The notes under the pieces were generated by a model that was not told where the DNA came from, did not search any database, and saw only the letters and a list, made by a program, of their open reading frames with translations. Source: Thermoplasmatota archaeon (lineage in GTDB: Archaea > Thermoplasmatota > E2 > DHVEG-1). Taken from it: a DNA stretch of 64,000 nucleotides. Made by a program: the position numbers and the translations under genes. Shown here piece by piece: positions 1-64,000 of the stretch; the stretch's first letter is position 1, and every line of letters begins with the position of its first letter. The stretch covers positions 347,669-411,668 of the forward strand of contig JAOZSQ010000001.1 in assembly GCA_029939595.1 (NCBI GenBank), written 5' to 3'.

Positions 1-18
1 TATGTTGATATAGGAGCG

Positions 19-1014
19 ATGAACCCATCTTGGTGTCATCTTTACACTAATATGCCAGGATTTATTTTTAATAGGTGTATTTCAGTTGTCAGTAAAATAC
101 AAATTCATGGGACTGCTACAACTTATTTAACACAAACAGAAGGTAGAATAAACAATCAAATTATTGCTACCAGAGATTGGGCAGCAAATAAAGCGGGTAA
201 TTCCACACAAGATTTTTCAGTTAAAGATTTATTTGTTACTAATGTTGGCAAGATAAACAACCAAATCATTGCAACACAGAATTGGGCAGCAAGTAAAGCG
301 GGTAATATAAATCAAGAGTTTTCAGCTAAAAAGTTATTATTTAGAGATAATTATGAAACTATTGAATTAGAAAAATCTAATAATACTTTGCTAATTACTA
401 CTGGTAATGGAACTCTTAGTATAGGAGTACAGCAGATAAATGGAAAATGTCTTATGATGACTAGTGCCGACCAGTTTTATTTCAATAAAGGAATGTATGT
501 GGGTGGTGATATTCAAGTTGGTAATGCTGGAGATACATTGGCACCTAAAGAGTGGGTTAAAAGTAATTGTGCTGTTAAAGCCAATGGTAAAATATCATTG
601 GGGTCTGACACAATGGATGATGATTGGCAACAGGGTTTTTATTTTCATACAAGTCATCATCCTTCATATGGTATATTTAGAGAATCGGGTGTTTGGGCTG
701 AACCTGATTATCCCAATATGAGGATTGCTTTTGGTACTGGAATAAAGATAGGAGCCAGTAATACTTATCCTAATGGTGGAGTGAAATTTTATAACAATGG
801 TGATATGTCATCATCAGAAATCATGTCAATAGGTAAAGGTAATGATAATGTTTATATTAAGTTTGAATTGGAAGTAACTGGTAGTATTAAAACTTCAGGT
901 GGTTTAACTGTATCTGGTGATATTACTTCTCGTGGAAGAACTGTCCCAACAGTAACGGTGTCAGCAGCCGTTCCGACTGGTGGAAAACACGGCGATATTC
1001 ACTTTGTCGTATAA
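19..1014 (+). CDS. Putative tail-fibre or structural protein with two ~35-aa tandem repeats; the reading frame is open back to the window start, so the true 5' end may lie upstream
   Basis: 331-aa ORF with Gly/Asn/Thr-rich fibre-like composition. Internal repeat INNQIIAT(R/Q)(D/N)WAA(N/S)KAGN... occurs twice. Weak AGGAG at 12-16, only 2 nt before the ATG. Confidence 0.4.
   Translation: MNPSWCHLYTNMPGFIFNRCISVVSKIQIHGTATTYLTQTEGRINNQIIATRDWAANKAGNSTQDFSVKDLFVTNVGKINNQIIATQNWAASKAGNINQEFSAKKLLFRDNYETIELEKSNNTLLITTGNGTLSIGVQQINGKCLMMTSADQFYFNKGMYVGGDIQVGNAGDTLAPKEWVKSNCAVKANGKISLGSDTMDDDWQQGFYFHTSHHPSYGIFRESGVWAEPDYPNMRIAFGTGIKIGASNTYPNGGVKFYNNGDMSSSEIMSIGKGNDNVYIKFELEVTGSIKTSGGLTVSGDITSRGRTVPTVTVSAAVPTGGKHGDIHFVV
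148..357 (+). repeat. About 105-bp tandem direct repeat, two copies, inside the first ORF
   Basis: ataaacaatcaaattattgctaccagagattgggcagcaaataaagcgggtaat... recurs from about 253 with roughly 75% identity; boundaries approximate. Confidence 0.55.
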
Positions 1015-1026
1015 TAGGAATGAACT

Positions 1027-2493
1027 ATGGCAATACAAGTAAATGATAGTGGAGTTTGGAAGACTCCAAAAGAAGTTTGGGTGAATAATATCGGTACGTG
1101 GATAAAAAAAGATGTGTTTTCGTATTATAATGGAACCACTTGGGAAGAGGTATCTTTTGGTGTTCCTCCAGCGTTTATTTGGAAAAGTTCTTGGACAGCT
1201 ATTGAAAATGTATTAGCGAATGATGCTAGTCATTGGATTTGTAAATTTACAAATATAAAGCAAACTTGCACTATCAGAGCAAAGGTAAATAATGATTCAG
1301 GAGCAAGTTCTAATTGGGCAAATCATACTTTAAATCCAGGCGATTCTCAAAACATTTTTTTGTTGGTTGGTAATAGAAGTGCCAGTACCAGTGTAACTGT
1401 TGAATATCAAGGGATGTATTATACTTGCCCTTCTAAAGTATGGACTACTGGGGGAAGTTCTTTTGATATTGATTATGAATTTCATGTTGGATATAATTAT
1501 TTGCCTCCGATATTCATGGAAAATGCTGAAGTGGTTATGTATGAATCTACTTATAATACTTCAAGTAATGGATTGTGGAGAGCGGATAAATTGAAATATT
1601 GGGAACCTAATTTGGATCATTATCAAAGTAGTAGATATCCGGCTCAATCACAAAGAAAAGTTGAAGAACAAGATGGATACCCATGTTTGGGTGGAAATCA
1701 AGGAGGTTGGTTTTGTGGTCAATATCCATCTAGTAAGGCGTGGATTTATAGAACTAAAGTATTTTTTAAAGCAGGTTATACTTATCAGTTGAGATTTGAT
1801 GTGATGTGTACTGGTGGTTCTCCTCAAAGAACACAATGGATGTTGGGTGAATATACCGATACATTATCATATCGTTATACTTTAGGTAATAATGAATGGC
1901 ATTCTAGGACCTTAACAAAGGCAATTACAGCGGATAGAGAATGTTATCAATACTTTTTTATGTGTCCTTATCATTGGGGTCAATATAATTGGTGGAGAAA
2001 AATTGAATTGGTTCATTGGAAGAGTGATGATTCAAGTAAGAAGTTGATAGTTGTTCCGCCACCAAAGTTGGTTTTGAATTTTAGACTTAATCTTACTAAT
2101 GTTGTTGTAGAAGATACTGGTAAGTTGATAGCACATACCATGTATACTAACAGGGTAGATGTGAATATACAAGAATGTACAATGCGTACTGATGAAACTT
2201 TAAAGGTGGAATTTTTTCAAGATACATCTGTTTTTGCTAATTCAGCAGACAATTTTCTTAGAGGTTCGCCATTATCAGGAACCGTTACTATAAAAGCAGG
2301 TCAGGCTCCAGGTTGGGTGAAGGCTTTTGATTGTAATGTCAATTTTGGAAGATTATTTACTAATACAGCCTTGAGAGCTAGTATAGTAGGTAAAGAAAGT
2401 AAAGGTACTATAATAACTTCTATTATGTCGTCTGCATCAGCAGGGTTATATTCTCCTCCGATGATTAACACTACTATACCGGTGGGGTGGTGA
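1027..2493 (+). CDS. Hypothetical virion structural protein
   Basis: 488-aa ORF directly downstream of the fibre-like gene; Trp/Tyr/Asn-rich; no motif recognised. Confidence 0.35.
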   Translation: MAIQVNDSGVWKTPKEVWVNNIGTWIKKDVFSYYNGTTWEEVSFGVPPAFIWKSSWTAIENVLANDASHWICKFTNIKQTCTIRAKVNNDSGASSNWANHTLNPGDSQNIFLLVGNRSASTSVTVEYQGMYYTCPSKVWTTGGSSFDIDYEFHVGYNYLPPIFMENAEVVMYESTYNTSSNGLWRADKLKYWEPNLDHYQSSRYPAQSQRKVEEQDGYPCLGGNQGGWFCGQYPSSKAWIYRTKVFFKAGYTYQLRFDVMCTGGSPQRTQWMLGEYTDTLSYRYTLGNNEWHSRTLTKAITADRECYQYFFMCPYHWGQYNWWRKIELVHWKSDDSSKKLIVVPPPKLVLNFRLNLTNVVVEDTGKLIAHTMYTNRVDVNIQECTMRTDETLKVEFFQDTSVFANSADNFLRGSPLSGTVTIKAGQAPGWVKAFDCNVNFGRLFTNTALRASIVGKESKGTIITSIMSSASAGLYSPPMINTTIPVGW

Positions 2494-2494
2494 T

Positions 2495-2968
2495 ATGGAT
2501 GATTTATTTAATTTTAAATTAGAAGTTTCTACAGAAGAGAGGAAACAATATGTAATAGAAGTTGATAGAGCAACCAATATGTATATTTGTTATACCAGAT
2601 TACCAGTTCCCTGGAAAATGTATCAAATAACCTTTGGAGCGGGTACTAATAAATATGGAGCGGATTTTAAGAAATTTATTAATATAACCAATAGAGATGA
2701 TGTAAAACGACTATCAAAAACAATGAGAGCTATATTAGTACATTTTATTGATAATTTTTCTGTTGATGGTTTTTTGACTGCGGTTGCTTCTACGGATAAG
2801 AGATTGGGTTTTGTTAGAAACAATGAACGGGTTGTAGGTTTTACAAATGTGTTGGAAGAACGATCAAGTAAAGGAGCATTTATTAGACTGTCTTGTAGAA
2901 AGGATTTAGATATTGAAAAAGTGCGTCCTTCAATGAGTGTAATAAAGGAAGCAGTGGGATTATCATGA
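2495..2968 (+). CDS. Hypothetical protein
   Basis: 157-aa ORF whose start overlaps the upstream stop (TGATATGG). Confidence 0.3.
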   Translation: MDDLFNFKLEVSTEERKQYVIEVDRATNMYICYTRLPVPWKMYQITFGAGTNKYGADFKKFINITNRDDVKRLSKTMRAILVHFIDNFSVDGFLTAVASTDKRLGFVRNNERVVGFTNVLEERSSKGAFIRLSCRKDLDIEKVRPSMSVIKEAVGLS

Positions 2969-3450
2969 GGTATAGGGTAAAAAGTAATAACTATGTTCAA
3001 ATAGAAGATTATTACCCCAAGTTGAGGTGTCCTGAAAAGTATGTTGGAAAGAGACCATTAACAGTAAGATCAAGTTATGAGATAAAATATTTCAAGTGGT
3101 GTGATGCCAATAAATCGGTGTTGGAGTGGTCAAGTGAATCAATAATCATTCCATACCGATATTCGGTGGATAAGAGAATGCACAGGTATTATCCTGATGC
3201 ATGGATTAAGGTTGTTGATAAGAAAGGAGATATTAGAGAGTATCTAGTTGAGATAAAACCATATAAACAGACTTTCCCTCCTAAACCACAAAAGAGGCAA
3301 ACAAAGGCTTATATACAGCGATGTAGAACTTATATTAAAAATCGCAATAAGTGGGATGCTGCCGAGGAGTATTGTAGGAGAATGAGAGCGAAGGGTGAGG
3401 ATCTTACCTTTAAATTAGTTACTGAACGTGAATTAGGAATAAAAAATTAA
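2965..3450 (+). CDS. Hypothetical protein with a PD-(D/E)xK-like motif (possible head-completion or nuclease-fold protein)
   Basis: 161 aa; motif YYPDAWIKVV...REYLVEIKP resembles a D...(D/E)xK nuclease core; ATGA overlap with the upstream gene. Confidence 0.3.
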   Translation: MRYRVKSNNYVQIEDYYPKLRCPEKYVGKRPLTVRSSYEIKYFKWCDANKSVLEWSSESIIIPYRYSVDKRMHRYYPDAWIKVVDKKGDIREYLVEIKPYKQTFPPKPQKRQTKAYIQRCRTYIKNRNKWDAAEEYCRRMRAKGEDLTFKLVTERELGIKN

Positions 3451-3459
3451 GGAGGAGTT

Positions 3460-3894
3460 ATGAATTGGACCAAGATGGATATTACAACAGCCAAACCGAT
3501 GTTGTTAGAGTTTTTCAAAATATATTTTAAGAAGCCGAAGACAGCTAAAGAGGTTGTTGAGCAACATGTAAATGGTTGTAATTTTTATAAACGCCCGACT
3601 ACAAAGCCGGTGAAAAAGGATTGGAGATTTTTAAATAATGTTAAAGTGTTTGTTGCGGGTAAACCGAAGGTATTTAAATTTGCGAACTTTAAAAACAATT
3701 TTGATGGGTTGGTTAGTTTGGGTGAGAATTCAATTATTGGAAAAGTGTTTTCAGCTTTTCTTAATGGTACTTCATCTTCCCCAATTATTTTCGTAGCGAA
3801 TTCTCAAGAAAGTTTTTTGGTAACGGGCAAGCATGAACTAATAATGGCTTCGTATTTGGGATTTTTACCTAATGTAATTATTATACATGAGTGA
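3460..3894 (+). CDS. Hypothetical protein (virion module)
   Basis: 144 aa; preceded by AAGGAGGAG Shine-Dalgarno. Confidence 0.3.
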   Translation: MNWTKMDITTAKPMLLEFFKIYFKKPKTAKEVVEQHVNGCNFYKRPTTKPVKKDWRFLNNVKVFVAGKPKVFKFANFKNNFDGLVSLGENSIIGKVFSAFLNGTSSSPIIFVANSQESFLVTGKHELIMASYLGFLPNVIIIHE

Positions 3895-4333
3895 TATGGC
3901 AAGATATGGTGAGTTCAAAAATTTTGAAGATAACGTATATTATTTTAAATACGCCAATCCCAAGACAAAAGAGAGATTGCGAGTGTGGGACCGGCAACCA
4001 ATAATAGTGGTGGTGTATATGACTACAAAACATATTATTGGAATCAACTTACACTGGTTGCCATTCTTCCGACTTCCATTGTTTCTTTATATATTTAAGA
4101 GGTTACAGAAGGCGTTATCAACTACTATTAATGGTCACAGGAAGTTATTAAGATTGACATATGGGTTATTAAAGAATGATATTAGGTTTGAGCGAACCCA
4201 ATATAAAAAGGCAATCAGGAAGTATTTGATAAGAAGAATAACTAACGTAAAAGAAATTCCAATAAAAGATATAGGTGTTTTTGCAGCTACGTTTAGACAT
4301 AGGAAAGACATACGAAAGGGAGGCAGAAGATGA
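3887..4333 (+). CDS. Hypothetical basic protein
   Basis: 148 aa; start overlaps the upstream stop. Confidence 0.3.
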   Translation: MSDMARYGEFKNFEDNVYYFKYANPKTKERLRVWDRQPIIVVVYMTTKHIIGINLHWLPFFRLPLFLYIFKRLQKALSTTINGHRKLLRLTYGLLKNDIRFERTQYKKAIRKYLIRRITNVKEIPIKDIGVFAATFRHRKDIRKGGRR

Positions 4334-4479
4334 TATCAAAATTAGCTGAAAGTTCAAAGACTAAATACAAAGAGAAGACCAAAAAGAAGACCCGAAAGGA
4401 AAAATGTGAAGAGGCTGGTGGAACTTGGGAAGGTTTTAGTGGCTGTGTTAAGAAAGGAATTAGATTAGAAATAAAATAG
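4330..4479 (+). CDS. Small Lys-rich protein of the MIS(R/K) leader family (shorter than the ORF-track cutoff)
   Basis: Translation MISKLAESSKTKYKEKTKKKTRKEKCEEAGGTWEGFSGCVKKGIRLEIK. The GGTW.GF.GC motif is shared with the C-terminus of 10683..11159 (KCKGQGGTWRGFGGCV). ATGA overlap with the upstream gene. Confidence 0.4.
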   Translation: MISKLAESSKTKYKEKTKKKTRKEKCEEAGGTWEGFSGCVKKGIRLEIK

Positions 4480-4489
4480 AGGAATAATT

Positions 4490-6235
4490 ATGAACTTATT
4501 TGAAAGATTAAAAAAACCTTTTTATTTTGATAAAGAGTTAGCAATCAAGAAAAGTGTTAAGTCTAGCAGAACGAGTACCGAGATTGATATAGAAGATCCA
4601 GGTAGTTGTTTAACGGAGCAGTTTTTCTCATATTCTATGCGTGGGGATATTTTATATTCGTTGGAGTATAGAGATAATTTGATACAGCAATGGCGTGATA
4701 TGGCTTTGATGTGTTCGGAATGTGATGAAGCCATTAATGAGATAGTAACTGAGGCGGTTGTATACTCGGATAGTGAACCTTCTATAAAGATAAATTTGGA
4801 CAAGATAGAGATGCCAGCTAAAATCAAGAAAAAGATTCATAAGGCATTTGAGCGCATTTTAAACTTGTTAAATTGGGAATTACGTGGTGATGAGTTATTT
4901 AGACAATGGTATACTGATGGGATATTGAATATTGAATCGGTGTATAACAATACCCATTTGGATGAGGGAATATATGCTTTAGTGGTATTAACTCCGTTTG
5001 GATTTATGAAAATAAAGGAGGAAAGAACTGGCAAGGAGATGTATTTTTATCAAAACAGAGAAGGGTATGGTGGATCTAACACAGGTATTACTTCTTCTGC
5101 TATGGCGTTACAACAGGCATATGATACATCTGATGAAGTATTTGAACCAGAACAGATTTCACAAGTTTTTTCAGGTCTTTGGAGTCAAGATAAATTATTT
5201 TCTATGTCGCATCTTGCGAAAGCCAGCAAAATTGTAAATCAATTAAGGTTAATTGAAGATAGTTTGGTTATTCATAGGATAACAAGGGCACCGGAGAAGA
5301 AAGTATTTTATGTTGATACGGGAAACCTTCCAAAAGGAAAAGCTGAAGAATATGTTAAGGGTCTTATAACGAGGTATAGACAGAAAAGAACCTATAATGT
5401 TGATACTGGTGACATCGTAGAGAATCCAAAGGAAATAAATGTATTAGAAGATTTTTGGATGCCTCGTATGGGTGGTTCAAGAGGAACTGAAATTGATATG
5501 ATTCAGGGGTCCGATGCTAGTTTAGAGGAAATAGCCGATTTGGATTATTTTGCTAAGAAGTTGTATAGGGCTTTGAATGTTCCAAGGTTAAGACGTGATT
5601 ATATGGAATCCAGGGCAGTTTATTCTCCCAATTTGGATTTAGAGAGGGAAGAATTAAGGTTTCATAAATATATTATGAAGTTACGAAGGCAATTTAATCG
5701 TATATTTTTAGATTTGATGAAGAAGCAGTTATTAGCAACAAATGTTTTAAGTGTACAAGATTGGTTGTTATTGGAAGACAATATAATTTTTGATTGGTTA
5801 AACGATAATGAAATATCTCAGGTAAAGGCGTTACAAGTTTGGGAAGGTAGGATGAACATAGCGTCTACAGCTACCCAATTGTTTGATTACAAGCTTCTTT
5901 CCAGAGATTGGGTTCGCAAGAAGATTTTAATGTTTACTGATGCTGAGATTAGGGACATGGAAAAGGCGAACAAGGAAGAGCCGCCAGGAATGGATCAAAT
6001 GGGTGGTATGGGTATGGAAGAACCAGGAATGGAAGGAGGTGAAGAGCCATTGCCACCAGAACAAGGTGGTGAAGTTCCACCTGATCAAGTTAGATCTGGT
6101 ACGGTTCCTGAAGATCAAAAGACCGATGATGAAAAGATGGGTGATTTTGATGGTATGTTTCCAGGTGCAGAAGAGGAAGCAGGGGCAAAAGGTGGTTTGA
6201 CTTATACACAAAGAGGAGGTGAAAATTTTGGTTAA
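4490..6235 (+). CDS. Portal vertex protein (T4 gp20-like)
   Basis: 581 aa. Sits immediately upstream of the protease, scaffold and major capsid genes in T4 gene order. Acidic Gly/Pro/Glu-rich C-terminal tail. Confidence 0.7.
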   Translation: MNLFERLKKPFYFDKELAIKKSVKSSRTSTEIDIEDPGSCLTEQFFSYSMRGDILYSLEYRDNLIQQWRDMALMCSECDEAINEIVTEAVVYSDSEPSIKINLDKIEMPAKIKKKIHKAFERILNLLNWELRGDELFRQWYTDGILNIESVYNNTHLDEGIYALVVLTPFGFMKIKEERTGKEMYFYQNREGYGGSNTGITSSAMALQQAYDTSDEVFEPEQISQVFSGLWSQDKLFSMSHLAKASKIVNQLRLIEDSLVIHRITRAPEKKVFYVDTGNLPKGKAEEYVKGLITRYRQKRTYNVDTGDIVENPKEINVLEDFWMPRMGGSRGTEIDMIQGSDASLEEIADLDYFAKKLYRALNVPRLRRDYMESRAVYSPNLDLEREELRFHKYIMKLRRQFNRIFLDLMKKQLLATNVLSVQDWLLLEDNIIFDWLNDNEISQVKALQVWEGRMNIASTATQLFDYKLLSRDWVRKKILMFTDAEIRDMEKANKEEPPGMDQMGGMGMEEPGMEGGEEPLPPEQGGEVPPDQVRSGTVPEDQKTDDEKMGDFDGMFPGAEEEAGAKGGLTYTQRGGENFG

Positions 6236-6258
6236 TAGATAAAAAAAATGATAAATAA

Positions 6259-6266
6259 TATAAATA
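6259..6266 (+). promoter_or_regulatory. T4-type late promoter motif TATAAATA
   Basis: Exact TATAAATA in the AT-rich intergenic spacer upstream of the 6390 gene. Confidence 0.35.
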
Positions 6267-6389
6267 AAAGAAAGCATTATTACATTGCAAAATCTATTAT
6301 ACCAGAAGTTTGAAAACTATCCGACTAAAGGTAAATAATTAAGGAAATAAGTCAATTAATTTATATAACATTTTATTAAGGTAAAAGGT

Positions 6390-6905
6390 ATGAAAGAAAA
6401 GATTACAGAATTACTATTAGCAGCAAGCAAAAGGAAATACAGTGATTTTGCTAAAATAGCAAAAGGCATGTTAGGCAAGAAGGTGTCACTTATTAAGGAA
6501 TCATATTATCTCAAGGAAGATTGTCCTTGTACTCCTTATTTAACCAAATTAGGCAAATATCTTAAAAATGATACAGAGGTGTCAGATTTTAATTCTATTG
6601 TTGAAAGGGATACAGATTGGGATGAATTCGGTACTGATTTGAGAGAATTCTTTAAATCCAGATTGTCAGAAGATGAAATGGGAGATGCTGATACGATCAT
6701 AGAAGAAATGCTCAAAAAAATGAAAATAGAAGATCCTGTAGAAGATCCTGCAAAGGATAAAGGAAAAGGGGTTCAAACAGAAGATGAAGAAACTGAAGAT
6801 GATGAAGATGACAAAGATGCCAAGAAAGGCGAAGAGAAGGCATTTGATAAACTTTCCGAGTCATTAAAACAGAGAAAAGAAAATTGTAAACTAATCGTAT
6901 CATAA
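6390..6905 (+). CDS. Small acidic protein, possible prohead core protein (gp67/gp68 position)
   Basis: 171 aa, very acidic C-terminus (EDEETEDDEDDKD). Sits between the portal and protease genes, as gp67/gp68 do in T4. Confidence 0.35.
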   Translation: MKEKITELLLAASKRKYSDFAKIAKGMLGKKVSLIKESYYLKEDCPCTPYLTKLGKYLKNDTEVSDFNSIVERDTDWDEFGTDLREFFKSRLSEDEMGDADTIIEEMLKKMKIEDPVEDPAKDKGKGVQTEDEETEDDEDDKDAKKGEEKAFDKLSESLKQRKENCKLIVS

Positions 6906-6916
6906 GAGAGGTTATA

Positions 6917-7588
6917 ATGATAGTACCAACATTTCTTAAAGAGGATATGGATTTTCATGTAATGGAAAATCTAATTCTTGAAAAAGATGTAACGGGTGGA
7001 AAAATTAAGAATTATTTCATTAAAGGACCTTTTTTAGAAGCAAATATTAAGAACAAGAATGATAGGATCTATCCATTTCCAGTGTTAGAAAGAGAAGTTG
7101 ATGAATTCAATAAATCCAAAATAGCAACCAAAAGTGCTGTTGGTGAATTGGGTCATCCCGATTCTGTTCAAATAAATGAGGAGAGAATTTCACATTTAAT
7201 TACAGAGTTGTCTTTTGTTGACAAAAATATTTGTGTAGGAAAAGCATTAATAGGTAATACGCCTATGGGAAAGATAGCAAAGAGTTTGCTTGATATGGGT
7301 GTTAGAATGGGTGTTAGTTCCAGAGGATTAGGTACTTTGAAAGAAGGAGTAGTTCAAAATGATTATAAACTTAAAACTGTAGATTGTGTAGCAGAGCCAT
7401 CAGCACCCAATGCTTGGGTTGAAGGTATTATGGAATCTAAGAAGGATTGGGTTTATGAGAATGGTCTTTTGACAGAGAAAGAAATTGAAACTTTTGAAAA
7501 AAAGTTAGATACGTATACTGTTGAAGATAGGCAAACTGCTATTTTAAGAGTTTTTGACGAAGTTTTAAATACAGTTGCTAAAAAATAG
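6917..7588 (+). CDS. Prohead core protease (T4 gp21-like)
   Basis: 223 aa, located between the portal and scaffold genes. GELGHPDS segment. Size and position match T4 gp21. Confidence 0.6.
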   Translation: MIVPTFLKEDMDFHVMENLILEKDVTGGKIKNYFIKGPFLEANIKNKNDRIYPFPVLEREVDEFNKSKIATKSAVGELGHPDSVQINEERISHLITELSFVDKNICVGKALIGNTPMGKIAKSLLDMGVRMGVSSRGLGTLKEGVVQNDYKLKTVDCVAEPSAPNAWVEGIMESKKDWVYENGLLTEKEIETFEKKLDTYTVEDRQTAILRVFDEVLNTVAKK

Positions 7589-7713
7589 GGGTAAATTTAA
7601 CCTCTTAAAGATAACAGGAAAGTGTTATTAATCACTTAATAATACTGCAATTTTTAACAAAATAAATAAATACATATAATTAAATAAATTAATTTTTATA
7701 GGAGACAAATATT

Positions 7714-8472
7714 ATGGATGAATTAGTAAAGTTACTTCAAAAGATGCTGAAGCTTAATGAGGATGTTATTACTGAGGAGTTTAAAACAAAACTTTCAACA
7801 ATCCTTGAAGCGAAAATCAACGAAAAGGTTGAAGAAAAGAAAAAGGAGTTCCAAGAAGAGATTGAGAAGACAAAACAAGATGAACTTGAACTTTATAAAG
7901 AAGAGTTAGTTGATTCTTTAGATGAGTATTTAAGTTTAAGTGCTGAAGAGTATGCAAAAGACAATAAAAAGAATTTTGCAAACGCTAAGATGGTTAGAGA
8001 AGCTAAACAAATCAGAGAACAGTTTCAGGAGTTTGTCAAGAATTTCGGTTTCCAACTTTCTGAAGAAAAGCTTGAGCAAGATGACAAGTATAAAGAACTT
8101 GAAGAAAAATATAATAAAGCTGTGAATGAAAAGCTTGAATCAGAAAAGCTCATCAAAAAAATGCAAAAGTCTAAAAAAATTGAAGAAAAAGGAAGTGAAT
8201 TGAAAACTGAATCAGAAAAAGAGAAGTTTGCTAATTTGGCAGGATCTCTCCTTTTTGAAACGGAAGAAGAGTTTGATAAGAAGTTGACTAGTCTTGCCGA
8301 AGTTGTGAAAGGTGAAAAAGAAGACGAAAACAAAGATGGTAAAAAAGTTCCTTTGACTGAAAAAGAGAAGGTAGACGGTGTTCAGCCTCCTCAACCTGTA
8401 GTTAAGCACACAGACGCTATGCAAAACTATATGCATACTTTGAAAGATTTAGGCGAAACAAAAAGTATGTAA
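7714..8472 (+). CDS. Prohead scaffold/core protein (T4 gp22-like)
   Basis: 252 aa, strongly Glu/Lys-rich with predicted coiled coil; directly upstream of the major capsid gene. Confidence 0.55.
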   Translation: MDELVKLLQKMLKLNEDVITEEFKTKLSTILEAKINEKVEEKKKEFQEEIEKTKQDELELYKEELVDSLDEYLSLSAEEYAKDNKKNFANAKMVREAKQIREQFQEFVKNFGFQLSEEKLEQDDKYKELEEKYNKAVNEKLESEKLIKKMQKSKKIEEKGSELKTESEKEKFANLAGSLLFETEEEFDKKLTSLAEVVKGEKEDENKDGKKVPLTEKEKVDGVQPPQPVVKHTDAMQNYMHTLKDLGETKSM

Positions 8473-8531
8473 TAAACATACAAACTTTAAATTAACAATT
8501 TAATAACAAATTTTACTGGAGAAAATAAATT

Positions 8532-10151
8532 ATGGATGGAAAAGAATTACTTAAAAAATGGAGTGGATTAATAAATGATGATAATGCAAAACCCATCAAA
8601 CCAGCATCAAGAGAAGCTGCTGCTCTTATTTTAGAAAGTCAAGAAAAATATCATGTAGAATCACAAGGAACCACAACTACTGATATGATTAATTTTACAA
8701 AAATTATGGTTCCAGTTGCAAGAAGAATTTTCCCACAATTATTAGCTAATAATGTTGTAGGTATTCAGCCAACTAATAGATCAACCGGTCATGCTTATGC
8801 ATTGAGATATTCATATGCTGGTGTTCAACAACCAGGAATGCCTGGGGTTGACAGATCTGCTGCTAATGCAGATACCGCAGGTATGGGTGAGATCAACGCT
8901 ATTGAAGATCTTGAAAGAGTTCAAAGACAACCTTCTGGCGACAGAAAGAAAGGACCTTGGCCTCCAACCAATAAAGGTGAAGTTATCAATCCAGGTGGAT
9001 TTAAAATGCCAACAAATCAACCAGATTTTAGAGGTATTGCTATTATCTTGGATCAAGCCATTACTGGTGAAGATGAATTCAAAGTTGGTGCAGAACTTAA
9101 AACCAATGAAGCCACTCCTGTTACACTCGGTACAATTATGTATAGAGAAGAAAACAAGTGTTTGGTTAATTTGGCAGAAGGTAAGAAAATGTCTGATGTT
9201 GCAGGAAGTAAAGATGGTGTAGTAAACGCTGTTAAAGTTGGCGCATTTGCTGATGCTGTACCTGTTCAATATTTGACAAACAATGAAGCTGGTTATGACA
9301 TTATCTTTAAGTATTATTCAGGTAATCCTGATGCTGAAGGTGGATGGTATACAACTCAACAAGGTGAGATGCTAGGAACTCCTGGTTATCCGATGAAAGA
9401 AATGAAATTCAGCCTTGAGAGAAAAGCTTATGAAACCAAATCAAGAAAGTTAAAAGCTCGTTATACACAAGAACTTGCAACTGACTTGCAAAATGAATTC
9501 AATATTAACGCTGAAACTCAATTGATCAACATTTTGGAATACGAAATTGTTGCTGAGATTGATAGAGACTTGGTTGATTGTATCAACGGTTGTGCAACTA
9601 AGACAACTGGATGGTGGTATGATAAAACTAAAGTATCAGCAGGAACAGGTGTTGGTGCCGATGGTAGATGGGAAGCTGAGAAGATGAGAGTTATGTACAC
9701 AAAAATCATCAAGGAAGCCAACTTTATCCAGAAGACAACCCGAAGAGGTTCAGCTAACATTATTATCGCTTCAACAAATGTTGTAACCGCTCTTCAAAAC
9801 TTGAGAAACTTCATGCCTTGGAGTCTTGACTCTAACATGGATGCAAACTCAGGTGGTGTAACTCGTGTAGGAACACTTGATAACAGATTTGCAGTTTACA
9901 TGGATTCATGGACATTTGAAGATTATGTAACCTTGGCTTATAAAGGTGCAGATAATTTTGATACTGGTATTGTATATTGCCCATATGTAATGTTGACATT
10001 GCACAAAGCAGTTGATTCCGAATCATTTCAACCTGTTATTGGTTTCTCAACCAGAGCAGCTATTGTTGATAATATTTGGGGCGCACAGCAATATTACAGA
10101 ACCTTTGGAATTGATTTTTCAGGTTCATCATTAGAAGGTGTTTTATATTAA
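8532..10151 (+). CDS. Major capsid protein (T4 gp23 family)
   Basis: 539 aa. The N-terminal region matches the remembered T4 gp23 sequence (for example VGIQPTNRSTGHAYALRYSYAG against VGVQPMNSPTGQVFALRAVYG). A propeptide with LILE and HVE sites precedes the mature domain. Confidence 0.9.
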   Translation: MDGKELLKKWSGLINDDNAKPIKPASREAAALILESQEKYHVESQGTTTTDMINFTKIMVPVARRIFPQLLANNVVGIQPTNRSTGHAYALRYSYAGVQQPGMPGVDRSAANADTAGMGEINAIEDLERVQRQPSGDRKKGPWPPTNKGEVINPGGFKMPTNQPDFRGIAIILDQAITGEDEFKVGAELKTNEATPVTLGTIMYREENKCLVNLAEGKKMSDVAGSKDGVVNAVKVGAFADAVPVQYLTNNEAGYDIIFKYYSGNPDAEGGWYTTQQGEMLGTPGYPMKEMKFSLERKAYETKSRKLKARYTQELATDLQNEFNINAETQLINILEYEIVAEIDRDLVDCINGCATKTTGWWYDKTKVSAGTGVGADGRWEAEKMRVMYTKIIKEANFIQKTTRRGSANIIIASTNVVTALQNLRNFMPWSLDSNMDANSGGVTRVGTLDNRFAVYMDSWTFEDYVTLAYKGADNFDTGIVYCPYVMLTLHKAVDSESFQPVIGFSTRAAIVDNIWGAQQYYRTFGIDFSGSSLEGVLY

Positions 10152-10164
10152 TAGATGTTAAACT

Positions 10165-10184
10165 ATTGGGTGGTGACACCCAAT
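10165..10184 (+). terminator. Perfect hairpin directly after the major capsid gene
   Basis: attgggtg-gtga-cacccaat gives an 8-bp stem and 4-nt loop. It is the only GC-rich element in the spacer; no T-run follows. Confidence 0.3.
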
Positions 10185-10203
10185 AAACATTTTAATAGGA
10201 GAC

Positions 10204-10437
10204 TTGAAAATGAATTTAAACAGATTTTGTTATCCGACTGAGGCTGGTGCGTGGAGATGTTATCAAACGCACCGATCAAGATTAGAGCCTCGGATTAAGG
10301 ATAAAAATTTACTATCAAACAGAGGCAATGAACTCAATGTAAAAAGAGAGATTGCTGGAATGAAGGAAAGATTGACTCAGAGAATGGATGGCCAAGTAAG
10401 AGTTCGTTCTGCGAATGCTTATGGTGAGGATTTATGA
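10204..10437 (+). CDS. Hypothetical small protein
   Basis: 77 aa; preceded by TAGGAGA. Confidence 0.25.
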   Translation: MKMNLNRFCYPTEAGAWRCYQTHRSRLEPRIKDKNLLSNRGNELNVKREIAGMKERLTQRMDGQVRVRSANAYGEDL

Positions 10438-10673
10438 AAAAGACAATAAAACGGATGTTTGGTAATCTGCAACAAAGCCATTATTTGAGACAAATGGGAA
10501 AAAATAACTATAAGGGCTGTGTATCAGATGCCAAGTTTTATTTGGCTGATTGTAAACGTAAATGGAAAGGTGATCCTTCATTTGATTGTAAAGGTGATTA
10601 TAAAGAAGCAATGAAAGTTTGTAAGCAACGTAAAAAGCTACATCCAGATGAATTGGGTCGTACATATGGTTAA
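10434..10673 (+). CDS. Small Cys-rich basic protein (first gene of the internal-protein-like array)
   Basis: 79 aa with 5 Cys in CxxxC-like spacing; Lys-rich. Confidence 0.35.
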   Translation: MKKTIKRMFGNLQQSHYLRQMGKNNYKGCVSDAKFYLADCKRKWKGDPSFDCKGDYKEAMKVCKQRKKLHPDELGRTYG

Positions 10674-10682
10674 TGAGGATTT

Positions 10683-11159
10683 ATGATCAATAGGCGACTG
10701 TTTGAGAAGAAAAAAGAACCCTCTAAAAGTGCATTTGGGGTTTGTATAGAGAAGTGCGGCATTGAAATGAGTTCGCAGAAAGCTCTTGGTGTAGGCAAAA
10801 AGGCTTGGACCGAGATGGAAAAACCACCAGGAAATGATGCTGCAAGTGTCATTGGATCTATGGCTGCGAATGGAAAAGGTGCTGGTAATTTCAAAAATCC
10901 AATGTGTATACGAGGGTGCTTTAAATATAAGACAGCCGATGATGATAATAAGATAAAGGAAGCAAGAACACAGGCACAAAAAATTGTGGATACTGTCCAA
11001 GTAAGGAATGTACAAGGAAGCGACATAGGTAAAGGTCAACCTCCGGCTGCTGGTGCGGCTCCCGCTAAATCTGTCAAAGCACAGAAATGTAAAGGACAGG
11101 GAGGTACTTGGAGAGGATTTGGAGGATGTGTAAACGCTCAAGGTAAAAAAATGTTTTAG
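10683..11159 (+). CDS. Internal-protein-like small basic protein
   Basis: Leader MINRRLFE|KKK carries the (L/I)xE motif. C-terminal KCKGQGGTWRGFGGCV. Confidence 0.4.
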   Translation: MINRRLFEKKKEPSKSAFGVCIEKCGIEMSSQKALGVGKKAWTEMEKPPGNDAASVIGSMAANGKGAGNFKNPMCIRGCFKYKTADDDNKIKEARTQAQKIVDTVQVRNVQGSDIGKGQPPAAGAAPAKSVKAQKCKGQGGTWRGFGGCVNAQGKKMF

Positions 11160-11168
11160 GAGAACATT

Positions 11169-11354
11169 ATGATTACAAAAAACTCAAGATTACAAAATGA
11201 AGGTCTCAAAAGTGCTGTTAAAGGTATGGGAAGAGACATCGCAGCATTCAGTGAATGCAAAAAGGTTGATTGTAAAGACAAAAAAGGACACGCAAAACAG
11301 CTTTGTATAGCCGATTGTGTTCAAAAGAAAGCGGCTGGAAGTATTGATACATAG
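11169..11354 (+). CDS. Internal-protein-like small protein
   Basis: 61 aa; leader MITKNSRLQNEG; Cys pairs; upstream TAGGAGA RBS. Confidence 0.35.
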   Translation: MITKNSRLQNEGLKSAVKGMGRDIAAFSECKKVDCKDKKGHAKQLCIADCVQKKAAGSIDT

Positions 11355-11425
11355 AAGCCAAAATATTAAACTAATTTATAAAAGAAAAAAATATACCATT
11401 TAATCTATTCAAATGAGGATTAGAT

Positions 11426-11710
11426 ATGATTAGTAGAAAATCAATGTACATGACTGAAAAATACGGTGTTGGTGCTACAATAGGAATTGCAGCAGGTGGC
11501 ATGAAAAATAAAGCTAAAGAAGCTTTTGATAAACATAAAGGAAAACTTACAGGTAAAAAAGCAAAGATCGCAGGTGGTGCATTAGCAGGTGGTGCAGCAA
11601 TAGCAGGTGGTGCAGCAATAGCTAAAAAACTCAAAAAAAGAAAATGTTTGAAAAGATGCGATACAATGAAAGGCAAGAAAAAAAGCGGATGCGTAAGAAT
11701 GTGTAAATAA
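11426..11710 (+). CDS. Internal-protein-like Gly/Ala-rich basic protein
   Basis: MISRKSMYMTEKYG leader, (AGG)n hydrophobic segment. Its C-terminal 30 aa (KKLKKRKCLKRC.TMKGKKKSGCVRMCK) is identical to that of the next gene. Confidence 0.45.
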   Translation: MISRKSMYMTEKYGVGATIGIAAGGMKNKAKEAFDKHKGKLTGKKAKIAGGALAGGAAIAGGAAIAKKLKKRKCLKRCDTMKGKKKSGCVRMCK

Positions 11711-11741
11711 AAACTTATTTTTAAAATTATGGAGAATAACT

Positions 11742-12098
11742 ATGATTAGTATGCAAAGAGTTCAAAGAGTTCAAAGAGTTCAAAGAGTACCATTGGTTTT
11801 AAAAGAAGCCGGTATATTTGATCCTGCTCCTGGTGAAAAAACCGGTGGTGCATTAAAAAAATTAAGGAAGGCTGCTGATGCAGCAACAGGTTCAACTACA
11901 AGTAATCGTGTAAAAGAGGCTGGAAAAGGCAAGCATGGAACAAAATTGAAGGTTGCAGGAGCAGCAGTAGCAGGAGCAGCAGTAGTTGGTGCTGGAATGG
12001 CTATTAAAAAGAAATTGAAAAAGAGAAAGTGTCTGAAAAGATGTGCAACAATGAAAGGCAAGAAAAAAAGCGGTTGTGTAAGAATGTGTAAAAAATAA
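11742..12098 (+). CDS. Internal-protein-like Gly/Ala-rich basic protein (paralog of 11426)
   Basis: MISMQ(RVQ)4...LVLKE|AG leader; same Cys-rich tail as 11426. Confidence 0.45.
   Translation: MISMQRVQRVQRVQRVPLVLKEAGIFDPAPGEKTGGALKKLRKAADAATGSTTSNRVKEAGKGKHGTKLKVAGAAVAGAAVVGAGMAIKKKLKKRKCLKRCATMKGKKKSGCVRMCKK
11754..11789 (+). repeat. 9-bp tandem repeat, four copies (caaagagtt), encoding (QRV)4
   Basis: caaagagtt caaagagtt caaagagtt caaagagta read directly from the sequence; the unit preserves reading frame. Confidence 0.8.
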
Positions 12099-12110
12099 TC
12101 AAGGATTATT

Positions 12111-12368
12111 ATGATAGTTAGACAACATTTGAAAGAAGGTGTTGACATCTCACAATTGAGATCTTGTATTGAGGATTTTCCTCAAGGTAGAGGGGATCGT
12201 GGATTTGATGCTTGTATGAGAGGTGGACCGCCTGAGATTGATTATTCTAGGCATATGACACAAAGGCAAAAATCTATAAATGATTGCCAATCCGATGCAC
12301 GAGCGGCATGTGGAGGAAAGAAAACTTGTATAGTTGCTTATATCAATGATTGTATTACCAATAAGTGA
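12111..12368 (+). CDS. Internal-protein-like Cys-rich small protein
   Basis: MIVRQHLKE|GV leader; 6 Cys. Confidence 0.35.
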   Translation: MIVRQHLKEGVDISQLRSCIEDFPQGRGDRGFDACMRGGPPEIDYSRHMTQRQKSINDCQSDARAACGGKKTCIVAYINDCITNK

Positions 12369-12595
12369 CAATGAGAAGAGATTGTAGTTCCATAGATAAC
12401 CAAAATATGAAAGTTCGTTGTTGTGTTAATTATTGTGGTAAAAACAATCTCAGTAACACCCAACGGAGTACAGGTAAATCTTGTTTAGCTACATGTATGG
12501 ATAAAGGTCGTCCTTTAGATATAGACAGATCACGATCTGTGGGTTTTAGATCAGGAAATTATGCTGATGATATTGCCCATTTAATGAGAAGATAA
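12365..12595 (+). CDS. Small Cys-rich protein
   Basis: 76 aa, 8 Cys (CC.NYCG...C..C); ATGA overlap with the upstream gene. Confidence 0.3.
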   Translation: MTMRRDCSSIDNQNMKVRCCVNYCGKNNLSNTQRSTGKSCLATCMDKGRPLDIDRSRSVGFRSGNYADDIAHLMRR

Positions 12596-12610
12596 ATTTA
12601 GGAGAAAAAT

Positions 12611-12886
12611 ATGATTTCACGAAAAGGTTGTATTACAGAAAAACACTTTGCAAGAAAAGCTGTTGGTGCTCTTATTGGTGGTGCAGCCGGTGCCGCAGTA
12701 GGTAGTAAAGTTAAGAATGCCAAGGGTAAAGGTCATAAGAAAACTGGTGCTATTGCTGGAGCAGTTGCAGGATGGCAAGGAGCCGGTGCAGCTAGTAAAG
12801 CAGTAGATTGTGCAAAAAAACGTAAGAAAATGTGTGCTGGTAAAAAAGGACCTGCTTTGGAAAAATGTAAAGCTAGAGCTTGTTAA
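12611..12886 (+). CDS. Internal-protein-like Gly/Ala-rich basic protein
   Basis: MISRKGCITE|KH leader; GGAAGAAVG and AGAVAGWQGAGAAS segments; Cys-rich Lys tail. Confidence 0.45.
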   Translation: MISRKGCITEKHFARKAVGALIGGAAGAAVGSKVKNAKGKGHKKTGAIAGAVAGWQGAGAASKAVDCAKKRKKMCAGKKGPALEKCKARAC

Positions 12887-12895
12887 GGAGATATT

Positions 12896-13207
12896 ATGAT
12901 CTCAAGACTTACAGAAAAACATGAAGGTAAAAAACTTCTTGGTATGCTTGGTGGTGCTTATGCTGGTGCTAAAGCGGCTTCTGCTGCTACCAATAAATAT
13001 GGTAAACCACAAACCGGTATAGAAGGTATGTCAAGAGATATAAGAAATAGTTCTCTAGGTGCATTGGCTGGAGGTTTTGCTGGTTATCAAGGTGGTAAGA
13101 AAATTGGTAAAGTAATGGATGCAAAATGTAGGAAAAAAAGAAAGAAAGCATGTGGCAAGATATCCAAATCTAAAAGAAAAGATTGTTATAAATCGGTTAA
13201 ATGTTAG
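12896..13207 (+). CDS. Internal-protein-like Gly/Ala-rich basic protein
   Basis: MISRLTE|KH leader; stop codon embedded in TAGGAGG. Confidence 0.45.
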   Translation: MISRLTEKHEGKKLLGMLGGAYAGAKAASAATNKYGKPQTGIEGMSRDIRNSSLGALAGGFAGYQGGKKIGKVMDAKCRKKRKKACGKISKSKRKDCYKSVKC

Positions 13208-13214
13208 GAGGATT

Positions 13215-13508
13215 ATGATTTCAAGACAATATATTACAGAAAAACATTTTTTTAAAAAACTTGGTGGAGCCATTGTTGGTGGTGCTGCTGGCGGAACTGC
13301 TGGTAGAATAGCATCTGGTAATAAAAATGCGCCAAGTGCTGCTGGTGCTGTTGGAACCATAGCTGGTGCTGTAGCTGGTTGGAAAGGTGGAAAAGCAATA
13401 GGCAAGCATTTAGATTGTAAAAAGAAAAAAGATAAAGCTTGTAAAAAATTTAAAGGAACACCGAAGTATAAAACGTGTGCGGATAAAATTGCATGTCCAG
13501 GTAAATAG
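13215..13508 (+). CDS. Internal-protein-like Gly/Ala-rich basic protein (start corrected from the ORF-track 13119)
   Basis: MISRQYITE|KH leader with the RBS taggaggattATG; GGAAGGTAG...AGAVAGWKGGKAIGK; CKKKKDKACKKF...C tail. Confidence 0.45.
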   Translation: MISRQYITEKHFFKKLGGAIVGGAAGGTAGRIASGNKNAPSAAGAVGTIAGAVAGWKGGKAIGKHLDCKKKKDKACKKFKGTPKYKTCADKIACPGK

Positions 13509-13515
13509 GAGAGTT

Positions 13516-13809
13516 ATGATTTCAAGACAATATATTACGGAAAGACATACGGGTAAAAAAGTAGCTGGTGCCGTTGCTGGTTTTTTTGGTGGTGGAATAG
13601 CTGCTGATGCTGCTGCTAATGCTGCTGGATTAAAAGGTAATAAGTTTTCAGCAGCTAAACTTACTGGATATATCGGTGGTGCTGCTGCTGGTTGGAAAGG
13701 TGGCAAAAAACTTGGTAAAATGTCAGATTGTAGAAAAAAGAAGAAAAAAGAATGTGGCAAGCTATCAGGCGATGCAAAAGCCAAATGTCTTAAAAGTGTT
13801 AAATGTTAG
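13516..13809 (+). CDS. Internal-protein-like Gly/Ala-rich basic protein (close paralog of 13215; start corrected)
   Basis: MISRQYITE|RH leader; AAAGWKGGKKLGK; RBS taggagagttATG. Confidence 0.45.
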   Translation: MISRQYITERHTGKKVAGAVAGFFGGGIAADAAANAAGLKGNKFSAAKLTGYIGGAAAGWKGGKKLGKMSDCRKKKKKECGKLSGDAKAKCLKSVKC

Positions 13810-13818
13810 GAGGATATT

Positions 13819-14064
13819 ATGATAAGTAGAATGCCATCTCTTTTATCATTATTTGAAAAAACCAAAATCATTAAAAAGTGTGCTAACAAAGATAAAGTTA
13901 GACTCGGAGATACATGTGTTTCCAAAAAAGACAAAAGAGTTATTAAAAAGGCGAAAGCCAGTAAGAAATGGGCTAAAGAACATGGAGTAAGTGTTGCTAA
14001 GTCCAGAGCGAAAAGCAAGAAAAATAAAGGAAAAACTAAAACTAGAATTGTTAAAGTTAAATAG
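13819..14064 (+). CDS. Internal-protein-like Lys-rich protein
   Basis: MISRMPSLLSLFE|KTK leader; C...C pair; very basic. Confidence 0.4.
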   Translation: MISRMPSLLSLFEKTKIIKKCANKDKVRLGDTCVSKKDKRVIKKAKASKKWAKEHGVSVAKSRAKSKKNKGKTKTRIVKVK

Positions 14065-14074
14065 GAGAATACAA

Positions 14075-14377
14075 ATGATTAATAGATTACCAGTTCCAAT
14101 ACGAGCACAATCTATAACCAGACAATTAGTGGCAGAAACATCAATGTCAGAAACACTAATGGAAGGTAAAAAACTTATTGTACCTTGTAAGGGTAATAAA
14201 GTTAAAGTCGGTGGAAAATGTTTGAAAAAATCTGATCATAAAGTTGTGAAGATGAAAAAGAAAGCCAAAATAAGTAATAAAAAGAATAAAAGAGGAAGAG
14301 AATTATCTGTGAAGAAGTATAACAAAAGAAAAGCTCAAGGTAAAGTAAGAACCAAAAAAGGGAAAGCTATGAATTAG
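14075..14377 (+). CDS. Internal-protein-like Lys-rich protein (start corrected from 13991)
   Basis: MINRLPVP...TLME|GKK leader; RBS ataggagaatacaaATG; C..C pair. Confidence 0.4.
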   Translation: MINRLPVPIRAQSITRQLVAETSMSETLMEGKKLIVPCKGNKVKVGGKCLKKSDHKVVKMKKKAKISNKKNKRGRELSVKKYNKRKAQGKVRTKKGKAMN

Positions 14378-14386
14378 GAGACTGCT

Positions 14387-14623
14387 ATGATTTCAAGACA
14401 ATATTCAAGATCAATGTTAATTGAGAAGAAAGGAGTAGCTTGTAAGGATGTTTGTAAAGGCAATAAAGATCCTAAATGTATTACAAAGTGTAGAGCCAAA
14501 AAAGTATTAACAGGTAAAAATGTTGGTACTAAAGGTAAATTGGCTAGTCTTGCTGGTGGAATTGCTCTTGGTGGAGCAGCTATAGCAGCACGTAAGCATT
14601 TTAAAAATAAAAAACAGGCATAG
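14387..14623 (+). CDS. Internal-protein-like protein
   Basis: MISRQYSRSMLIE|KKG leader; Cys cluster followed by a GGIALGGAAIAA hydrophobic segment. Confidence 0.4.
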   Translation: MISRQYSRSMLIEKKGVACKDVCKGNKDPKCITKCRAKKVLTGKNVGTKGKLASLAGGIALGGAAIAARKHFKNKKQA

Positions 14624-14625
14624 CA

Positions 14626-14918
14626 ATGATATCAAGAATGCCAATTTTATTGGAAGCCAAACGGTTAACAACAGTATCAAAGAGTCAGTTTAACAAGAAT
14701 GTTAAACTGTCTCAAAAATCTTCTGTTAAAAGAAAGAAAGCAAAGGCTAATGTGTTATATGCAAAATAAAATAAAACAAAGCTTAAAGCAGCAAAAAGAA
14801 TAAAAGATAGGTGTACTGATGGCGTGGGTCCAAATAAAAAGTGTGTTGTGCAAGGTGGCAAAATGAAAAAGATTGCATCCAATGTAGTGGTTAGAAACGT
14901 AAATACCAAGAAAAAGTG
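14626..14918 (+). pseudogene. Internal-protein-like paralog interrupted by an in-frame TAA at 14767
   Basis: MISRMPILLE|AKR leader. The frame continues after the TAA into CTDGVGPNKKCVVQGG, which matches the C-x9-C motif of neighbouring paralogs. Confidence 0.35.
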
Positions 14919-15179
14919 ATGATTATAGAAAAACTTAGTCCGGCTCAACGTCTAATCCCAACAGGAAAAAGACGAAATATGCAAAGAACTAAGGCAACTA
15001 TGCAGGTTAAAACATCTGTTTATAATGATCAGTATTATAAAACTAAGAAGAAGAAAATATCCACAAAACGGGCAAGGAAGCGTTTGATTTGTCCAGCCAA
15101 CAAAAAAGCAATCACTAATCCAAAAACTGGTGTCATTACTTGTGTGAATTTACATAAAGTAGCTAGAAAGGTATATTAG
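14919..15179 (+). CDS. Internal-protein-like basic protein
   Basis: MIIE|KLSP leader; Lys/Arg-rich. Confidence 0.35.
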   Translation: MIIEKLSPAQRLIPTGKRRNMQRTKATMQVKTSVYNDQYYKTKKKKISTKRARKRLICPANKKAITNPKTGVITCVNLHKVARKVY

Positions 15180-15186
15180 GAGTGTT

Positions 15187-15627
15187 ATGATTCACAGAAA
15201 AAGAGTATTAAAGGAAGCCACTTTTGATTATGACGATTGGGAAAAGTCAAGTAGAACTGGTGGTATGGGATCTAATAGATCAGGTTATAATAGGAATTCA
15301 CCACCAGGAGATGACAAATTATCAAAGTTTTTAGATTTGTTTAAATATGGTGTTTCTAATCAGGATGCTCTTGCTAAATTGGGTGATAGAACATCAAAGA
15401 TGTTCAGAACCAAGAAACAAAAAGAAAGGGATGGTAGTCAAGAAACTGAAATGAAGTTGAAAGACTGTTTTCAGGCATCCCATAAGGATTGTATACAGTT
15501 TGCAGAACGCAATGGGAAAATAGAAGATTATCAAAAGTGCTACGATTTATCTACTGCTAATTGTATAGGCAGATTTGATAAGAAATTAAGTAAGCATTAT
15601 TTGAAAAAAGCGAAATCTTTAAGATAG
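15187..15627 (+). CDS. Internal-protein-like protein
   Basis: MIHRKRVLKE|AT leader; 146 aa; RBS ttaggagtgttATG. Confidence 0.4.
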   Translation: MIHRKRVLKEATFDYDDWEKSSRTGGMGSNRSGYNRNSPPGDDKLSKFLDLFKYGVSNQDALAKLGDRTSKMFRTKKQKERDGSQETEMKLKDCFQASHKDCIQFAERNGKIEDYQKCYDLSTANCIGRFDKKLSKHYLKKAKSLR

Positions 15628-15633
15628 GATACT

Positions 15634-15948
15634 ATGATACGGTTAAATGAGAAATACAAGAAATCCATTGCCGGACCGAAGGGTTCTGCAAAGGGTATGA
15701 AAGCTAACATTACTAAAGAATTTAATAGAGCGTATGTTGCACAGGCTGAAATAGAAAGAAAAAATTGTAAAACGACAGTTGATAAAAACTATAAATGTTG
15801 TAAAAAACTTGCTGGTGGTAAGGAAGATACTAAATTTTGTGATTATGCTTATAAAAGAGTAAAAATGTCTTGTGCAGGTGCAATTAAGAAGGGTGAAGGA
15901 GCAAAGATGGGTTTTAATCCAACTAATTTTTGTAGTAAAAAAAAATAA
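15634..15948 (+). CDS. Internal-protein-like Cys-rich basic protein
   Basis: MIRLNE|KYKK leader; 7 Cys. Confidence 0.4.
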   Translation: MIRLNEKYKKSIAGPKGSAKGMKANITKEFNRAYVAQAEIERKNCKTTVDKNYKCCKKLAGGKEDTKFCDYAYKRVKMSCAGAIKKGEGAKMGFNPTNFCSKKK

Positions 15949-16037
15949 AGATATTTTATCAATTCTTAACAGTAAGTAAGTATTTGGATAATACAATATT
16001 ATAAAGCAAAAGCAAAATCATTAAGATAGGAGATATT

Positions 16038-16520
16038 ATGATTATATTAAACGAGAGAGGAACTAAATTGGGGATGGCTCAAGCCAGGGGAGCTAAAGAG
16101 GTCCTGTCTATGAAAAGAGCAGGCAAACTTACCAAAAGTGGGCGTGGAGGACTTCGTATAAGGAAATCCGATGCCAATGAACTTAAACTGATGAAAAAAG
16201 CTATTAAGGCAGAAGAAAAGTATAAGGATTTTAGATCAAAAGGTAAACGTGGTATGACTCAGATTGGAAACAATCAGTGTTTTTGTCAGGATCGTGGTGA
16301 TGGTTCGGGAACCATTTGTTATGTAAGAACCAATAAAGGTAATGTTAAACCTTCTAATGGTAAAAAATGTACACCTAAATTAGCTGCTAAACATGCGTTG
16401 GCAAGAGAACGTGGTGGGCAAAAAGCAAAGAGTTCTGAACATAATAGACGACAGGCACTTGGTTCATTAGGTGGATTAGGAAAAGCAGCGAAGTCAATGT
16501 GGCCAAAAGGCATAAATTAG
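16038..16520 (+). CDS. Internal-protein-like basic protein
   Basis: MIILNE|RGTK leader; RBS taggagatattATG. Confidence 0.4.
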   Translation: MIILNERGTKLGMAQARGAKEVLSMKRAGKLTKSGRGGLRIRKSDANELKLMKKAIKAEEKYKDFRSKGKRGMTQIGNNQCFCQDRGDGSGTICYVRTNKGNVKPSNGKKCTPKLAAKHALARERGGQKAKSSEHNRRQALGSLGGLGKAAKSMWPKGIN

Positions 16521-16527
16521 AGGTGTT

Positions 16528-17220
16528 ATGATACACAGAAAACCACAGAGAAGATTAAATGAGGGAGTTTCTAAAGATGCTTTGGATACTGGCGCAAAAG
16601 GTGTTGCTGGTGCGTTTAAAGATCCTGAAGGATTTGAGAAATTCCAAAATAATGTTCGTAGATGGATGGGTAAGCAAGCCAGAAAAAATGTGGATATGGA
16701 TGAGTTAGTAAGATATACTAACAAATGCATGGCTTACAAAGACAATGTTTGTGTTGATAGATATATGGGTAAAGAAGGAAGTGCAATGAATTCTGCTCCA
16801 ACTTTTAGAGGAGATGGAAAAATGGCATCAGCAAAGCTTCCAAAATCACAGGCTGATTTAAAGGGATATTGGAAGTGCAAGAAAGAACTCACTAAAGGTT
16901 GTTTGGATACCGCAGATAAAAGTTTGGCACTTCAAGATAAAATAGATGCAAGAAGACCCAAAAGTTGTAAAGATAAGTGTAAAACTAAGTATAATACTTC
17001 TCAAGAGATAAAAAAATGTAAACGTGGATGTACAGCCAAGTCCATAGGAAAAGGCGTTGCAATTGGTGCTGGAATAGCGGCAACTGGAGCAGGTATTATG
17101 TATGGTAAACAAGGCATTTCTAGTGTGAAGAAGGCTGGTAGTAAGTATATGAAAGGAATTAAAAATGCACTTAGCGGAAAAGATAAGTCAACCAGTTCTA
17201 TTATATTAAGTAAAAGGTAA
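16528..17220 (+). CDS. Internal-protein-like protein with a C-terminal Gly/Ala hydrophobic segment
   Basis: MIHRKPQRRLNE|GVS leader; the ...CKDKCKTKYNTSQEIKKCKRGCTAKSIGKGVAIGAGIAATGAGI region is paralogous to the tail of 17227. Confidence 0.4.
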   Translation: MIHRKPQRRLNEGVSKDALDTGAKGVAGAFKDPEGFEKFQNNVRRWMGKQARKNVDMDELVRYTNKCMAYKDNVCVDRYMGKEGSAMNSAPTFRGDGKMASAKLPKSQADLKGYWKCKKELTKGCLDTADKSLALQDKIDARRPKSCKDKCKTKYNTSQEIKKCKRGCTAKSIGKGVAIGAGIAATGAGIMYGKQGISSVKKAGSKYMKGIKNALSGKDKSTSSIILSKR

Positions 17221-17226
17221 GATAAT

Positions 17227-18099
17227 ATGATACATCAATCACGAAAACCGATTAGACAAAATAGAGTGGGTTGTTCACCTGTTAGACGACAGCGTTTGTT
17301 TGAAGAAGATTTAATTGAAGTGAGGAATTGGAGAAAGTATTCAAAAATGGAAAATGAAGAAAAATCCTCTAAAAAATCAACTCAAACGGATGAACAAGGT
17401 AATAAACTCAGAAAAGATGGTAAACGATTTGAACCAAGAGGATCGTCAGTAGCAGCACAACGACAAGCGACCTCTGGTATTGCTGCTATCTTTAACAACC
17501 CAGGAAAGTTTGATAGGTTCATGGGTAATATCAGAAAGCAAGTTAGTAGAATAGCCAGAACCAATGCTGAATATGATGAGATAATTAACAGTTTAGAGGA
17601 TTGTCAAAATTATAAAGATTTGATGTGTGTTGATAGGCATATGGGTGGTAGAATTGGTGATATTTTGAATGATCCAGTATCCACAGGAGCAATGCTTAGA
17701 GGTACACCCGCTAAAGGTAAAAAGCGTGATAAGGAAGAAACTGATAAAACATATAGAGAACCTGATTTGGCGGGATATGAAAAGTGTAGAGAAGTTCAAG
17801 TCAAGGCTTGTACTGATAATATGTTGAAAAGTTTAAAAGCTAGAAAGAAAATAAGTAAATTGCGTCCAAAAAGCTGCAAAGATAAGTGTAAGAAAGAATA
17901 TAAATCACAACCCGATTTGATGAAAGTATGTAACCGCAGATGTACAACTAAAGCAATTGGTAAAAGTGCTGCGTTTGGTGCTGGTGCAGCTTTGGCTGGT
18001 GCGGGTATTTATTATGGTACAAAATTTGGAGCATCTGGTATAAAGTCCAGATTAGAAAAAGCGGCTAGTCGTATGGCTGGTAGATTTACCCAAAAATAG
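17227..18099 (+). CDS. Internal-protein-like protein (largest array member, paralog of 16528)
   Basis: MIHQSRKP...RLFE|EDLIE|V leader; shares the CKDKCKKEY...CNRRCTTKAIGKSAAFGAGAALAGAGI tail with 16528. Confidence 0.4.
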   Translation: MIHQSRKPIRQNRVGCSPVRRQRLFEEDLIEVRNWRKYSKMENEEKSSKKSTQTDEQGNKLRKDGKRFEPRGSSVAAQRQATSGIAAIFNNPGKFDRFMGNIRKQVSRIARTNAEYDEIINSLEDCQNYKDLMCVDRHMGGRIGDILNDPVSTGAMLRGTPAKGKKRDKEETDKTYREPDLAGYEKCREVQVKACTDNMLKSLKARKKISKLRPKSCKDKCKKEYKSQPDLMKVCNRRCTTKAIGKSAAFGAGAALAGAGIYYGTKFGASGIKSRLEKAASRMAGRFTQK

Positions 18100-18101
18100 T
18101 C

Positions 18102-18269
18102 ATGCTACAAGAAAAGCGTAGATATTTAGTAAGGAAAGTATTTAAAAAACATTATAATAAGAAAGTAGAATGTGATCCATCAGAAAGGTTTGAAAAAGAA
18201 CCTTTCTGTTTGGATATGGGTAAGGTTTTTGATGAAAAAACTTGTGAATGTAAGAAACCCAAAAAATAA
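18102..18269 (+). CDS. Small Cys-containing array member (shorter than the ORF-track cutoff)
   Basis: Translation MLQE|KRRYLVRKVFKKHYNKKVECDPSERFEKEPFCLDMGKVFDEKTCECKKPKK; last gene of the plus-strand run. Confidence 0.3.
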   Translation: MLQEKRRYLVRKVFKKHYNKKVECDPSERFEKEPFCLDMGKVFDEKTCECKKPKK

Positions 18270-18506
18270 TTATTGATTAAAAAACTCTTGTTGATCCTTT
18301 CCACTCGGTTCAGATACTACTTCTTTCGCCTTTTTCCATTCTTCAGCAAACTCCGCAACAGCAAAGTCAGCTATTTTGTCAGCAAATAAATGGCCATTAA
18401 TAGTTATCAAATCTTCTTCTTTATATAGTTCAGTATACATTAACGCTTGATAAACAGATTGATATATCTGTTTTTTAGCTGTTTTTATATTTGAAAATAT
18501 TTCCAT
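18270..18506 (-). CDS. Hypothetical small acidic protein
   Basis: 78 aa; first gene of the minus-strand block. Confidence 0.3.
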   Translation of the reverse strand: MEIFSNIKTAKKQIYQSVYQALMYTELYKEEDLITINGHLFADKIADFAVAEFAEEWKKAKEVVSEPSGKDQQEFFNQ

Positions 18507-18523
18507 GATTCCTCCTATTTCTT

Positions 18524-18982
18524 TTATTTAGCTTCTGAAACCTGTTTATTATTGTTATTATTATGATGTTGTTTTGGTTTTCTTGGTTTATAATATCTTT
18601 TTTGGTTTCTTTTTAATGGAGGAGTATTTTTCAAATTGTCCTTTTTTGGATCGCTAACCGGTGTTAGCATTCTTCTTTTTTCTTCTTTAGGAATATGAGG
18701 TTGTATTGTTTGAAACGTATCTTTGTCTATGATGCGTTTTACAATTTTCATAGATTTCCAAGTTTTCCTATTTATTTCAATTATTTCTCTGGTGATTATT
18801 TGATCAATCACATTTTCCGCTTCTGCTTGTGAAACACAATCAATAGGGTTATCTGTGGTTGTGTCTTTCATAAAGGTCCATGTAGGCCAAATCCAGAATT
18901 TCCAATGTTTGCGTTGAATACGAAACAATGAACCGTTGGTTACTACACGAAACTTAAATTTATATTTTTTTAAAAAATTCAT
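18524..18982 (-). CDS. Hypothetical basic protein
   Basis: 152 aa; Trp-rich N-terminus and Lys/Asn-rich tail; overlaps the rnlA stop. Confidence 0.3.
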   Translation of the reverse strand: MNFLKKYKFKFRVVTNGSLFRIQRKHWKFWIWPTWTFMKDTTTDNPIDCVSQAEAENVIDQIITREIIEINRKTWKSMKIVKRIIDKDTFQTIQPHIPKEEKRRMLTPVSDPKKDNLKNTPPLKRNQKRYYKPRKPKQHHNNNNNKQVSEAK

Positions 18983-20124
18983 ATTTCAAATCCTTGTCTT
19001 TTGAGAAATGCCCTTGCTTCCTGTAAATGATATGTTTGTCTTAAAATTCGCCTGATTATAGTTTTACAAATTCCATCGGATGTGGGGTCTTTTAAAGACT
19101 CCATGATAGTTGGGAATAATTGACTATTTTTAAATACATTTACAAAATCTTTGCGAGATTTGTATTTGTTGTAAGTACATACTATTTTTTCAACTTCTTT
19201 CATTGTTTTGTTTATGTAATCTGAAAGAAATTTTGATAGGCGTTGAGCATTTATTTTCCGTTCATCATCATTCGGAATTTTAAGTAGGGCATCGTCTATT
19301 TGATTGTTTAATATCAAGTTAATGAGGGTATTTTCTCGCATCAAATCTTGAGTTAGAAGGTGATGCCGTTCATGATACCATTTTGTTTTTAATTTTATCT
19401 GTTTGCCATTTTTAAATGTGACAACGTAACCCTCATATTTTTCATCCGTCTCACACTTATTTATTAAATTATCTAGGTTTGTTATAGGAAAATCTTCGGT
19501 TGCCTCAATTTTACAAAATTTGATGAAATTTTGAAGGGTTTCATCAACATTATAATCAATGTATTTTCCAGATCGGTTGCATCTTATCTGAATTAATTTT
19601 AAAGATTCTTCGGGGTAATTAATAACAATCTGATTTTTTTTGCTTACATATTCAAAAAAAGGAAAGAACCAAAGTTGTTGACAGATATTTAAAAATTTTT
19701 CTAGTCTAGGATTGTTTTCTAAAATTTCCTGAGACAGTTTTGCTTGGTCACTAAAAAACGATGATATCGTTTTGGCATGAAAATGGCTTTTAAATGGAAT
19801 GAATTGAATTAGCGACCCATCCATCTTGTTTTGAATTCTTTTGATTTCTACCCCCCTTAAAACGTCATATTGAGTATCAATATTCTCATTTAGGTTAAAA
19901 AACTTTTTAAGGGCTAAATATCGGTTCGGTTCTTTTTTGTCAAAAACGAATGTAATACCTCTTAATTCCTTTGCTTCGGGGTGTTTAACGAAAAAGTTAT
20001 ATTCTGGAGCCAGCATATATTTGAAAATGTGGATTTTGGTTTCATTTATGAATTCTTCTTTTAATATAAAAGATGGATTTTTTTTAGTTATATCCAGGCA
20101 TTCTTGATAGGTTGGTAATCCCAT
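18979..20124 (-). CDS. rnlA: RNA ligase 1 (T4 RnlA family)
   Basis: 381 aa. Nucleotidyltransferase motif I KMDGSL with Lys at position 100 (T4 Rnl1 has K99). KELRGITF and KKFFNLNEN match the remembered T4 Rnl1 ECRGIMFE and EKFFNLNEN. Confidence 0.8.
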   Translation of the reverse strand: MGLPTYQECLDITKKNPSFILKEEFINETKIHIFKYMLAPEYNFFVKHPEAKELRGITFVFDKKEPNRYLALKKFFNLNENIDTQYDVLRGVEIKRIQNKMDGSLIQFIPFKSHFHAKTISSFFSDQAKLSQEILENNPRLEKFLNICQQLWFFPFFEYVSKKNQIVINYPEESLKLIQIRCNRSGKYIDYNVDETLQNFIKFCKIEATEDFPITNLDNLINKCETDEKYEGYVVTFKNGKQIKLKTKWYHERHHLLTQDLMRENTLINLILNNQIDDALLKIPNDDERKINAQRLSKFLSDYINKTMKEVEKIVCTYNKYKSRKDFVNVFKNSQLFPTIMESLKDPTSDGICKTIIRRILRQTYHLQEARAFLKRQGFEI

Positions 20125-20161
20125 GTTATTTTTTTAAGATAAATATTTAAGTAACCCATTT

Positions 20162-21280
20162 TTGGAGATTGTTATGAGAAAGATACTATGTTACTTTACG
20201 TTTATGATTTTGTCTATATCCATTATTTATGCTGGTGAATTTGATCCTATGTTAAATGGTGGTAAAAAGTGGAGAATTGGCTATATTGAAGGCGGGGAAT
20301 GGCCATCCTATCAAGAAACTTTTAGATATATGATTAAGCATCTAATAAAATATAATTGAATTAGAGGAGAGTTACCAAAATTTAAAGAAAAATCCAATAT
20401 TAAACCGGTTTGGACGTGGTTATTTAATAGAAGTAAATATTTAGAATTTGTGCCAGAAGCATATTGGACCTCTAATTGGGATAAGAATGAGAGACGAAAA
20501 AATTCTGTATCGGCACTTCGCTATTTGAAAAGAAATAAATTGGATTTGATGTTTGCATTTGGGACGTGGGCTGGTCAGGATATGGCTTTTGGAGATCATT
20601 CAATTCCAACTCTAATCATGTCAGTACGAGATCCAATTAGAGCGGGGTTAGTTAATACCAATGCTGATACAACCTATGATCATATTCATACTCGTGTTGA
20701 TATTGGACGACAAACCAGACATGTTGAATTGTTTCATTCTATTTTAGAATTTAAAAAAATGGGAATGGCGTTTGAATATTCAGAAGATGGTAGATTATAT
20801 TCAGGTTATGAACCTGTTAAGAAATTGTCTGTATCACTTGGATTTGAATTGGTGACTTGTAATGCTATTGACAACAATTGTACTAAGCAAGAAGCATATA
20901 AAGCACTAAAGAAGTGTTATGGTGAGCTAATTGCAAAAAATATTGATGTTTTATATTTGACTATTCATCGTGGTAAGACTTTGGAGACTTTGCCAAAATT
21001 ATTGAAAAATATTAAAATACCCACATACACTCAACCAAACAAACAGGCGTTTAAAGAAGTAAAATTAGGTGTCTTGTTTTCTATGTCTCAACAGTCTGCT
21101 GAAAACATGGCTCTTTTTCATACAAAAGCCATGATTAAGGTATTGAATGGTTCTGTGCCTTCTAAATTAAGTATGACATTTGTTGATCCATTGAAAATTA
21201 TTGTCAATACAAATACTGCAAGAATGATAAAATATAAGATACCGGATGATATCTTAGATATGGCGGATATTGTCTATTAG
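20162..21280 (+). pseudogene. Secreted ABC-transporter substrate-binding protein (ABC_sub_bind-like) interrupted by an in-frame TGA at 20357-20359
   Basis: A signal-peptide ORF (20162..20359) and 20450..21280 lie in the same frame, separated by a single TGA. AFGTWAGQ...IPTLIMSVRDPIRAGLV matches the AIGTPAAQ...IPIVFSAVTDPVGAGLV pattern of that family. Confidence 0.5.
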
Positions 21281-21516
21281 CATCCACCGATAGAGATCAA
21301 ATTTTTTGTGAAGAAAATACGATTGCCTACCAGGATCGTATTTTCGTCAAAACTTGATAAGTCTCCTACGATTTTTTCCCCTTCTACTGTTTTAACATTA
21401 ATTCTTTTCCCTTTTATTTTTTGCATATAAGAATAATAATTTGATTTTTTTGTATAATGTTTTTCTGCTATAAGATTATGAACAGTTAGGGGAGTATAAT
21501 TGCTCTTATGATCCAT
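21277..21516 (-). CDS. hfq: Hfq/Sm-like RNA-binding protein
   Basis: 79 aa. Sm1-like VEGEKIVGDLSSFDENTILV and Sm2-like FFTKNLISI resemble Hfq [20 protein letters not shown] and YKHAIS. Confidence 0.5.
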   Translation of the reverse strand: MDHKSNYTPLTVHNLIAEKHYTKKSNYYSYMQKIKGKRINVKTVEGEKIVGDLSSFDENTILVGNRIFFTKNLISIGGC

Positions 21517-21523
21517 ATACTCC

Positions 21524-21940
21524 TTAATGATTAAAATTCCCTTTTATTGCTTGTTTTATATTTTTTGATGCTTCTATGAATTTACTAATATCATCAAATA
21601 CGGGATCGTGTTTATCAAATCCCATAAGATATTTTAAAGCTGCCATTCGTTTTTTGTCCATTCTATCACCCAATTTTCGTTGAACCTTTCTCCAGGTATT
21701 ACAACCTTCACTTTTCCATTTAAACGCTTGTATAACGATTCTATCAATTCTGGCTTGATATTTTAAGAATTGAATTCTGCGTTCAATGCTTTCAAAATCA
21801 TCTTTGTATTTCTTTCTGAGATAATACAAACGGTTATGGTTGACTGCTGCAAACCCATGTTTTTTGATTTTCTTGATGTCGTTGCGTTCTTTTAATTGGG
21901 TTTTTGTAAGAAGTTTCGGTGAATTAAATTTTATTGGCAT
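21524..21940 (-). CDS. Hypothetical basic protein
   Basis: 138 aa. Confidence 0.3.
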   Translation of the reverse strand: MPIKFNSPKLLTKTQLKERNDIKKIKKHGFAAVNHNRLYYLRKKYKDDFESIERRIQFLKYQARIDRIVIQAFKWKSEGCNTWRKVQRKLGDRMDKKRMAALKYLMGFDKHDPVFDDISKFIEASKNIKQAIKGNFNH

Positions 21941-21941
21941 A

Positions 21942-22256
21942 TTATCTTCTTATTCGGCGTGATAGAACTATTTCTGTTTCAATGTCAAGAGATGCTTGAA
22001 TACAGATATGACTGAGTTCTCGTGCAACGAATTTATCGGTGTTTCTTTTATAAATAGATCTTAATTGGCTGTATACTTGGTCGTATATAGCATTTCCTTC
22101 TGGAGTTAACATTCCATTGATGGTGTAAAGAGGTCTTTTTCGTTGGGTTTCCATCAATGCCATTTGTTTTTGAATTTTCTTTTTGGAAACCTTTTTTATG
22201 ATTGTTTGCGGTTGTCTTCTGTTAGAAACAGGAGTGTCTTCAAAATCTTCGCTCAT
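21942..22256 (-). CDS. Hypothetical protein
   Basis: 104 aa. Confidence 0.3.
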   Translation of the reverse strand: MSEDFEDTPVSNRRQPQTIIKKVSKKKIQKQMALMETQRKRPLYTINGMLTPEGNAIYDQVYSQLRSIYKRNTDKFVARELSHICIQASLDIETEIVLSRRIRR

Positions 22257-22266
22257 ATTACCTTGA

Positions 22267-22482
22267 TTATAACAATGTAGATGGGTTTATTTCCCAACCA
22301 TAGAATGGTGATGATGGAATTGTTTCTTTTAATGTTTTGAGACTGAAGATTGCCTCGTAACTTGTATTCATTGTTTTGCTGTTTATAAGAACAACTATTT
22401 CTTCGTTATCTTGTGAAACAACGTCTACCCATTTTGTTTTACCGTGCAATAAAGATCCATATCCCTTTAATTGTACTTTCAT
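22267..22482 (-). CDS. Hypothetical small protein
   Basis: 71 aa. Confidence 0.25.
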   Translation of the reverse strand: MKVQLKGYGSLLHGKTKWVDVVSQDNEEIVVLINSKTMNTSYEAIFSLKTLKETIPSSPFYGWEINPSTLL

Positions 22483-22528
22483 TGTTATTTATCATTATTA
22501 AGATTTATAATTGGTCATGTTTAATTTT

Positions 22529-22536
22529 TATTTATA
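22529..22536 (-). promoter_or_regulatory. T4-type late promoter motif TATAAATA on the minus strand
   Basis: The plus strand reads tatttata; on the minus strand this lies about 45 nt upstream of the 22482 start codon. Confidence 0.25.
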
Positions 22537-23701
22537 ACATTCCGATTAAATTTCTAATAATGAAAAAATGATCCTCAAATATTTGACGTGGTTCAAGTTC
22601 GCCTAACGGCATCCAAAACGCCCGTTTAGCGTCATCAGATCCTCTGACTTTTGGGAGAGATTCTTCGTCTTTTAGTTGTATTAAATATGCTTTTGTGATT
22701 GTTCTTCCTCTTACTGATCTATATGGATAATCATATGTCCTTTCTTCTTTTATACTGCCTTTTAACACAGGTATAGGTATTTTTAATCTGGTTTCTTCTC
22801 TGAGTTCCCGAATCATTGCATCTATAAGTTTTTCTTCTGGATTGAGAAATCCCCCAGGAAGTGCATATAAACTCTTTCCAGGATGTGATTTTCTTTCAAC
22901 CATCAATACATGACCCGATTGGATAACAACGGCATCTACTGTTTGAAAAATGGGTTTGAATTTATCTTTGAATTCGCCCTTGTAGTGTTGTACAAAATTG
23001 TATTCTTCTTTTATATTTCTATATTCATCGGTTTTTCTGAATTCCATCAAAAAATTGATTGACGAATTTGGAACCAACGAAGATACAAAATTTTTAAATG
23101 GTTCCGGTTCAGTATAAAAGTAAGGTCCTCTAATTGATGATCCGTTAATATTTTTGTGGCTGTTTAAAAGAATTAGTTCCCATTGTGGAAACGATTTGAG
23201 ATAAAATGAAGTTGGATCTTTATCATGCCCTATTATACCAATTTTAGCCATGTTGTACATTGTTTTGCCATGTTCTTTAATAATGTACTTAATCTTTTTT
23301 TGTACTTTCAGTATCCAAAGTACATTATTATAAATGTAATCATCTAAAGGGTTTATGATAATTGGTTTTCCATCAAATTCTTCAAATAACATTTGATGAA
23401 CTTCTTCGTATATGAAAGGGTTTCGTAGGAAGCTTCTAGCTAGATTGGATGATCCTATTAGAATAATTACTTGATTAGCCAATTTAAGGGCTTCTTTGAT
23501 GATATGAGCGTGTCCATTATGTAAAGGTTGGAAACGACCAATAAAAATTAAATAATCAAATTTTTTTTTCTTTTTTGGAAAGGTTTTTGATATAGATTCT
23601 ACATATGTTTTTGCGTCTTCATCTGTTAATGGCGCATCTGTTGGTGGTTCCATAAAAGCTATATCTTCATTTTGTGGTTGTTTTAATAATGCTGTTATCA
23701 T
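22532..23701 (-). CDS. nadM: Bifunctional NMN/NaMN adenylyltransferase (archaeal NadM type) fused to a Nudix hydrolase (NatV-like)
   Basis: HxGH motif in FIGRFQPLHNGHAHII. C-terminal Nudix box GGFLNPEEKLIDAMIRELREETRL. The ORF track begins at a TTG (23713); the ATG at 23701 is the likelier start. Confidence 0.75.
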   Translation of the reverse strand: MITALLKQPQNEDIAFMEPPTDAPLTDEDAKTYVESISKTFPKKKKKFDYLIFIGRFQPLHNGHAHIIKEALKLANQVIILIGSSNLARSFLRNPFIYEEVHQMLFEEFDGKPIIINPLDDYIYNNVLWILKVQKKIKYIIKEHGKTMYNMAKIGIIGHDKDPTSFYLKSFPQWELILLNSHKNINGSSIRGPYFYTEPEPFKNFVSSLVPNSSINFLMEFRKTDEYRNIKEEYNFVQHYKGEFKDKFKPIFQTVDAVVIQSGHVLMVERKSHPGKSLYALPGGFLNPEEKLIDAMIRELREETRLKIPIPVLKGSIKEERTYDYPYRSVRGRTITKAYLIQLKDEESLPKVRGSDDAKRAFWMPLGELEPRQIFEDHFFIIRNLIGML

Positions 23702-23719
23702 ATCTTCCTCCAAGATAAT

Positions 23720-23941
23720 TCAAGATAGGTCTTTTCCCTCTTTGAATTGTTGTTTGTATGATATACGAGCTTTTTCTTCAGCTTGTTCGTATATGTTCAT
23801 ATAATCGTTTTTAATATCATTATTGAAATTAGCTGTTTGTAATGCCTCTTTAAGAAATTCCTGGTAAGGTTTTGGCTGGATAAATTTTTTTAGTTGGGTG
23901 ATCATTTTAATCTCCATTAGTTGTTTTCCCATTATACACAT
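23720..23941 (-). CDS. Hypothetical small protein
   Basis: 73 aa. Confidence 0.25.
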   Translation of the reverse strand: MCIMGKQLMEIKMITQLKKFIQPKPYQEFLKEALQTANFNNDIKNDYMNIYEQAEEKARISYKQQFKEGKDLS

Positions 23942-23962
23942 AATTTAATGGGAAAGTCAACC

Positions 23963-24310
23963 TTAGACAAATTCCAACCCATTTATATTTTGAGCATATT
24001 CTTCAAAGGTTTCCCAAAAGTCATTAATAATATTTTCTCTGCTATTCATCCATGATATACCTTTTTTGAGGTAAAGAGTTAGTAATTGTGCGTTGCGTGA
24101 TGCACATTTGATATTATCAAATGGAATTATTACTCTTTCATCTTCAAAATAAAGTTTTTTAATACAAGGCAAAGAATTGACTATTAGTGATGGAATATCT
24201 TTAAAATCAACTTGGTGTTTGCCCTTTACAGGTACATTTTTTGTGATCAATATTATTTCATTATATGGAAATATATGATTGTCACTTATATGGTAAGTTG
24301 GATTTATCAT
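23963..24310 (-). CDS. Hypothetical protein
   Basis: 115 aa; overlaps the nadE stop. Confidence 0.3.
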   Translation of the reverse strand: MINPTYHISDNHIFPYNEIILITKNVPVKGKHQVDFKDIPSLIVNSLPCIKKLYFEDERVIIPFDNIKCASRNAQLLTLYLKKGISWMNSRENIINDFWETFEEYAQNINGLEFV

Positions 24311-25122
24311 AATTCTATAAATTTTTTGAAATGTTTAGGAATATTGCAGACCGGTATTGGTTGCATTTTGTGTTGATTGGCTTTTTGAAATTTTTCATAA
24401 ATTTTCAAAACTTCTACTTGTCTATTATCCATGTTCAAAAGATTGGGTTTGTTGACAGCCCAATTTATTGCCCATTCCAATTCTTTGTATGTGGCACCGA
24501 TTTGATTTTCATCGGACCGGTTATCTTCCCATAAACCATCAGTAGGAGTGGCTTCTATAATATCTCTGGCTATTCCCAAATACCGACCCAAACCCCACAC
24601 TTCTGATTTCATCAAATCCCCAATTGGGGATATATCAACTCCACCATCTCCATATTTGGTATAAAAACCAATTCCAAAGTCTTCTACTTTATTACCGGTT
24701 CCTACTACCAAGTTATTGTTAGAACCAGCTAATGCATATAGAGTCATCATTCTTAACCTGGATTGAGTATTTGCTAACGTCAAATTGTCCAATAAAGGCA
24801 TTTCATTTTTGAATGCTTGGAATGGTTCGGTTAGATTAATTTCAATGAATGTAACATGAGGATAATTATTTTGGAGCCATTTGATATGGTTTATGGCAGA
24901 GTTACGGGCTTGTTTTTGAGGTAGTTGCATATAATATTGTGTTGGCATCACAGCAAGGGTTGTTTCATAATCTGTTTTGGCGCATAATGTGGAAACAACA
25001 GCCGAGTCAATTCCACCGGATACACCAACTACAAATCCATTCATTTTGGAATTGTCACAATATGTTTTTAGCCAATCTACTATATGTTTGGTTATCAATT
25101 TATATTTCATTTTTCCTTTCAA
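24307..25122 (-). CDS. nadE: NH3-dependent NAD+ synthetase
   Basis: PP-loop GVSGGIDSAV; 271 aa, size typical of NadE. Confidence 0.8.
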   Translation of the reverse strand: MKGKMKYKLITKHIVDWLKTYCDNSKMNGFVVGVSGGIDSAVVSTLCAKTDYETTLAVMPTQYYMQLPQKQARNSAINHIKWLQNNYPHVTFIEINLTEPFQAFKNEMPLLDNLTLANTQSRLRMMTLYALAGSNNNLVVGTGNKVEDFGIGFYTKYGDGGVDISPIGDLMKSEVWGLGRYLGIARDIIEATPTDGLWEDNRSDENQIGATYKELEWAINWAVNKPNLLNMDNRQVEVLKIYEKFQKANQHKMQPIPVCNIPKHFKKFIEL

Positions 25123-25294
25123 AAAAATTGCATTTGTAATTTTTAGTGGAAAGAATTTGCATTAAAAATCCCTCATCTGAATGTCCACTAAAAAAAAGTC
25201 GTTTTTTACAGAGTCCTAATTTGATATATTCAACATCAACCGGTTTAATTTTTTTACAATGCCAATGTTTACAATTTTTACATGCTTTTTTCAT
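25100..25294 (-). CDS. Small Cys-rich (zinc-ribbon-like) protein
   Basis: CKNCKHWHC...C in 64 aa. Confidence 0.3.
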   Translation of the reverse strand: MKKACKNCKHWHCKKIKPVDVEYIKLGLCKKRLFFSGHSDEGFLMQILSTKNYKCNFFERKNEI

Positions 25295-25296
25295 GA

Positions 25297-26445
25297 TTAT
25301 TTTATATTGAAGGTTTCTTTTAGATAATTCAAAAAAGTCTCACTTTTGCACATTCCTTTTCCTGGAGAATCACTTACTTTGGCAACTGGATGATCATTAC
25401 ATTTTATCATTTTCATGACAATTTGTATGGGTTCCAATCCCACATCATTGGTAAGATTGGTTCCGATTCCAAAAGCAGTATTGGTGTATGCTTTGAAATC
25501 ATAGTACGTTTTAATGGCTGTTGGAATAGTTAAACCGTCACTGAATATCAGTGTTTTGGTTTTGGGATCAATGCCCATTTTTTCATAATGTAGCAATGCT
25601 TTGTTACCCCATTCCAAAGGATCACCAGAATCGTGTCGCATACCATCAAACAGTTTGGAAAAGTATAAATCAAAGTCTTTTAAAAATGCGTCAAACCCAA
25701 CTGTATCAGTTAATGCAATTCCAAGTCTACCTCTATATTCTTTTGCCCAAACATCTAATGCAGCTTTTTGGAAAACGTGTAATGGTACTAGTTGTTGGAA
25801 TGCTTGTAAATATTCATGAGCCATTGTACCGATAGGTGTTATCCCAAATCTCATAGCCAGATCAACATTACTGGTTCCGATTATGTTTTGTTTGTTTTCT
25901 TTTAGGAGATATTCTAAAACAGCTATTTGCCATTTTTTAGAATATCTCCTTCTGGTTCCAAATTCGGCTATTTTAATATCTTTGCCATGTTTTCTAAGAT
26001 ATTCGGACTTTTCTGCTAGATGGATGGCTCCACCGGTCAAGTTTTTGTTGTCAGAAAAATACACTTCATTGACAGTAGCCAGGATTGGGATTTCAAAAAG
26101 TGTGGTTTGGAGCCACGGACCTTTGACATTGATACAGAGATCGTTTTTATCACACCGAATATCAACATATTGTTCGGGTACAAAGCAAAAACCTCTTAAA
26201 AAGTCTACGTAGTCTTCGCTTAGAAATCCTAATTTCAAAAGGTAGTTGGCTTCCTCATAGGTTAAATTGAGGTTTTTGAGTTTATAAATTTCTTCGCTAA
26301 TCTTCTCCAAATATGGATTGAAGTCTATGTTGGGAGTTCGGCATTTGAATTCATATTCAACCTCTACACCAGCAAAATGATGAAGTACCACTTGTTGCAT
26401 GGTGAGTTTATAAAGGTCTGTATCAAGAAGACTTGTAATTATCAT
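25297..26445 (-). CDS. pncB: Nicotinate phosphoribosyltransferase
   Basis: N-terminus SLLDTDLYKLTMQQVVLHHF...EVEYEFKCR aligns with E. coli PncB [20 protein letters not shown]...AAEFRCR. 382 aa (PncB is about 400 aa; NadV is about 490 aa). Confidence 0.75.
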   Translation of the reverse strand: MIITSLLDTDLYKLTMQQVVLHHFAGVEVEYEFKCRTPNIDFNPYLEKISEEIYKLKNLNLTYEEANYLLKLGFLSEDYVDFLRGFCFVPEQYVDIRCDKNDLCINVKGPWLQTTLFEIPILATVNEVYFSDNKNLTGGAIHLAEKSEYLRKHGKDIKIAEFGTRRRYSKKWQIAVLEYLLKENKQNIIGTSNVDLAMRFGITPIGTMAHEYLQAFQQLVPLHVFQKAALDVWAKEYRGRLGIALTDTVGFDAFLKDFDLYFSKLFDGMRHDSGDPLEWGNKALLHYEKMGIDPKTKTLIFSDGLTIPTAIKTYYDFKAYTNTAFGIGTNLTNDVGLEPIQIVMKMIKCNDHPVAKVSDSPGKGMCKSETFLNYLKETFNIK

Positions 26446-26499
26446 AATTTAACCTTTGAGTTTGTCCCGACATTTATCCCGACAAAATGGCGGGAGATT

Positions 26500-27234
26500 T
26501 TAAAAATTGAACTGAGAAGGATCAATTTGTGTACTCGGTCCGCCACTTCCTAAACTGGAACTTTGACTAGAAATGCTCTTACTTACGAACCTCCCAAGTT
26601 TTGCCAGTTTCTCCGGTGTGGCATCTCCAATATCAACAAATTCATCAAATTGGACAGTGTTCTGGTAATCGTCCAAATCCTGTTTGTATTGGCCAGTATT
26701 GACACCAATCAGAATGTTGAGGATAGATTCCATGTTCTTGTCTTTTTTGGTAGACGTAATCGCTTGTTTCACATCATCCGGTTGCATGTCCCATACAGTT
26801 TCCCAACCATCTGTTATCACGAAGTTGATGGCATTAACATCAAAATCTTGATCCCGAAGGTCTTTGGCATAGGCGGCAACGGTTTTAACAGCGTCACAAG
26901 TTGCTCCAAACAGGTTGGTATACCCACCCGCTTTCATTCCATCATAATCGGTTAATTCAATATCACCAACCGGCATGAAACCATGTACTTCATTCAGTTC
27001 TTGGTTGAAATATCCAACCCTCAAAATGATATTTTCAGAGCGATCATCTTTTCTACAAGCAAGTACCACATTCTTAACTGCTTGGATCAATTGATCTTGA
27101 AAAGAACTTACACTGGAAGATTTATCGCACCAGAGATTCACAAGAGTTTGTTCGGCAGCACCCAAATCTTCGGGGCGCACGGCACTAAATGCGAAGTTAG
27201 AGCCTTTTACCATTTGTTTACTAAGTACAGGCAT
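26500..27234 (-). CDS. von Willebrand factor A (vWA) domain protein with intact MIDAS (TerY-like)
   Basis: DxSxS in LWCDKSSSV; GGYTNLFGA; FVITDGWET. Confidence 0.55.
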   Translation of the reverse strand: MPVLSKQMVKGSNFAFSAVRPEDLGAAEQTLVNLWCDKSSSVSSFQDQLIQAVKNVVLACRKDDRSENIILRVGYFNQELNEVHGFMPVGDIELTDYDGMKAGGYTNLFGATCDAVKTVAAYAKDLRDQDFDVNAINFVITDGWETVWDMQPDDVKQAITSTKKDKNMESILNILIGVNTGQYKQDLDDYQNTVQFDEFVDIGDATPEKLAKLGRFVSKSISSQSSSLGSGGPSTQIDPSQFNF

Positions 27235-27255
27235 AGTAGCCTCCTTTATATAAGT

Positions 27256-27702
27256 TTAAAAAAGTAGTTTTGGATGTAAACTGATGTAAATCATTGCCGG
27301 ACCGCTGGCTATGAATTCATCAGCATATCCAAATTCACTGATGGAACCGATTCGGTTATTGATAGCCATGATGGTATCCCATTCAAGAGTGAATGTTGAA
27401 TTTATTGTGAATACCATTACAACTTTTTTATAGTTGTTTAGAAAAACTCTCAGAGGGCGCAATTTCAAACCTTTGAGAATTTTTCTTATTTTTTTCTTCC
27501 GTCTATCAGATATATCCTTTTCACCAGCAGTAATGAATGATGCCATATATGATGAATATTCATCTTCCATTCCTGTTTGAACAGAAATCATTTGTTTTCT
27601 GAATTCTTTGGCGAATGTATTGCTATTATCCATCATTTTTTTAAGCATCTCTACAAGTTGCTTTTGTGGGAGATACGGAATTTCAAATTTGCGCTTTGAC
27701 AT
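27256..27702 (-). CDS. Hypothetical protein
   Basis: 148 aa; its stop lies in an AAGGAGG RBS for the downstream gene. Confidence 0.3.
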   Translation of the reverse strand: MSKRKFEIPYLPQKQLVEMLKKMMDNSNTFAKEFRKQMISVQTGMEDEYSSYMASFITAGEKDISDRRKKKIRKILKGLKLRPLRVFLNNYKKVVMVFTINSTFTLEWDTIMAINNRIGSISEFGYADEFIASGPAMIYISLHPKLLF

Positions 27703-27765
27703 TGTTACTCCATGTAAAGTCTACTGACTTTGGGTTTTTCTTATAAAGAAGTCAGTAGACTTGGG

Positions 27766-28611
27766 TTAAAATAAATAATCGGTTGTTCTGGCTACTTGCA
27801 TTCCACGATCCTTCATTTGCATTATAAAATCCGCTGCCATCGTTTCAAATCCAGGAACAGGAGAAGTTGCATCTTCCAATAACACAATTTTTTTCAATAC
27901 TTCATCACCAAATGCATCTACAATCTGTTCCAGAGTAGCCTTTAAACAATGACTGGAAGCCCAACCAGCCAATGGAACTAGATCGGCTTCTTCAATAGTT
28001 TCAATGGCTTCTTTGTTCATACCAGTTCCAGGGTCACTCGGAACAACAACTTCGGCTTGTAATCCACCATAATGTTCAGAAAGAAAGTTGCTTCCTTTTG
28101 TTAGGATATTCGTGACACCAAATCGGGTTGTTTCCCATTCGTCCAAAGCCTCCGCAATTGGAGTATATATACTAAATCCTGGTTGAGCGATTAAACAATG
28201 CTCCGGCCAGATGCAAAGCACATACTTGCTTTTTTGTTCAAGTTGCTCAGTATAGTAAAGTACCCATTCCAATAAAGATTTTGTTGATCCATCTGGCATT
28301 AATACAGGTACATTCGGATTGGTTGGCAACCATTCTTTTTTTCTTATGTCTTCATTGTATATCAGAGTGGGTTTGCCACCTTCAAATGGTATAGGATGTT
28401 TGCCACGTTTGTTCTTCCAAAAATGTGGATGGGCAATATGAATTCTATGGTGAGAATCCAATGTAACGTGAATATCATCTAACCGTTTGATATTATTTTT
28501 TATGTATTTTGCAAGGCGATTACCGTCTTCTTTTGCTCCTGCCACTGGCAGGTTTCCGTTTTCCAAAACAAAATCGTTTTGGGGGTCAATGATAACGAGT
28601 TGCATGTTCAT
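27766..28611 (-). CDS. pncA: Nicotinamidase (isochorismatase family, PncA-like)
   Basis: LVIIDPQNDF against E. coli PncA LLLVDLQNDF. IWPEHC against FWPDHC. Catalytic Cys context LAGWASSHCLKAT against GLATDYCVKFT. Confidence 0.75.
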   Translation of the reverse strand: MNMQLVIIDPQNDFVLENGNLPVAGAKEDGNRLAKYIKNNIKRLDDIHVTLDSHHRIHIAHPHFWKNKRGKHPIPFEGGKPTLIYNEDIRKKEWLPTNPNVPVLMPDGSTKSLLEWVLYYTEQLEQKSKYVLCIWPEHCLIAQPGFSIYTPIAEALDEWETTRFGVTNILTKGSNFLSEHYGGLQAEVVVPSDPGTGMNKEAIETIEEADLVPLAGWASSHCLKATLEQIVDAFGDEVLKKIVLLEDATSPVPGFETMAADFIMQMKDRGMQVARTTDYLF

Positions 28612-29447
28612 GTTGTCTCCTGGTCTAAATTAAGAAATGAAGCTCCAACAACTGTTAGATCGTCTAAATTGAGGATTCTCTCTTCAGCACAATCATTAAC
28701 AAATCGTTTGAATCTTCTTTGAATAAATTCTCCTTTGAAATTTTTAAAATTTAACATTTGTTTGAAAAATTCTGAATCATTCTTTTTATGATGATTCCCG
28801 CCCATTTGATGAAATGAATTAATTCCGTCACTTGCGAGAAGTAAAAATTCCAATTTATCTTCATCAAATTCTTGGGCAAAGGGTTCTTCTTTTGAAACAT
28901 TGTAAGTTATAGTATTAAGTTTAGGACCCAATGTTTGTATATGAACCTCTTTTGATAACCCATTTACTGCTCCCCATTTTTTTCTTTTTCCCTCATCTAC
29001 ATAGTATAAAGGATAGTATGGGTATTCACCACCAACCATTTTGATTGTAATTATACAAATTGTTGAACTTTCTTTCAATTTGAAAATAATGGAACCATCT
29101 CCAAAAATTATAATGTTTACTTTACCTTCATCGCTGTATGCTAGTAATAACGTGGCAAATAACGATTCGGAAGGAAGATCCATTAGTTTAGTAACTTCCA
29201 TTGATTTGTTCATTAATTCATCAATATATGTTTCATATCCTTCGTTTTTTATTAGATATGTTGAATATAAGCTGAAATGGGATAATATTCTTGCTCCCAT
29301 ATCGGAGTTTTTGGCACTGGAACAGCCATCACATAACGACATATAGAATTCTTCATAGTTATCTCCACCATAACAAAAATAGTCTTCGTTGTGTAGGTGT
29401 TGTTTGCCTTTATGAGTAAACCCATCAATGTGTATTTCTGGTTTCAT
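28608..29447 (-). CDS. PP2C-family Ser/Thr protein phosphatase
   Basis: LCDGCSSAKNSDMGARILSHFS and LLASDGINSF resemble PP2C metal-binding motifs. Confidence 0.5.
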   Translation of the reverse strand: MKPEIHIDGFTHKGKQHLHNEDYFCYGGDNYEEFYMSLCDGCSSAKNSDMGARILSHFSLYSTYLIKNEGYETYIDELMNKSMEVTKLMDLPSESLFATLLLAYSDEGKVNIIIFGDGSIIFKLKESSTICIITIKMVGGEYPYYPLYYVDEGKRKKWGAVNGLSKEVHIQTLGPKLNTITYNVSKEEPFAQEFDEDKLEFLLLASDGINSFHQMGGNHHKKNDSEFFKQMLNFKNFKGEFIQRRFKRFVNDCAEERILNLDDLTVVGASFLNLDQETT

Positions 29448-29607
29448 TTTGCCTGATAAGTTATTTGTTTTGGTTCAATAATTCTGGATTCTTTTGTTAT
29501 GTCTTTTGCTTCTTTGAGTCTTAATGACCAAAGAGGTTGTCTTAAATTATTAAGTACCCTTTTTTCTATTTTAGCTATTATTTTTATTTTGCGTTCTGGT
29601 TCAATTT

Positions 29608-29793
29608 TCATGTGGTCTCCTTATAACGATAATAAGCAAATGGAGTTCTTACTTGCCATTCTCCTGGATATTCTTTCATAACTTCAATGGCTAATTCAAC
29701 CGATTTATAATTACCATCTAAGCCACGTTTCAGTTCGGCTTCGGTTATTTGTTCTATCTCTTTTTCTCCAACAAATTGTCTTTCGTACATCAT
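29608..29793 (-). CDS. Hypothetical small protein
   Basis: 61 aa. Confidence 0.25.
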   Translation of the reverse strand: MMYERQFVGEKEIEQITEAELKRGLDGNYKSVELAIEVMKEYPGEWQVRTPFAYYRYKETT

Positions 29794-30002
29794 TTGCTCC
29801 AGAGTGGGAAGATTGAAAATATTAAACAGGATATTATAAATGTAATAATTACAATTTTTATTAGATAATTTTTAAAAGGTTTGTGAAATTTTTTATCAGG
29901 AAATATTTTGAAATTAAAGTTATATTCACTCACTGATAAAAAAATTGTAAAACCAGTAACTATTGTTATCATGATTATACTCATTATAATATAAAGAATC
30001 AT
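29790..30002 (-). CDS. Small membrane protein (2 predicted TM helices)
   Basis: Hydrophobic IIMSIIMITIVTGFTIFL and IVIITFIISCLIFSIF segments. Confidence 0.3.
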   Translation of the reverse strand: MILYIIMSIIMITIVTGFTIFLSVSEYNFNFKIFPDKKFHKPFKNYLIKIVIITFIISCLIFSIFPLWSK

Positions 30003-30004
30003 GA

Positions 30005-31726
30005 TTACCTCGTGGAAAATTGATATAAGATATTATCTTTGAAAACTAAAGCTTTTTCCTCATTACATGATAATGTTAAATCTCCATCTAATGTGTTATC
30101 AGTTACAACCCGTACTTTTTGATTTTCAGGTTGATTGGAAAACATTTCAACTTCATTGTTTTCATTGATTAATAAACCAATTCCTTGTCTAAGCACAGTG
30201 AAATTAATATCCATGAATCCAGGTATGGTTTTGTTTTGAATAGTGTAGCTTTCCATTCCTTTTGCGAACCGGATTATAAATCTTATATATTTTCTTCCTC
30301 TGTTGCCGATTAAAATGGCTACTTGATTCATATATTTTCCATAAAGAATTTTATAACCTTGTAATTCTTTTATTTGGAGGAACTGCCCTGCTAACCGTTT
30401 GCCAGTATTTTGAGGTATCAAAATATATGGTTTACCCAATATGTTTTGGTAAACCATTCCGTTCATTATTTGAGTCGCATAGGGCAGCACACCCCAACTT
30501 GTTCCATATGTTAAAATGGGTTTTCTTAACATTTTAATGTTGATTTCAACGATTCGGTCCTGCACTTTACCAATCAATGCGTTATCCGCAACATTTATTT
30601 GTTCAAATTTAGTAGTATAATCCACCTTTTCACCAGAACTTAATATTTTTGCAAAATTAGTATCAGCTTCTACTGGTTCAAGGGTTTTTGGGAGTATGAT
30701 TGTTTCCATTTGCCGATCAAATGCACTGAATGTACAATCGTCAATATAGATTACATAACCAGCTTTTACTACGTTTTTTCCCTGATGGGAAAAATGCCAT
30801 TTGATTGGATCTCGGTATTCTTTTATTTTTTCTAATTTAAAGAAGTTACTGGAAACCACTTTTTTGAAAATGGGAGCAACCACCTTTACAATACCAGCCA
30901 TATCGGGTGGTAATGTGCGTTTACCATGTTTAAAAATATCTTCTAACCATCCACGCATATTGGTGGGTATGTGATCCATCGTTCTCACACATGGAGGCAT
31001 TTTGACCCCTTTATCAAAGATAGATGCATTTTCCTTCATCCGTTTCAGATAAAGTTCTTGTTTGTCGTTATATTGTTTTGGATTATATTTGGGATGGGTT
31101 CCTTTAAATGGATGTTCTCCCAAGTACACTTTAGTTGCCAAGATTCCAAAAGAAAACCAATCACTTAGTTCGGTAAATTTTTTAGTTTGCATTACTTGTG
31201 GATCGGTCATCAATGGAGAATAGGCATCCGCAGGAAAATCTTTGGTTTGCCAAGAATCCACATCTAAAAAGTGAGGCAATGCCATATCAGCTAAACTAAT
31301 AAGGAAATTAACCTCATTCCAATCCACAATCAAACATTTTTTACTGTGGATGAATTCAAGAGTTATTGCGATTTCATCAACCAGTTTATTTGCTTGATCA
31401 ATTGTGAAATTATTGATTTTGCGAAAGGATTTGGTAAAGGTTTTACACAATGCTTCCATGTTGTCGGCATAGTGCATTGTGATACCTAATGGCGTTCCAC
31501 GTTTGTTAGTGAAAATATCAGTTGGGCGAGATATATTATCCCGTTTCAATTCCATTAATTGGTTGATTTTACCAATCGGAATCATTTTAGAAGGGTCAAT
31601 ATATATTTTGAAAACGGTTTTGTTTTTAACGCAGATATGGCCTTGACCGCCTGTGGTCTTGTAGTTAGCGTCATTCAGCTTGATGGGCTGTTTGTCAAGA
31701 TATACTGTGGTGGGTTTGAAATTCAT
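30005..31726 (-). CDS. Eukaryotic-like Ser/Thr protein kinase
   Basis: Gly-rich loop TTGGQGHICV. Catalytic-loop-like IHSKKCLIVDWNEVNF. Subdomain IX-like DWFSFGILATKVYLGEHPF. Confidence 0.5.
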   Translation of the reverse strand: MNFKPTTVYLDKQPIKLNDANYKTTGGQGHICVKNKTVFKIYIDPSKMIPIGKINQLMELKRDNISRPTDIFTNKRGTPLGITMHYADNMEALCKTFTKSFRKINNFTIDQANKLVDEIAITLEFIHSKKCLIVDWNEVNFLISLADMALPHFLDVDSWQTKDFPADAYSPLMTDPQVMQTKKFTELSDWFSFGILATKVYLGEHPFKGTHPKYNPKQYNDKQELYLKRMKENASIFDKGVKMPPCVRTMDHIPTNMRGWLEDIFKHGKRTLPPDMAGIVKVVAPIFKKVVSSNFFKLEKIKEYRDPIKWHFSHQGKNVVKAGYVIYIDDCTFSAFDRQMETIILPKTLEPVEADTNFAKILSSGEKVDYTTKFEQINVADNALIGKVQDRIVEINIKMLRKPILTYGTSWGVLPYATQIMNGMVYQNILGKPYILIPQNTGKRLAGQFLQIKELQGYKILYGKYMNQVAILIGNRGRKYIRFIIRFAKGMESYTIQNKTIPGFMDINFTVLRQGIGLLINENNEVEMFSNQPENQKVRVVTDNTLDGDLTLSCNEEKALVFKDNILYQFSTR

Positions 31727-31834
31727 ATCCGATATGCTCCATATCGTAATTTTGTTTTGGGTCTTTCCCCAAAAATTTTGTTGTCTCTTTTATTTATATT
31801 ATAATTTTCTAAAAAGGTTTCTGTCAAGAAAAAA

Positions 31835-32149
31835 TTATAAAACATAATTATGAATCAACCAACCAAGTCCTAATGATATAGCGGGAACCAAACCCCCATA
31901 TACAATTAATTTTAGAATAGTTACAGTTTTATCATCATCTTTTGGTTCTGAAATATGAGGGGCAAGTAATCCCATAATAATTACCATTCCTAATGCCGAA
32001 CCCATTGTGATTTGAGCAAAATTTAAAGGTGCCAGTGTTAAAAACCAACCCCAATGTTTTGTAATCACAAAGGCTTTCCAACACATTATAGTAATTCCTG
32101 CTACAATTAAAAAGCCGACCCATAATATTCCGCCTAAAAATTTATCCAT
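31835..32149 (-). CDS. Small integral membrane protein (3 TM helices)
   Basis: 104 aa, highly hydrophobic. Confidence 0.35.
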   Translation of the reverse strand: MDKFLGGILWVGFLIVAGITIMCWKAFVITKHWGWFLTLAPLNFAQITMGSALGMVIIMGLLAPHISEPKDDDKTVTILKLIVYGGLVPAISLGLGWLIHNYVL

Positions 32150-32272
32150 CTTTACTCCAAAACCAATTAAATAAGGTTAGACTATCTTTTTGTGGTGGGA
32201 AACTTTCTCTTTCTTTTGTTTTATATGAAACAACCCATTTTCCATCGCAATTTTCATTGGGTTCACAATTTG

Positions 32273-33718
32273 TTACCCAACATTCTGTTCCATTTTCTCG
32301 TGTATATTTTTCTCCTTTTCGGGGTAAGTTTTGCATTGTTCAATTTCCAGTGATTTGTTATATAATTTTGTTGCGTATTCGTTTAACAATTCTAATTTAA
32401 TTAATTTTGATGTCCATCGTTCAGGAATATTATCAATCCCATAATAAGCTCCGGCTAACATGCCATAAATAGCACCAACTGTATCAGCGTCATCACCCAA
32501 GTTTACAGCCAGAATACAACCTTCTTCAAAGGAATTGGAATTGTAAAATGCCCATAAAGCAGCTTCCATACTACTTGAAACTCTTCCCCAAGCACAAATA
32601 TCAGGAGGTCTTTTTTCTTTAAAAGATCCGTTGGCTATTTCCAATATTTTTGAATGGAGATTGGTATATCCTGTTTTCCAGTAATTATAGGGACCATATA
32701 ATGGAGAAAGAAGTTCTTCTTTTGGTATTTCATCAACGGCTCCCCATATTAAACCACCATAATATTCACATGCGCCAATACATTCGTGGGCTTGATGGGT
32801 GGTTTTTGAACTTAATCCTGAATTATGTATTGCTTTTTTGTGGTCAGTCCAATAGAAGAGCGGAACGGGTGCCAAACGCATTAAAGAACCATTACCTGCT
32901 TTTTCAGGATCGGCAGATCCACAATAAGCTTTTTTTTCTTTTTGAAATTTGAATTCATAGATAGCATCTCTTGTGGTCATGCCAACATCAAAACATTTTC
33001 CTATGCTACTTAGGAAGCCTTCAAAATGCTATCTGGAATAGTTTCTTATTTGGTCAAGAGGATCAAACTCGCCTTTATTTATAAGGCTTTCTGTGAGGCA
33101 TAACGCAAGCGAGGTATCGTCTGTCCATTGTCCAGGTGAAACATTGAATTCGCCTCCACTGGTCATATCAGAGATAAAAGGAAAGGTTCCTGGGCTTCTG
33201 AACTCAACAGGTGCGCCGAGTGCATCACCACATGCCAATCCGATTATACTGCCTTTGAATCTATCAATTGTTTTCATATTTTTAATATCATTTGTATTCC
33301 GGCTGCTATTAGTTTCATATATTTCCTTTAGTATTTGGGTTCTTTTAGAGGGAAGACCTTTTGTTTTTTGCATACATTGTCTTTTTCCTTTGGAATAGTC
33401 AATATTTTCATAGTCATCAAATTGTTCTGCGGTTAGGTCAACAATTTCATCATCTGGCCATTTTGCAAACCAATGGTTTGCATCATAACCAGGAATTTTC
33501 AAACAAAAAGGTTTTGAACCGGCTGGTGCAATGTGTTCAATTAGAAATTCAGTAACCACATAACAATAATTTTTAGTTGGATTTTTATCGGACCAATCTT
33601 TTCTTAATTTGGGTTTTAAATTTCTTCTGCCCAATCTTCTGAGAGCATGATATAACACATCTTTTTTGATACCCGCTTTTTCAAACATTTTGTTTGATTC
33701 TTCAGGAGATATTTTCAT
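32273..33718 (-). pseudogene. ADP-ribosylglycohydrolase (ARH/DraG family) interrupted by an in-frame TAG at 33029-33031
   Basis: N-terminal half carries [20 protein letters not shown]...[18 protein letters not shown]-terminal half carries GNGSLMR and GDDADTVGAIYGMLAGAYYG. Both halves are in the same frame with 16 sense codons between the TAG and the next Met. The TAG sits where ARH proteins have a Trp (RYxxW). Confidence 0.65.
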
Positions 33719-36357
33719 GCCGGTTCATATTGTTTGATATCATCTTGGAATTGCTTTAGTAAATCTTCGGCTTCTTCTTTATTTTTTAAAGATTTAATAA
33801 ATTCCGATTTTTTACCTCCATCAACCAGAGATTTTTCAAATATTGCAGATGCGAATATACAGTACACCATTTCTGAACCGTTTCCTGTTCCATAAGTTTC
33901 ATCATCATCCATTTCTAGTTTAGTGGGATTTCTTGAATCCGCATTAATTGCAAAACAACCATCGCTTTGAACAAGATTGGTGGAGAGTTTTACATCTTTG
34001 ACTATTCTTCCTAATGCACTATTTGCTTTTTCGTTATCTCTTTCAAAATTATCGTGCATTATCTTTTGGACTCCATGATGGGCACTGTTATATATTTGAA
34101 CAGGTCCTCTCATTTCACAAATGGATAACTTACGCAAATCGGGACGATCAGTATACAATCCCAATTTAGGATGCACTTTTTCAAAAGTTATTTCTTCTTC
34201 TGGTTTATATTTTATTTTTGTTTTTGGTGCAAATTCTATATTTAAACGTGGGAGTCGTATTCTTTTTTTGGTTCCTTTTACGTTTATATATAAAAAAGTA
34301 TCGGGTATTCTGTGAGCAGCCTTCAGTAATCTCCATTTATTCAAATTGACAGGATTGAAAATGGGTTTGGCACCGTGTTGTGTATCTTTTGGATTGATTA
34401 ATTCCTGTGGAGGATTAATTATCATTTTCCAAATATCAACATTTTTATATTTTGGAATATCTTCTTTTATATCCAGTGTTGTAGAGTCACCCTTTTCAAT
34501 AATCAAGGATTGTTCACGTTTAACTGCTGCCATTCCTTTGATGCTGTTGGTGTCGGTTACTTCTGGAATTAGATATTCTTCGGTGTTGCGTTTTCTTAGA
34601 ATAAAATATATAACCTTTTTCATGTCGGTTGAATATTTGGTGTCGGAGTATGTGATCTTACCATCTTTAATTTCTATACCTTCATTTATAATTTCATTTC
34701 CATTTTCATCTTTAAATGTTAAGGTATCACATTTATCGGTAAGTAATGATTCAATCCAACCCTTTTTGGTTCGTATAAAAGCTATAATATCTGCTTTCAT
34801 AGTGTTGTCTGTTTCTACGTTGAATTCTTTTCCTTTGAATTTGCTTTTCCTTGTTACCATTACATTTTTTGCATATTCATATAATTTAGATTTATCAGAT
34901 TTGTTCAACGCAGCAAAACAGCGGGTTATAAAAGCATTTGCTGTGAGTCTATGTTCATTTTTTAAACTGAACATAGAATTGGTATCCAAGAATGGGGGAT
35001 GAGCGTCATTTTTTTCGTTTTTATATTTAACATCAATGATTGTTAATTTAAGAAAAAATTTTGCTCGTCTGTGGTCAATTTCAAGGTCATCACCGATTTC
35101 TTTTTCCAAACCATATAACAGAGTTGAAAATTCTGATAGGTTTTCTGCAAAGGTGTTAATTGGCTCTTTTTCATATCGGTATGCACCTTTGCTGATGGTT
35201 TTAGCCAAATATGGAGAATATATTGCTCCTCCTTGATAATTTTTGACATAGTAATCAGTATCTTCTTTGTCATCATCTTTTTTTACTCTATCTGACTTAT
35301 AAACTTTTACCCCCCTATCATTTTCTGTTTTGGATAATTTTCCTTTTTTTTCAAGATATGAATACATATTTTCATAGTTTTTATGTTTTTCTAATATCTT
35401 TTTTAGAAGTTCGTGGGTTTTGGCAGCTTCTATCTCTTTTTGATATGAAGCAAATTCGGTATAGCTTGGATCAATCATATAACCACCAATCAATGTTTTG
35501 ACCACGAATTCATCTTTTGTTTTTTCGTTAGTCATATCTATGTCTGCTAGTACATCAAATACTTGAATAGTTCTTTGACTCATAGTTTTGTAGTTTTCAT
35601 TTTCATCTAATTTCCCTATATTATGCTTCCGGCGCAATCCGCAATTTATTTCCATAATTTCTTTGATTACATCATGGCATTGAATTATGTCAATTCCAAG
35701 TAATTGCCTGTTTGTGGGTTCTGAATGACCGCATATTGAAAAGTAATGGGATGCGGGATTGTAGAAACAATCTTGTGTCATAAGATATTCCATATATTCG
35801 TTAATTATTCTTATTTCATTGGCATAATAGTTTGTTTCTTCCAATGTTTTTGTTTTTAGTTCCTCTTGTAATGAAGCTATTATTTTACGCATTTCTTCGG
35901 GTGTTGGGGCTTTGAATTTATCGGGTCGTTCACTTCCATTAAAGGGAGGAAAAAAGTCACAAATTTCTTGATATATTCCACTGTTGGATTGAGATAACGC
36001 ATAACCGGCATCTTTTGCTCCTTGACCAAAACAAGATATTTTTCCAAACGAACTTTTATATGGTTTCAACATGGAAATTGCTTCAAGTGTGTTGGGTTTG
36101 CCGCCAGTGTGATATATTCCGAGCCAGTATGAATTGTCTCGTAAGTGGTATAATGAAATTTGTATTTTGAGTTTTGAGTTTTTGTTTTTGTAATCTACAT
36201 TATTGTGATAAATTTCACGAATGTACGTTCTGATTGCTCTTTCTTGAACTTCTCCAGTTTTTTCAGTAATAGGTGAACTGTGTTGTTCTGAAGTCAATTC
36301 CCTTAATGAATTATGATCTTCTTCGGGAAAATGAGTTAATGTAATTTCTTCAATCAT
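33715..36357 (-). CDS. Large hypothetical protein with an N-terminal GHKL-type ATPase-like region
   Basis: 880 aa. N-box-like [10 protein letters not shown]1-like [11 protein letters not shown]2-like [16 protein letters not shown]. The rest is unrecognised. Confidence 0.3.
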
Positions 36358-36405
36358 TTTTATTTTTTAGTTAGTTTGTTTGCTTCATTTTGGAGTTAAA
36401 ATTTA

Positions 36406-36435
36406 ATAGTAAATCATTTTTGAGAATTCTGTCAA
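36406..36435 (-). promoter_or_regulatory. Near-consensus sigma70-type promoter for the leftward accessory operon
   Basis: The minus strand reads TTGACA-N18-TACTAT, about 50 nt upstream of the 36357 start. A GC-rich inverted repeat gtacgc..gcgtac (36444-36467) lies just upstream, after the pspA stop. Confidence 0.4.
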
Positions 36436-36474
36436 GTTTTATTTTCAAGTACGCCGGAGTACGCCAGCGTACAT

Positions 36475-37206
36475 TTATGCTGCTTCTTCAACAGTTTCAG
36501 TATCCATGCCGATCTGTTTCTTCAACTTCTCCAGTTCGGATTCTACTTCGCTATCACCAATTTGAAGAACATTATCAATTTCATCTTCCAGAGTCTTGGC
36601 TTGTGTTTGTTGACCCATTTCTTCATACGCCAAAGCAAGCACTTCTTCACTTTCCACACGCCGTTTCATTTCTTCCATCATTGATATCGTATCATTGAAA
36701 TCAATTTGTGCGATTTGTTTATTAACTTCTTTTGATACTGCTGCTGCTTTTTGACGAGCGGTTAATTCAGCTAATTCCCTTTCGTATTTCTTGATTTCTT
36801 CTTTTAATGTTGCAATGGTTTGTTCAACCTTTTTAACACTATCTATCCGGCTCCCAACGAGGGTTTCAGATAATTGAAGGTTCTTTTTGTAATCATTTTG
36901 TTTTTGGAGGGCTGCTGTTGCTAACCGAGTGGCTTCTTTTTCATCAATTTTGCCATCTTTTGCCGATTGAAGTAACCCAATCGCCTTGTTGCCCCAAACA
37001 CCAACTAATTCTTTATTAGCCTTTACATCTCTGTTAGCCTTTATTTGGAGGGCTTTGGTTTCTGCATAGGCGTTTAAAGCCAGTTCAAGTTTCTTTTTTA
37101 GTTCACGAATTCCCTCGGCTATCAATTTGATAGGATCTTCAATTTTGCTTATGAGTTCGTGGCTTTGCGATTTAAAAATGCGCCCGATAGATTTAAAAAA
37201 TCCCAT
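36475..37206 (-). CDS. pspA: PspA/IM30/Vipp1-family membrane-stress protein
   Basis: MGFFKSIGRIFKSQSHELISKIEDPIKLIAEGIRELKKKL aligns with E. coli PspA [40 protein letters not shown]. Coiled-coil throughout. Confidence 0.8.
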   Translation of the reverse strand: MGFFKSIGRIFKSQSHELISKIEDPIKLIAEGIRELKKKLELALNAYAETKALQIKANRDVKANKELVGVWGNKAIGLLQSAKDGKIDEKEATRLATAALQKQNDYKKNLQLSETLVGSRIDSVKKVEQTIATLKEEIKKYERELAELTARQKAAAVSKEVNKQIAQIDFNDTISMMEEMKRRVESEEVLALAYEEMGQQTQAKTLEDEIDNVLQIGDSEVESELEKLKKQIGMDTETVEEAA

Positions 37207-37310
37207 TTTATTCTCCTATTTAAAGATGTCAGCCAAATTAGTAGTCGGTTTTTCCAGGGTGATCTTGTTGATTATGAAATCTTTCCATATTTCATTTTGT
37301 TCTTCGTTTG

Positions 37311-37766
37311 TCATAATGAATCCAATATCGCTTTTTTTATTCGGTCACGAGACCAATCGTTTTTCCAATCAGCTAATCTTCCTAATCTATCAGCACTTTT
37401 TAGCTTTGTCAAATCTTTTTTTAAACTTTCTTTTGCTTCTGGAATTTCCTTGTCCATGTGATGTTTAATCAACCAAAATGTTTCATCTGATATAATATAA
37501 GAGAAAGGTAATAATAATTTAACTGATGCATCAGAATGGCCTTTGGTTTGAATTGTTTTACCTAAGTCATGTAAGAGGGTAGCTAAAATTAGATCGCAAT
37601 TCTGAGGCCATTTTGATACTGCTATGGCAAATGATTGAATAGAATGTGAATAGGCGCATATTTCTGGATGAAGATTGGGGTCCTGTTTTACCCATTTCAA
37701 TTCCTCAATCATATTTAAAAATATGTCCAGATAAGGTTCCACTATTTTGGGGTCTTTAATTTTCAT
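37311..37766 (-). CDS. HD-domain phosphohydrolase
   Basis: H...HD motif: HSIQSFAIAV ... LLHDLGK. Confidence 0.55.
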   Translation of the reverse strand: MKIKDPKIVEPYLDIFLNMIEELKWVKQDPNLHPEICAYSHSIQSFAIAVSKWPQNCDLILATLLHDLGKTIQTKGHSDASVKLLLPFSYIISDETFWLIKHHMDKEIPEAKESLKKDLTKLKSADRLGRLADWKNDWSRDRIKKAILDSL

Positions 37767-37820
37767 GTTGCCACTAAATACTAAGAAAGACTTAATTTTT
37801 CGTTTTAAAAAGGCAAAATT

Positions 37821-38162
37821 ATGGATGATGAAACTTTTTTGATACGTCTTCGTGATAATATTAAAAAGAAATACCCAAATGCTTGTAAATTTTTTGAATT
37901 AAGGGAAAAAGATCCTGTCGTGGAGAAATATTTAAAAGCATGGGAAGATAATCAGTTAAAATCTTTGCAAGATAATACACAGGCTAAACTCACTTTTGAA
38001 ATTGTACTTATTGAATGTTCTGTTATTTTGTCCAGACGAGTGCAATGTATTCTTGAACAACAAAAAAAGATAAAACAACAAAAGGCAGCACAAGAACAAA
38101 CAAAAAAATCAAATCCAACACCCAAATCAAATCCGTTTGGTGCGGAAGTTCTTAGGAGATAG
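37821..38162 (+). CDS. Hypothetical protein
   Basis: 113 aa; lone plus-strand gene. Confidence 0.3.
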   Translation: MDDETFLIRLRDNIKKKYPNACKFFELREKDPVVEKYLKAWEDNQLKSLQDNTQAKLTFEIVLIECSVILSRRVQCILEQQKKIKQQKAAQEQTKKSNPTPKSNPFGAEVLRR

Positions 38163-39636
38163 AGTTAAGAGCATTGTGTATGGTTTTTGATATTTCTTCC
38201 ATTGATGCTGGTTTTGAAAGATAACAACTATTCAATTTTTGCATTGTTTCTCCATTTACAGTTGATCCACTCATTAATATTATGGGGAAATTCTTGTCAA
38301 GTTCTCGTATTCTTTTAATGAGTTCTAAACCTGACATATCCGGCATACCTTGATCGGTGATTAGTAAATCATAATCATCAATAGTATCCTCTAATTTTTC
38401 TAGGGCTTTTGGGCTGGATTGTTCTGCTATTACCTCATAACCGAGTTGAGTTAACATGCCTTCTAGTGCATCTAAAAGGGATTTTTCATCGTCAACGAGT
38501 AGTATTGTTTCTTTATCACCTTTTATAATAACTGTATCTTCTTCAATTTTATCTTCAGTTTTGAAATATGGTAAATGTATTATGAATTTTGTTCCTTTTT
38601 TTAGTTGGCTTTCTACATCAATACTTCCATTATAGTTATTAACAATTCCATGAATCACTGATAATCCCAATCCTGAACCATTTCCAACTTTTTTGGTGGT
38701 GAAAAATGGATCAAATATTTTTTTTATGTTTTCTTTTGGAATTCCACAACCATTATCTTCAATACTAATTTGGATATAACCATTTTCTTTTTCTACATTT
38801 ATTTGTATTTTTCCACTATTATAACCCATAGCATGTTCGGCGTTTTTACATATATTAATTAAAATTTGGTGTACTTGGGTTTCGTTGCATTCAACTATGG
38901 CACTATCAGTGCTGATTTTATAATCTAAATCAATATTGGTTGGAATTGACGTTCTCAATATTTTTAGACTATTTTTAATAACGGGGATTATGTTTGTTTT
39001 TTTGGTGGTTGTTTTATCTTGTCTGGTAAAGGCTAAAATCTGGTGGATAATATCGGTTGCTCTCTTACCAGCATCTTTTATATTGTTACAGTATTGTTTA
39101 CCTTCTTCATTTATGAATCTTTCTAATAAGTTGAGATTGCCTAGCATAATGAATAATAAATTGTTGAATTCATGAGCAGTTCCACCTGCGAGTGTTCCCA
39201 ACGCTTCTATTTTTTTTGAATGATAAAGTTCATCTTCTAATTTATTTTTTTCTGTTATGTAAGATTTCCATTCTTTGATATATTTTATGGCTTTATCTAA
39301 TGTAATTTTTACATCTTCTATAACGAGAGGTTTTAATAGAAAATCAAAAGCTTCTTTGTTCATCGCAGTTCGGATGTTCGCCATGTCAGTGTCAGAAGAT
39401 ATAATTATATTTGCCATGATCCGGTCCAATTCGTTTATTTCATCCAACAAGCTCAATCCATCCATTCCAGGCATATGAATGTCTATGATGGTTACAATAA
39501 TATCGGGTTCATTGTTGAGTATTTCCAAAGCTTCTGTGGCGTTTGAAGCAAATAGAAGTGAATAATCATCTTCCAGAACACCATCAAACCAGTGATGGAT
39601 AGAAATTTCGTCATCAACTATCAGTATATTTTCCAT
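38152..39636 (-). CDS. Hybrid histidine kinase (REC-HisKA-HATPase-REC)
   Basis: N-terminal receiver (IVDDE...DIHMPGMDG...LLKP). H-box GGTAHEFNNLL. HATPase N/G boxes NAEHAM, EDNGCGIP, GSGLGLSV. C-terminal receiver (LLVDDE...TDQGMPDMSG). Confidence 0.8.
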   Translation of the reverse strand: MENILIVDDEISIHHWFDGVLEDDYSLLFASNATEALEILNNEPDIIVTIIDIHMPGMDGLSLLDEINELDRIMANIIISSDTDMANIRTAMNKEAFDFLLKPLVIEDVKITLDKAIKYIKEWKSYITEKNKLEDELYHSKKIEALGTLAGGTAHEFNNLLFIMLGNLNLLERFINEEGKQYCNNIKDAGKRATDIIHQILAFTRQDKTTTKKTNIIPVIKNSLKILRTSIPTNIDLDYKISTDSAIVECNETQVHQILINICKNAEHAMGYNSGKIQINVEKENGYIQISIEDNGCGIPKENIKKIFDPFFTTKKVGNGSGLGLSVIHGIVNNYNGSIDVESQLKKGTKFIIHLPYFKTEDKIEEDTVIIKGDKETILLVDDEKSLLDALEGMLTQLGYEVIAEQSSPKALEKLEDTIDDYDLLITDQGMPDMSGLELIKRIRELDKNFPIILMSGSTVNGETMQKLNSCYLSKPASMEEISKTIHNALNSIS

Positions 39637-39642
39637 TTTCCC

Positions 39643-41754
39643 TCATTTCAGATGTTTGTTTAAGATAGGAATTAGTTTTGCTAATTCCAGGGGTTTAGTT
39701 AAATAACCATTCATTCCAGACAATATACCTTTTTCTTTTTGTTCGTCAAAAGCATCAGCCGACAATCCGAATATAGGAATGAATTTACAATCGTCATAAG
39801 TTCTAATTTTTTTTGTTGCTTCAATTCCATTCATTCCAGGCATGTGAACGTCCATTAAAACCAAATCGGGTTTAAATCGTCTTGTTAAAGTAACAGCTTC
39901 GTAACCATCATGAGCAATTTTTATTGTCAATCCCATGTCTTTTAAAAGGATTTCAACTATTTGTTGGTTCATGGGTTCATCTTCAACAACTAATAATGTA
40001 TTAGATGAACTAAAGGAGGCAATTTCAATTTTTGGTTTTATATCAGCACGATTTTTTATTATTTTTATTGGGATGGTTACTGTAAAGGTACTACCCACAT
40101 CCAACGAGCTTTCTACTTCAATTTTTCCATCTAGTAAATTGATTAGGTTTTTTGTAATAGATAATCCCAAACCTGTTCCTTGGTAGTGTCTGGTGTTTGA
40201 ATTGTCTACTTGGGTGAATGGTTTAAAAATATCGGTTAGTTTGTCTTCGGGAATTCCAATTCCTTCATCTGATATTTCAAATACGAGGTTTTCACCGGTT
40301 GATGTTGAATTGAAATTTATATATTTATTTGTAGGTGTGAATTTTATGGCGTTACTAATAAGATTGATTAAAATTCTTTGGAGTTTGTTTCTGTCAGTGA
40401 ATATAATTTGGGGTAGGTTACTAAAATTATAAACGAATTTTATTCCTTTTTTGAAAGCGGTTGATTTGAGACCATGAAAAACTGTTTTTATGAGTATTTC
40501 AATGTCTATTTCTTCATTTTTTATTTCGTCTTTTCCTGCCTCAATTTTAGATAAATCAAGAACATTATTGATTAGTTCTGTCAAATTTCCACCAGCTATT
40601 TTTATCATATTTAAATAACCAAGTTCTTTTTCTCCAAATTGGATTTTATCTTGTCGGTTAATAAGTATCTGAGCAAACCCATATATAGAATTCAATGGGG
40701 TCCGAATTTCATGACTTATGTTTGCGAGAAACCTGCTTTTTGCTATATTGGCTGTTTCAGCTTGTTCTTTTGCTTTTATTAATTCCATTGCTATTTTCTT
40801 TTTGTCAGTTATGGGTATAGCGTAATGTAAAAGAAGATCATCACCAAGGGGACACCAGTAAGTATCATACCATTCACCACCTGATAAAACCTCTGCATAT
40901 TGTATTTTATTATCGTTTAAGCATTTATCCGCCATACAAAAACTACAATGTGGATGCGTTGGTGGTACTTTGCCCGTTCTCTCAAAATATTCCTTATCTT
41001 CACTATTAATAAACTGACATCTGCCAAAGGAACTCCAACAGTATTCCCCTGTTTTTATACCTAAATTAGAAGCAGTTTGGTTGACAGCAATTATCTTTCT
41101 TTTTTTGGTTGTAAGAAGTGTTACAAAAGGAAGTCCATTTAAGATTAGTCGTAATCGCTTTTCATTTTCTTTTAACGCTTCTTCTGCTCTCTTTAATTCT
41201 GTAATATCTGTAATTATAGAAACAAATCCTATGAGTTTTCCCTGTTCATTTCGCTTATATTCCCAATCAACAGCAACATCAATTATATCTCCATTTGGTT
41301 TTTTATTTTGTCCAGTATAAGGAGTGGGTTCTGGTTGTTCTTTTTTGAGATATTCAAAATATTCTTTCAGGCTTTTAGTTTCAGATTCAGTTAGAGCGTT
41401 ATCCCAAATTTTCTTTTTTCCTATAATCTCATCTATTGGATAACCTATTATTTTAACATAGGGTTCATTGCAATAGACAACAGTTCCATCTAAATCATTT
41501 TCTTGTACTTCATAAGGAATAGTATCAGCTAAAGTTCGGTATTTTTCTTCACTTTCCTTTAGATTTTTTGCGTATATTTCTCTAAAATATCCAAAAATAA
41601 AACCTATTAGGATACCAGTTATGGTTGATACTCCAACTATTTCAAAATGATATCCTAATGTTGGATGTTCAATAGTGTGGTGAATATATGAAAGAAAATG
41701 AAATAGTGCAAATCCTATAAGGATAAAACATAAAATGTTTATATATTTTTTCAT
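39643..41754 (-). CDS. Membrane-anchored PAS-domain hybrid sensor histidine kinase with a C-terminal receiver
   Basis: N-terminal TM segments; PAS-like regions; H-box ISHEIRTPLNSIYGF. HATPase LISNAIKFT, SDEGIGIPEDK, GTGLGLSI. Receiver LLVVEDEP...MDVHMPGMNG. Confidence 0.8.
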   Translation of the reverse strand: MKKYINILCFILIGFALFHFLSYIHHTIEHPTLGYHFEIVGVSTITGILIGFIFGYFREIYAKNLKESEEKYRTLADTIPYEVQENDLDGTVVYCNEPYVKIIGYPIDEIIGKKKIWDNALTESETKSLKEYFEYLKKEQPEPTPYTGQNKKPNGDIIDVAVDWEYKRNEQGKLIGFVSIITDITELKRAEEALKENEKRLRLILNGLPFVTLLTTKKRKIIAVNQTASNLGIKTGEYCWSSFGRCQFINSEDKEYFERTGKVPPTHPHCSFCMADKCLNDNKIQYAEVLSGGEWYDTYWCPLGDDLLLHYAIPITDKKKIAMELIKAKEQAETANIAKSRFLANISHEIRTPLNSIYGFAQILINRQDKIQFGEKELGYLNMIKIAGGNLTELINNVLDLSKIEAGKDEIKNEEIDIEILIKTVFHGLKSTAFKKGIKFVYNFSNLPQIIFTDRNKLQRILINLISNAIKFTPTNKYINFNSTSTGENLVFEISDEGIGIPEDKLTDIFKPFTQVDNSNTRHYQGTGLGLSITKNLINLLDGKIEVESSLDVGSTFTVTIPIKIIKNRADIKPKIEIASFSSSNTLLVVEDEPMNQQIVEILLKDMGLTIKIAHDGYEAVTLTRRFKPDLVLMDVHMPGMNGIEATKKIRTYDDCKFIPIFGLSADAFDEQKEKGILSGMNGYLTKPLELAKLIPILNKHLK

Positions 41755-41758
41755 TGGT

Positions 41759-42118
41759 TTATATTAATTGTTTATAAATTATCTCCTCGTCATACAGGAT
41801 TTCTAAAAAGCTTTCTATATCTTCTTCTTCCGAGTGGAATGCAACCATTACTTTTTGTTGGGTTACGTCAATACTATAATTATCAATATTGGAATCGTCC
41901 AATATTTGTAATAGATCCATTCCAAGAAGTTCTCTTTCATGAAAAGTAAAGACATATTTATCGTCCAATATTTTTTTTGCAAAATCTTCTGATACGTCTT
42001 TTACTTTGTCTGTGGCATATGCCACTACTTTTTCTTTTACCTCTTTTATTTCATCTTCAAACCAATCTTGAACCACAGAGATTACAAGAGAAATTAAAAA
42101 ACTGGTTTCAAAAATCAT
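41759..42118 (-). CDS. Small acidic protein translationally coupled to the nuclease gene
   Basis: 119 aa, Asp/Glu-rich; start overlaps the nuclease stop (ATGA). Confidence 0.3.
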   Translation of the reverse strand: MIFETSFLISLVISVVQDWFEDEIKEVKEKVVAYATDKVKDVSEDFAKKILDDKYVFTFHERELLGMDLLQILDDSNIDNYSIDVTQQKVMVAFHSEEEDIESFLEILYDEEIIYKQLI

Positions 42119-43443
42119 TTAGTCTCCTTATCACATAATCTTTTTGTATAATGATTATAATTTCCTTGTATGGCATATATTAACTCGTTTCTTTTACATT
42201 CATTATCCGTTACAGGATATTCTTCATTCCATCTCATTGCCAATGCTAGTTCAATATTATTAAAAATACTATATCCCAAAGCTTCTGAATAAGCTTCTTG
42301 CATATATAGTTGGGTCCGAGCAATGTAACCTCTTGCTACATCTGCTGGTGGTTCTGCTTTTTTGACATCATCGGTGTCATAACCAACTTCAAAATCACAT
42401 TCACCATATAATCTTGGTTCCCCTTCTAAGTTTTCTGTAAATGGATGATTACTTCTATCACCGTTCACTTCCCCTAATGCTGGCCACAAATTGTGAATGT
42501 CGTTATGTGCTCTGTTTCCAGTTATATGATAATGTTCAGCACAACTTCTGCCATATCGGTAGCTTCCCCCTCTTTCAATACAACCAGGATTTGAGTTGTT
42601 TTTATCAATCCATTCTGGTAATCTTCCTAACATCTTATTGGCAGGAACCACATGTTCGGCTTCAATACGATTTTGTCTGGTTTCGTTCAATCTGTATTTC
42701 GTTTTACATCCAGCCAGATCAATAGTATGTAGATCTGTATAATTACAATGACAATATATAGTGGTTTTCCAAAATTCATGTACCAAATATAATCGGCTTT
42801 TGGCAATATTAAAACTGGTAATTGTTTTGTTTCCTATGCCGGTGTAAGGCGTATCATATCCGCTATCGGATGTCCCTTCTTTTTCAACTAACAATACCGA
42901 ATTTTCAGCATTGGGAGTTCCAAATCCACCATCATAAGGGGTGGTTGCGTTTGCCCATGATATGTCATTGTCACCAGGAAGGTTAGAAGATGTTCTTTCC
43001 ATTGTGGCTTTTTTGGTGTTGTTTCCCGCATACCATTTACTGATGGTATCCATTATAACGCCGGATGAATTAACCAACATTAAAATTTCACCAGAATTGG
43101 CTAATGTGCCTTTGGTGGTTTGATTGGGGGTTACAACGGGAATTACGTTTTTAGTGATTAGAAAGAATCCGTGTGGATTAATCTTGCCATCTAGGATGAT
43201 GTCTATGCCACCATCTTGGGTTTTTAATATCCATCCTGTCAAGTCAATAGTTGCATCAGAATTGTTTTTGAGTTCTATCCATTCGTGATTGTAGGATGTT
43301 GTCATTCCCATCCAAGCAATTTCATTAAATGTAACGGGTGGAGGTTCGGCAGCATCCAGCATTACAGCACTGAGCAAAATTACAGTTAAAATTGCAATTA
43401 TTGCTAGTATTGATGCACCGGTATAAAGTAAATATTTTTTCAT
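42115..43443 (-). CDS. Secreted lamin-tail-domain plus endonuclease I (Vvn/EndA family) nuclease
   Basis: Signal peptide. LTD-like FNEIAWMG...HEWIELKN...IDLTGWIL. Endonuclease I motifs EHVVPAN and NDIHNLWPALGEVNGDRSNHPF. Many Cys. Confidence 0.65.
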   Translation of the reverse strand: MKKYLLYTGASILAIIAILTVILLSAVMLDAAEPPPVTFNEIAWMGMTTSYNHEWIELKNNSDATIDLTGWILKTQDGGIDIILDGKINPHGFFLITKNVIPVVTPNQTTKGTLANSGEILMLVNSSGVIMDTISKWYAGNNTKKATMERTSSNLPGDNDISWANATTPYDGGFGTPNAENSVLLVEKEGTSDSGYDTPYTGIGNKTITSFNIAKSRLYLVHEFWKTTIYCHCNYTDLHTIDLAGCKTKYRLNETRQNRIEAEHVVPANKMLGRLPEWIDKNNSNPGCIERGGSYRYGRSCAEHYHITGNRAHNDIHNLWPALGEVNGDRSNHPFTENLEGEPRLYGECDFEVGYDTDDVKKAEPPADVARGYIARTQLYMQEAYSEALGYSIFNNIELALAMRWNEEYPVTDNECKRNELIYAIQGNYNHYTKRLCDKETK

Positions 43444-43643
43444 AAATCTCCTTAAAAAATAGCCTAATTATCATATCCTACTGATCATTTTCTATTTTGT
43501 CAAGTTCTTTTTTAAACGCAGGATTTTTATGTTTATTTATATTTTTATCTTGGGTTACTCCTTCTTCACTGAGAGTAAATTTGGTATCAATTTTCTTGAC
43601 AATTATCTTAAAGGCGGATTTATATTTGATTGGATTGATCAGG

Positions 43644-44069
43644 TCATAGAATTTCATTCAATTTTGTTTTATCTATTTTAATGTTTCTGGATTTTTCAAA
43701 GTACCGAATGATGGCTTCTGTAACTTCTTCCCAAAAATCCTCAAATTTATGAACTATTTCTTTTTCTACCCTTTGGTATTTTACCCAATTTGTATTGGAA
43801 AACAGTAGCATTCGGCTGTAGTCATATTTAGTCATGAATACGATGTATGTGTTGTTCCATAAGTGAACAGACCTATTTATAAAGTTACCCAAGATTAATT
43901 CTGCAAGCCAATCTTGGGTTGTTTTAGGTTTGAGAGTTTTTAAAAAATCAAAAAAGTTACAAATCTCATTCATTAATTTATTTGGAATATTAAATTTCCA
44001 AATAAAAGGTATTACCGCAGATCCACAATCTTGTAATTTTTTGACGATTCTGAATTTTGCATAATGCAT
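43644..44069 (-). CDS. Hypothetical protein
   Basis: 141 aa. Confidence 0.3.
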   Translation of the reverse strand: MHYAKFRIVKKLQDCGSAVIPFIWKFNIPNKLMNEICNFFDFLKTLKPKTTQDWLAELILGNFINRSVHLWNNTYIVFMTKYDYSRMLLFSNTNWVKYQRVEKEIVHKFEDFWEEVTEAIIRYFEKSRNIKIDKTKLNEIL

Positions 44070-44082
44070 GGTTATTTATTGG

Positions 44083-45840
44083 TTAGAGAAAGTCAGTTAT
44101 TCCATTTTCTTTTTCTGGACGTTTATATATTCCAGAACCCAACATTCCTGATTCTGAAACTCTAAATAAGAATTCTTTTAACATTCTGAAGATTTCAGCT
44201 TCAACCATTACAAAGAATATCTTTCCGTTGTCTTGTTCTATATAGTCCAATAAATTTTTAATTTTTGTTCGTATTTTCTCAATTAATGTTTTGAGGTCAT
44301 CTTTCAAGAGTTTTGTAATTGATTCGCCGGATGCTTTTTTCAAATTAACCATTTCCTGGAGCATTACTACCAATTGATCGTTGAGTAGAGATTCAATTAT
44401 TTTTGTTTTCTTTTTTATTTCATTGTGTTGTTTGATGCTTTCTTTATTTTCACGAATGGACCCCATTAATCTAAAGCTCATAACTGTTAAATGTAAGCTT
44501 ACAATAAGTTCTAAATCTTCTTTTCTAGTGAATTTAATTTTGACACTATTTAAAATTTCTCTGGAAACAATTTTTATGTCATTTTTTAAATTTGTAATGC
44601 TCATTTCTATTTGATTTTTTGATTCAGTAAATCCATTTTCTATTCCTCTATCAAAATTGGAAATTTTATTAGATTCTTCCAATAACTGTGTTTTAATATC
44701 CGATGCCAGTTTGTTTCCGTCTTCAAAATGTTTGGCTGATTTAGATAAGAAATCTCTTGCATTTTGTTCATTTGTTTTTTGTAGACGATCAACTTCTTCT
44801 AATATATTTTCAATGTCTTTATTTTGTTTTGAATGGATCAATTCTACTTTATGTTGCATACCAACGAGTGTTTCTTTTATTTCCTGAATAACGCCGGATG
44901 TTTTCTGCATGAACGTATCTATTTGATTCATAGCGGATACAGCTTTTAACATCTCTGGTGGTAATGCTTGAGGTTTTGTTTCAGCAGTTGTCTCTTTTTT
45001 GTCATCTTTACCAGGAATTATATTACTAACAGTTTTTTGAGTTCCTACAATTATTCTCATTATAAGTCTATATGCTAAAAATAACAAAACTAACGCTAGA
45101 ACACCACCAATAGCCAAACCAGTGATACCTTTATCTGTAAATAACTTAACAAGATCTAAACCAGTAGACATATATTGTTTAGCCGCATCTTTTCCACGAT
45201 TACTTGAACCGGTCGTTGGAGTTTTCTCTTTGTTTGTTTTGATCGGTTCGGTTAGTTTTTTAATTATTTTAGATTTTATAGAAGGGTGGCTTTTCCATTT
45301 ATTTTTAAGTTTATTACTTCTGGCTTCGCTTAAAGGAAATGGGTATATATCACTATCTTTAATTAATCTGCTTAGTTTGAAAGAAAATTTTTCAATATTT
45401 TTAATGGCTTCTTCAGATGAAATTCTTGTTTTATAAACAACGAAAGAAATACCCACCAAACTTGTCAAATCTTTATCAAATAGAGCAGTAACATACCCAT
45501 ATTTCATTCCTTCTTCCGCCCATGTATGCATAAAATCTTCATTAGCAGTTTCTAAATCTAAAACAATGGGTTTACCTAATGATGAATATGATTTTCGTAT
45601 TGGAGCAAATAATCGGTTGTATATTATTTTTTGATGAGTTGAATCTTTGCTAATATGTAATTTATCACCAGCAATAACGGTTAATATTCTGTTTTGATTC
45701 GGTTTTTTTATAACTAAAACAATACATTTTTTTGCACCAAAGGTTTGTTTGAATTCGGAGCATCTATTTATCAATTCGTCATTTGCTAACAAAATTGAGT
45801 TTAATAGCAATATAAAAAGTAAAATCAGTAACTTTTTCAT
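44083..45840 (-). CDS. Membrane protein: signal peptide, periplasmic domain, one TM, cytoplasmic coiled-coil
   Basis: 585 aa; TM segment ITGLAIGGVLALVLLFLAYRLIM; long heptad-rich C-terminal half. Confidence 0.4.
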   Translation of the reverse strand: MKKLLILLFILLLNSILLANDELINRCSEFKQTFGAKKCIVLVIKKPNQNRILTVIAGDKLHISKDSTHQKIIYNRLFAPIRKSYSSLGKPIVLDLETANEDFMHTWAEEGMKYGYVTALFDKDLTSLVGISFVVYKTRISSEEAIKNIEKFSFKLSRLIKDSDIYPFPLSEARSNKLKNKWKSHPSIKSKIIKKLTEPIKTNKEKTPTTGSSNRGKDAAKQYMSTGLDLVKLFTDKGITGLAIGGVLALVLLFLAYRLIMRIIVGTQKTVSNIIPGKDDKKETTAETKPQALPPEMLKAVSAMNQIDTFMQKTSGVIQEIKETLVGMQHKVELIHSKQNKDIENILEEVDRLQKTNEQNARDFLSKSAKHFEDGNKLASDIKTQLLEESNKISNFDRGIENGFTESKNQIEMSITNLKNDIKIVSREILNSVKIKFTRKEDLELIVSLHLTVMSFRLMGSIRENKESIKQHNEIKKKTKIIESLLNDQLVVMLQEMVNLKKASGESITKLLKDDLKTLIEKIRTKIKNLLDYIEQDNGKIFFVMVEAEIFRMLKEFLFRVSESGMLGSGIYKRPEKENGITDFL

Positions 45841-45841
45841 A

Positions 45842-46546
45842 TTAAGTAGTATCCTTATTTGGTTTGGTTGCTACGTATACAACAGCTATTATCACCATTG
45901 CTCCAAGTATTGATAAGAATATGAATATAGCCATTAAAGTATATACTCTATCATATGCTATCATTCTATCTTCTGATAGTTTTAATTTTAAGTCTTCCAA
46001 ACTTGAACTTGTAACTATAATTAAGCCTAGTGGTTCAAATAATTTACAATAATTTACAATTAGTTTTTTATCATCATAATGGTATATATAACCTTCTCCT
46101 GTATCACCATTTGCAGTGTTTATTATTTCCCGAACGTAGTAGTGGTTTTTACTATCTTTAACACCATAAAGATTTTTGCCGTTGAGATTAAATTTAATAG
46201 GATGAAAAAACATGTTGTGATCCATGTCTACGACCCAAAAGTGATGTCGGATTTTATTTTCTGGAGTAAATGTTACATTTTTTAATACATCTTTCAAAAA
46301 TATATTAAAATCCATTTGTATTTTTAATTTCATGTAATTTTTATGTACTATCGTTATTGAACCATGTAACACTTCTATTGCAACTTTTGTTTTTCTTTTT
46401 CTTTCTCTTATATAATGGTCTTGTAATGCTTCAACAATACCTGAACCCGCAGTATGCAAAGTTACAAAAGTGATGGTGTTGGCAATTATAAATATACCAA
46501 TTATAAAAGTTACCCAATGCGTAAATGAGAGTTTGATTTTTTTCAT
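45842..46546 (-). CDS. Two-TM membrane protein with a periplasmic sensor-like domain (no output domain)
   Basis: N-terminal and C-terminal TM helices flank a domain of about 170 aa; adjacent to the receiver and histidine-kinase genes. Confidence 0.35.
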   Translation of the reverse strand: MKKIKLSFTHWVTFIIGIFIIANTITFVTLHTAGSGIVEALQDHYIRERKRKTKVAIEVLHGSITIVHKNYMKLKIQMDFNIFLKDVLKNVTFTPENKIRHHFWVVDMDHNMFFHPIKFNLNGKNLYGVKDSKNHYYVREIINTANGDTGEGYIYHYDDKKLIVNYCKLFEPLGLIIVTSSSLEDLKLKLSEDRMIAYDRVYTLMAIFIFLSILGAMVIIAVVYVATKPNKDTT

Positions 46547-46639
46547 TTCTATCCCTAAATTTTTTTGCCATATAAATATACTACTATGACTACTATTAAT
46601 AAATATATTATTTCTATAATTGATAATGTCAAAAACATT

Positions 46640-47050
46640 TTATCCTTCAGTTATCAGATTAATCTCTACCAGAATTTCATAAACCTTTTTTTTATCAACT
46701 GGTTTAGTTAGATAATAATCACATCCTTCGGTGAAGGCATTTAGAATGTTATCTGTGTCATTAAGTGCTGTGACCATTATGATTGGAGTATATTTTCTTC
46801 TTTTATTCGGTGGGAAATAGGTTTCTTCAACAGTTCTTATTTTTTCCATTGCTTCATGTCCATCCATTACCGGCATCATGATATCCAGAAAAATAGCTGA
46901 ATATGGTTTATTTTCTTCTTTAGATTCCATAAAAAGTTCTACAGCAATTAATCCATTTTCAGCGTGTTCGCAGACAGCACCATGTTTGACGAGAATTGTT
47001 TCTAACATTTTTCTGTTGATATTGCTATCATCTACAATTAACATTTTCAT
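46640..47050 (-). CDS. CheY-like single-domain response regulator receiver
   Basis: LIVDDS...FLDIMMPVMDG...IIMVTAL...YYLTKP. Confidence 0.75.
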   Translation of the reverse strand: MKMLIVDDSNINRKMLETILVKHGAVCEHAENGLIAVELFMESKEENKPYSAIFLDIMMPVMDGHEAMEKIRTVEETYFPPNKRRKYTPIIMVTALNDTDNILNAFTEGCDYYLTKPVDKKKVYEILVEINLITEG

Positions 47051-47075
47051 TTTGTCCTCTATTGATGAGGTTTAT

Positions 47076-47333
47076 TTATGTCATATCTAAGAAATCTTGT
47101 TTGAGACATTCAAGATATCCGATTGTTTTAAATGGATCATTTTCAACCGACCCCCACCATCCAATTCCTGGTTTGTTGTTTTTGTCTATTGTAATAATGG
47201 CTAATCCTTGGAGTTCTCCACAACATGTCCGATCCATTAGATTTTTTATGGCATTGAGAATTTCCCAATTTGGTTCGGTTTTTTGATTTTCACTGGTATA
47301 TAAAGTCAAAATTTTTTTTGGTTCGGTTTTCAT
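47076..47333 (-). CDS. Hypothetical protein
   Basis: 85 aa. Confidence 0.3.
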   Translation of the reverse strand: MKTEPKKILTLYTSENQKTEPNWEILNAIKNLMDRTCCGELQGLAIITIDKNNKPGIGWWGSVENDPFKTIGYLECLKQDFLDMT

Positions 47334-47380
47334 TTTTCCTCTTTACTTGTATTTATTTATGAAATAATAAATAATATTGT

Positions 47381-47923
47381 TTGAATTTAATTATATTTAT
47401 CATTAGGAAGGTTATGCTATTTAAGGAATTTATGAGAAAGAACGAAACTCCAAGAGAGATTGTATTGTTATGCGGTCCTCAGTGTTCAGGTAAAAGTACA
47501 TGGCTCAAGAAAAATAAGAAAGCTTATTACAAGGTTTTGTCTAGGGATGGGATCATTATGAAAAAAGCTGCTAGAATGGGTGTTACCAACTACGAAAAGG
47601 CTTTTGACTCGGTTCCAGCAAAAGAAGTTGATTCGGAATTATACAACAGGTTGAAACAACTGACTGATGCTGGAAGAGGAGTGTATATAGATATGATGTC
47701 GTTGACTTCCAAATCACGAGCCAAGATACTTGATAAAGTGCCGGACGATTATAAAAAAGTAGCTGTGGTATTTGATACTCCGCTTCAAACGCTGTTGAAA
47801 CGGAATGAAGCCCGATCTAAAGAGGAAGATAAGTATCTCCCCCCAGGAGTCATAGTCAACTCATTTAAACGATTAGAGTACCCAAGCAAGACCGAAGGCT
47901 TTACAACCATCTCAAAAGCATAA
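47381..47923 (+). CDS. pnk: Polynucleotide 5'-kinase, kinase domain only (T4 Pnk N-terminal-domain-like)
   Basis: P-loop LLCGPQCSGKSTW against T4 Pnk TIGCPGSGKSTWA. TLLKRNEARSK against T4 ELVKRNSKRGT. No phosphatase domain. Confidence 0.6.
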   Translation: MNLIIFIIRKVMLFKEFMRKNETPREIVLLCGPQCSGKSTWLKKNKKAYYKVLSRDGIIMKKAARMGVTNYEKAFDSVPAKEVDSELYNRLKQLTDAGRGVYIDMMSLTSKSRAKILDKVPDDYKKVAVVFDTPLQTLLKRNEARSKEEDKYLPPGVIVNSFKRLEYPSKTEGFTTISKA

Positions 47924-48178
47924 ATCACGTTCTTTGAAACTATCCGTTTTTCCCCATCCGCCATGAGGTAGTTTTTCGTTATTGGTTTCATAATATTTTC
48001 TCGTATCATCATTATAGAGTTGTCTTCTCTCGTTCCTACTGTTAACTTTGTATATTTGTAGGTTACTTGATATTTTATGCCTATTGTCTATACTAGGTAA
48101 GTTATCCATGATATACCCAATTCCATTATTGAAGGCACAAAAGCGTCCTTGTTGATTTAATGCTTTTCCAAAATTCAT
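47912..48178 (-). CDS. Hypothetical protein
   Basis: 88 aa. Confidence 0.25.
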   Translation of the reverse strand: MNFGKALNQQGRFCAFNNGIGYIMDNLPSIDNRHKISSNLQIYKVNSRNERRQLYNDDTRKYYETNNEKLPHGGWGKTDSFKERDLCF

Positions 48179-48254
48179 AATCTCTCCTAAAAATTCATAA
48201 TAATTTGTATTTTACTTTCGCATAAGTCACAACATCCATTTGATATCGCATTTT

Positions 48255-48638
48255 TTAGTTTTTTGGATAAACGATGCTGCCCTTTTTCCAACAGCCTTTT
48301 ATGCATTGGATTGAGTATTTAAAAGTTCCAAAGTCAATTTTATGCCGAGCAAGTCCATCACATCCAATCATCTTCGCTATCTCTTTCCAATATGAACCAT
48401 GTCCGTGTCCTGGACCACATAAAGCGTGAGCGATTTCATGAAGTAAAGTATTGACAAGTTGGGAAGTTGAGGCTACTAAAATATAGTCTTCAGCAATGAA
48501 AATTGTTTTCTTAATGAAATTACACAATCCAGCTACTCTTGATTTGTATGTAGTGAATCTCCAGCCTTTCCTATATAGTTTATAAAATTTAAGAAGCCTA
48601 TTACCCTCTTCTATAACGGTTCTAAACATCTTCTTCAA
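48255..48638 (-). CDS. SprT-like zinc metallopeptidase
   Basis: HExxH followed by GHG: LLHEIAHALCGPGHGHGSYW. Confidence 0.55.
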   Translation of the reverse strand: MKKMFRTVIEEGNRLLKFYKLYRKGWRFTTYKSRVAGLCNFIKKTIFIAEDYILVASTSQLVNTLLHEIAHALCGPGHGHGSYWKEIAKMIGCDGLARHKIDFGTFKYSIQCIKGCWKKGSIVYPKN

Positions 48639-48849
48639 AAATAAAATATGGAATGTTTATTTCTTTGTACATGCAGATTGGGCAAAATGCGATTAGTTCG
48701 GTTGTTTCATTGTATGGATTTTCAATAATCCAAGGAAGAAGTTGAATATCACAGTCAGGACAACAAACTCCTTTTCTTCCTTTTTGGAATTCAATGAATT
48801 TTCTCTTTTTTTCATCCATTACATATCTCTTTATAATTATCCTTTCCAC
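48622..48849 (-). CDS. Small zinc-ribbon protein
   Basis: CCPDCD...CPICMYK. Confidence 0.35.
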   Translation of the reverse strand: MERIIIKRYVMDEKKRKFIEFQKGRKGVCCPDCDIQLLPWIIENPYNETTELIAFCPICMYKEINIPYFIFEEDV

Positions 48850-48864
48850 ATTATTGTTTAGAAT

Positions 48865-48872
48865 TATTTATA
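48865..48872 (-). promoter_or_regulatory. T4-type late promoter motif TATAAATA on the minus strand
   Basis: The plus strand reads tatttata, 16 nt upstream of the minus-strand start at 48849. Confidence 0.25.
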
Positions 48873-49080
48873 TTTAATAAATATTAATAAACCATTTTTA
48901 TATGAAGGGAGTTATGGAAGAAGAAAAGTCACCGATTGAAAAAAATGATCGTGTTAAAGATTATGAAATAAAAGAAAGAATGGATAAATCATATAAAGAA
49001 AGAGAAAATATATTAGAGAAGGCAAGAAAGAAAGCGGATACACATGTAACAAAATGGATTAGTAGGTATTAGGAGAAAGT

Positions 49081-52000
49081 ATGAAGATTTATAGTAATCA
49101 ATTTGAAGTAATAACAGAAGTTGACGATACCAAAGAAGGACTAGAAAATGTAAATTTTTCTGATATTACAAAAAGATTTATATCATTGGAAACACAAGTA
49201 TCAAATATGTTTATCAAATCCAATAATGATATCAGTTTTAAAGGTAATATGGTTCCTGATGCTGATGATACATGGAGCATCGGTTCGTCAACTAAAAAAT
49301 TAGCAGAATTACATATATCAGCAAATACCATTTATTTAGGAGATGGTACACAATTTAAAGGTCATTCAGTTACTATTACAGGTGAACCAAATCCAACGTC
49401 AATGACAGAACAACCCATTTTAACAGCCAGCAGATTGATTGCCAAACCTTGGAAATATAATCCTGGTAGTGGAGAAGTTAAAGTTCGTCCATCTATTGAA
49501 TTTGAAGGAACTGATGGTAATAGATATCCGATTTCTTTCAATACAGATGATAATTCTTTTTCTTTTGATGCAAAAGGAAATTATGGTGAGGGTTGGATTG
49601 TAGCTAGAAAACTTACTTTAGAAGATAGTGGTCAAACTGCTTTGTCTGTGAGAGGACATGCTGAATTTGAAGATAATGTGAAAATTAGGGAAACTCTTAA
49701 AGTATATGGCAATACCACTTTAGGTGATGATAGTAGTAATACAATCACTGTTAGAGGAATTTTGGATATAACAACTCCTATATTATTCAAAACAGGAGCC
49801 ACATTAGGAGACGGAAATGACACTATTGCAGTGAATGCGGGAACTCAAAATAATTTTACAGTATTAGCAAAGAATTTTGAATTAGATGGTGAGGGTATTG
49901 CCAAGGTATCAAATATTGAAATAGCTGGAAAATCCATATATGAAATAGCTGGAAAAGCTTCTGTTATTTCTGATACTGATGGAGATACTCAAATAACAAC
50001 TCAGAGTTGTTTTTCAGAAACTTGGCAACCTAATTATCCATACGAATTGAAAAATATAGTGAAACCTACAGTTTCCAATGGGCATTATTATAAACCTATA
50101 GCAATAACTGGTGATGGAAGGTCTGGTTCTACTGAACCTGTATGGCCGACAGAGGTGGGTTCAAAAGTTATTGATAACCAAGTAGAGTTTCAAGAATATG
50201 ACGAAGATATTACAAGATTTTTGGCGAGTGGAAAAGAAGTTGCCAGAATACATCCTAATGGTTCCTTTGATTTTGATACTATAATGGTGCATGGTTTATC
50301 TTATTGTAATTCTTCTGTGATATGTACTCCTGGTGCTAAAGGAGGTGGATTTTATCAGGTAGATAGAAAACATTTAGGTGCTGAGAAAACTGCTCCTGTA
50401 AGTACGGGAAATTTTGATGTAACAGGTGGTTTATATGATAAGTTATTTACTTCTACCACTAATATGTTCAGTTCAACAGATGTAGGTAATGTAATTTTCA
50501 TAATTGATGGATTTTTGAAAGGTGCTGCTGCTCAGATTATGCGAGTTATTGATGAAAAAAATGTTATTATTTATAATCCTTTATGGACTGAGGATATGTT
50601 AAATGTTGCATTTTCAGTGGTTCCTGCTCCATCTTTTGCTGTGCAAGATGGAGGGGCTGTTACTTCAGTATTAGGTAAGGATGGTAGATTTTTTATTCAA
50701 GATTTACAACAAGAATGGAGGAAAGCTTTTCATATCCATAATAGGGCTGCTAATGGAAATATAACGGCTGCATATATTGAAACTGAGGTTGAATCATTTG
50801 ATAGAGTTTCATCACTTAACGTAGATTATAGAATAGGACAAGGAACAAATCCAAGATTTTTAAGTGTCATAAAAACACATATTGACGATGCTGATAATAA
50901 TACTAATCAGGTAAATGTTATGGAAGTATCAGCTAATAAATCGCAATCAAATAAAACCGTTTTGCATATAGAACCAGGATTTGATAATGTTGTAAAAGTT
51001 AGGGGAGAAATAGCAGAGACTCCTGAAAAAGCATATCAACACGATTCTAATTATTATAAATTTGCCCCTTCTTTAGAAAGTCAATATAATGTTGCTGATT
51101 GGCAAAAAGTGTCAATGAAAGATAGCATTCTCAAATTGACAGGATTTAATTTTGCAGACATAAAAGGTTACTGGAAATTTAATAATAATTTAATAGATTC
51201 GTCAGGTAATAATCATAATGGTTCAGGTAGCCCTAGTTATGTTACGGGTAAATTGAATCAGGCTATAGATATGTCTGATACTATTAGTTTGGGAAATCAT
51301 TCAGATTTAGACCTTAGTAATACATCATTTACTATTACATTATGGTTCTATCCTAATAAAATGGCTAATAAGATGATGTTCCATAAGGCATTAACATCAA
51401 GTCCTTGGAATGGTTTCGTTGTAAGAGGTTCATATTGGGAAGGAGATATTGAATTTATTTGTTATTGGGATGGTGGTGATGAAACAATTTCAATATCAGA
51501 TGCACCTTCAAATAATAATTGGCATCAATTAGTTATAACTTATAATGGTTCTACTGTTAAAATGTATTTGGATAGTTCATTAAAAACTTCTGAAAATGTA
51601 ACACTAGGAAATTTTTCTAATACTAGAAATTTCACATTAGGTGGTGAGTTAGACGGTTGGAATGGAAATCAATTTGATGGTTATATGGATGAAATGTCTA
51701 TCTGGAAAAGAGAGTTAAGTCATTCTGAAATAATTTATCTTTATAATAATGGTTCTGGTTATGAAATTGAACCAAATCAAACAGAATCTCAAACTGTTAC
51801 TAACAAAACAGGAATTGATTTAGCTGATTGGACCGGCATTAACGAAGTAAAAACACTAACAACAAATCCTAGCGGAACATCTATAAAGTTTTTATTTAGT
51901 GTGGATGGAGGAACCGTTTGGAATAAATGGAGTGGTTCTGCTTGGAATAGTGCAGCGATTGGAGATATTGAGACACAAGGGAATACATCAACTGAAATAA

Positions 52001-52638
52001 CACAACTCACCTCTGCTAATTGGTTAAGTTTGACAACAGGGAAATCGTCTTTGCATTGGGCTACTAATTTAAAAACTACTGTGCCAATGGTAACTCCTAT
52101 ATTACAAGAAATTAGTTTTCATAGTATATTAAAAACGATGAATTTTTCAAATACTGTTTTATTTTCAAGTATACACAATTATATATTGATAGGAAGAAGT
52201 AAACCTTTTGGTATATTAGAACTTATGTTAACAACGAAAGCATCAAATTCTGTAGGCATTCAATTGGAATACTCAACAGGAAATAATACTTGGAAACCTC
52301 TGACATTTAGCGACCAAACAAGCGAGTTAAAAACATCTGGAAAACTATCTTTTTCACCTCCTTCTGATTGGGTTGCTATTACTGAAATTGATGGACAAAC
52401 AATACCTAGCCATTATTATATCAAAATGAATAGAACTTTAGATATTTCAATATATCCTGTAACTGAGGATATGAAGATATATGAAACTTCCACAAGAGGT
52501 GAGATGTTAATTCGTGGAGATGGAACCATTAAACCAGCACAATTGGAAAATAGCGAGGCAGTTAATAACTCAATTTATTACAATGGAACTAATCTGGTTT
52601 TTAAAGATCCCACAGGAGTCATTAAAACAATAGTATAG
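49081..52638 (+). CDS. Large tail/baseplate structural protein with a LamG (concanavalin-A-like lectin) domain
   Basis: 1185 aa. The Laminin_G_3-like block NNHNGSGSPSYVTGKLNQAIDM...FTITLWFYP...WHQLVITYNGSTVKMYLD...DEMSIW is recognisable. Confidence 0.5.
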   Translation: MKIYSNQFEVITEVDDTKEGLENVNFSDITKRFISLETQVSNMFIKSNNDISFKGNMVPDADDTWSIGSSTKKLAELHISANTIYLGDGTQFKGHSVTITGEPNPTSMTEQPILTASRLIAKPWKYNPGSGEVKVRPSIEFEGTDGNRYPISFNTDDNSFSFDAKGNYGEGWIVARKLTLEDSGQTALSVRGHAEFEDNVKIRETLKVYGNTTLGDDSSNTITVRGILDITTPILFKTGATLGDGNDTIAVNAGTQNNFTVLAKNFELDGEGIAKVSNIEIAGKSIYEIAGKASVISDTDGDTQITTQSCFSETWQPNYPYELKNIVKPTVSNGHYYKPIAITGDGRSGSTEPVWPTEVGSKVIDNQVEFQEYDEDITRFLASGKEVARIHPNGSFDFDTIMVHGLSYCNSSVICTPGAKGGGFYQVDRKHLGAEKTAPVSTGNFDVTGGLYDKLFTSTTNMFSSTDVGNVIFIIDGFLKGAAAQIMRVIDEKNVIIYNPLWTEDMLNVAFSVVPAPSFAVQDGGAVTSVLGKDGRFFIQDLQQEWRKAFHIHNRAANGNITAAYIETEVESFDRVSSLNVDYRIGQGTNPRFLSVIKTHIDDADNNTNQVNVMEVSANKSQSNKTVLHIEPGFDNVVKVRGEIAETPEKAYQHDSNYYKFAPSLESQYNVADWQKVSMKDSILKLTGFNFADIKGYWKFNNNLIDSSGNNHNGSGSPSYVTGKLNQAIDMSDTISLGNHSDLDLSNTSFTITLWFYPNKMANKMMFHKALTSSPWNGFVVRGSYWEGDIEFICYWDGGDETISISDAPSNNNWHQLVITYNGSTVKMYLDSSLKTSENVTLGNFSNTRNFTLGGELDGWNGNQFDGYMDEMSIWKRELSHSEIIYLYNNGSGYEIEPNQTESQTVTNKTGIDLADWTGINEVKTLTTNPSGTSIKFLFSVDGGTVWNKWSGSAWNSAAIGDIETQGNTSTEITQLTSANWLSLTTGKSSLHWATNLKTTVPMVTPILQEISFHSILKTMNFSNTVLFSSIHNYILIGRSKPFGILELMLTTKASNSVGIQLEYSTGNNTWKPLTFSDQTSELKTSGKLSFSPPSDWVAITEIDGQTIPSHYYIKMNRTLDISIYPVTEDMKIYETSTRGEMLIRGDGTIKPAQLENSEAVNNSIYYNGTNLVFKDPTGVIKTIV

Positions 52639-52645
52639 GAGAATT

Positions 52646-53179
52646 ATGTTAGAATTTAAAAAAGATGGAATTTCATCAGATAAACCATTTGAGAATTTGC
52701 CGGTTGGTACTATTCTTATGTTTGATGGTGAGAATTGGGAAGATAATATTACATTGCCAGGATGGTTTCTATGTAATGGAAATAATGGTACACCAAATTT
52801 GATTGATAAATTTGTAAGAGTGGGCAATACCAGTGGTAATGAAGGTGGAAAAAAGATTGTTACATTAGCAGAAGCGAATATGCCTAGTCATTATCACAAC
52901 GTAAGTAAAGTAACTATGAATACAGGCAATCAAAATGCTAATCACACTCATGGATATAATCTTTATCATGGTGTTCATTATACTTCTACTTCATGGAAAA
53001 CAGGTTGTACGGCTACTGGTGCGGGTTCGGCTGGTACAACAGTTACAGGTAATCAACAGGCGAATCATGGTCACTCTGTTACCTTTCCATCAAAAGATAC
53101 TAATTCCAAAGGTTCTGGAACGGGATTTGATATAACACCTGAATATTACAGTTTAATTTTTATTAAAAAAACACAGTGA
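52646..53179 (+). CDS. Tail-fibre collar-domain protein (T4 gp12 collar / MdpB-like), copy 1
   Basis: PVGTILMFDG..W....LPGWFLCNG matches the phage tail collar motif. His-rich HYH/NHTHG/NHGHS motifs. 80% identical to 53894..54424. Confidence 0.55.
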   Translation: MLEFKKDGISSDKPFENLPVGTILMFDGENWEDNITLPGWFLCNGNNGTPNLIDKFVRVGNTSGNEGGKKIVTLAEANMPSHYHNVSKVTMNTGNQNANHTHGYNLYHGVHYTSTSWKTGCTATGAGSAGTTVTGNQQANHGHSVTFPSKDTNSKGSGTGFDITPEYYSLIFIKKTQ

Positions 53180-53187
53180 GAATACTT

Positions 53188-53892
53188 ATGAAATATTTAC
53201 TTTTTTTATTTTTGTTAATACCCACATTTCTTTATGCCCAATTTCTGACAGTGGTTACAGAAAATTGGAAACCATATAATTATGAAGAAAATGGGGTAGC
53301 AAAAGGAATATCAACAGTTGTGGTTGAAAAGATTTTAAAACACGCAAAAATCAAATATAAACTTCGTGTGTTGCCTTGGGCAAGGGCATATATGATGGCA
53401 CAATCAAAAAAGGATTGTTTGATATATACTATTATACGCATATCTCCTAGAGAAACCCTGTTTAAATGGGTCCGCCCATTGGGTAAAGGTGGAGTTACAT
53501 CGTTATATAGACTTAAAAAGAATACTTCAATAAGTTTTAATACATTAGAAAAAGCTAAAATATATTCTATTGTGGCTAATATGTCTTCTATGGATCATCT
53601 ATGGCTTGAATTTAACAACTTTCCAAATATACATATGTCTGTTAAACCAAGGCATTCTATTAGGATGTTGTTTGCTAAAAGAGTGGATTTACTTCCATTC
53701 AATGATGCCGTTATAAAAGACGAATTTGAAAGTGCGGGATACGATTTAAATAAGGTGACTAAAATAATGCCTCTTTTTCGTACACCACCTTATTTTGCTT
53801 TATCTTTATTCACTTCTGATTATATTTTGCTCAAATTAAGAGATTCATATGATGAGTTGATCAAATCAAAACAAATTTCACTGGTAGATTAA
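53188..53892 (+). CDS. Secreted solute-binding protein (SBP_bac_3 / amino-acid ABC-type periplasmic binding fold) acquired from outside the phage (a moron)
   Basis: Signal peptide MKYLLFLFLLIPTFLYAQ; ENWKPYNY...LPWARAY...TIIRISPRE pattern. The ORF track starts at a GTG (53176); the ATG at 53188 is the likelier start. Confidence 0.45.
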   Translation: MKYLLFLFLLIPTFLYAQFLTVVTENWKPYNYEENGVAKGISTVVVEKILKHAKIKYKLRVLPWARAYMMAQSKKDCLIYTIIRISPRETLFKWVRPLGKGGVTSLYRLKKNTSISFNTLEKAKIYSIVANMSSMDHLWLEFNNFPNIHMSVKPRHSIRMLFAKRVDLLPFNDAVIKDEFESAGYDLNKVTKIMPLFRTPPYFALSLFTSDYILLKLRDSYDELIKSKQISLVD

Positions 53893-53893
53893 A

Positions 53894-54424
53894 ATGTTAG
53901 AATTTAAAAAAGATGGGATTATATCAAACAAACCGTTTGAGAATCTACCGATTGGCACTATCCTGATGTATGATGGTGAAAGTTGGGAAAATGATGTTAC
54001 ATTGCCAGGATGGTTTATGTGTGATGGTTCAAACCAAACACCGGATCTTAGAAAGAGATTCGTTACAATGGATGAAGAAGAAAAAACTGGTGGGAAAAAG
54101 ATTATTACATTGGCGGAAGCGAATATGCCTAGTCATTATCATAACGTAAGTAAAGTAACTATGAATACGGGTAATCAAAATGCAAATCACGCTCATGCAG
54201 TTAATCTTTATCATGGTGTTCATTATCTTTCTTCTTCATGGAAAACAGGTTGCACCCAGACTGTTGCGGGTTCGGCTGGTACAGCAGTTACAAGTAATCA
54301 ACAGACGAATCATGGTCACTCTGTTACCTTTCCATCAAAAAATACTAACTCAAAAGGTTCTGGAACGGGATTTGATATAACACCTGAATATTACAGTTTG
54401 ATTTTCATTAAAAAGATAATTTAG
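53894..54424 (+). CDS. Tail-fibre collar-domain protein, copy 2
   Basis: Paralog of 52646..53179 with long identical nucleotide stretches. Confidence 0.55.
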   Translation: MLEFKKDGIISNKPFENLPIGTILMYDGESWENDVTLPGWFMCDGSNQTPDLRKRFVTMDEEEKTGGKKIITLAEANMPSHYHNVSKVTMNTGNQNANHAHAVNLYHGVHYLSSSWKTGCTQTVAGSAGTAVTSNQQTNHGHSVTFPSKNTNSKGSGTGFDITPEYYSLIFIKKII

Positions 54425-54432
54425 AGGAAATT

Positions 54433-54884
54433 ATGGAAAAACATGATGTTATACGTACAACAGACAAATCAGGAGGTGGCGGAGGAGGCACAATCGGAGA
54501 GATTGTTGTTTGGCCACTTCCTACTATACCAATAAACTTTTTAAAATGGGATGGCTAAACCGAGCGGAGTATGGTTCCGATGATACCTGTCAATATTTAA
54601 AGGATAGTTCGGGGGTGGTTCATATTAAGGGAATGGTCAAACATCCATTTACAGCGGCGAATCCTATATTCACGTTGCCAGCGGGGTATTACAGACCTGG
54701 AAAGCAAGTTAATAAACCGATACAAACGAGTTCTGGTCATGGTTTGCTTTATATACAACAGAATGGGAATGTAGTAGTAGGCGTTGGGGGTTGTGCGTAT
54801 GTTGCTTTGGATGTCAATTTTTATGTGGGATTTAAAAAAAAAAGGATGATTTATGGAAGAAACATTAGTTACCTTATCAGTTAG
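54433..54884 (+). CDS. Third collar-domain-like protein that requires a -1 frameshift at TTTAAAA (54540-54546)
   Basis: An RBS-led ORF MEKHDVIRTTDKSGGGGGGTIGEIVVWPLPTIPINFLK stops at 54558. The -1 frame continues as MGWLNRAEYG... to 54884, completing the collar motif (G.I..WP...IP..FL.MGWL). The slippery heptamer T_TTA_AAA is read directly from the sequence. Confidence 0.45.
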
Positions 54885-55107
54885 AGATGCCATAGATTGT
54901 GGTATTTGGGAAAATGTTTGTAAACTCAAAAATTGGGAAATAGATCAGTATTCATTAGATCATGTCATAACGATGACTGAACGGGATTGCATGGAGTATG
55001 AATGGCTTTTGGTTATGGAAGTGGAAGAGGGCATGGAAGAAGAAGATGAACCAGAATATATATACTTGGAGGATGATGAAGATGATGACTTATTCCCAAA
55101 AGATTAG
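54853..55107 (+). CDS. Small acidic hypothetical protein
   Basis: 84 aa, Glu/Asp-rich tail. Confidence 0.25.
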   Translation: MEETLVTLSVRDAIDCGIWENVCKLKNWEIDQYSLDHVITMTERDCMEYEWLLVMEVEEGMEEEDEPEYIYLEDDEDDDLFPKD

Positions 55108-55219
55108 AGAAGAATTAAGAAAAGAATTAGAAAAATCAGATTCAAGAGCACTACTGATTTGGTTTATTTCTACTCTTATATTAATCTTTTTGTATTATAT
55201 CTTACAGTGAAAGAAAATG

Positions 55220-55227
55220 TATAAATA
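55220..55227 (+). promoter_or_regulatory. T4-type late promoter TATAAATA
   Basis: Exact motif 26 nt upstream of the 55254 start codon of the long fibre gene. Confidence 0.45.
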
Positions 55228-55253
55228 ATACAAACCATACTAACGGGATTATT

Positions 55254-58200
55254 ATGATAAACCAACACAAGATTATTAAATCAAATGATATATCAGATTT
55301 AGGAGAAATTGTTGCAACCACTGAAGAGGTGGCTGATTTAACTGGAAAGGTAACAACTCTTGAAAATGATGTTAATACTATTAAAACAGAGGGAGCCGGT
55401 GGTTCAGAATTAGCCGCTCTTGCAGAGAAAGTAACAAATTTGGAAACCGGTGGAGCAATCGCTGGCAAATCAATTTCATATAAATATATTATCGGATCAG
55501 CCGAGGAAAAGGCAACAGGGAAAGCGGATTGTTTAATTAACAACTTAAAACCAACACCAACTGCGGTTCCAAAAGCTCTTACTTTAAAACAGGTCCCCTA
55601 TATTGGTGACTATTCATCGGTTGCTTTTTTTAAAGGGACATATTTCATTACAACAGGAAGTTTAACCATTCCAGGAAAGGTTATTCTTACTAATTCAGTA
55701 TATGCAACAAATACCAAGGAATATGTCTTAGGAAACGGATACGTCACGCTTGATGAAATTAATGGAAAGTTATTTGCGAGTCTCCTGACTACTACGAGTT
55801 TTTCTTTATATCTTTATAAAGAAGATACTGACGAATTTGTAAAGGTCTTTGATAAAACAGGTTTTACAATAGGTCAAGAGCAAATGCAAATATTTTTGTT
55901 TTCTAAAATTGTCTATCATCTTGGAAAATATATTTACCTTTGGCCGATTATTACAGATAAAAATATAATTACTTCTGCTGATGGAGAAACGTGGACAGAA
56001 AATACGTTTATTTTGGATGCCGCTAATCCAGAACGATGGAGCATACTAGCTTATGATACATTGGGCGATTATCTTGTTTATTCTGGTGTATTTGGGGCAA
56101 TGGTAAGTAAAGATCTGGTTAATTGGCAGGTTATTGATGACGCTAGTTATTATCTCAGCGTTTGTGAATTTGAAGGAACTATTTACATTTTTGCAGGGTT
56201 TGCAGATTCATACAAATCAACCAATGGAGTAGATTGGGTTAAATTTAAAAGAGAAGATGTTACTCCTGGTTATCCACGAAAATATGGAAGTGCTTATATT
56301 GTGCCCCTTCTTGATTTTCAAAATGGCAAAATAGAATTTGCATTCGGAACTACACCATTTAATGCACAATTATGCAACATAACGCCAACCTTTGAAGAAT
56401 CATTGGGTGGAGACGCAAATAGTCATGTAATGATTTCTTCTGTTGTTAGACCACTAGATAATAAATTCTATTTTCCAACAATGGGTAAAGGTTTCTTCCT
56501 TTTATCAAATGAAAATTTGGTGAACGAGCTTGGTGTTGGTGATCTTGAATTTAAGGAAAAAGATACTGCGTTGATAAAAGATGGTACTCATGTTCTTTCT
56601 GGTTCCTTTATTATTCCAGATGGAACAGTTGTAAGATCACACTCACCATCGGCTGTTATAGATAACAGTATGTTTTCAATAGGAATTACAGGAGGGCATT
56701 CCGATGTTGATATTTATTGTACCAATATAGATAACATTGGGGCTGATTTTGAAAATCAAATTAGTTCAAGAATTTTTATTAATGGTGCAGAACGCTATTC
56801 TGTTGGTAGAACCCAAAAGGATTCATATAAAACAGAAAGAGAATTGCATGAATCCGAAGAGATGACTCCATTTGTTATAAAAACCAAAACCGAATATGAA
56901 AGATGGACTAACATTGGAAATCCATTAAGTCAAAATATTACCAGTTCTTTTATTAACAGAAGTCAGGATATGATGTATGTATTCAGTCATATATCAGGAG
57001 AATACGCATATTGTGGCAAAGATTGTAATTTTACAAAAGTTACATTTCCACATGCATTAACTGGAACTCGGAATATGGTTGGTTTAGAAATTGGTTCTAG
57101 TAAAAATATTAATGTGTTTTTTAATGTAGATAAAGATATATATAGGTCAGAGAATGGTGGTGCATGGGCAAAGGTTGGAACAACAACAAATTCTATCGCT
57201 AAGTTGGGTGCAATAGATTCGGTTACAGGTGGAAGATTTTTAGCATACTGTGAAATCAATGATAAACTTTTAGATGATAACGGGTTAGAATTTGATTTTC
57301 CTGTAGATGTAAACACAAAATCAGGTGAAAAGTATAATTTTGTTGGTGTTGGTGATTGGTGGTTTTTTTATTTTGATTGTAAACTTTGGAGATCTCACTA
57401 TGCAAACACATGGGAAGAAGTTCAAGTAACAGATGAAAATGGTAAAAATCCAATAATGTTTGATGTTTTTTTAAAAAACAATTTAAATTTCTATGATTGG
57501 GAAGATATTGATAATGTATTAGCGGTTCCCAATACATCTTATTTAATTGCTCAAACCAATTCTGGTAAAAACGTAGTGCTTCGGAATGAAGAAGGACATG
57601 TTGTTTTCATTCAATATTACCGAGGAAATTTAGTTGGTTTGAGCTATTGTGCAGAATTATATCAGATTTCACGAAATAGTATTTGGTATACTAACCCTAG
57701 TGTTATGTTTTCTGATGGAAGAATATTAAAATTGGATATTAATGTTGACGGAAGTTGGTTCACATCTTGGCCACTCTTAACAGGAATGCCAATAACTTTA
57801 ACTGGTGATGATTATAATGGCGGTTTATATCATTTGGCAAGAGGTATATTTATGCGAGTATGCTCATCTGGTATACATAAATATGATTGGTCTTCAGAAG
57901 TGGAATTTACCAATGAGGATCTTGAACGAAAAAGGTTAGTGAGTAATTTGGTGGATATGCCAGCTATTCCTGAGACAACATTATACTTCAAAGGAAGGGC
58001 TGATAATAATCCAACATATTTCTTTTGTTCAGAAAATGTTCATTATATTTTCAATATGGAATCATCCAATAATATATTCATTTATATTCATGGAAAAAAT
58101 AATAGATTAACTTTAAATAAGGAACATACCAATGATGTAGCTGAAAATCCATGTGAATATGTTATAAATGAAACCAGAGATGGCAACTATCAATCCAATA

Positions 58201-59303
58201 CTGTTTATACTCAAGGAAATAAATTACTACATTATAATCCATTGAATTGTTCTTACTCGTATTTGTTGGATGAGAATAACGTGAAAAAGAATGAATTGGC
58301 TCTAGGATTAGAAACAAGAGCACCAGTTGTTCATACTCATCCATATTTAACCCCTGAACCCTTCATTGATCGTCCAGAATTAAAAGAAGATTTATACAAA
58401 AATTGGGAAATAATAAACGAATCCATGACACATTATATATGGGAATTCGCAAATCTAGGTGCCGGTGTTATATTAGCTGGAACTGACAATGGGTGTCTCC
58501 GAAGTGTTGATTATGGTTTAACCTGGAGCTACATCCAAAATTCAAGTGAAACTACCGCATTAGCGAATTGTGGTAACGGAATCGTGTTGGGTTGTTTAGC
58601 AAATCAAATTAAGAGAAGTACAGACTATGGTGCTACATGGTCATCGCTTACACCGAATATATATAGTAATTTTCGTGCGATAGAATATTGTGGAAATGGC
58701 GTGTTGGTTGCGGGTAAATCGTCTAATAGTGCTAATTCATGTTTTATAAGAAGTACCGATTTTGGAAAGACGTGGGCACAGGTTTCAGGACCATCTGGAT
58801 CAACAGGTAGATCAATATGGGCTATTAATTATATAGGTAATAATATTATTGTTGCCGAATTGAATGATGCTATATGGAAAAGTGTAGATAAAGGAGTTAA
58901 TTGGGTGAACCAAGTTTCTACATATGGATTTGGAGTATTACATTCACTATATTTAGGTAACGGAATAATACTTCAAGGTGGTAGAATTGGTGATAGAGCA
59001 ACAATAAAAAAATCAATCAATAAGGGTGATGCATGGGATCAGGCTTTTATTGCCCCTGCGGGTAGTGGTTTTGTAATGGTTCGTGGAATGGTGTTTGATA
59101 GACAACATGGAATAGTTCTTTGTTCACCACAAACAGGTGGAGGTGATGAAGAATTAAGTTTGTTGAAAAGTGATGATTTGGGTCAAGCATGGAGTGATGT
59201 GTTTTTTGCTCCGGCTGGAACAAAATTTTCTGAATTAGTTTATTTAAGCGAAGGAAAAATACTATTAGGAAGTGATAAAGGACTTTATTCTAGTATAATA
59301 TAA
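55254..59303 (+). CDS. Long tail-fibre protein with an N-terminal coiled-coil and a C-terminal BNR/Asp-box beta-propeller
   Basis: 1349 aa. At least six S.D.G.(T/N/A)W repeats in the last ~300 aa (RSVDYGLTW, RSTDYGATW, RSTDFGKTW, KSVDKGVNW, KSINKGDAW, KSDDLGQAW). Confidence 0.55.
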   Translation: MINQHKIIKSNDISDLGEIVATTEEVADLTGKVTTLENDVNTIKTEGAGGSELAALAEKVTNLETGGAIAGKSISYKYIIGSAEEKATGKADCLINNLKPTPTAVPKALTLKQVPYIGDYSSVAFFKGTYFITTGSLTIPGKVILTNSVYATNTKEYVLGNGYVTLDEINGKLFASLLTTTSFSLYLYKEDTDEFVKVFDKTGFTIGQEQMQIFLFSKIVYHLGKYIYLWPIITDKNIITSADGETWTENTFILDAANPERWSILAYDTLGDYLVYSGVFGAMVSKDLVNWQVIDDASYYLSVCEFEGTIYIFAGFADSYKSTNGVDWVKFKREDVTPGYPRKYGSAYIVPLLDFQNGKIEFAFGTTPFNAQLCNITPTFEESLGGDANSHVMISSVVRPLDNKFYFPTMGKGFFLLSNENLVNELGVGDLEFKEKDTALIKDGTHVLSGSFIIPDGTVVRSHSPSAVIDNSMFSIGITGGHSDVDIYCTNIDNIGADFENQISSRIFINGAERYSVGRTQKDSYKTERELHESEEMTPFVIKTKTEYERWTNIGNPLSQNITSSFINRSQDMMYVFSHISGEYAYCGKDCNFTKVTFPHALTGTRNMVGLEIGSSKNINVFFNVDKDIYRSENGGAWAKVGTTTNSIAKLGAIDSVTGGRFLAYCEINDKLLDDNGLEFDFPVDVNTKSGEKYNFVGVGDWWFFYFDCKLWRSHYANTWEEVQVTDENGKNPIMFDVFLKNNLNFYDWEDIDNVLAVPNTSYLIAQTNSGKNVVLRNEEGHVVFIQYYRGNLVGLSYCAELYQISRNSIWYTNPSVMFSDGRILKLDINVDGSWFTSWPLLTGMPITLTGDDYNGGLYHLARGIFMRVCSSGIHKYDWSSEVEFTNEDLERKRLVSNLVDMPAIPETTLYFKGRADNNPTYFFCSENVHYIFNMESSNNIFIYIHGKNNRLTLNKEHTNDVAENPCEYVINETRDGNYQSNTVYTQGNKLLHYNPLNCSYSYLLDENNVKKNELALGLETRAPVVHTHPYLTPEPFIDRPELKEDLYKNWEIINESMTHYIWEFANLGAGVILAGTDNGCLRSVDYGLTWSYIQNSSETTALANCGNGIVLGCLANQIKRSTDYGATWSSLTPNIYSNFRAIEYCGNGVLVAGKSSNSANSCFIRSTDFGKTWAQVSGPSGSTGRSIWAINYIGNNIIVAELNDAIWKSVDKGVNWVNQVSTYGFGVLHSLYLGNGIILQGGRIGDRATIKKSINKGDAWDQAFIAPAGSGFVMVRGMVFDRQHGIVLCSPQTGGGDEELSLLKSDDLGQAWSDVFFAPAGTKFSELVYLSEGKILLGSDKGLYSSII

Positions 59304-59329
59304 ATGTCAATTTAATTTAAGAGGATATT

Positions 59330-60781
59330 ATGGCAGATAAATACAATGTTATCAAAGCATCTGACATGGGTGCAGGAGGGGGCGGTGGTTCTCCAATAAA
59401 AACCATTGCTTTAAATTCAAGCATGATAGAACAGGCTGAATTAACAATAAATGAATTAAAAGTATTAAGAATTAAAACCGGTGATGGCATCACATATGAT
59501 AAAGATGAATCTAGTGATACTCTTACATTGGGTCTTGGAAGTGGATTCAAAACCATTAATACCTCACACGGCGATACATTAGTAGCCATCGCAGAAGATG
59601 AGTATACTTTAGAAGGTGGAACCGGTATTAGAGTAACTGGATATCCAACAGGGTCCGATACACTTCCAGGCAAGAAATCAATCAGAATTGAAGCGATTTC
59701 TGGAACCACAGAAGAAACTAAATCCACAACTGATGTACCAGCAGGATTGATTCTTCTATCTCCAACTACCTTAACCAGTGCGGATGAAGGAACAAAAGTG
59801 TTTGGTTCAGCTAAATTTTCAACTGAAACCAGTTTTGCCAATGTGTTTGGTTCAGAAGGTATGTGGCAATTGAAAAAACCAACCAATCCCGATCTGAACG
59901 GATGGGTTGCATTGAAGATGGATAGCATTTCAACTATTCATAGATACGCTTTTACAGCCAGTATGGATGGAGCCAATGGCCGACCTTCTAGTTGGGTTAT
60001 GGAAGTTTCAATGGATTCGTCAAATGGATCTGATGGTATTTGGGAAATGATAGACCAAGTAACAGAAGATGTGACAATTGGCGCAGGAAGAAGTGTCAAT
60101 GTAGAAATCAAAAATATGAAGGCTTGCCTTTGGGTAAGATTTAGAATCACCGGTATTGATGATCCAGGTAGTATGGATGATGTGGCAATTCAGATGTTGT
60201 CTATTTGGGGTAAAGAAGAGGCTAAACAAGTTCAATTGATATCTCCAACCAACGCACAGTTATCTGATGGTGGTGTAAGTATTTTTGCTTCAGCACAAGA
60301 ATCTGAAAGTAATTCTTATATTAATCCTTTTAGCTCTCAAGGAAGTGGTCAATGGTTGATAGGAGAGAATATATCATCAGGTTGGGTTGCTCTAAAATTA
60401 AGTCAAGTAGTCAAGCTTCATAGATACGAAATTGCATCTGCTGCTACTCCATATGGTTCTCCGACAGCTTGGGTTGTTGAAGTTTCCAGTGATACAAACG
60501 ATGGAACTGATGGAACTTGGAAATTATTGGATAGTGTGTCTGATGCTGATATTCAAGGAAAATCATTAACAAGATATATTCCGAACACAAGTCTTGAATC
60601 AGGGACATGGTTGAGATTGAGAATAACATCAGGTAATTTGATTGCTGGTTATGTAACTGTTTCTAATCTTTCATATTATGGAATTGATGAGGGCGCACCA
60701 TTTACTGATAGTCCTGCTTCAGTTGAACAAGAAATTGCCAAACTAAAATTAGATATCCTTCAACTTAAAAGTAAACACTAA
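59330..60781 (+). CDS. Fibre-associated protein with two discoidin (F5/8 type C)-like carbohydrate-binding domains
   Basis: 483 aa. Poly-Gly N-terminus. Two repeats of the W(V)ALK....LHRY.......P..WV.EVS.D...G.DG.W pattern, each preceded by an LLSPT-type linker. Confidence 0.5.
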   Translation: MADKYNVIKASDMGAGGGGGSPIKTIALNSSMIEQAELTINELKVLRIKTGDGITYDKDESSDTLTLGLGSGFKTINTSHGDTLVAIAEDEYTLEGGTGIRVTGYPTGSDTLPGKKSIRIEAISGTTEETKSTTDVPAGLILLSPTTLTSADEGTKVFGSAKFSTETSFANVFGSEGMWQLKKPTNPDLNGWVALKMDSISTIHRYAFTASMDGANGRPSSWVMEVSMDSSNGSDGIWEMIDQVTEDVTIGAGRSVNVEIKNMKACLWVRFRITGIDDPGSMDDVAIQMLSIWGKEEAKQVQLISPTNAQLSDGGVSIFASAQESESNSYINPFSSQGSGQWLIGENISSGWVALKLSQVVKLHRYEIASAATPYGSPTAWVVEVSSDTNDGTDGTWKLLDSVSDADIQGKSLTRYIPNTSLESGTWLRLRITSGNLIAGYVTVSNLSYYGIDEGAPFTDSPASVEQEIAKLKLDILQLKSKH

Positions 60782-60790
60782 GGATAATTT

Positions 60791-61438
60791 ATGGATTTAA
60801 CACAAGAAAATATAAAGACCCAAGCCGGTTTGTTATTGGATAAAATATCTGCTAATATAGGTACGAATGAAAGCGAGAAGCTATATTATCAAACTCTCGC
60901 TCTTAAAGAATTGAATTTACTACAGAGTGGACAGGCGGGATTGCCAGGAGAAGGGTTGTTGAAACTTCTCAGTCCTGTACACGGAACAGCAAAATCAACC
61001 GATTCAACTATAAAAGGAAGTCAGTATACAACTCATCATCCTTCTTTGTTATGGAATGATAGCAATGAACACGGCTGGTATTGTAATGGGGTGGTTCCTA
61101 GATGGTGTGTATTGAAATTACAAAAGGTTTCAACACTTCACAGATATACTATCATCAACGGTCCTCACAATTCTGTAGGAAGACCTTCAGCATGGGAGAT
61201 ACAGGTATCACTGGATGAAAGTTATAGTGAATCAGGTATGAGTTGGCAATTATTAGATGAACAAACTGTTACTAATCCGGCTATACAAACTACTTATTCG
61301 TTTGATATCAAACCTGAAAAACTGAATCATACTTGTTGGTGGATAAAAATAATAATAAAAGCTTGGTATGATCCTAGTGGTGGAGGTAATGATGCTGCTT
61401 TGAGAAGTATTGAATATTGGGGTAAGGAGGTAGCATAA
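60791..61438 (+). CDS. Adhesin-array paralog 1 (conserved N-terminal module plus discoidin-like domain)
   Basis: MDLTQENIKTQAGLLLDKISANIGTNESEKLYYQTLALKEL ... LLSPVHG ... WCVLKLQKVSTLHRYTI. Confidence 0.5.
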   Translation: MDLTQENIKTQAGLLLDKISANIGTNESEKLYYQTLALKELNLLQSGQAGLPGEGLLKLLSPVHGTAKSTDSTIKGSQYTTHHPSLLWNDSNEHGWYCNGVVPRWCVLKLQKVSTLHRYTIINGPHNSVGRPSAWEIQVSLDESYSESGMSWQLLDEQTVTNPAIQTTYSFDIKPEKLNHTCWWIKIIIKAWYDPSGGGNDAALRSIEYWGKEVA

Positions 61439-62103
61439 TGGATTTAACAACAACAAATTTGAAAGCTGAATCGGGTAAACTGTTAGATAAAATAGATGCC
61501 AGTATTACAGCGAGTGAAAGTGAAAAATTATATTACCAAGTTTTGGCATTGAAAGAACTTGATATTATAAAGAGAAATCAAATGCAACTTCTAGCGGGAG
61601 GAAATTTAACATTACTCAGTCCCACTAACGCAACACCAGGAGATCCACGAATATTTCAAAACCAACAATATAATAATGATAATCAGTATCATGTAGCTAA
61701 TGCGTTTGGTTGGACAGGTGGAAGTCGTGTTCATCATAATAGTTCACATGGCGCAGACCCTTCTAATGCGAAATTGGGGGTACATTGGGGATATGGTAAA
61801 GGTGATAATGATTATTGTATGTTGAAAAAATATATTATTGGAACTTGGATAAGTGATCCACCTGGAAGTTGGTTTATTGATGTTTCTATGGATTCCACAA
61901 CAGGATTGGATGGAACTTGGATATTGGTTGATACTGCTAATGGCGTGAATCCAGGTAATTCGCAGATGGTTGAACGAGTTATAACTGAACCAGTTGCTTG
62001 TAAATGGATACGATTTAATTGTACTGGTACATCCACAGGAGGTTCAAGTTTGAGTATAGGTACATTTGCATTTCATGGTACTGAACATTTAGAGATAACA
62101 TAG
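61438..62103 (+). CDS. Adhesin-array paralog 2
   Basis: MDLTTTNLKAESGKLLDKIDASITASESEKLYYQVLALKEL ... LLSPTNA; ATGA overlap with paralog 1. Confidence 0.5.
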   Translation: MDLTTTNLKAESGKLLDKIDASITASESEKLYYQVLALKELDIIKRNQMQLLAGGNLTLLSPTNATPGDPRIFQNQQYNNDNQYHVANAFGWTGGSRVHHNSSHGADPSNAKLGVHWGYGKGDNDYCMLKKYIIGTWISDPPGSWFIDVSMDSTTGLDGTWILVDTANGVNPGNSQMVERVITEPVACKWIRFNCTGTSTGGSSLSIGTFAFHGTEHLEIT

Positions 62104-62110
62104 GAGTAAG

Positions 62111-62728
62111 ATGGATTTAACAACTGAAATCACACAAATTCGGACCGCTTTGACAAATTGTACGAAAGCAGAAGAATATTATTATTGGATGTTAGCTTTA
62201 AACGAAGCTAGAAAAGCTCATACAGAAGCAGTAGAGGGTGAACCTTATGAATTACTTTCACCAGTTAATGCTACTAATGCTACTACAGGTATAATAGGGT
62301 CTTCTACTAAAGATAATTGGAATAGTGATGGTGCTTGGATATTATTTTCTTCCAATGCTAATACTAGAGCAGTTATGAATAATGGTGGTTGGTGGGCACT
62401 AGATTTCCAAACTACAATGGGTTATAAAGCAATGATATATCGTTATACGATAACAACGAACTACAGTTATAGAGAACCTGATGATTGGGTTTTAGAAGTA
62501 TCAGACGATTTTGTGAATACCGAAACAGGAGAAGGTAATTGGTATGCTGTTGACCAAAGAGTAAATTCTCATATAGGTGCAGATTATAGTTCAAGATCGT
62601 TTGATGTTGTCACACCCAAAGCAGGAAGATGGGTTAGAATGAGAATACCAGGAGCAATCGTAAGGGAGTCAAGTAATGAAGCATGGACAGGTTTAAAAAG
62701 ATTAGCGTTTTATGGTAAGAGGATATAA
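62111..62728 (+). CDS. Adhesin-array paralog 3 (more divergent)
   Basis: MDLTTEITQIRTAL...EEYYYWMLALNEA ... LLSPVNA ... WWALDFQ...IYRYTI. Confidence 0.45.
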   Translation: MDLTTEITQIRTALTNCTKAEEYYYWMLALNEARKAHTEAVEGEPYELLSPVNATNATTGIIGSSTKDNWNSDGAWILFSSNANTRAVMNNGGWWALDFQTTMGYKAMIYRYTITTNYSYREPDDWVLEVSDDFVNTETGEGNWYAVDQRVNSHIGADYSSRSFDVVTPKAGRWVRMRIPGAIVRESSNEAWTGLKRLAFYGKRI

Positions 62729-62729
62729 A

Positions 62730-62879
62730 ATGGATTGGGAATTTAAAATAGAAGAAATAAAAAATCAAAAGGATTCTTGGTTTATGATTACAGCAAAAAA
62801 ACCAGGAATCGTTTTAATCAGATTCGTTAAAACGAAAGAAGAAATAGAAGAAGTTAAAAAGTCAATTGAATCGGAGTAA
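62730..62879 (+). CDS. Small hypothetical protein (shorter than the ORF-track cutoff)
   Basis: Translation MDWEFKIEEIKNQKDSWFMITAKKPGIVLIRFVKTKEEIEEVKKSIESE; RBS aagaggatataaaATG. Confidence 0.25.
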   Translation: MDWEFKIEEIKNQKDSWFMITAKKPGIVLIRFVKTKEEIEEVKKSIESE

Positions 62880-62882
62880 ATT

Positions 62883-63098
62883 ATGTATCAAACAAAAATA
62901 GAAGAGACGGTTGATCATGCCATCAATTTGATTATTCATAAAATAGAAGAAGATTATGGTATTGAGATAGAAGACACAGATAAGGAATTGTATTGCAGTG
63001 TTGGAAAGGGTGCAATAGAAAATTGGTATAGAGAACAAACTCAAGACGAGAGAGATGGCGACAGAAGCAAATTTAAAGAGAAATGGGATATAGATTAG
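62883..63098 (+). CDS. Small acidic hypothetical protein
   Basis: 71 aa. Confidence 0.25.
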   Translation: MYQTKIEETVDHAINLIIHKIEEDYGIEIEDTDKELYCSVGKGAIENWYREQTQDERDGDRSKFKEKWDID

Positions 63099-63105
63099 GA
63101 GCAAT

Positions 63106-63762
63106 ATGGATTTAACAATAGATAATTTAAAAGCACAATCAGGACTTTTACTTGATAAAATAAATGCTAATATAGGAACAAATGAGTCTGAAAAATTATA
63201 TTACCAGACTCTCGCTTTAGAAAAACTTCAACAAATACAAAGAAAAACACCAGCAATTCCTGGTGATGGAATTCTTAAATTATTGTCACCTACAGATGCA
63301 CAACCAAACGATATAAGAATATTTGGTAATCGTTTTGCTGATAATAATAATACTTATAAATATACGAATTGTTTTGGCTCTTATGGTGATGGAAGATGGT
63401 ATTTGAGAGTTTATACTGCTTGGGTTGCCCTTAGATTAGATAAACTCGCCACTCTTCATAAGTATTCTTTGGGAACACACGCAGTTAGTGAAGAAGGAAG
63501 ACCTAATGGGTGGTCCATTTTAATCTCACCTGATGGAGAGAATTGTTCAACGGATGGAGAAGATGGTGAATGGTTTACAATTGATACCGCACAATATCCT
63601 ACTGTTGATGCTGGTGTTACTATAGAAAGGGACATAGCACCAGAAAAATTAAATCATGTTACTCAATGGATAAAATTTAATATAACTTCTACATACGACC
63701 CAAGTTCATCTAACAGGAATTGTTCGGTATCATCATTGCAATATTTTGGAGTTGAAGTATGA
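63106..63762 (+). CDS. Adhesin-array paralog 4
   Basis: MDLTIDNLKAQSGLLLDKINANIGTNESEKLYYQTLALEKL ... LLSPTDA ... WVALRLDKLATLHKYSL. Confidence 0.5.
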   Translation: MDLTIDNLKAQSGLLLDKINANIGTNESEKLYYQTLALEKLQQIQRKTPAIPGDGILKLLSPTDAQPNDIRIFGNRFADNNNTYKYTNCFGSYGDGRWYLRVYTAWVALRLDKLATLHKYSLGTHAVSEEGRPNGWSILISPDGENCSTDGEDGEWFTIDTAQYPTVDAGVTIERDIAPEKLNHVTQWIKFNITSTYDPSSSNRNCSVSSLQYFGVEV

Positions 63763-63798
63763 ATGTACAATATTTAAGAACAGCAATTAAGGTATAAT

Positions 63799-64000
63799 AT
63801 GGATTTAAAAACACAAATAGAAAAGGTAATGGCAGAAATAGATGGTAATGTTTCTTTAGCGAATGGAGAAAAGTTATATTATCTGTCATTGACATTGAAT
63901 GAGTTAAGAAAAGCTCATTTACCTACATTGCCATCAGATGATAATTTACAATTACTAACACCTTCCAATGCTACTTCTGCAACTAATGGAATATGGCAAG
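63799..64000 (+). CDS. Adhesin-array paralog 5 (3' end beyond the window)
   Basis: MDLKTQIEKVMAEIDGNVSLANGEKLYYLSLTLNEL...LLTPSNA. Confidence 0.4.
   Translation, partial: MDLKTQIEKVMAEIDGNVSLANGEKLYYLSLTLNELRKAHLPTLPSDDNLQLLTPSNATSATNGIWQ

Follow-up and report, generated by a model that had tools for sequence, protein, structure and literature searches.

In the genome of a T4-like huge phage, two neighbouring open reading frames on the minus strand resemble the two parts of one ADP-ribosylglycohydrolase (ARH) and are parted by a single amber codon. The question raised by this locus is whether the gene has been lost, is read through its stop, works in two pieces, or is intact and merely miscalled. 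We addressed it in a window of 64 kb, that is, the whole stretch of 64,000 nucleotides that was analysed, representing ~15% of the genome. The window holds a T4-type morphogenesis block with portal (PF07230), prohead protease (S77), scaffold and Gp23 capsid genes, and the capsid protein is ~30-34% identical to the capsids of Campylobacter CP21-like and Vibrio schizoT4-like phages. The source is a lineage-isolated T4-like huge phage of ~427 kb.

One frame divided by a single TAG

The interrupted frame and its parts are arranged as follows.

32273..33718, minus strand: whole interrupted frame, with one internal TAG and a terminal TAA; 481-aa product with W at the stop
33029..33718, minus strand: N-terminal ORF, 229 aa, ending in TAG; YunG-like module, linker and first 82 ARH residues
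33031..33029, minus strand: in-frame TAG (CTA on the plus strand), at an invariant Trp position
32981..33028, minus strand: stretch of 16 sense codons (HFEGFLSSIGKCFDVG) that follows the TAG and precedes the next ATG
32273..32980, minus strand: C-terminal ORF, 235 aa from an internal Met, as the gene caller sees it; remaining ARH fold, including the GDDADT metal-binding motif

A stop-to-stop scan shows the two ORFs to lie in one frame, as successive stretches of 231 and 251 codons, with the single TAG between them. Apart from this codon, the ARH frame contains zero further stops and zero frameshifts. Around the interruption the minus strand reads ...AAC TAT TCC AGA TAG CAT TTT GAA GGC..., corresponding to ...NYSR*HFEGFLSSIGKCFDVGMTTRDAI... 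in translation. That two ORFs in one frame should match one profile is far beyond chance. A previous, sequence-only reading of this DNA had placed 33029..33718 and 32273..32980 in the same frame, separated by the TAG plus 16 sense codons; the scan bears out the shared frame, and the coordinates, sequence and codon count of the separating stretch all proved exact.

An invariant tryptophan at the position of the stop

For comparison with the protein family, the two halves were joined with W placed at the stop. The joined protein matches the Pfam profile PF03747 from end to end (profile positions 1-287 of 287) in one stretch, with an E value of 3.6e-73 and a score of 247.2 bits, the gathering cut-off being 26.2 bits.

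32417..33253, minus strand: PF03747 match, protein residues 156-434, running straight across the TAG

At the column of the TAG, all 22 homologues compared carry Trp. This residue is present in 16 of 16 cellular homologues at 54-58% identity, in which the flanks are collinear and the junction is ungapped. It is likewise found in the phage ARHs of Xanthomonas phage XbC2, Salmonella phage Munch and Bacillus phage G, in the 480-aa metagenomic protein P0196, and in PDB 2cwc and 6dre, the two closest solved structures. The alignment thus confirms the previous claim that family members have Trp at this position. The same reading had named non-contiguity of the halves in homologues as an observation that would speak against a single gene; in every homologue the halves are contiguous.

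Trp has one codon, TGG, and TAG lies one transition away from it. With Trp in all homologues at this column, the step from TGG to TAG amounts to one transition, and the ancestral codon was most probably TGG, changed by G-to-A on the coding strand and C-to-T on the plus strand. An intron, an intein or a frameshift was also considered and is not needed to account for the locus, because the halves are collinear with the homologues, with zero residues inserted or missing.

The residues E25, T52-D53-D54-T55, D97 and D263-x-D265-T266 (ARH-domain numbering), which we take from DraG/ARH3 structures to be the binuclear metal ligands, occupy invariant columns, the query included. More broadly, the 16 homologues share 115 invariant columns, and the interrupted gene conforms at 102 of these. 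Twelve amino-acid deviations from homologue-invariant columns were counted, and these are mostly conservative.

A YunG-like module ahead of the ARH domain

The part of the frame that precedes the ARH domain contains two further features.

33314..33718, minus strand: YunG-like module (PF24585), residues 1-~135
33277..33275, minus strand: ATG of Met148, start of the ARH part, aligning with the start Met of stand-alone ARHs

The match to PF24585 (YunG) covers residues 22-118 and scores 30.2 bits against a cut-off of 27. An exhaustive HMMER search revealed stand-alone homologues of the module (126-137 aa, 52-56% identity) that end where the module ends, and HMMER also finds the YunG-like module joined to unrelated C-terminal domains in other proteins. 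The combination of YunG with ARH was not encountered: 0 of the 150 best HMMER hits align to both modules in their best-scoring stretch, and none of seven retrieved hits combines the two. Reading the sequence by eye, we saw no Shine-Dalgarno-like motif before the ATG of Met148. Since there is also no stop between the modules, the gene reads as a YunG-ARH fusion and not as an ARH alone. The description of the locus as one canonical ARH/DraG-like protein therefore holds in part: the halves do form one ARH domain, complete over the PF03747 profile, while the first ~135 residues belong to the YunG-like module.

Predicted products of the interrupted gene

A single-base substitution would have placed the amber stop at the invariant Trp codon of the YunG-ARH gene. 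Translation is then expected to end after residue 229, leaving the YunG-like module and the first quarter of the ARH fold. The N-terminal ORF (33029..33718) includes the E25 and T52-D53-D54-T55 metal-site motifs; the 229-residue product is without D97 and the C-terminal GDDADT motif, and so should be catalytically dead.

An active enzyme might still arise if the 229-aa and 235-aa products assembled with each other, the second being made by re-initiation at the ATG at 32980. The in-frame ATG only 16 codons past the stop is in keeping with this scheme. However, inspection by eye reveals nothing resembling a Shine-Dalgarno motif suitably spaced upstream of the ATG of the 3' ORF (32980), and the 16 codons that would be skipped align with the conserved ...EGYLSSxGxCFDIG... 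segment of the homologues, which includes the metal-site residue D97. Moreover, among the intact full-length homologues inspected, none is split at this point. We find a functional split enzyme scarcely credible. The 3' ORF, having no ribosome-binding site of its own, is probably untranslated. Any product starting at 32980 would lack both the skipped stretch of 16 residues and the motifs of the N-terminal part, and both fragments are predicted to be inactive.

Stop-codon usage and the possibility of readthrough

The use of TAG in the rest of the window offers a view of how the codon is likely to be read. On the coding strands, 89 ORFs end in TAA (45), TAG (23) or TGA (21), and the TAG terminators are often embedded in TAGGAGnnnnnATG, overlapping the Shine-Dalgarno of the next gene. 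Among the ~75-90 ORFs of the coding strands, no protein-matching gene other than the ARH pair is divided by TAG. Where TAG joins two segments of the same frame elsewhere on these strands, the segments are separate tandem genes, each starting anew at an ATG preceded by a Shine-Dalgarno-like GAG. TAG serves as an ordinary terminator in this phage, which uses the standard genetic code. The earlier statement that TAG otherwise acts as a true terminator is thus borne out by 23 of the 89 ORFs, and stop usage together with the single in-frame TAG supports the accompanying view that genome-wide recoding is unlikely.

Recoding of TAG throughout the genome or in late genes, similar to code 15, deserves mention mainly because large uncultivated phages (Lak, crAss-like) are among the reported TAG recoders (Borges et al. 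preprint). Code 15 phages with suppressor tRNAs likewise have in-frame TAG inside phage genes; there, however, the in-frame TAGs are many, lie mostly in late genes and correspond to Gln in alignments, and TAG is depleted as a terminator (Borges et al. preprint). Such depletion is reported even for standard-code relatives of recoded phages (Borges et al. preprint). The present locus, in contrast, is an accessory gene with one TAG only, opposite Trp in the homologues, and genes of the window commonly end in TAG, without depletion. None of the portal, protease, scaffold, capsid and fibre genes of the window contains an in-frame TAG. Recoding is already contradicted for the 64 kb examined, and we give it practically no credence.

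Suppression of this one amber codon is a separate matter. A suppressor tRNA(CUA), encoded by the phage elsewhere in its genome or by the host, could read the TAG and yield full-length YunG-ARH, possibly only during the infection stage in which the suppressor is expressed. The otherwise perfectly intact state of the gene is compatible with such readthrough, and the window covers only 15% of the genome, the remaining ~363 kb being where the tRNA genes of a huge phage would be expected. In addition, the TAG is followed by C, a context in which termination is comparatively weak in E. coli. Phages near recoded lineages can moreover carry suppressor tRNAs under the standard code (Borges et al. preprint).

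Several results weigh against suppression. ARAGORN finds no tRNA in the 64-kb window, in which no Rfam family was found either. The RNA at the TAG folds no better than shuffled sequences (z = -1.2), and thus the site is without a stimulatory structure. About a quarter of the ORFs end in TAG, and readthrough would carry 4 of 16 checked TAG-terminated genes 64-106 codons into the next gene. Back-up stops are not enriched after TAG terminators, the median next in-frame stop lying 11 codons downstream, compared with 6 for TAA and 5.5 for TGA. Only one in-frame TAG occurs in ~75-90 genes. Finally, the only phage reassignments reported turn TAG into a Gln codon and TGA into a Trp codon (Borges et al. 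preprint), and Gln is not the residue expected here. Taken together, we regard suppression as quite improbable.

In a more specific form of this idea, a standard-code huge phage would carry an amber-suppressor tRNA outside the window, and the single TAG at a Trp codon would gate full-length YunG-ARH to one infection stage. We hold this to be very unlikely. If true, TAG-gated YunG-ARH would be an early or minimal form of stop-codon recoding, with Trp at TAG so far unreported for phages. More generally, a tRNA(CUA) elsewhere in the genome would make the locus a rare snapshot of incipient stop-codon reassignment.

The base call and its second copy

As a single-base difference in a metagenome-derived contig, the TAG might also stem from an error of sequencing or consensus building, or from a minority variant that entered the consensus, the true or dominant genome having TGG and an intact gene. 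The intact state of the remainder of the gene would be expected in that case. A Logan contig of 17.9 kb from SRR21545386 speaks against it: running uninterrupted through the site, it shows both ORFs split identically and has 100.000% identity to the window over 16,450 bp. The Logan contig is a per-run assembly, produced by a pipeline other than that of the NCBI contig (426,929 bp), and the agreement of the two assemblies on TAG argues against an assembler-specific error. Substitution errors, furthermore, seldom survive into a consensus at normal coverage. Being 100% identical, this sole second copy is not an independent strain; it probably derives from the same reads or population, and it bears neither on fixation nor on persistence of the allele. 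We consider an artefact unlikely.

The phage stands without close neighbours in the collections covered. No close relative covering the TAG site was found among INPHARED phages by blastn, none in IMG/VR by peptide patterns and by an exact DNA pattern with the last two bases of the codon wild-carded, and none in JGI metagenomes or GTDB genomes. Both ARH halves, the capsid protein, the kinase described below and the 880-aa product of the upstream gene form singleton 90% clusters in a collection of 15 billion proteins. The best ARH homologues are cellular, with identities of at most 58%.

A probable loss-of-function allele

The locus is best explained as the result of a commonplace TGG-to-TAG mutation that recently inactivated a dispensable accessory gene, leaving a loss-of-function allele or young pseudogene, and we think this the probable reading. 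All catalytic motifs are intact and there is no further decay, hence the lesion looks young. The preserved state of the gene would be expected after a very recent knock-out and, equally, under selection with readthrough, and by itself does not separate the two. Of the three options put forward in the sequence-only reading (a fresh nonsense mutation, an amber allele read by a suppressor, or a sequencing error), the evidence favours the first: TAG is present in the second assembly, the gene is otherwise intact and the window is without a tRNA. The suppressor and sequencing-error options are both made less likely by these results.

A comparable case is known in the T4-like phage RB69, which carries a natural truncated, non-functional adfN (gp30.3), a counter-defence gene that removes ADP-ribose (PMC11257639). 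The lesion in RB69 is a 1-nt insertion giving an early stop, and it was shown experimentally that the phage is viable and the counter-defence lost (PMC11257639). Both cases thus concern an ADP-ribose-removing accessory gene of a T4-like phage in which a single-nucleotide lesion causes an early stop. They differ in that AdfN has the NADAR fold and acts on ADP-ribosylated DNA, and in that the RB69 lesion is an insertion, whereas here a nonsense substitution is present, the consequence of which is predicted.

For annotation, the two ORFs should be treated as one disrupted YunG-ARH gene and not as two ARH family proteins. The loss-of-function allele would also indicate that this phage can dispense with the reversal of ADP-ribosylation and lost it recently, adding a modest data point on the phage-host conflict over NAD+ and ADP-ribose.

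Relation to known ADP-ribosyl hydrolases

The best NCBIfam model for the joined protein is Tri1 (NF041672), with an E value of 4e-80 and 269.2 bits against an equivalog cut-off of 490. The DraG model TIGR02662 scores 144.6 bits against an equivalog cut-off of 337. Judged by these scores, the gene would be a relative of Tri1 and DraG, not an equivalog of either. PDB 2cwc (a Thermus ARH) and 6dre (which matches the NCBIfam Tri1 model) align over ~300 residues with E values of 1e-63 to 1e-65. With DraG/Tri1-type hydrolases the interrupted gene has in common E25, TDDT, D97 and DxDT, together with the full-length PF03747 match. It differs from them in its N-terminal YunG-like module, in being encoded by a phage and in its interruption by a stop. 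DraG and Tri1 pair with DraT or Tre1; in the window, no partner ADP-ribosyltransferase was identified.

The ARHs of jumbo phages (Xanthomonas XbC2, the Erwinia/Serratia/Salmonella phages of ~350 kb, and Bacillus phage G) belong to the same family, with 31-43% identity and the Trp conserved. These proteins, in contrast to the gene described here, are intact and stand-alone (~290-320 aa), and they are too distant for orthology by synteny or identity.

The intact enzyme would be closest to the ADP-ribosyl-arginine hydrolases of the DraG/Tri1 type. Its setting among signalling and NAD+ synthesis genes, which form an accessory island, suggests that the enzyme was probably an eraser of protein ADP-ribosylation. 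Most economically, it would have erased Arg-linked protein ADP-ribosylation within an island devoted to host takeover and NAD+. The modification removed could be one inflicted by the host or a competitor, or the phage's own.

Gene neighbourhood

The immediate surroundings of the interrupted frame include the following.

33715..36357, minus strand: upstream 880-aa orphan gene, its stop overlapping the YunG-ARH start
32142..32336, minus strand: downstream 64-aa ORF, its start overlapping the 3' end of the ARH frame by 64 nt
31798..31827, minus strand: sigma-70 consensus, TTGACA-18-TATAAT (12/12), upstream of a Ser/Thr kinase gene; a consensus match only

The ATG of YunG-ARH overlaps the TGA of the 880-aa gene (ATGA), which suggests translational coupling of the two. 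We considered the 880-aa gene as a possible ADP-ribosyltransferase partner, and no profile or structure match supports that role: searches of Pfam, PHROG, PADLOC and PDB return no match, even at E = 1, and no homologue or family was found. An AlphaFold single-sequence model of the protein is unusable, with a mean pLDDT of 32. No ART or PARP domain occurs among the window proteins scanned, and PADLOC gives zero hits assigning the ARH to a defence system.

On the other side of the interrupted gene, the 64-aa ORF, with its start inside the ARH frame, would be open to polar effects of the premature stop. Such polarity could reach this ORF and the downstream 104-aa ORF. The sigma-70 site, if functional, would keep the kinase, PP2C and NAD genes out of its reach.

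The same strand carries genes for PspA, an HD protein, two PAS/HisKA/HATPase/REC hybrid kinases, and Cache and REC proteins. It further holds the Ser/Thr kinase with a PP2C phosphatase, and a complete route from nicotinate to NAD+ consisting of NAPRTase, NAD synthase and NMNAT-Nudix. Homologues of the kinase at 36-37% identity keep the kinase-PP2C pair, and ARH is absent within 10 kb of them; one of these distant relatives has a PARP-like gene in its place. The occurrence of the pair in relatives that have no adjacent ARH suggests that the ARH is accessory and variable.

NAD+ Synthesis and Signalling Genes

The route from nicotinate to NAD+ is complete and phage-encoded in the window, where it occupies 22532..26445 on the minus strand:

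25297..26445, minus strand, NAPRTase (513 bits; cut-off 379)
24307..25110, minus strand, NAD synthase (TIGR00552, 180 bits; cut-off 64)
22532..23701, minus strand, bifunctional NMNAT/Nudix protein (425 bits; cut-off 397)

This enzyme set differs from that of the NARP pathways, which PMC13464706 describes as consisting of two genes. The route may serve as a counter-defence that restores NAD+.

Upstream on the same strand lies a kinase-phosphatase pair, which recurs on metagenomic contigs from two distant relatives, L008 and L009 (own coordinates given for each):

28608..31726, minus strand, Ser/Thr kinase (573 aa) and PP2C phosphatase
L008 8077..11683, kinase-PP2C pair
L009 8231..11047, kinase-PP2C pair

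The family of this kinase comprises about 75 full-length proteins (~560 aa) at 26-39% identity, encoded on metagenomic contigs as long as 528 kb. In both relatives inspected the PP2C phosphatase again adjoins the kinase, which suggests that the pair is conserved in a group of large phages. Judged from protein-family matches, ADP-ribosylation writers also occur in this group, since L009, a contig from the Logan per-run assembly collection, encodes a PARP-type protein roughly 5 kb away from its own copy of the pair:

L009 (Logan SRR31017047) 14694..16082, 462-aa protein with hits to PARP catalytic, PARP_reg and, faintly, WGR

No ADP-ribosylation writer was found among the proteins scanned in the 64-kb window.

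Genes for two-component signalling are likewise phage-encoded, at 38152..47050 on the minus strand, and include two hybrid histidine kinases with further genes nearby:

38152..39636, minus strand, hybrid histidine kinase (REC-HisKA-HATPase-REC)
39643..41754, minus strand, hybrid histidine kinase (PAS-HisKA-HATPase-REC)
42115..43443, minus strand, Lamin-tail-domain and Endonuclease I protein
45842..46546, minus strand, Cache-domain protein
46640..47050, minus strand, stand-alone receiver

A further ORF appears to be translationally coupled to the interrupted gene that fuses a YunG-like module to an ADP-ribosylglycohydrolase:

33715..36357, minus strand, 880-aa ORF

It retrieved only itself among 5.8 billion proteins, being otherwise without homologue, and had no match in Pfam, PHROG, PADLOC or PDB; its AlphaFold model is unusable (pLDDT 32).

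Small-ORF Array and Other Genes

The T4-type capsid gene is immediately followed by small ORFs arranged as a tandem array; a prohead protease is also encoded:

6917..7588, S77 prohead protease
10210..18269, plus strand, about 20 small ORFs

The array ORFs are 55-290 aa long, strongly basic and rich in Lys/Cys/Gly, and they look like paralogues. Most begin with MI(S/T/N/H)R...(L/I)xE (e.g. MISRQYITEKH, MISRLTEKHEG), and in many the terminal TAG overlaps the Shine-Dalgarno of the next gene. A Pfam search with four of them returned no match. Their N-termini resemble T4 capsid-targeting sequences, which are cleaved after Glu; this likeness, together with the presence of the S77 protease, raises the possibility that the array encodes packaged internal head proteins.

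Repeated genes of another kind lie close to the fibre genes:

52646..54424 and 60791..63762, plus strand, paralogous genes

Two encode proteins of ~176 aa beginning MLEFKKDGI..., and three or four encode proteins of ~205-220 aa beginning MDLT(T).... Exact-product look-ups of two ORFs located between 59 and 64 kb gave no record, which may reflect assembly breaks at the paralogous-gene repeats.

One ORF stands alone on the plus strand within a minus-strand block:

20450..21280, plus strand, match to PF04392 (E 3.7e-11), an ABC transporter substrate-binding family

A periplasmic-binding-type gene (NMT1_3) is also present on L008, at 17031..17921.

Follow-up and report, generated by a model that had tools for sequence, protein, structure and literature searches.

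A complete member of the PspA/IM30 family, the bacterial ESCRT-III-like proteins, is encoded in the 64,000-nucleotide stretch of DNA analysed here (the window), and its carrier is identified by gene content as a very large T4-like phage. PspA/IM30 proteins are bacterial relatives of ESCRT-III and owe their name to a response provoked by phage proteins; a PspA gene within a phage turns this usual picture around. The annotation of the protein is solid, and one earlier publication has already mentioned a pspA-like gene in phages. The best explanation, which is given about an even chance and takes the role from what the family is known to do, is that an island-borne and probably functional PspA keeps the host membrane energised through a long infection.

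The initial annotation had described the product as a PspA/Vipp1 (IM30) homolog whose N-terminus aligns with E. coli PspA (MG.F.....I......L..K.EDP.KL), and both statements were borne out. The match was reproduced and spans the whole protein, since BLASTP aligned residues 1-237 with residues 1-222 of E. coli K-12 PspA at 28% identity (E=7e-13). The Pfam profile PspA_IM30 (PF04012) was recovered with 115.8 bits for a cut-off of 33.9 (E=2.8e-33), aligning residues 3-231 to profile positions 2-217 of 220. A match of this strength lies far outside chance expectation, and it does not stop at the first 40 residues, as had been envisaged for a generic coiled coil. PDB sequence searches returned Vipp1 and PspA only (best E=2e-5; 6zvr, 7o3w and 8qbw), the matched entries being ESCRT-III ring and rod structures of these proteins, and Snf7 (PF03357) was absent from the Pfam matches of the protein at E<=1.

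The AlphaFold (AF2) model contains helices at residues 4-12, 15-83, 89-166, 170-213 and 219-231. The predicted layout is ESCRT-III-like, with a long alpha1/alpha2-3 hairpin followed by alpha4 and alpha5. Confidence is high in the hairpin (pLDDT mostly >89) and low in alpha0 and the C-terminal third. When the model was compared with the PDB by Foldseek, the best 14 matches were all Vipp1 or PspA (best E=1.7e-4). Global TM-scores were only 0.45-0.60 (up to 0.60/0.67 with Vipp1), and are low because the helix arrangement in the model differs from that of the assembled states. The positions invariant in both of our alignments (A1 and A2), namely M1-G2, K21, E23-D24-P25 and K27, are all kept. The 11-residue hydrophobic moment of alpha0 peaks at residues 2-13 and is the highest in the protein (0.86), while the mean for alpha0 of cellular homologues is 0.70 +/- 0.09 (n=81). 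This helix has three aromatic residues and a net charge of +3 that only 4 of the 81 cellular homologues reach, and ranks among the more strongly amphipathic and cationic of the subfamily. The features of the gene, of its product and of its surroundings are collected in the table.

Table. Features of the phage pspA gene, its product and its surroundings (positions in the window)
Feature	Position	Strand	Description
pspA-like CDS	36475..37206	(-)	243 aa, ATG start, TAA stop; ORF list, PF04012, PDB sequence and fold matches
Shine-Dalgarno AGGAG	37213..37217	(-)	6 nt upstream of the pspA ATG; read from the sequence
alpha0, aa 2-21, GFFKSIGRIFKSQSHELISK	37144..37203	(-)	N-terminal amphipathic cationic helix, predicted to bind membrane; AF2 pLDDT about 43
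E23-D24-P25 motif	37132..37140	(-)	alpha0/alpha1 junction; invariant in PspA, Vipp1 and the tip-insert subfamily (A1, A2)
alpha1, aa 26-83	36958..37131	(-)	First hairpin arm; AF2 helix 15-83, pLDDT 80-97; aligns with Vipp1/PspA alpha1
Nine-residue hairpin-tip insert, aa 84-92, DGKIDEKEA	36931..36957	(-)	Subfamily signature; AF2 loop 84-88
alpha2/3, aa 89-166	36709..36942	(-)	Second hairpin arm; pLDDT mostly 89-97, about 70 at the C-terminal end; aligns with Vipp1
alpha4 region, aa 170-213	36568..36699	(-)	AF2 pLDDT 47-73; contains the conserved VNKQ.A..D..T...M.E.MK block
alpha5, aa 219-231	36514..36552	(-)	Conserved L..LK; AF2 helix; L225, L228 and K229 invariant in A1
Acidic C-terminal tail, aa 232-243, IGMDTETVEEAA	36478..36513	(-)	Short; AF2 disorder; no Vipp1-type alpha6
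GC hairpin GTACG-CTGG-CGTAC (coding strand)	36459..36472	(-)	3 nt past the stop; no T-run, not a canonical terminator
sigma70-like site TTGACA-18-TACTAT	36406..36435	(-)	10/12; past the pspA stop; faces the 880-aa ORF, 49 nt from its ATG
Candidate pspA promoter TTGACA-17-TAGATT with upstream TG	37384..37412	(-)	In the 3'-terminal part of the HD gene and 178 nt upstream of the pspA ATG; weak
HD-domain phosphohydrolase, 151 aa	37311..37766	(-)	Upstream neighbour, 104 nt from pspA; PF01966 E=2.4e-7
880-aa ORFan	33715..36357	(-)	Downstream neighbour of pspA
Two-TM ORF, 70 aa	29790-30002		Same island as pspA
Three-TM ORF, 104 aa	31835-32149		Same island as pspA

The gene lies within a minus-strand accessory island that has structural genes to either side. 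T4-type portal gp20 (PF07230, E=7e-111), protease gp21 (PF03420, E=3e-25) and capsid gp23 (PF07068, E=1.5e-81) are encoded at 4.5-10.2 kb, upstream of pspA, and tail-fibre genes at 52.6-60.8 kb, downstream of it. These flanking genes, together with a composition that is uniform across the window, support the earlier view that the protein is phage-encoded. A 427-kb contig is on record with this exact PspA protein. Capsid gp23 of the window is only 28-34% identical to its nearest deposited counterparts, and searches of IMG/VR and INPHARED gave no close relative of it. The island encodes a set for NAD salvage and synthesis (NMNAT-NUDIX, NAD synthase and NAPRTase), an ADP-ribosylglycohydrolase, hybrid histidine kinases and a Ser/Thr kinase with PP2C. 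The ADP-ribosylglycohydrolase is broken by an in-frame TAG; stop-codon recoding was considered at 11-16 kb and rejected, as reassignment of neither TAG nor TGA yielded longer ORFs. Regarding the immediate neighbours, a PDB sequence search with the HD-domain protein was empty, and the 880-aa ORF has no Pfam match and no IMG/VR relative, finding only itself among 5.8 billion proteins. Searches of PHROGs with PspA, the HD protein and the 880-aa ORF were all empty.

The HD gene and pspA are possibly co-transcribed. A scan of the 104-nt gap between them for consensus promoters found only one, which overlaps the ATG. The initial annotation had also placed pspA beside the strongest sigma70-like promoter region, and this did not stand: the best site of the window (12/12, 31827-31798) is 4.6 kb away and precedes the kinase gene, and the 10/12 site next to pspA lies past its stop codon and faces the next gene. 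Within 33-42.5 kb, 38 sigma70-like sites were found versus 43.5 +/- 7 in shuffled sequences, hence no enrichment. Four correctly placed intergenic TTGACA sites occur in the island (31827, 36435, 43503 and 46632). Two other motifs were tried and were not enriched, the T4 late-promoter motif TATAAATA (14 found versus 10.4 expected) and the Bacteroidota -7 motif TANNTTTG (87 versus 103 expected). Shine-Dalgarno-like 4-mers precede 33 of the 65 window genes versus a background of 8%. Their frequency and the TTGACA-type intergenic sites suggest a kind of host other than Bacteroidota.

The phage protein belongs with a subfamily marked by the insert at the hairpin tip, opposite which Vipp1, E. coli PspA and the L009 PspA have a 9-column gap in the alignment. 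G85, E91 and A92 of the insert are invariant across the subfamily (A1). Its cellular members are common in marine Bacteroidota (Fulvivirga, Carboxylicivirga, Roseivirgaceae and Cryomorphaceae), come also from SAR324, Deltaproteobacteria, Calditrichia and Aquifex, and share with the phage copy full-length collinearity, the 9-residue insert, the VNKQ.A..D..T block, a similar length and an acidic tail. Copies were found in at least 513 species at genome loci confirmed by tblastn, with 36-44% identity to the phage copy, and the nearest cellular relatives are mostly Bacteroidota. No neighbour gene is common to the cellular loci and the phage locus, and no close orthologue of the phage protein was found in the other sampled genomes.

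While cellular copies share a median 58% identity with one another, the phage protein shares 36-42% with the relatives aligned for the tree (at most 44% in tblastn searches) and forms the longest terminal branch of the tree (0.332 versus a median of 0.084). GC and GC3 of pspA are within about 1.2 sd of the window genes. The long branch, the low identity and this composition indicate that the phage copy is old and resident. It also bears the marks of constraint, with an intact ORF, a good ribosome-binding site and conserved residues that were kept: among columns with 90% or more conservation in 81 cellular homologues, the phage residue agrees in 70%, versus 24% of variable columns. The encoded protein is probably functional. 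On the other side, 22 of 73 subfamily-conserved positions are altered, five of them in alpha0, which differs from the cellular version by R6S, F8G, G11F, E14Q and D20S and is more cationic; the activity of the phage PspA could therefore be altered.

Phage-borne PspA is rare and has been mentioned only in passing, while the PspA/IM30 family itself is well known. Among deposited phage genomes, megablast with 24 kb around pspA and tblastn with the window PspA were both empty. Tblastn is weak below about 30% identity, as a query with E. coli PspA missed the window pspA itself, and these negatives therefore cover only moderately close relatives. Queries with Nostoc Vipp1 and E. coli PspA found only two faecal scaffolds deposited as 'UNVERIFIED Bacteriophage sp.'; MT835668 was rejected as a precedent, being a bacterial chromosome with genes for a tRNA synthetase, PcrA, TrmA and restriction-modification. 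Viral structures in BFVD gave nothing at E<=1e-3 and otherwise generic coiled coils, and a scan of JGI metagenomes found no close relative of the window PspA. One IMG/VR match (L002) was false, a 123-aa protein that has only its MGFFKSIGR start in common. In the Ralstonia jumbo phage RsoM2USA, ORF54 was listed against 'Phage shock protein A [Lewinella]' (PMC8504454). It was rejected as a precedent as well, with no PF04012 match and a BLASTP E=2.3 against the window PspA.

A parallel is provided by the Jug phages, T4-like phages of 360-402 kb with Bacteroides/Phocaeicola hosts (Sci Adv 2026, PMC12880540), in which a 'pspA-like gene' was reported to be transcribed in the gut as part of an operon (PMC12880540). 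As here, a PspA-type gene is found in a huge T4-like phage; the Jug gene adjoins terD, whereas profile searches found no TerD in the window. Two IMG/VR contigs likewise place PspA in T4-like/Jug-like large phages, one of 66.8 kb in which the gene is 7 kb from a gp23 gene (L092) and one of 185.6 kb that has RpoB/RpoC-like genes (L101). Their PspA proteins are 40% identical to each other, but have only 23-26% identity to the window PspA and no tip insert, and are therefore of a different subfamily. Two genes, for a conserved membrane protein and for a 215-aa protein, precede PspA in both contigs and have no counterpart in the window; a reading of the upstream protein as DUF4178 was dropped, as the comparison with a DUF4178 protein was not significant. 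L092 encodes homologues of the window Ser/Thr kinase (33%), PP2C (30%) and two unknown island genes (43-44%), while the capsid proteins are only 20% identical.

Members of the PspA/IM30 family seal membranes, for which alpha0 is needed. In the preferred explanation, infected cells would translate PspA from phage mRNA, and its cationic amphipathic alpha0 would attach to the host cytoplasmic membrane wherever this is stressed or leaky. Assembly of the alpha1/alpha2-3 hairpins into carpets, rings or rods of ESCRT-III type would then close proton leaks, upholding the proton-motive force and hence the ATP supply during a long infection. A T4-like phage would by then have shut off host genes, leaving the host unable to raise its own Psp response, and the phage protein would appear to act alone, as no Psp partners were detected in the window.

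The same activity could serve the timing of lysis. PspA preserves the proton-motive force and holins fire on its collapse; a phage PspA that upholds the membrane potential might stop premature holin triggering and lengthen the latent period. In two IMG/VR contigs (L095 and L097) PspA is 1-3 kb from GH25 lysin-type genes, and the pspA island has two small membrane-protein ORFs (table). Yet the PspA and lysin genes of these contigs are convergent and do not form an operon, the neighbours of PspA across the putative phage contigs L094-L099 have no INPHARED match and almost no PHROG match, and profile searches of the window found no endolysin or recognisable holin beside pspA. This function is considered unlikely.

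Equally unlikely is that PspA repairs or blocks the membrane damage done by pore-forming, depolarising or similar abortive-infection effectors (CBASS, retrons, RexAB-like proteins, gasdermins), allowing infection to be completed. The island is rich in candidate genes for host takeover or counter-defence, namely the NAD set, the ADP-ribosylglycohydrolase and the kinase with PP2C, and in L092 PspA directly adjoins a phosphoribosyltransferase-like gene (QRPTase_N domain), with homologues of the same kinase and PP2C nearby. This case is one of gene context, however, since no known anti-defence family was among the matches, and the gene set common to L092 and the window phage is not collinear.

That PspA, in the manner of Vipp1, builds or shapes membranes for the phage (internal membranes, vesicles or assembly sites attached to the membrane) has a slimmer chance still. 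Heads of T4-type phages begin their assembly on the inner membrane, which would suit such a function, and the closest solved structures, by sequence and by fold, are the membrane-remodelling rings and tubes of Vipp1/IM30 from cyanobacteria and chloroplasts, which have the ESCRT-III-like hairpin in common with the phage protein. Identity to Vipp1 is nevertheless about 23%, and Vipp1 has no tip insert and carries an alpha6 extension, while the phage PspA terminates 12 residues past alpha5 and lacks this Vipp1-specific helix in the alignments and the AF2 model. In addition, the window showed no genes for lipid synthesis or for other parts of membrane biogenesis.

It is very improbable that the phage PspA acts as a decoy or dominant-negative subunit that co-assembles with or titrates host PspA or its partners, and so blunts or redirects the envelope-stress response. 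E. coli PspA also regulates PspF, and a retained hairpin core beside a diverged alpha0 and 22 changed conserved positions is what a poisoning subunit might look like. With E. coli PspA, encoded by pspFABCDE, the phage protein shares the family, the helix layout and the N-terminal MG.F...EDP.KL signature, but it carries a tip insert that the E. coli protein lacks. It scored 53.5 bits against the equivalog model TIGR02977 (cut-off 242.95) and 38.2 bits against NF007974 (336), and on these scores is not an equivalog of the proteobacterial, PspF-binding PspA. Co-assembly is made uncertain by the roughly 40% identity to cellular relatives. When E. coli PspF, PspB, PspC and PspD served as tblastn queries, no match in the window was better than E=0.39, in a run that missed pspA itself; PspB, PspC and PspF were also absent among the profile matches of the larger window ORFs, and no LiaI-type partner was detected in the window.

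That pspA has no phage role, being a passenger from a cell or part of a cellular/phage assembly artefact, is just as improbable: many island genes resemble those of cells (for example the hybrid histidine kinases and NAD enzymes), the ADP-ribosylglycohydrolase is broken and the exact gene is carried by one sample only, but the ORF is intact with its conserved residues kept along a long branch, pspA resembles the phage in composition and is flanked on both sides by structural genes, and an independent T4-like IMG/VR contig has homologues of four island genes together with PspA.

A broader reading, itself rather unlikely, is that unrelated large-phage lineages (the window phage, the Jug-like group of L092 and L101 and perhaps two sets of IMG/VR contigs of 77-361 kb) independently captured different PspA subfamilies as a general membrane-maintenance factor that would guard the energised membrane of the infected cell against both abortive-infection effectors and early holin firing. 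If true, a bacterial ESCRT-III-type protein would be working for a virus. A phage PspA suggests that membrane energisation is limiting where a very large phage goes through a long infection cycle. If the proposed role is correct, membrane repair would join the host functions with which large phages supply themselves, structural and mechanistic studies would gain a self-contained PspA that needs no partners, and the system would allow a direct test of whether phages counter membrane-targeting abortive-infection defences.

The pspA gene opens with ATG, 6 nt after an AGGAG motif, and closes with TAA. The N-terminal match of its product to E. coli PspA, proposed in the initial annotation, was reproduced and runs the whole length of the protein, E. 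coli K-12 PspA (query from NC_000913) and the phage protein being 28% identical in BLASTP over residues 1-237 versus 1-222 (E=7e-13). Similarity is full-length and does not stop after the first 40 residues. Likewise, the Pfam profile of the PspA_IM30 family, PF04012, recovers the protein with E=2.8e-33 and 115.8 bits (curated cut-off 33.9 bits), residues 3-231 aligning on profile positions 2-217 of 220, and all other Pfam matches are at noise level. In a sequence search of the PDB, all nine matches were Vipp1, PspA or Synechocystis sll0617 chains, most of them near full length. An AlphaFold2 model built on an 8-sequence alignment (mean pLDDT 76.7, the hairpin mostly above 89) places helices at residues 4-12, 15-83, 89-166, 170-213 and 219-231, in agreement with the alpha0-alpha5 arrangement of the family. 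A Foldseek comparison of this model with the PDB put Vipp1 or PspA assemblies in all of the first 14 places (E down to 1.7e-4, TM up to 0.60/0.67), and generic coiled coils ranked only below them. Both family and fold are established here.

The phage origin of the gene, also claimed earlier, is upheld by structural genes on both sides of the island, the minus-strand accessory block in which pspA lies, with T4-type head genes on one side and tail-fibre and tail genes on the other. GC content is even over the whole window, and codon usage correlates at 0.87 between structural and island genes. The exact phage PspA is moreover found on a 426,929-bp contig and in an independent Logan assembly of run SRR21545386. 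The capsid protein is at most 28-34% identical to that of deposited T4-like phages, and no close relative of it was found in IMG/VR. From the contig size, this divergence and the lack of a close IMG/VR relative, it follows that the phage is a very large and deeply divergent T4-like one. Among its structural genes is a protein with a TnsA-like endonuclease N-terminal domain that may be a homing or mobile endonuclease. Another stretch of the structural block contains only short ORFs (91-146 aa) under code 11, and recoding TAG, TGA or TAA yielded no clearly longer genes there.

Features of the phage region and their positions in the window
Feature	Position	Strand	Remark
T4-type portal	within 0-18 kb	+	E=7e-111
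gp21 prohead protease	within 0-18 kb	+	
gp23 major capsid protein	within 0-18 kb	+	E=1.5e-81
TnsA-like protein	2965-3450	+	PF08722, E=9e-16
Short-ORF stretch	11200-16000	+	structural block
Accessory island	18.5-48.6 kb	-	includes PP2C phosphatase, Ser/Thr kinase, ADP-ribosylglycohydrolase, 880-aa ORFan, pspA, HD-domain protein
Endonuclease I	island	-	
NAD synthesis and salvage genes	22532-26445	-	
Signalling genes	28608-31726, 38152-41754, 45842-47050	-	
Small membrane-protein ORF	29790-30002	-	70 aa
Small membrane-protein ORF	31835-32149	-	104 aa
ADP-ribosylglycohydrolase	32273-33718	-	33029-33718: YunG domain and ARH profile 1-77; 32273-32980: ARH profile 96-287
880-aa ORFan	33715-36357	-	
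pspA	36475-37206	-	243 aa
Intergenic TTGACA site	31798-31827	-	perfect 12/12
Intergenic TTGACA site	36406-36435	-	
Intergenic TTGACA site	43475-43503	-	
Intergenic TTGACA site	46605-46632	-	
Tail-fibre and tail proteins	block from 49 kb	+	

Within its family, the phage protein is not an equivalog of proteobacterial PspA, scoring 53.5 bits with TIGR02977 against a cut-off of 242.95. It also differs from Vipp1 in missing the C-terminal helix, since it stops 12 residues past alpha5. What marks its subfamily in alignments is that the tip of the alpha1/alpha2 hairpin carries nine additional residues (residues 84-92, DGKIDEKEA in the phage protein). In this insert G85, E91 and A92 are invariant across the subfamily; E. 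coli PspA, Vipp1 and a Firmicute-type PspA do not have it. Scanning GTDB with one genome for each species brought up at least 513 relatives that are 36-44% identical to the phage protein. Most come from marine Bacteroidota (Fulvivirga, Carboxylicivirga, Roseivirgaceae, Cryomorphaceae and others), and SAR324, Deltaproteobacteria, Calditrichia and Aquifex have the protein as well. Both homologues whose full neighbourhood was inspected have an ordinary chromosomal setting, and no window gene other than pspA recurs beside cellular copies.

When the phage protein was placed with 81 cellular copies in a neighbour-joining tree, no other terminal branch was as long as its own: it measures 0.332, while the others have a median of 0.084 and do not exceed 0.224. 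Identity to each of the 81 is 36-42%, whereas the median identity among the cellular proteins themselves is 58%. Of the columns with at least 90% conservation in cellular proteins, the phage protein nevertheless retains 70%, versus only 24% of variable columns, so that retention of core residues is established. The gene has a GC of 0.381 and a GC3 of 0.311, the averages for window genes being 0.344 +/- 0.031 and 0.261 +/- 0.063. Taken together, divergence, constraint and composition speak for a gene that has long been resident and under constraint, not for a recent acquisition. Conserved positions carry 22 changes, five of them in the N-terminal helix alpha0, which is still strongly amphipathic (11-residue hydrophobic moment 0.86, against 0.70 +/- 0.09 in cellular copies) and unusually cationic, its net charge of +3 being matched by only 4 of the 81.

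The upstream neighbour of pspA, a gene for an HD-domain phosphohydrolase, lies 104 nt away on the same strand. The sole consensus-like promoter in this gap overlaps the pspA ATG. Within the HD gene, 178 nt before pspA, there is a better candidate that reads TTGACA-17-TAGATT and is preceded by a TG; pspA would therefore be transcribed either from this candidate or together with the HD gene. A short GC hairpin follows 3 nt past the stop codon, with no T-run on the coding strand. The suggestion that pspA adjoins the strongest sigma70-like promoter region did not stand, as the 38 sites counted in 33-42.5 kb show no enrichment over shuffled sequence (43.5 +/- 7) and the only 12/12 site of the window precedes the kinase gene. 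The site adjoining pspA, TTGACA-18-TACTAT, comes after the hairpin, 49 nt ahead of the 880-aa ORF, and serves that downstream gene. Four intergenic TTGACA-N16-18-TAnnnT sites lie 32-72 nt ahead of island genes and Shine-Dalgarno-like motifs precede 33 of the 65 window genes (8% background), signals which suggest that the host has canonical sigma70 promoters and SD-led translation. Neither the Bacteroidota -7 motif nor the T4 late motif is enriched in the window. This picture fits a Bacteroidota host poorly, although the nearest PspA relatives are from Bacteroidota. PspF, PspB, PspC and PspD were not detected in the window, where the protein has no detectable partners.

The rest of the island is varied. 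Its genes for making and salvaging NAD (an NMNAT-NUDIX fusion, a NAD synthase and a NAPRTase) are reminiscent of phage NAD-reconstitution pathways for counter-defence. The signalling repertoire is unusually rich for a phage. Besides a Ser/Thr kinase and PP2C, it comprises a receiver-only response regulator, a Cache-domain protein and two hybrid histidine kinases, of which one contains a PAS domain and two TM segments; a DNA-binding output domain is absent from every one of these island proteins. The ADP-ribosylglycohydrolase gene is cut by a single TAG between two in-frame parts, reading NYSR-stop-HFEGFLSSIGKCFDVGMTT across it. TAG is the normal stop in 16 of 65 window genes, and the interruption probably means that the gene is a pseudogene, that the sequence is in error or that the codon is read through locally, not that the genome as a whole is recoded. 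For the ORFan directly downstream of pspA, Pfam, PHROG and IMG/VR gave no relative, and among 5.8 billion proteins it matched only itself. Finally, the small ORFs on both sides of the kinase gene, with two (70 aa) and three (104 aa) predicted TM segments, are holin-like in this predicted topology.

In other phages, PspA is seldom met. No PHROG family matches the phage protein and BFVD viral structures gave no match at E<=1e-3. When 50,697 deposited phage records were searched with three PspAs, the sole matches were two 'UNVERIFIED' faecal scaffolds, a negative that is not absolute because tblastn is insensitive under about 30% identity; the one scaffold examined is a bacterial chromosome. ORF54 of the Ralstonia phage RsoM2USA, labelled 'phage shock protein A' (PMC8504454), fails the Pfam and BLASTP check. 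A scan of IMG/VR seeded with classical PspAs yielded eight loci. One contig, the very distant T4-like L092 (66.8 kb, 30% GC), carries a 225-aa PspA gene 7 kb from a gp23 gene and adjoining a phosphoribosyltransferase-like gene. Homologues of the window kinase (33%) and PP2C (30%) are also on L092, as are those of two unknown genes of the island (43-44%). Identity to the window proteins is just 20% for the capsid protein and 23% for PspA, which in L092 has no tip insert. The common genes (L092 2731-10678, window 26500-37206) differ in order and orientation. Gene content suggests an accessory set that large T4-like phages exchange or keep.

A second contig, L101 (185.6 kb, with divergent RpoB-like and RpoC-like genes), encodes a PspA 40% identical to that of L092 behind the same two upstream genes (L092 8413-9789, L101 7846-9280). 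The first product is Gly/Ser-rich with N- and C-terminal TM segments, the second has about 215 aa, and from this conserved placement in both Jug-like contigs they could be PspA partners; a DUF4178 comparison was not significant. The 2026 description of the huge T4-like Jug phages, which encode RpoC, mentions 'a pspA-like gene' that adjoins terD and is transcribed with it as one operon, but does not analyse it further (PMC12880540). Other IMG/VR contigs (L094/L095 and L096-L099, 77-361 kb, putative phages) have actinobacterial-type PspAs near GH25 lysin-like genes. In two of 263-361 kb, L095 (5918-7501) and L097 (11158-14229), PspA is 1-3 kb from large lysin-like genes, GH25+SLH and GH25+LGFP+NlpC/P60. 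The PspAs of large phages belong to two or more different subfamilies. Given these few loci and the brief Jug mention, PspA in a large phage is rare and essentially unstudied, yet precedented.

PspA and Vipp1 form ESCRT-III-like rings and rods in the matched PDB entries, and T4-like phages shut off host transcription. By analogy, alpha0 would bind stressed membrane while the hairpins would polymerise and seal proton leaks, which would hold up the proton-motive force. With a very large genome, the phage presumably has a long latent period during which host transcription is probably shut off, and a PspA of its own would stand in for a host response no longer inducible. The rivals are narrower or different uses of the same PspA activity. 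Control of the lysis clock is unlikely, and similarly doubtful is protection against membrane-targeting abortive-infection effectors, which the counter-defence flavour of the island would favour. Vipp1-like membrane building is quite improbable, and a decoy for the host Psp response, like a functionless passenger or mis-assembly, deserves very little credence. The phage protein adds a divergent new member, found in an unusual setting, to a family that is well known, and there is roughly an even chance that it would seal the membrane and hold the proton-motive force in place of the host response that can no longer be induced.

Follow-up and report, generated by a model that had tools for sequence, protein, structure and literature searches.

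We consider it somewhat probable that the signalling genes described here make up a true accessory transcription unit in the ~427-kb genome of a huge, T4-like phage, encoding a bacterial, domain-shuffled His-Asp module in which phosphate would pass from a membrane-anchored hybrid kinase (HK2) to a soluble one (HK1) and on to receivers. With this relay, the phage can probably monitor host signalling or rewire it. If so, host gene expression or behaviour, or the phage programme, would respond to the redox state and the metabolites of the cell under infection. The block is carried on a single NCBI contig of 426,929 bp, and the window, i.e., the whole stretch of DNA analysed, covers 64 kb of it. 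A sequence-only reading had proposed a two-component cluster here; domain annotation confirmed that the signalling module is real, and by its sequence it looks intact.

Layout of the gene unit

Nine co-directional minus-strand genes run from 47333 to 38152, with intergenic gaps of −4 to 200 bp; the unit starts at a divergent junction (47.35 kb) and ends at a convergent one (38.15 kb):

47076..47333, minus strand: p85, first gene of the unit (ORF; weak phrog_796 match only)
46640..47050, minus strand: stand-alone receiver (REC), 136 aa (Pfam Response_reg, E = 4e-22, the sole Pfam match)
45842..46546, minus strand: Cache-only membrane protein (Pfam dCache_2/sCache_2 and hydropathy)
44083..45840, minus strand: p585, bitopic membrane protein, 585 aa (hydropathy; no Pfam match)
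43644..44069, minus strand: p141, small soluble protein (ORF)
42115..43443, minus strand: secreted or membrane-anchored LTD-endonuclease I (Pfam Endonuclease_1 and LTD)
41759..42118, minus strand: p119, small acidic protein (ORF, 4 bp upstream of HK2)
39643..41754, minus strand: HK2, membrane-anchored hybrid histidine kinase (Pfam, hydropathy, motifs)
38152..39636, minus strand: HK1, soluble Rec-controlled hybrid kinase (Pfam, motifs, alignment)

The start of p85 lies 47 bp from a divergent AAA_33 kinase gene at 47381, and a 25-bp gap separates p85 from the receiver gene. The p585 start codon is 1 bp past the Cache gene stop, the 3′ end of the nuclease gene overlaps the p119 start by 4 bp, and HK1 is 6 bp downstream of HK2. 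The nuclease gene splits the signalling genes of the same co-directional unit into two halves. Hydropathy predicts signal or TM segments in four of the nine products. The five ORFs listed by the sequence-only reading lie exactly at its coordinates, on the minus strand; it omitted the LTD-endonuclease I gene (42115–43443) and three small ORFs of the same unit. A gene for the membrane-stress protein PspA/IM30 lies 1 kb downstream of the block, and an ADP-ribosylglycohydrolase of the same accessory block is apparently split over two ORFs, showing some decay nearby.

The two hybrid kinases

HK1 is composed of a receiver (D52), a helical linker, HisKA (H155), HATPase_c and a second receiver (D428), so that the REC-HisKA-HATPase-REC order read earlier is borne out by Pfam (Response_reg in two stretches, E = 1e-37; HisKA; HATPase_c, E = 4e-27). 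Its kinase boxes are H155 in a CckA-type AHEFNN motif, N261/N265, D294xGxG, F308 and G320xGLGL, and its receiver residues are D9/D52/K102 (N-terminal) and D383/D428/K475 (C-terminal). Aligned with 11 REC-HK-REC proteins from cells, HK1 retains every invariant column. Among solved structures, Leptospira LvrB (8vc9) matches best (E = 2.4e-35), over REC, linker, DHp and CA, suggesting that HK1 is a Rec-controlled kinase. NCBIfam places it in the VirA-like/CckA/LvrB class, with scores below the cut-offs. A cellular precedent is the REC-HK-REC homologue P0176, whose gene cluster also encodes PAS kinases, a REC-PAS-GerE regulator and lone receivers.

HK2 carries two TM helices, a PAS domain, a Cys-rich PAS-like domain, HisKA (H348), HATPase_c and a receiver (D635). 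Pfam (PAS_9/PAS; HisKA, 2e-18; HATPase_c, 1.5e-27; Response_reg, 7e-24) and hydropathy agree with the TM + PAS + HisKA-HATPase-REC kinase read earlier and add the Cys-rich domain. The kinase boxes are H348 in SHEIRTP, N464/N468, D496xGxG, F510 and G526xGLGL, with receiver residues D592/D635/K687. The sensor domains are assigned to the cytoplasm because the TM helices flank an outside loop of only ~10 aa. The six conserved Cys and the HPH (His-Pro-His) motif of the Cys-rich domain suggest a metal or Fe–S redox sensor, a reading to which the AlphaFold model of the domain (pLDDT 57.5) lends no structural support. HK2 falls into the TorS/LuxQ/HrmK/BarA/ArcB class of NCBIfam, reaching none of the cut-offs, and scores 185 bits with the LvrA model. 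Its best cellular homologues are at most 49% identical over the core plus REC. The sensor (residues 65–330) is 61% identical (aa) and 70.6% identical (nt) to that of P0006, an apparently cellular kinase whose catalytic core is HK1-like, and this combination of an HK2-like sensor with an HK1-like core indicates domain shuffling. The nearest named relatives of the kinases are cellular (SAR324, Deltaproteobacteria TL4, Desulfobacterales).

All boxes of both kinases and the active sites of the four receivers are intact, and the earlier statement that catalytic motifs are preserved held for the kinase His, the ATP-binding boxes and the receiver Asp. The 1,333 residues of signalling protein contain no frameshifts and no lost motifs.

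The stand-alone receiver and the Cache-only protein

The lone receiver has the active site D7-D8, phospho-acceptor D56, T and K116. Its best solved matches, after the de novo designed 9xzo, are the hybrid-kinase receivers SLN1 and AHK4 (E ~1e-13), and it scores 67.8 bits with the best NCBIfam CheY model, against a cut-off of 200. The earlier label "CheY-like" is valid only in the sense of a single-domain receiver. The proposed CheY-type target is not supported, given these closest solved relatives and the lack of che context.

The Cache-only protein has a TM segment (7–33), a periplasmic sCache_2 domain (~34–198), a second TM segment (199–229) and a 5-aa tail by hydropathy, so that its earlier description as a membrane protein with no output domain stands. 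Pfam dCache_2 (61 bits, 1e-16) and sCache_2 (52 bits, 8.5e-14) both exceed the gathering scores. The best solved match is the sensor domain of the chemoreceptor Adeh_3718 (4K08, E = 3.8e-5), and further matches are to the sCache_2 domains of Vibrio 4EXO/2QHK, PscD (5G4Y) and the CtpM N-terminus. Like these, it retains the FWVxD...HP core signature and the TM-Cache-TM topology; unlike them, it has five residues past TM2 in place of a HAMP or signalling domain. From family membership, one might guess that it binds a carboxylate. The segment from TM1 through Cache aligns at 26% identity with the N-terminal module of P0203 and P0242 (pairwise E of 1e-9 and 2e-7, respectively), cellular sCache-PAS-HK-REC kinases that are also HK1 homologues. 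No word-sharing homologue of the protein was found among 5.8 billion proteins.

Proposed signal flow and the end of the relay

From the best match of HK1 to LvrB and the TorS/BarA/LuxQ class of HK2, we infer an LvrA-to-LvrB-style cascade from HK2 to HK1 to the receivers, ending on host components. HK2, anchored in the membrane, would take in an intracellular cue through its PAS and Cys-rich PAS-like domains. The Cache-only protein might, speculatively, serve as a detached co-sensor that conveys an extracellular cue to the sensor-less TM pair of HK2. HK2 would autophosphorylate at H348 and pass phosphate to its own D635 and to D52 of HK1, the latter step being suggested by gene adjacency and the LvrA/LvrB analogy alone. 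Phospho-D52 would switch on HK1 autophosphorylation at H155, as in Leptospira, and HK1 would transfer phosphate to its own C-terminal receiver (D428) and/or to D56 of the stand-alone receiver.

Hybrid kinases of HK2's class normally require an Hpt domain. No Hpt domain was detectable in the 570 six-frame ORFs of the window (custom HMM, best E = 0.25), and custom receiver and kinase HMMs run over all six frames of the 64 kb matched only HK1, HK2 and the receiver. A regulator with an output domain is absent from the window, in agreement with the earlier claim that no DNA-binding output is present. Since the window lacks an output domain, three endings are left for the relay: the receivers would act by protein–protein contact, phosphate would reach host Hpt proteins or response regulators, or the missing component would lie in the other ~363 kb of the contig. 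A phosphorelay may run to a host regulator, as suggested earlier.

Comparison with known signalling systems

Experiments on the Leptospira pair showed that phosphate passes from LvrA His218 to LvrB Asp56 and that this increases LvrB autokinase activity (PMC5863495, PMC13269768); LvrB is the prototype Rec-controlled kinase (PMC13269768). The phage pair resembles LvrA/LvrB in having two juxtaposed, co-oriented kinase genes with no DNA-binding domain, and HK1 resembles LvrB in its N-terminal receiver, helical linker and DHp-CA, and in being the downstream kinase of the pair. However, HK1 has an additional C-terminal receiver, and HK2 differs from LvrA in its membrane anchor, its PAS and Cys-rich sensor and its TorS/BarA-type core rather than a double-kinase layout. 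Scores with the NCBIfam models fall well short of the cut-offs for LvrB (170 vs. 500) and LvrA (185 vs. 1200), and HK1 and HK2 are therefore not orthologues of that pair. Relative to LvrA/LvrB, the phage setting is new.

The HK2 core scores best with TorS, LuxQ, HrmK, BarA and ArcB, recalling the Hpt-dependent relays (TorS, BarA/GacS, ArcB, LuxQ-LuxU, RcsC-RcsD), and the HK1 core scores best with VirA-like and CckA models, recalling CckA-ChpT. Both kinases end in a receiver domain, as do CckA and the Hpt-dependent hybrid kinases. In contrast to the TorS, BarA, ArcB, LuxQ, RcsC and CckA relays, the window has neither a fused or separate Hpt nor a terminal output regulator, and equivalog cut-offs are unmet.

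Two viral precedents may be compared. The Clostridioides difficile phage phiCDHM1 carries agrB, agrD and agrC, with a proposed phage role in host signalling (PMC3901668). It likewise combines a host-type sensor histidine kinase in a sequenced phage genome with the absence of a cognate response regulator. However, its AgrC is a peptide-sensing HPK10-type kinase encoded with signal-production genes in a temperate myovirus of ordinary size, whereas the present block lacks signal-synthesis genes and has receivers, a Cache sensor and a pair of hybrid kinases that belong to other classes. The phaeovirus EsV-1 has several hybrid histidine kinases, whose suggested role is to detect developmental or environmental cues that activate the virus (PMC12993054, citing Delaroque et al. 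2001). Compared at the domain level, EsV-1 is similar as a large DNA virus with several such kinases, and differs in its eukaryotic host, unrelated virus lineage and other sensor domains.

Hybrid kinases in other huge phages

The module is not unique, and other huge phages have similar kinases. Two narrow peptide patterns sufficed to pick out at least 107 IMG/VR contigs with CckA-type kinases, 11 of which are 150 kb or longer. A PAS-HK-REC gene is also present in LR756501, a published phage of 735 kb, and PHROGs already contains several kinase and receiver families. The earlier statement that sensory kinases are rare in phages applies to the genomes of cultured phages and does not extend to huge phages. 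In IMG/VR 3300025715_000009 (388 kb), a kinase lies ~0.8 kb upstream of a T4-like portal gene followed by protease and gp23 capsid genes, which are distant homologues (26–38% identity) of the head genes in the window. A parallel multi-kinase arrangement occurs in IMG/VR 3300037086_000360 (L017, 250 kb), where a four-gene module encodes a periplasmic binding protein, a dCache-HAMP kinase, a lone receiver and a REC-PAS-HK-REC protein. Like HK2, the other huge-phage kinases are PAS-HisKA-HATPase-REC proteins among phage genes and ORFs with no domain match. They are 26–40% identical to HK1, the loci are not orthologous, and none has the Cache-only protein or p585. In the literature searched, no discussion of these huge-phage kinase genes was found.

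Most viral contigs with such kinases have one orphan hybrid kinase each with no partners, a pattern that an autonomous cascade explains no better than interference with host pathways does. We regard interference rather than sensing as fairly unlikely for the present block. In that case, the phage proteins would be decoys or sinks that, over a long infection, keep host responses to stress, quorum or envelope signals silent: the hybrid kinases would act mainly as phosphatases or phosphate sinks, the free receiver would drain host Hpt proteins or kinases, and the Cache-only protein would titrate ligand or form dead heterodimers with host Cache receptors. Consistent with this are the absence of both Hpt and output domains from the window, the similarity of the lone receiver to the Hpt-interacting receivers of SLN1 and AHK4, and a Cache sensor module detached from any transmitter; there are known cases of small phage proteins disturbing the two-component systems of the host (PMC10714779). 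However, both kinases keep the phospho-His and complete ATP-binding boxes (N, G1, F and G2), none of which a pure sink or phosphatase would need. HK1 also has a dedicated input receiver, the elaborate sensor domains of HK2 are conserved at 61% with those of the apparently cellular P0006, and two kinases of different classes lie 6 bp apart in a pathway-like arrangement.

p585, the nuclease and the small ORFs

Hydropathy gives p585 a signal peptide or TM segment (1–20), ~220 aa outside, a TM segment (241–268) and a helical cytoplasmic region of ~315 aa, so that its earlier description as lacking an output domain is too simple. It has no homologue among 1.84 billion representative proteins and no match in Pfam, PHROG, NCBIfam or PADLOC, and its AlphaFold model (pLDDT 39) is unusable. 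The nuclease matches Endonuclease_1 (6e-25) and a lamin-tail domain (LTD, 1.6e-11), scores 128 bits with NCBIfam deoxyribonuclease I, below the cut-off, and has a hydrophobic N-terminus (residues 3–34) that hydropathy marks as a putative signal or anchor. Searches of Pfam, PHROGs, NCBIfam, PADLOC and the PDB gave no match for p141, for which a custom HMM ruled out Hpt. p119 had no significant match in the searches run and is not an Hpt either (custom HMM, E = 5.7). The PHROG family weakly matched by p85, phrog_796, itself has no assigned function.

It is quite improbable that the unit is an envelope or competition module, in which signalling regulates or accompanies the secreted nuclease and the membrane proteins. 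Periplasmic or extracellular DNA degradation would then provide superinfection exclusion or nucleotide scavenging, with the kinases tuning it to cell state. The nuclease gene does sit amid the signalling genes and overlaps p119, which adjoins HK2, and the signal or TM segments and the nearby PspA/IM30 gene also point this way. However, a transcription-factor output for regulation by the kinases is absent, PADLOC defence families are unmatched beyond weak domain-level matches, and kinases are unlinked to this nuclease family in other huge-phage loci.

Phage origin of the block

The block is phage DNA, as its position between structural modules, its matching codon usage and the singleton status of all proteins on the one 426,929-bp contig indicate; the position and the matching composition had been read correctly from the sequence. 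A T4-like head module (portal, protease, scaffold and gp23-type capsid) occupies 4.5–10 kb of the window, with the portal matching phrog_213 (E = 5e-126) and the capsid phrog_138 (E = 3e-84), and tail-fibre/collar and lectin-domain proteins lie on the other side of the block at 49–61 kb. Codon usage correlates with that of other minus-strand accessory genes (r = 0.96), GC3 is 0.22 as in the structural genes, and composition shows no step at the block edges. The neighbouring phage accessory genes, with codon usage indistinguishable from that of the block, include an NAD+ salvage set, which is typical of jumbo phages. The receivers are pairwise 25–33% identical and the kinase cores 29%, arguing against recent duplication, and no cellular homologue of the kinases exceeds 49% identity; this divergence would therefore imply long residence under selection.

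That the kinases are passengers, i.e., captured host genes with no phage role, tolerated as cargo of a huge genome and possibly decaying, is very doubtful. The domains are all of bacterial type, cells supply the nearest named relatives, and the split ADP-ribosylglycohydrolase shows decay close by. However, the signalling proteins have lost neither frame nor motif, codon usage is fully ameliorated, the identity ceiling of 49% speaks against recent capture, and kinases recur across many huge viral contigs, even beside core head genes. It is hardly credible that the block is host DNA and was attached to phage DNA through mis-assembly or mis-binning: the source is metagenomic, every protein is a singleton on this one contig and many INPHARED "phage" records matching HK2 look host-contaminated (e.g., unannotated fragments, a 691-kb Salmonella record), but phage structural genes flank the block within the same 64 kb, composition and codon usage run on unbroken, and the adjacent genes have no homologues and so are not bacterial housekeeping genes.

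Organization of the signalling genes

The signalling module is real and located in phage DNA, and it appears to be intact. The five open reading frames (ORFs) proposed in the sequence-only reading are all present on the minus strand, and Pfam returns the domain content described there for the two kinases, HK1 and HK2, and for the lone receiver:

38152-39636 (-): HK1, 494 aa, REC-HisKA-HATPase_c-REC (Pfam)
39643-41754 (-): HK2, 703 aa, PAS-HisKA-HATPase_c-REC after two N-terminal hydrophobic helices
44083-45840 (-): p585, a membrane protein of 585 aa without a Pfam match
45842-46546 (-): Cache protein, dCache_2/sCache_2 above gathering scores
46640-47050 (-): lone receiver, 136 aa, a single receiver domain

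These genes are members of a nine-gene co-directional run from 47333 to 38152, with the order and gaps (in bp) p85-25-REC-93-Cache-1-p585-13-p141-200-(LTD-endonuclease I)-(-4)-p119-4-HK2-6-HK1. At its start, 47 bp separate the run from an AAA_33 kinase gene of divergent orientation; at its end, the stop of HK1 is overlapped by a convergent ORF on the plus strand. Between 36 and 49 kb, both sigma-70 promoters (63 found vs. 66 expected) and terminators (8 vs. 6) occur at chance level, and the T4 late-promoter motif TATAAATA shows no enrichment (14 vs. 10); the operon and transcript structure is therefore read from gene order alone.

A hydropathy scan predicts HK1 to be soluble and HK2 to have two transmembrane (TM) helices separated by about ten residues, a spacing which places its PAS region in the cytoplasm. 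In p585, the same scan finds a signal-like helix and a single TM helix, with about 220 residues between them on the outside and about 315 helical residues inside. No homologue of p585 other than itself was found by exhaustive HMMER search among 1.84 billion representative proteins, and its AlphaFold model (pLDDT 39.3) is too poor for fold searches. The nuclease encoded within the run combines an N-terminal signal or anchor, seen by hydropathy, with an LTD domain and an endonuclease I domain. As for the small ORFs, p119 and p141 have no match in Pfam, PHROGs, NCBIfam or PADLOC and no informative match in the PDB, and p85 has a single weak match, to phrog_796, a family of undescribed function.

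Integrity of the kinase and receiver domains

The catalytic motifs had been described as intact, and direct motif reading together with alignments to cellular homologues finds none degenerate. HK1 scores 35.7 bits for HisKA (cut-off 26.9) and 95 bits for HATPase_c in Pfam; its H155 lies in an AHEFNN box, the N, G1, F and G2 boxes are kept, and H155, N261/N265, D294/G296/G298, F308 and G322/G324 are invariant relative to 11 cellular homologues. HK2 scores 66.7 bits for HisKA and 96.7 bits for HATPase_c, with H348 in a SHEIRTP box and with H348, N464/N468, D496/G498, F510/F513 and G526/G528/G530 invariant in its alignment (A2). Having the H-box histidine and the N, G1, F and G2 boxes, both are predicted to be histidine kinases.

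The receiver active sites are likewise retained in HK1 (D9/D52/K102 and D383/D428/K475), in HK2 (D592/D635/K687) and in the lone receiver (D7-D8, D56, K116). All four REC domains thus carry (D/E)D, D, S/T and K at aligned positions, and in each of the three proteins Pfam Response_reg exceeds its cut-off. The receivers are mutually 25-33% identical and the HK1 and HK2 cores 29% identical, which argues against a recent duplication inside the phage. In NCBIfam, HK2 scores highest with TorS, LuxQ, HrmK, BarA and ArcB and also matches the LvrA model, and HK1 scores highest with VirA-like, CckA and LvrB models; since no curated cut-off is reached, these matches assign a class rather than orthology.

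Missing relay components and the lone receiver

As had been claimed, no DNA-binding output is present: Pfam finds no output domain on the three REC proteins of the window, and our own HMMs find no receivers or kinase cores beyond HK1, HK2 and the lone receiver. An HMM built from the eight Hpt tails of HK2 homologues finds no Hpt among the 570 ORFs read from the six frames of the window (best E 0.25), and Pfam finds none in the cluster proteins. Within the 64-kb window, the genes therefore include neither the Hpt of a multi-step His-Asp-His-Asp phosphorelay nor the output-domain response regulator that stands beside the kinase in a classical two-component system.

The assignment of the lone receiver to CheY did not hold beyond its single-domain architecture, as the protein falls short of the best CheY model (CheY_Halo, 67.8 bits, cut-off 200) and the window contains no che genes. 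Its closest solved relatives, one designed protein aside, are not CheY but the receivers of SLN1 and AHK4, which are hybrid-kinase receivers that dock onto Hpt proteins.

A proposed kinase cascade

The best solved relative of HK1 is Leptospira LvrB (8vc9, E 2.4e-35), aligned over residues 32-359, i.e., the receiver, helical linker, DHp and CA. The layout of HK1, REC (1-120), linker, HisKA and HATPase, is that of a Rec-controlled (LvrB-type) kinase, although HK1 is not an LvrB orthologue (170 bits with hybrid_RR_LvrB, cut-off 500). Asp56 of LvrB is phosphorylated by the adjacent hybrid kinase LvrA, which raises LvrB autokinase activity (PMC5863495), and activation of an autokinase through a phosphorylated N-terminal receiver is known for LvrA/LvrB (PMC5863495, PMC13269768). 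By analogy, we infer that the HK1 autokinase may be switched on by upstream phosphorylation.

Because HK2 and HK1 lie 6 bp apart, and in view of the LvrB likeness and the class assignments, a kinase cascade is the most economical reading. The sensor kinase HK2 would phosphorylate the input receiver of HK1, and HK1 would then load its own C-terminal receiver and/or the free receiver. Since the window lacks Hpt and output, the relay would have to end in one of three ways: in protein-protein action of the receivers, in host Hpt proteins or regulators, or in a component elsewhere on the contig. We infer every step beyond the integrity of the domains, and hold this wiring as the leading explanation with slightly better than even confidence.

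Comparable sets of genes occur elsewhere. The gene for P0176, a cellular REC-HK-REC homologue, clusters with lone receivers, PAS kinases and a REC-PAS-GerE regulator. On a 250-kb IMG/VR contig (3300037086_000360), four genes form a parallel module: they encode a periplasmic binding protein, a dCache-HAMP kinase, a lone receiver and a REC-PAS-HK-REC protein. After them come an HNH endonuclease gene, three ORFs without a Pfam match and, about 8 kb on, a NadR-like gene. Both cases speak for the cascade as a natural arrangement.

Interference with a host pathway is the main rival, possible at low probability. An envelope or competition module, to which the membrane proteins of the run might belong, is improbable; PADLOC returned weak domain-level matches only (PD-T4-6, 31 bits, to a receiver; PDC-M43B, 34 bits, to the ATPase), nothing for the Cache protein, p585, the nuclease, p119 or p141, and no defence-system assignment. 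That the genes are mere passengers is very unlikely for a set in which no catalytic motif is degenerate.

The Cache protein as part of a possible split receptor

The Cache protein matches the periplasmic sCache_2 domains of chemoreceptors (4k08, E 3.8e-5; the CtpM N-terminus) and keeps the FWVxD...HP signature. It has the topology TM-Cache-TM, with five residues after TM2 and the transmitter part absent, and is a Cache domain protein, not a complete receptor. A word-based search returned only the protein itself. Its portion from TM1 through the Cache domain can be aligned (26% identity, pairwise E 1e-9 and 2e-7) to the N-terminal module found in cellular kinases of the layout sCache-PAS-HisKA-HATPase-REC, and these kinases are homologues of HK1. 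The TM pair of HK2 has essentially no outside loop, and the Cache protein and HK2 together would rebuild the usual TM-Cache-TM-PAS-kinase layout, which makes a split receptor an attractive proposal. A decoy or dominant-negative role of the Cache protein is equally compatible with the data.

A further and unlikely reading is that the genes form an autonomous, virus-owned cascade for environmental sensing, with a split receptor, rather than a borrowed host gene. The detached Cache sensor, perhaps with p585, would feed the sensor-less TM pair of HK2, and HK2 would also read the cytoplasmic redox or metal state via its Cys-rich PAS-like domain. The signal would then pass through the Rec-controlled HK1 to the free receiver, which might gate a phage decision (lysis timing, dormancy, pseudolysogeny) or host behaviour, e.g., motility.

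Ancestry of the kinases and the HK2 sensor

Among 5.8 billion proteins, the closest matches of HK2 are cellular hybrid kinases of SAR324, Magnetococcales, Deltaproteobacteria TL4 and Bacteroidota, at no more than 49% identity and over the core and receiver only. The closest matches of HK1 are CckA-type kinases of SAR324, TL4 and Desulfobacterales (36-46% identity), and full-length REC-HK-REC proteins are 31-36% identical to it. A host inferred from the top kinase matches (SAR324, Deltaproteobacteria TL4, Desulfobacterales, Magnetococcales) was rejected as too weak, since identities do not exceed 49% and those taxa are rich in hybrid kinases.

Two domains make up the sensor of HK2 (residues 65-330), a PAS domain and then a Cys-rich, PAS-like domain carrying six conserved Cys and a His-Pro-His. 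This sensor is shared, at 61% protein and 70.6% DNA identity, with P0006, a kinase encoded at 656-2641 of a 3.6-kb metagenome contig (L088, JGI 3300017527). This contig is probably cellular, given its GC content of 40% and a neighbouring gene that looks like an ornithine cyclodeaminase. P0006 has an HK1-type core (39% identical to that kinase) and lacks a receiver, so that it can be described as a natural chimera of an HK2-type sensor half and an HK1-type, CckA-like core half. The occurrence of one sensor on two transmitter classes is direct evidence that domains were shuffled between a bacterium and this phage lineage.

P0006 is the sole other carrier of the HK2 Cys motif across the collections searched; scans for the motif in IMG/VR and the metagenome collection returned nothing. 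In GTDB genomes, a search with the HK2 sensor found only relatives of the first PAS domain (37-50% identity; Competibacteraceae and others), and no host is called from it. PAS kinases that bind Fe-S clusters exist, e.g., NreB, and on this basis the Cys-rich domain may act as a metal or Fe-S redox sensor. The AlphaFold model of the HK2 sensor, made from a two-sequence alignment (pLDDT 57.5), is too weak to back the redox reading or to serve in fold searches.

Phage origin of the block

The block had been placed between phage structural modules, and head genes do lie on one side of it and tail genes on the other. The upstream head module, on the plus strand, contains genes for a portal (phrog_213, 5e-126), a prohead protease (phrog_207, 3e-56), a scaffold (phrog_237, 4e-24) and a gp23-type major capsid protein (phrog_138, 3e-84), so that the T4-like head genes (gp20/gp21/gp23) form one module adjoining the block. 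The capsid protein is about 30% identical to its counterparts in Campylobacter and Vibrio T4-like phages. Downstream of the block are tail fibre/collar proteins and very large lectin-domain proteins. Between the head and tail modules, the minus-strand block from 18.5 to 48.8 kb is an accessory region, which also holds an HD protein, a SprT-like protein and an NAD+ salvage set of a kind described for jumbo phages (PMC7824862):

22532-26445 (-): NMNAT-Nudix, NAD synthase and NAPRTase, the NAD+ salvage set

The base composition was likewise said to be uniform, and no GC step is seen at the block edges. The signalling genes have a GC3 of 0.22, equal to that of the structural genes, and their codon usage correlates with that of the other accessory genes at r = 0.96. 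At 90% identity, every tested protein forms a cluster of its own, and all come from a single NCBI contig (426,929 bp). As far as the 64 kb shows, the block is phage DNA; an artefactual chimera of host and phage DNA is extremely improbable.

A megablast of 22 kb against INPHARED gave no match. In IMG/VR, neither HK2 alone nor the capsid protein retrieved anything, and these scans thus yielded no close relative phage in which cluster conservation could be compared. The 399-kb contig encoding P0008, a 36%-identical kinase, was considered as a related phage and rejected, as its setting is ordinary bacterial.

Histidine kinases in other phages and viruses

HK2 matches 205 of the 50,697 INPHARED records, most of which look like host contamination, e.g., unannotated 'Listeria', 'Staphylococcus' and 'Escherichia' phage fragments and a 691-kb Salmonella record. 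A published huge phage of 735 kb (LR756501) has a PAS-PAS-HisKA-HATPase-REC gene flanked mostly by ORFs without a Pfam match. Several kinase and receiver families of PHROGs (phrog_5982, 20458, 857, 10912, 18358 and 731) strongly match HK1, HK2 and the receiver.

With two narrow peptide patterns only, 107 IMG/VR contigs with CckA-type kinases were found; 11 distinct contigs of 150-500 kb are among the 80 loci kept. In four loci (L018, L019, L020 and L023), the head proteins of the window also have matches near the kinase. In L020 (388 kb, 3300025715_000009), an SBP_bac_3-PAS-HisKA-HATPase-REC gene ends about 0.8 kb upstream of a T4-like portal gene, followed by the prohead protease and gp23. 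The Portal_T4 gene of this contig (12003-14969) is interrupted by an intein with an HNH endonuclease (Intein_splicing + HNH_3, Pfam). On a 161-kb IMG/VR contig (L046), a PAS-PAS-HK-REC gene adjoins NAPRTase and NAD synthase genes whose products are 38-40% identical to those of the window. By our own HMMs, nearly all of these IMG/VR loci have one orphan hybrid kinase, only four have two kinases and a lone receiver, and Hpt is absent from all kinase loci in this census.

Four earlier reports bear on such genes. Phage phiCDHM1 carries an AgrC kinase (PMC3901668), and the phaeovirus EsV-1 has hybrid kinases (PMC12993054). A 2026 preprint on phages of ammonia oxidisers, one of them a jumbo phage, names genes for two-component proteins, CheY, CheR and a chemoreceptor without analysis. 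In a review of jumbo phages, the only such protein treated is a divergent receiver that has never been linked to kinases (PMC7824862). Our literature search for phage-encoded histidine kinases and two-component systems returned nothing specific, and the papers searched do not discuss kinases of huge phages. Kinases carried by phages are thus known from annotation and recur in huge phages, but have so far gone unstudied.

The present module combines two kinases that differ in class with four receivers, a detached Cache sensor and a shuffled, host-like sensor. It is thereby a fairly elaborate member of this recurrent, uncharacterised class of huge-phage accessory genes, which the survey places on more than 100 IMG/VR contigs, some of them with the kinase beside core head genes. 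If active, such modules would mean that huge phages bring their own input-processing circuitry, beyond metabolic helper genes, and that viral sensors, in place of those of the host, could determine how the infected cell responds to redox state or external metabolites. The locus is a compact test case for the wiring of Rec-controlled kinases into cascades, and it bears on signalling by hybrid kinases without a linked Hpt and on the origin of new sensors via host-virus domain shuffling, as in the HK2 sensor found (61%) on a kinase with an HK1-type core.

Other features of the window

Several further genes of the accessory block were noted. A PP2C-type phosphatase (28608-29447, -) and a 573-aa Ser/Thr kinase (30005-31726, -), the latter with a weak PADLOC match to mad6, lie 6-10 kb from the histidine kinases and form a second, eukaryote-like phospho-signalling pair. 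An ADP-ribosylglycohydrolase seems to be encoded in two adjacent ORFs (32273-32980 and 33029-33718, -), the upstream one containing a YunG domain and model positions 1-77 and the downstream one positions 96-287; possible explanations are a frameshift or pseudogene, a sequencing error and a true two-piece enzyme. The gene for a full-length PspA/IM30 membrane-stress protein (36475-37206, -; E 3e-33) lies about 1 kb downstream of HK1, beside that for a small HD-domain protein (37311-37766). A phage PspA adjoining four envelope-targeted proteins may serve membrane maintenance during infection. The lone plus-strand gene in this minus-strand block (20450-21280, +) is ABC-transporter substrate-binding-like (PF04392, E 4e-11), and its product is another partnerless periplasmic ligand-binding protein, comparable to the one in the kinase module of the 250-kb IMG/VR contig.

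The major capsid gene is directly followed by an array of some 16-18 small genes in tandem (10204-15627, +; 47-158 aa), most with a strong AGGAG ribosome-binding site. Nearly all products begin with M-I-S-R or the variants MINR, MITK, MIVR and MIHR, several continue ...ITEK|H, and many have Gly/Ala-rich hydrophobic or Cys-rich basic stretches. These N-termini resemble the capsid-targeting sequences of T4 internal proteins, with a prohead-protease site after (L/I)-x-E. The array may thus encode a large family of head proteins that are packaged or injected. In the tail region, two paralogous small tail fibre/collar-like genes (52646-53179 and 53894-54424, +), both matching phrog_8469 and phrog_1800, flank a 238-aa ORF without a PHROG match, and the pair could be a duplicated receptor-binding tip cassette.
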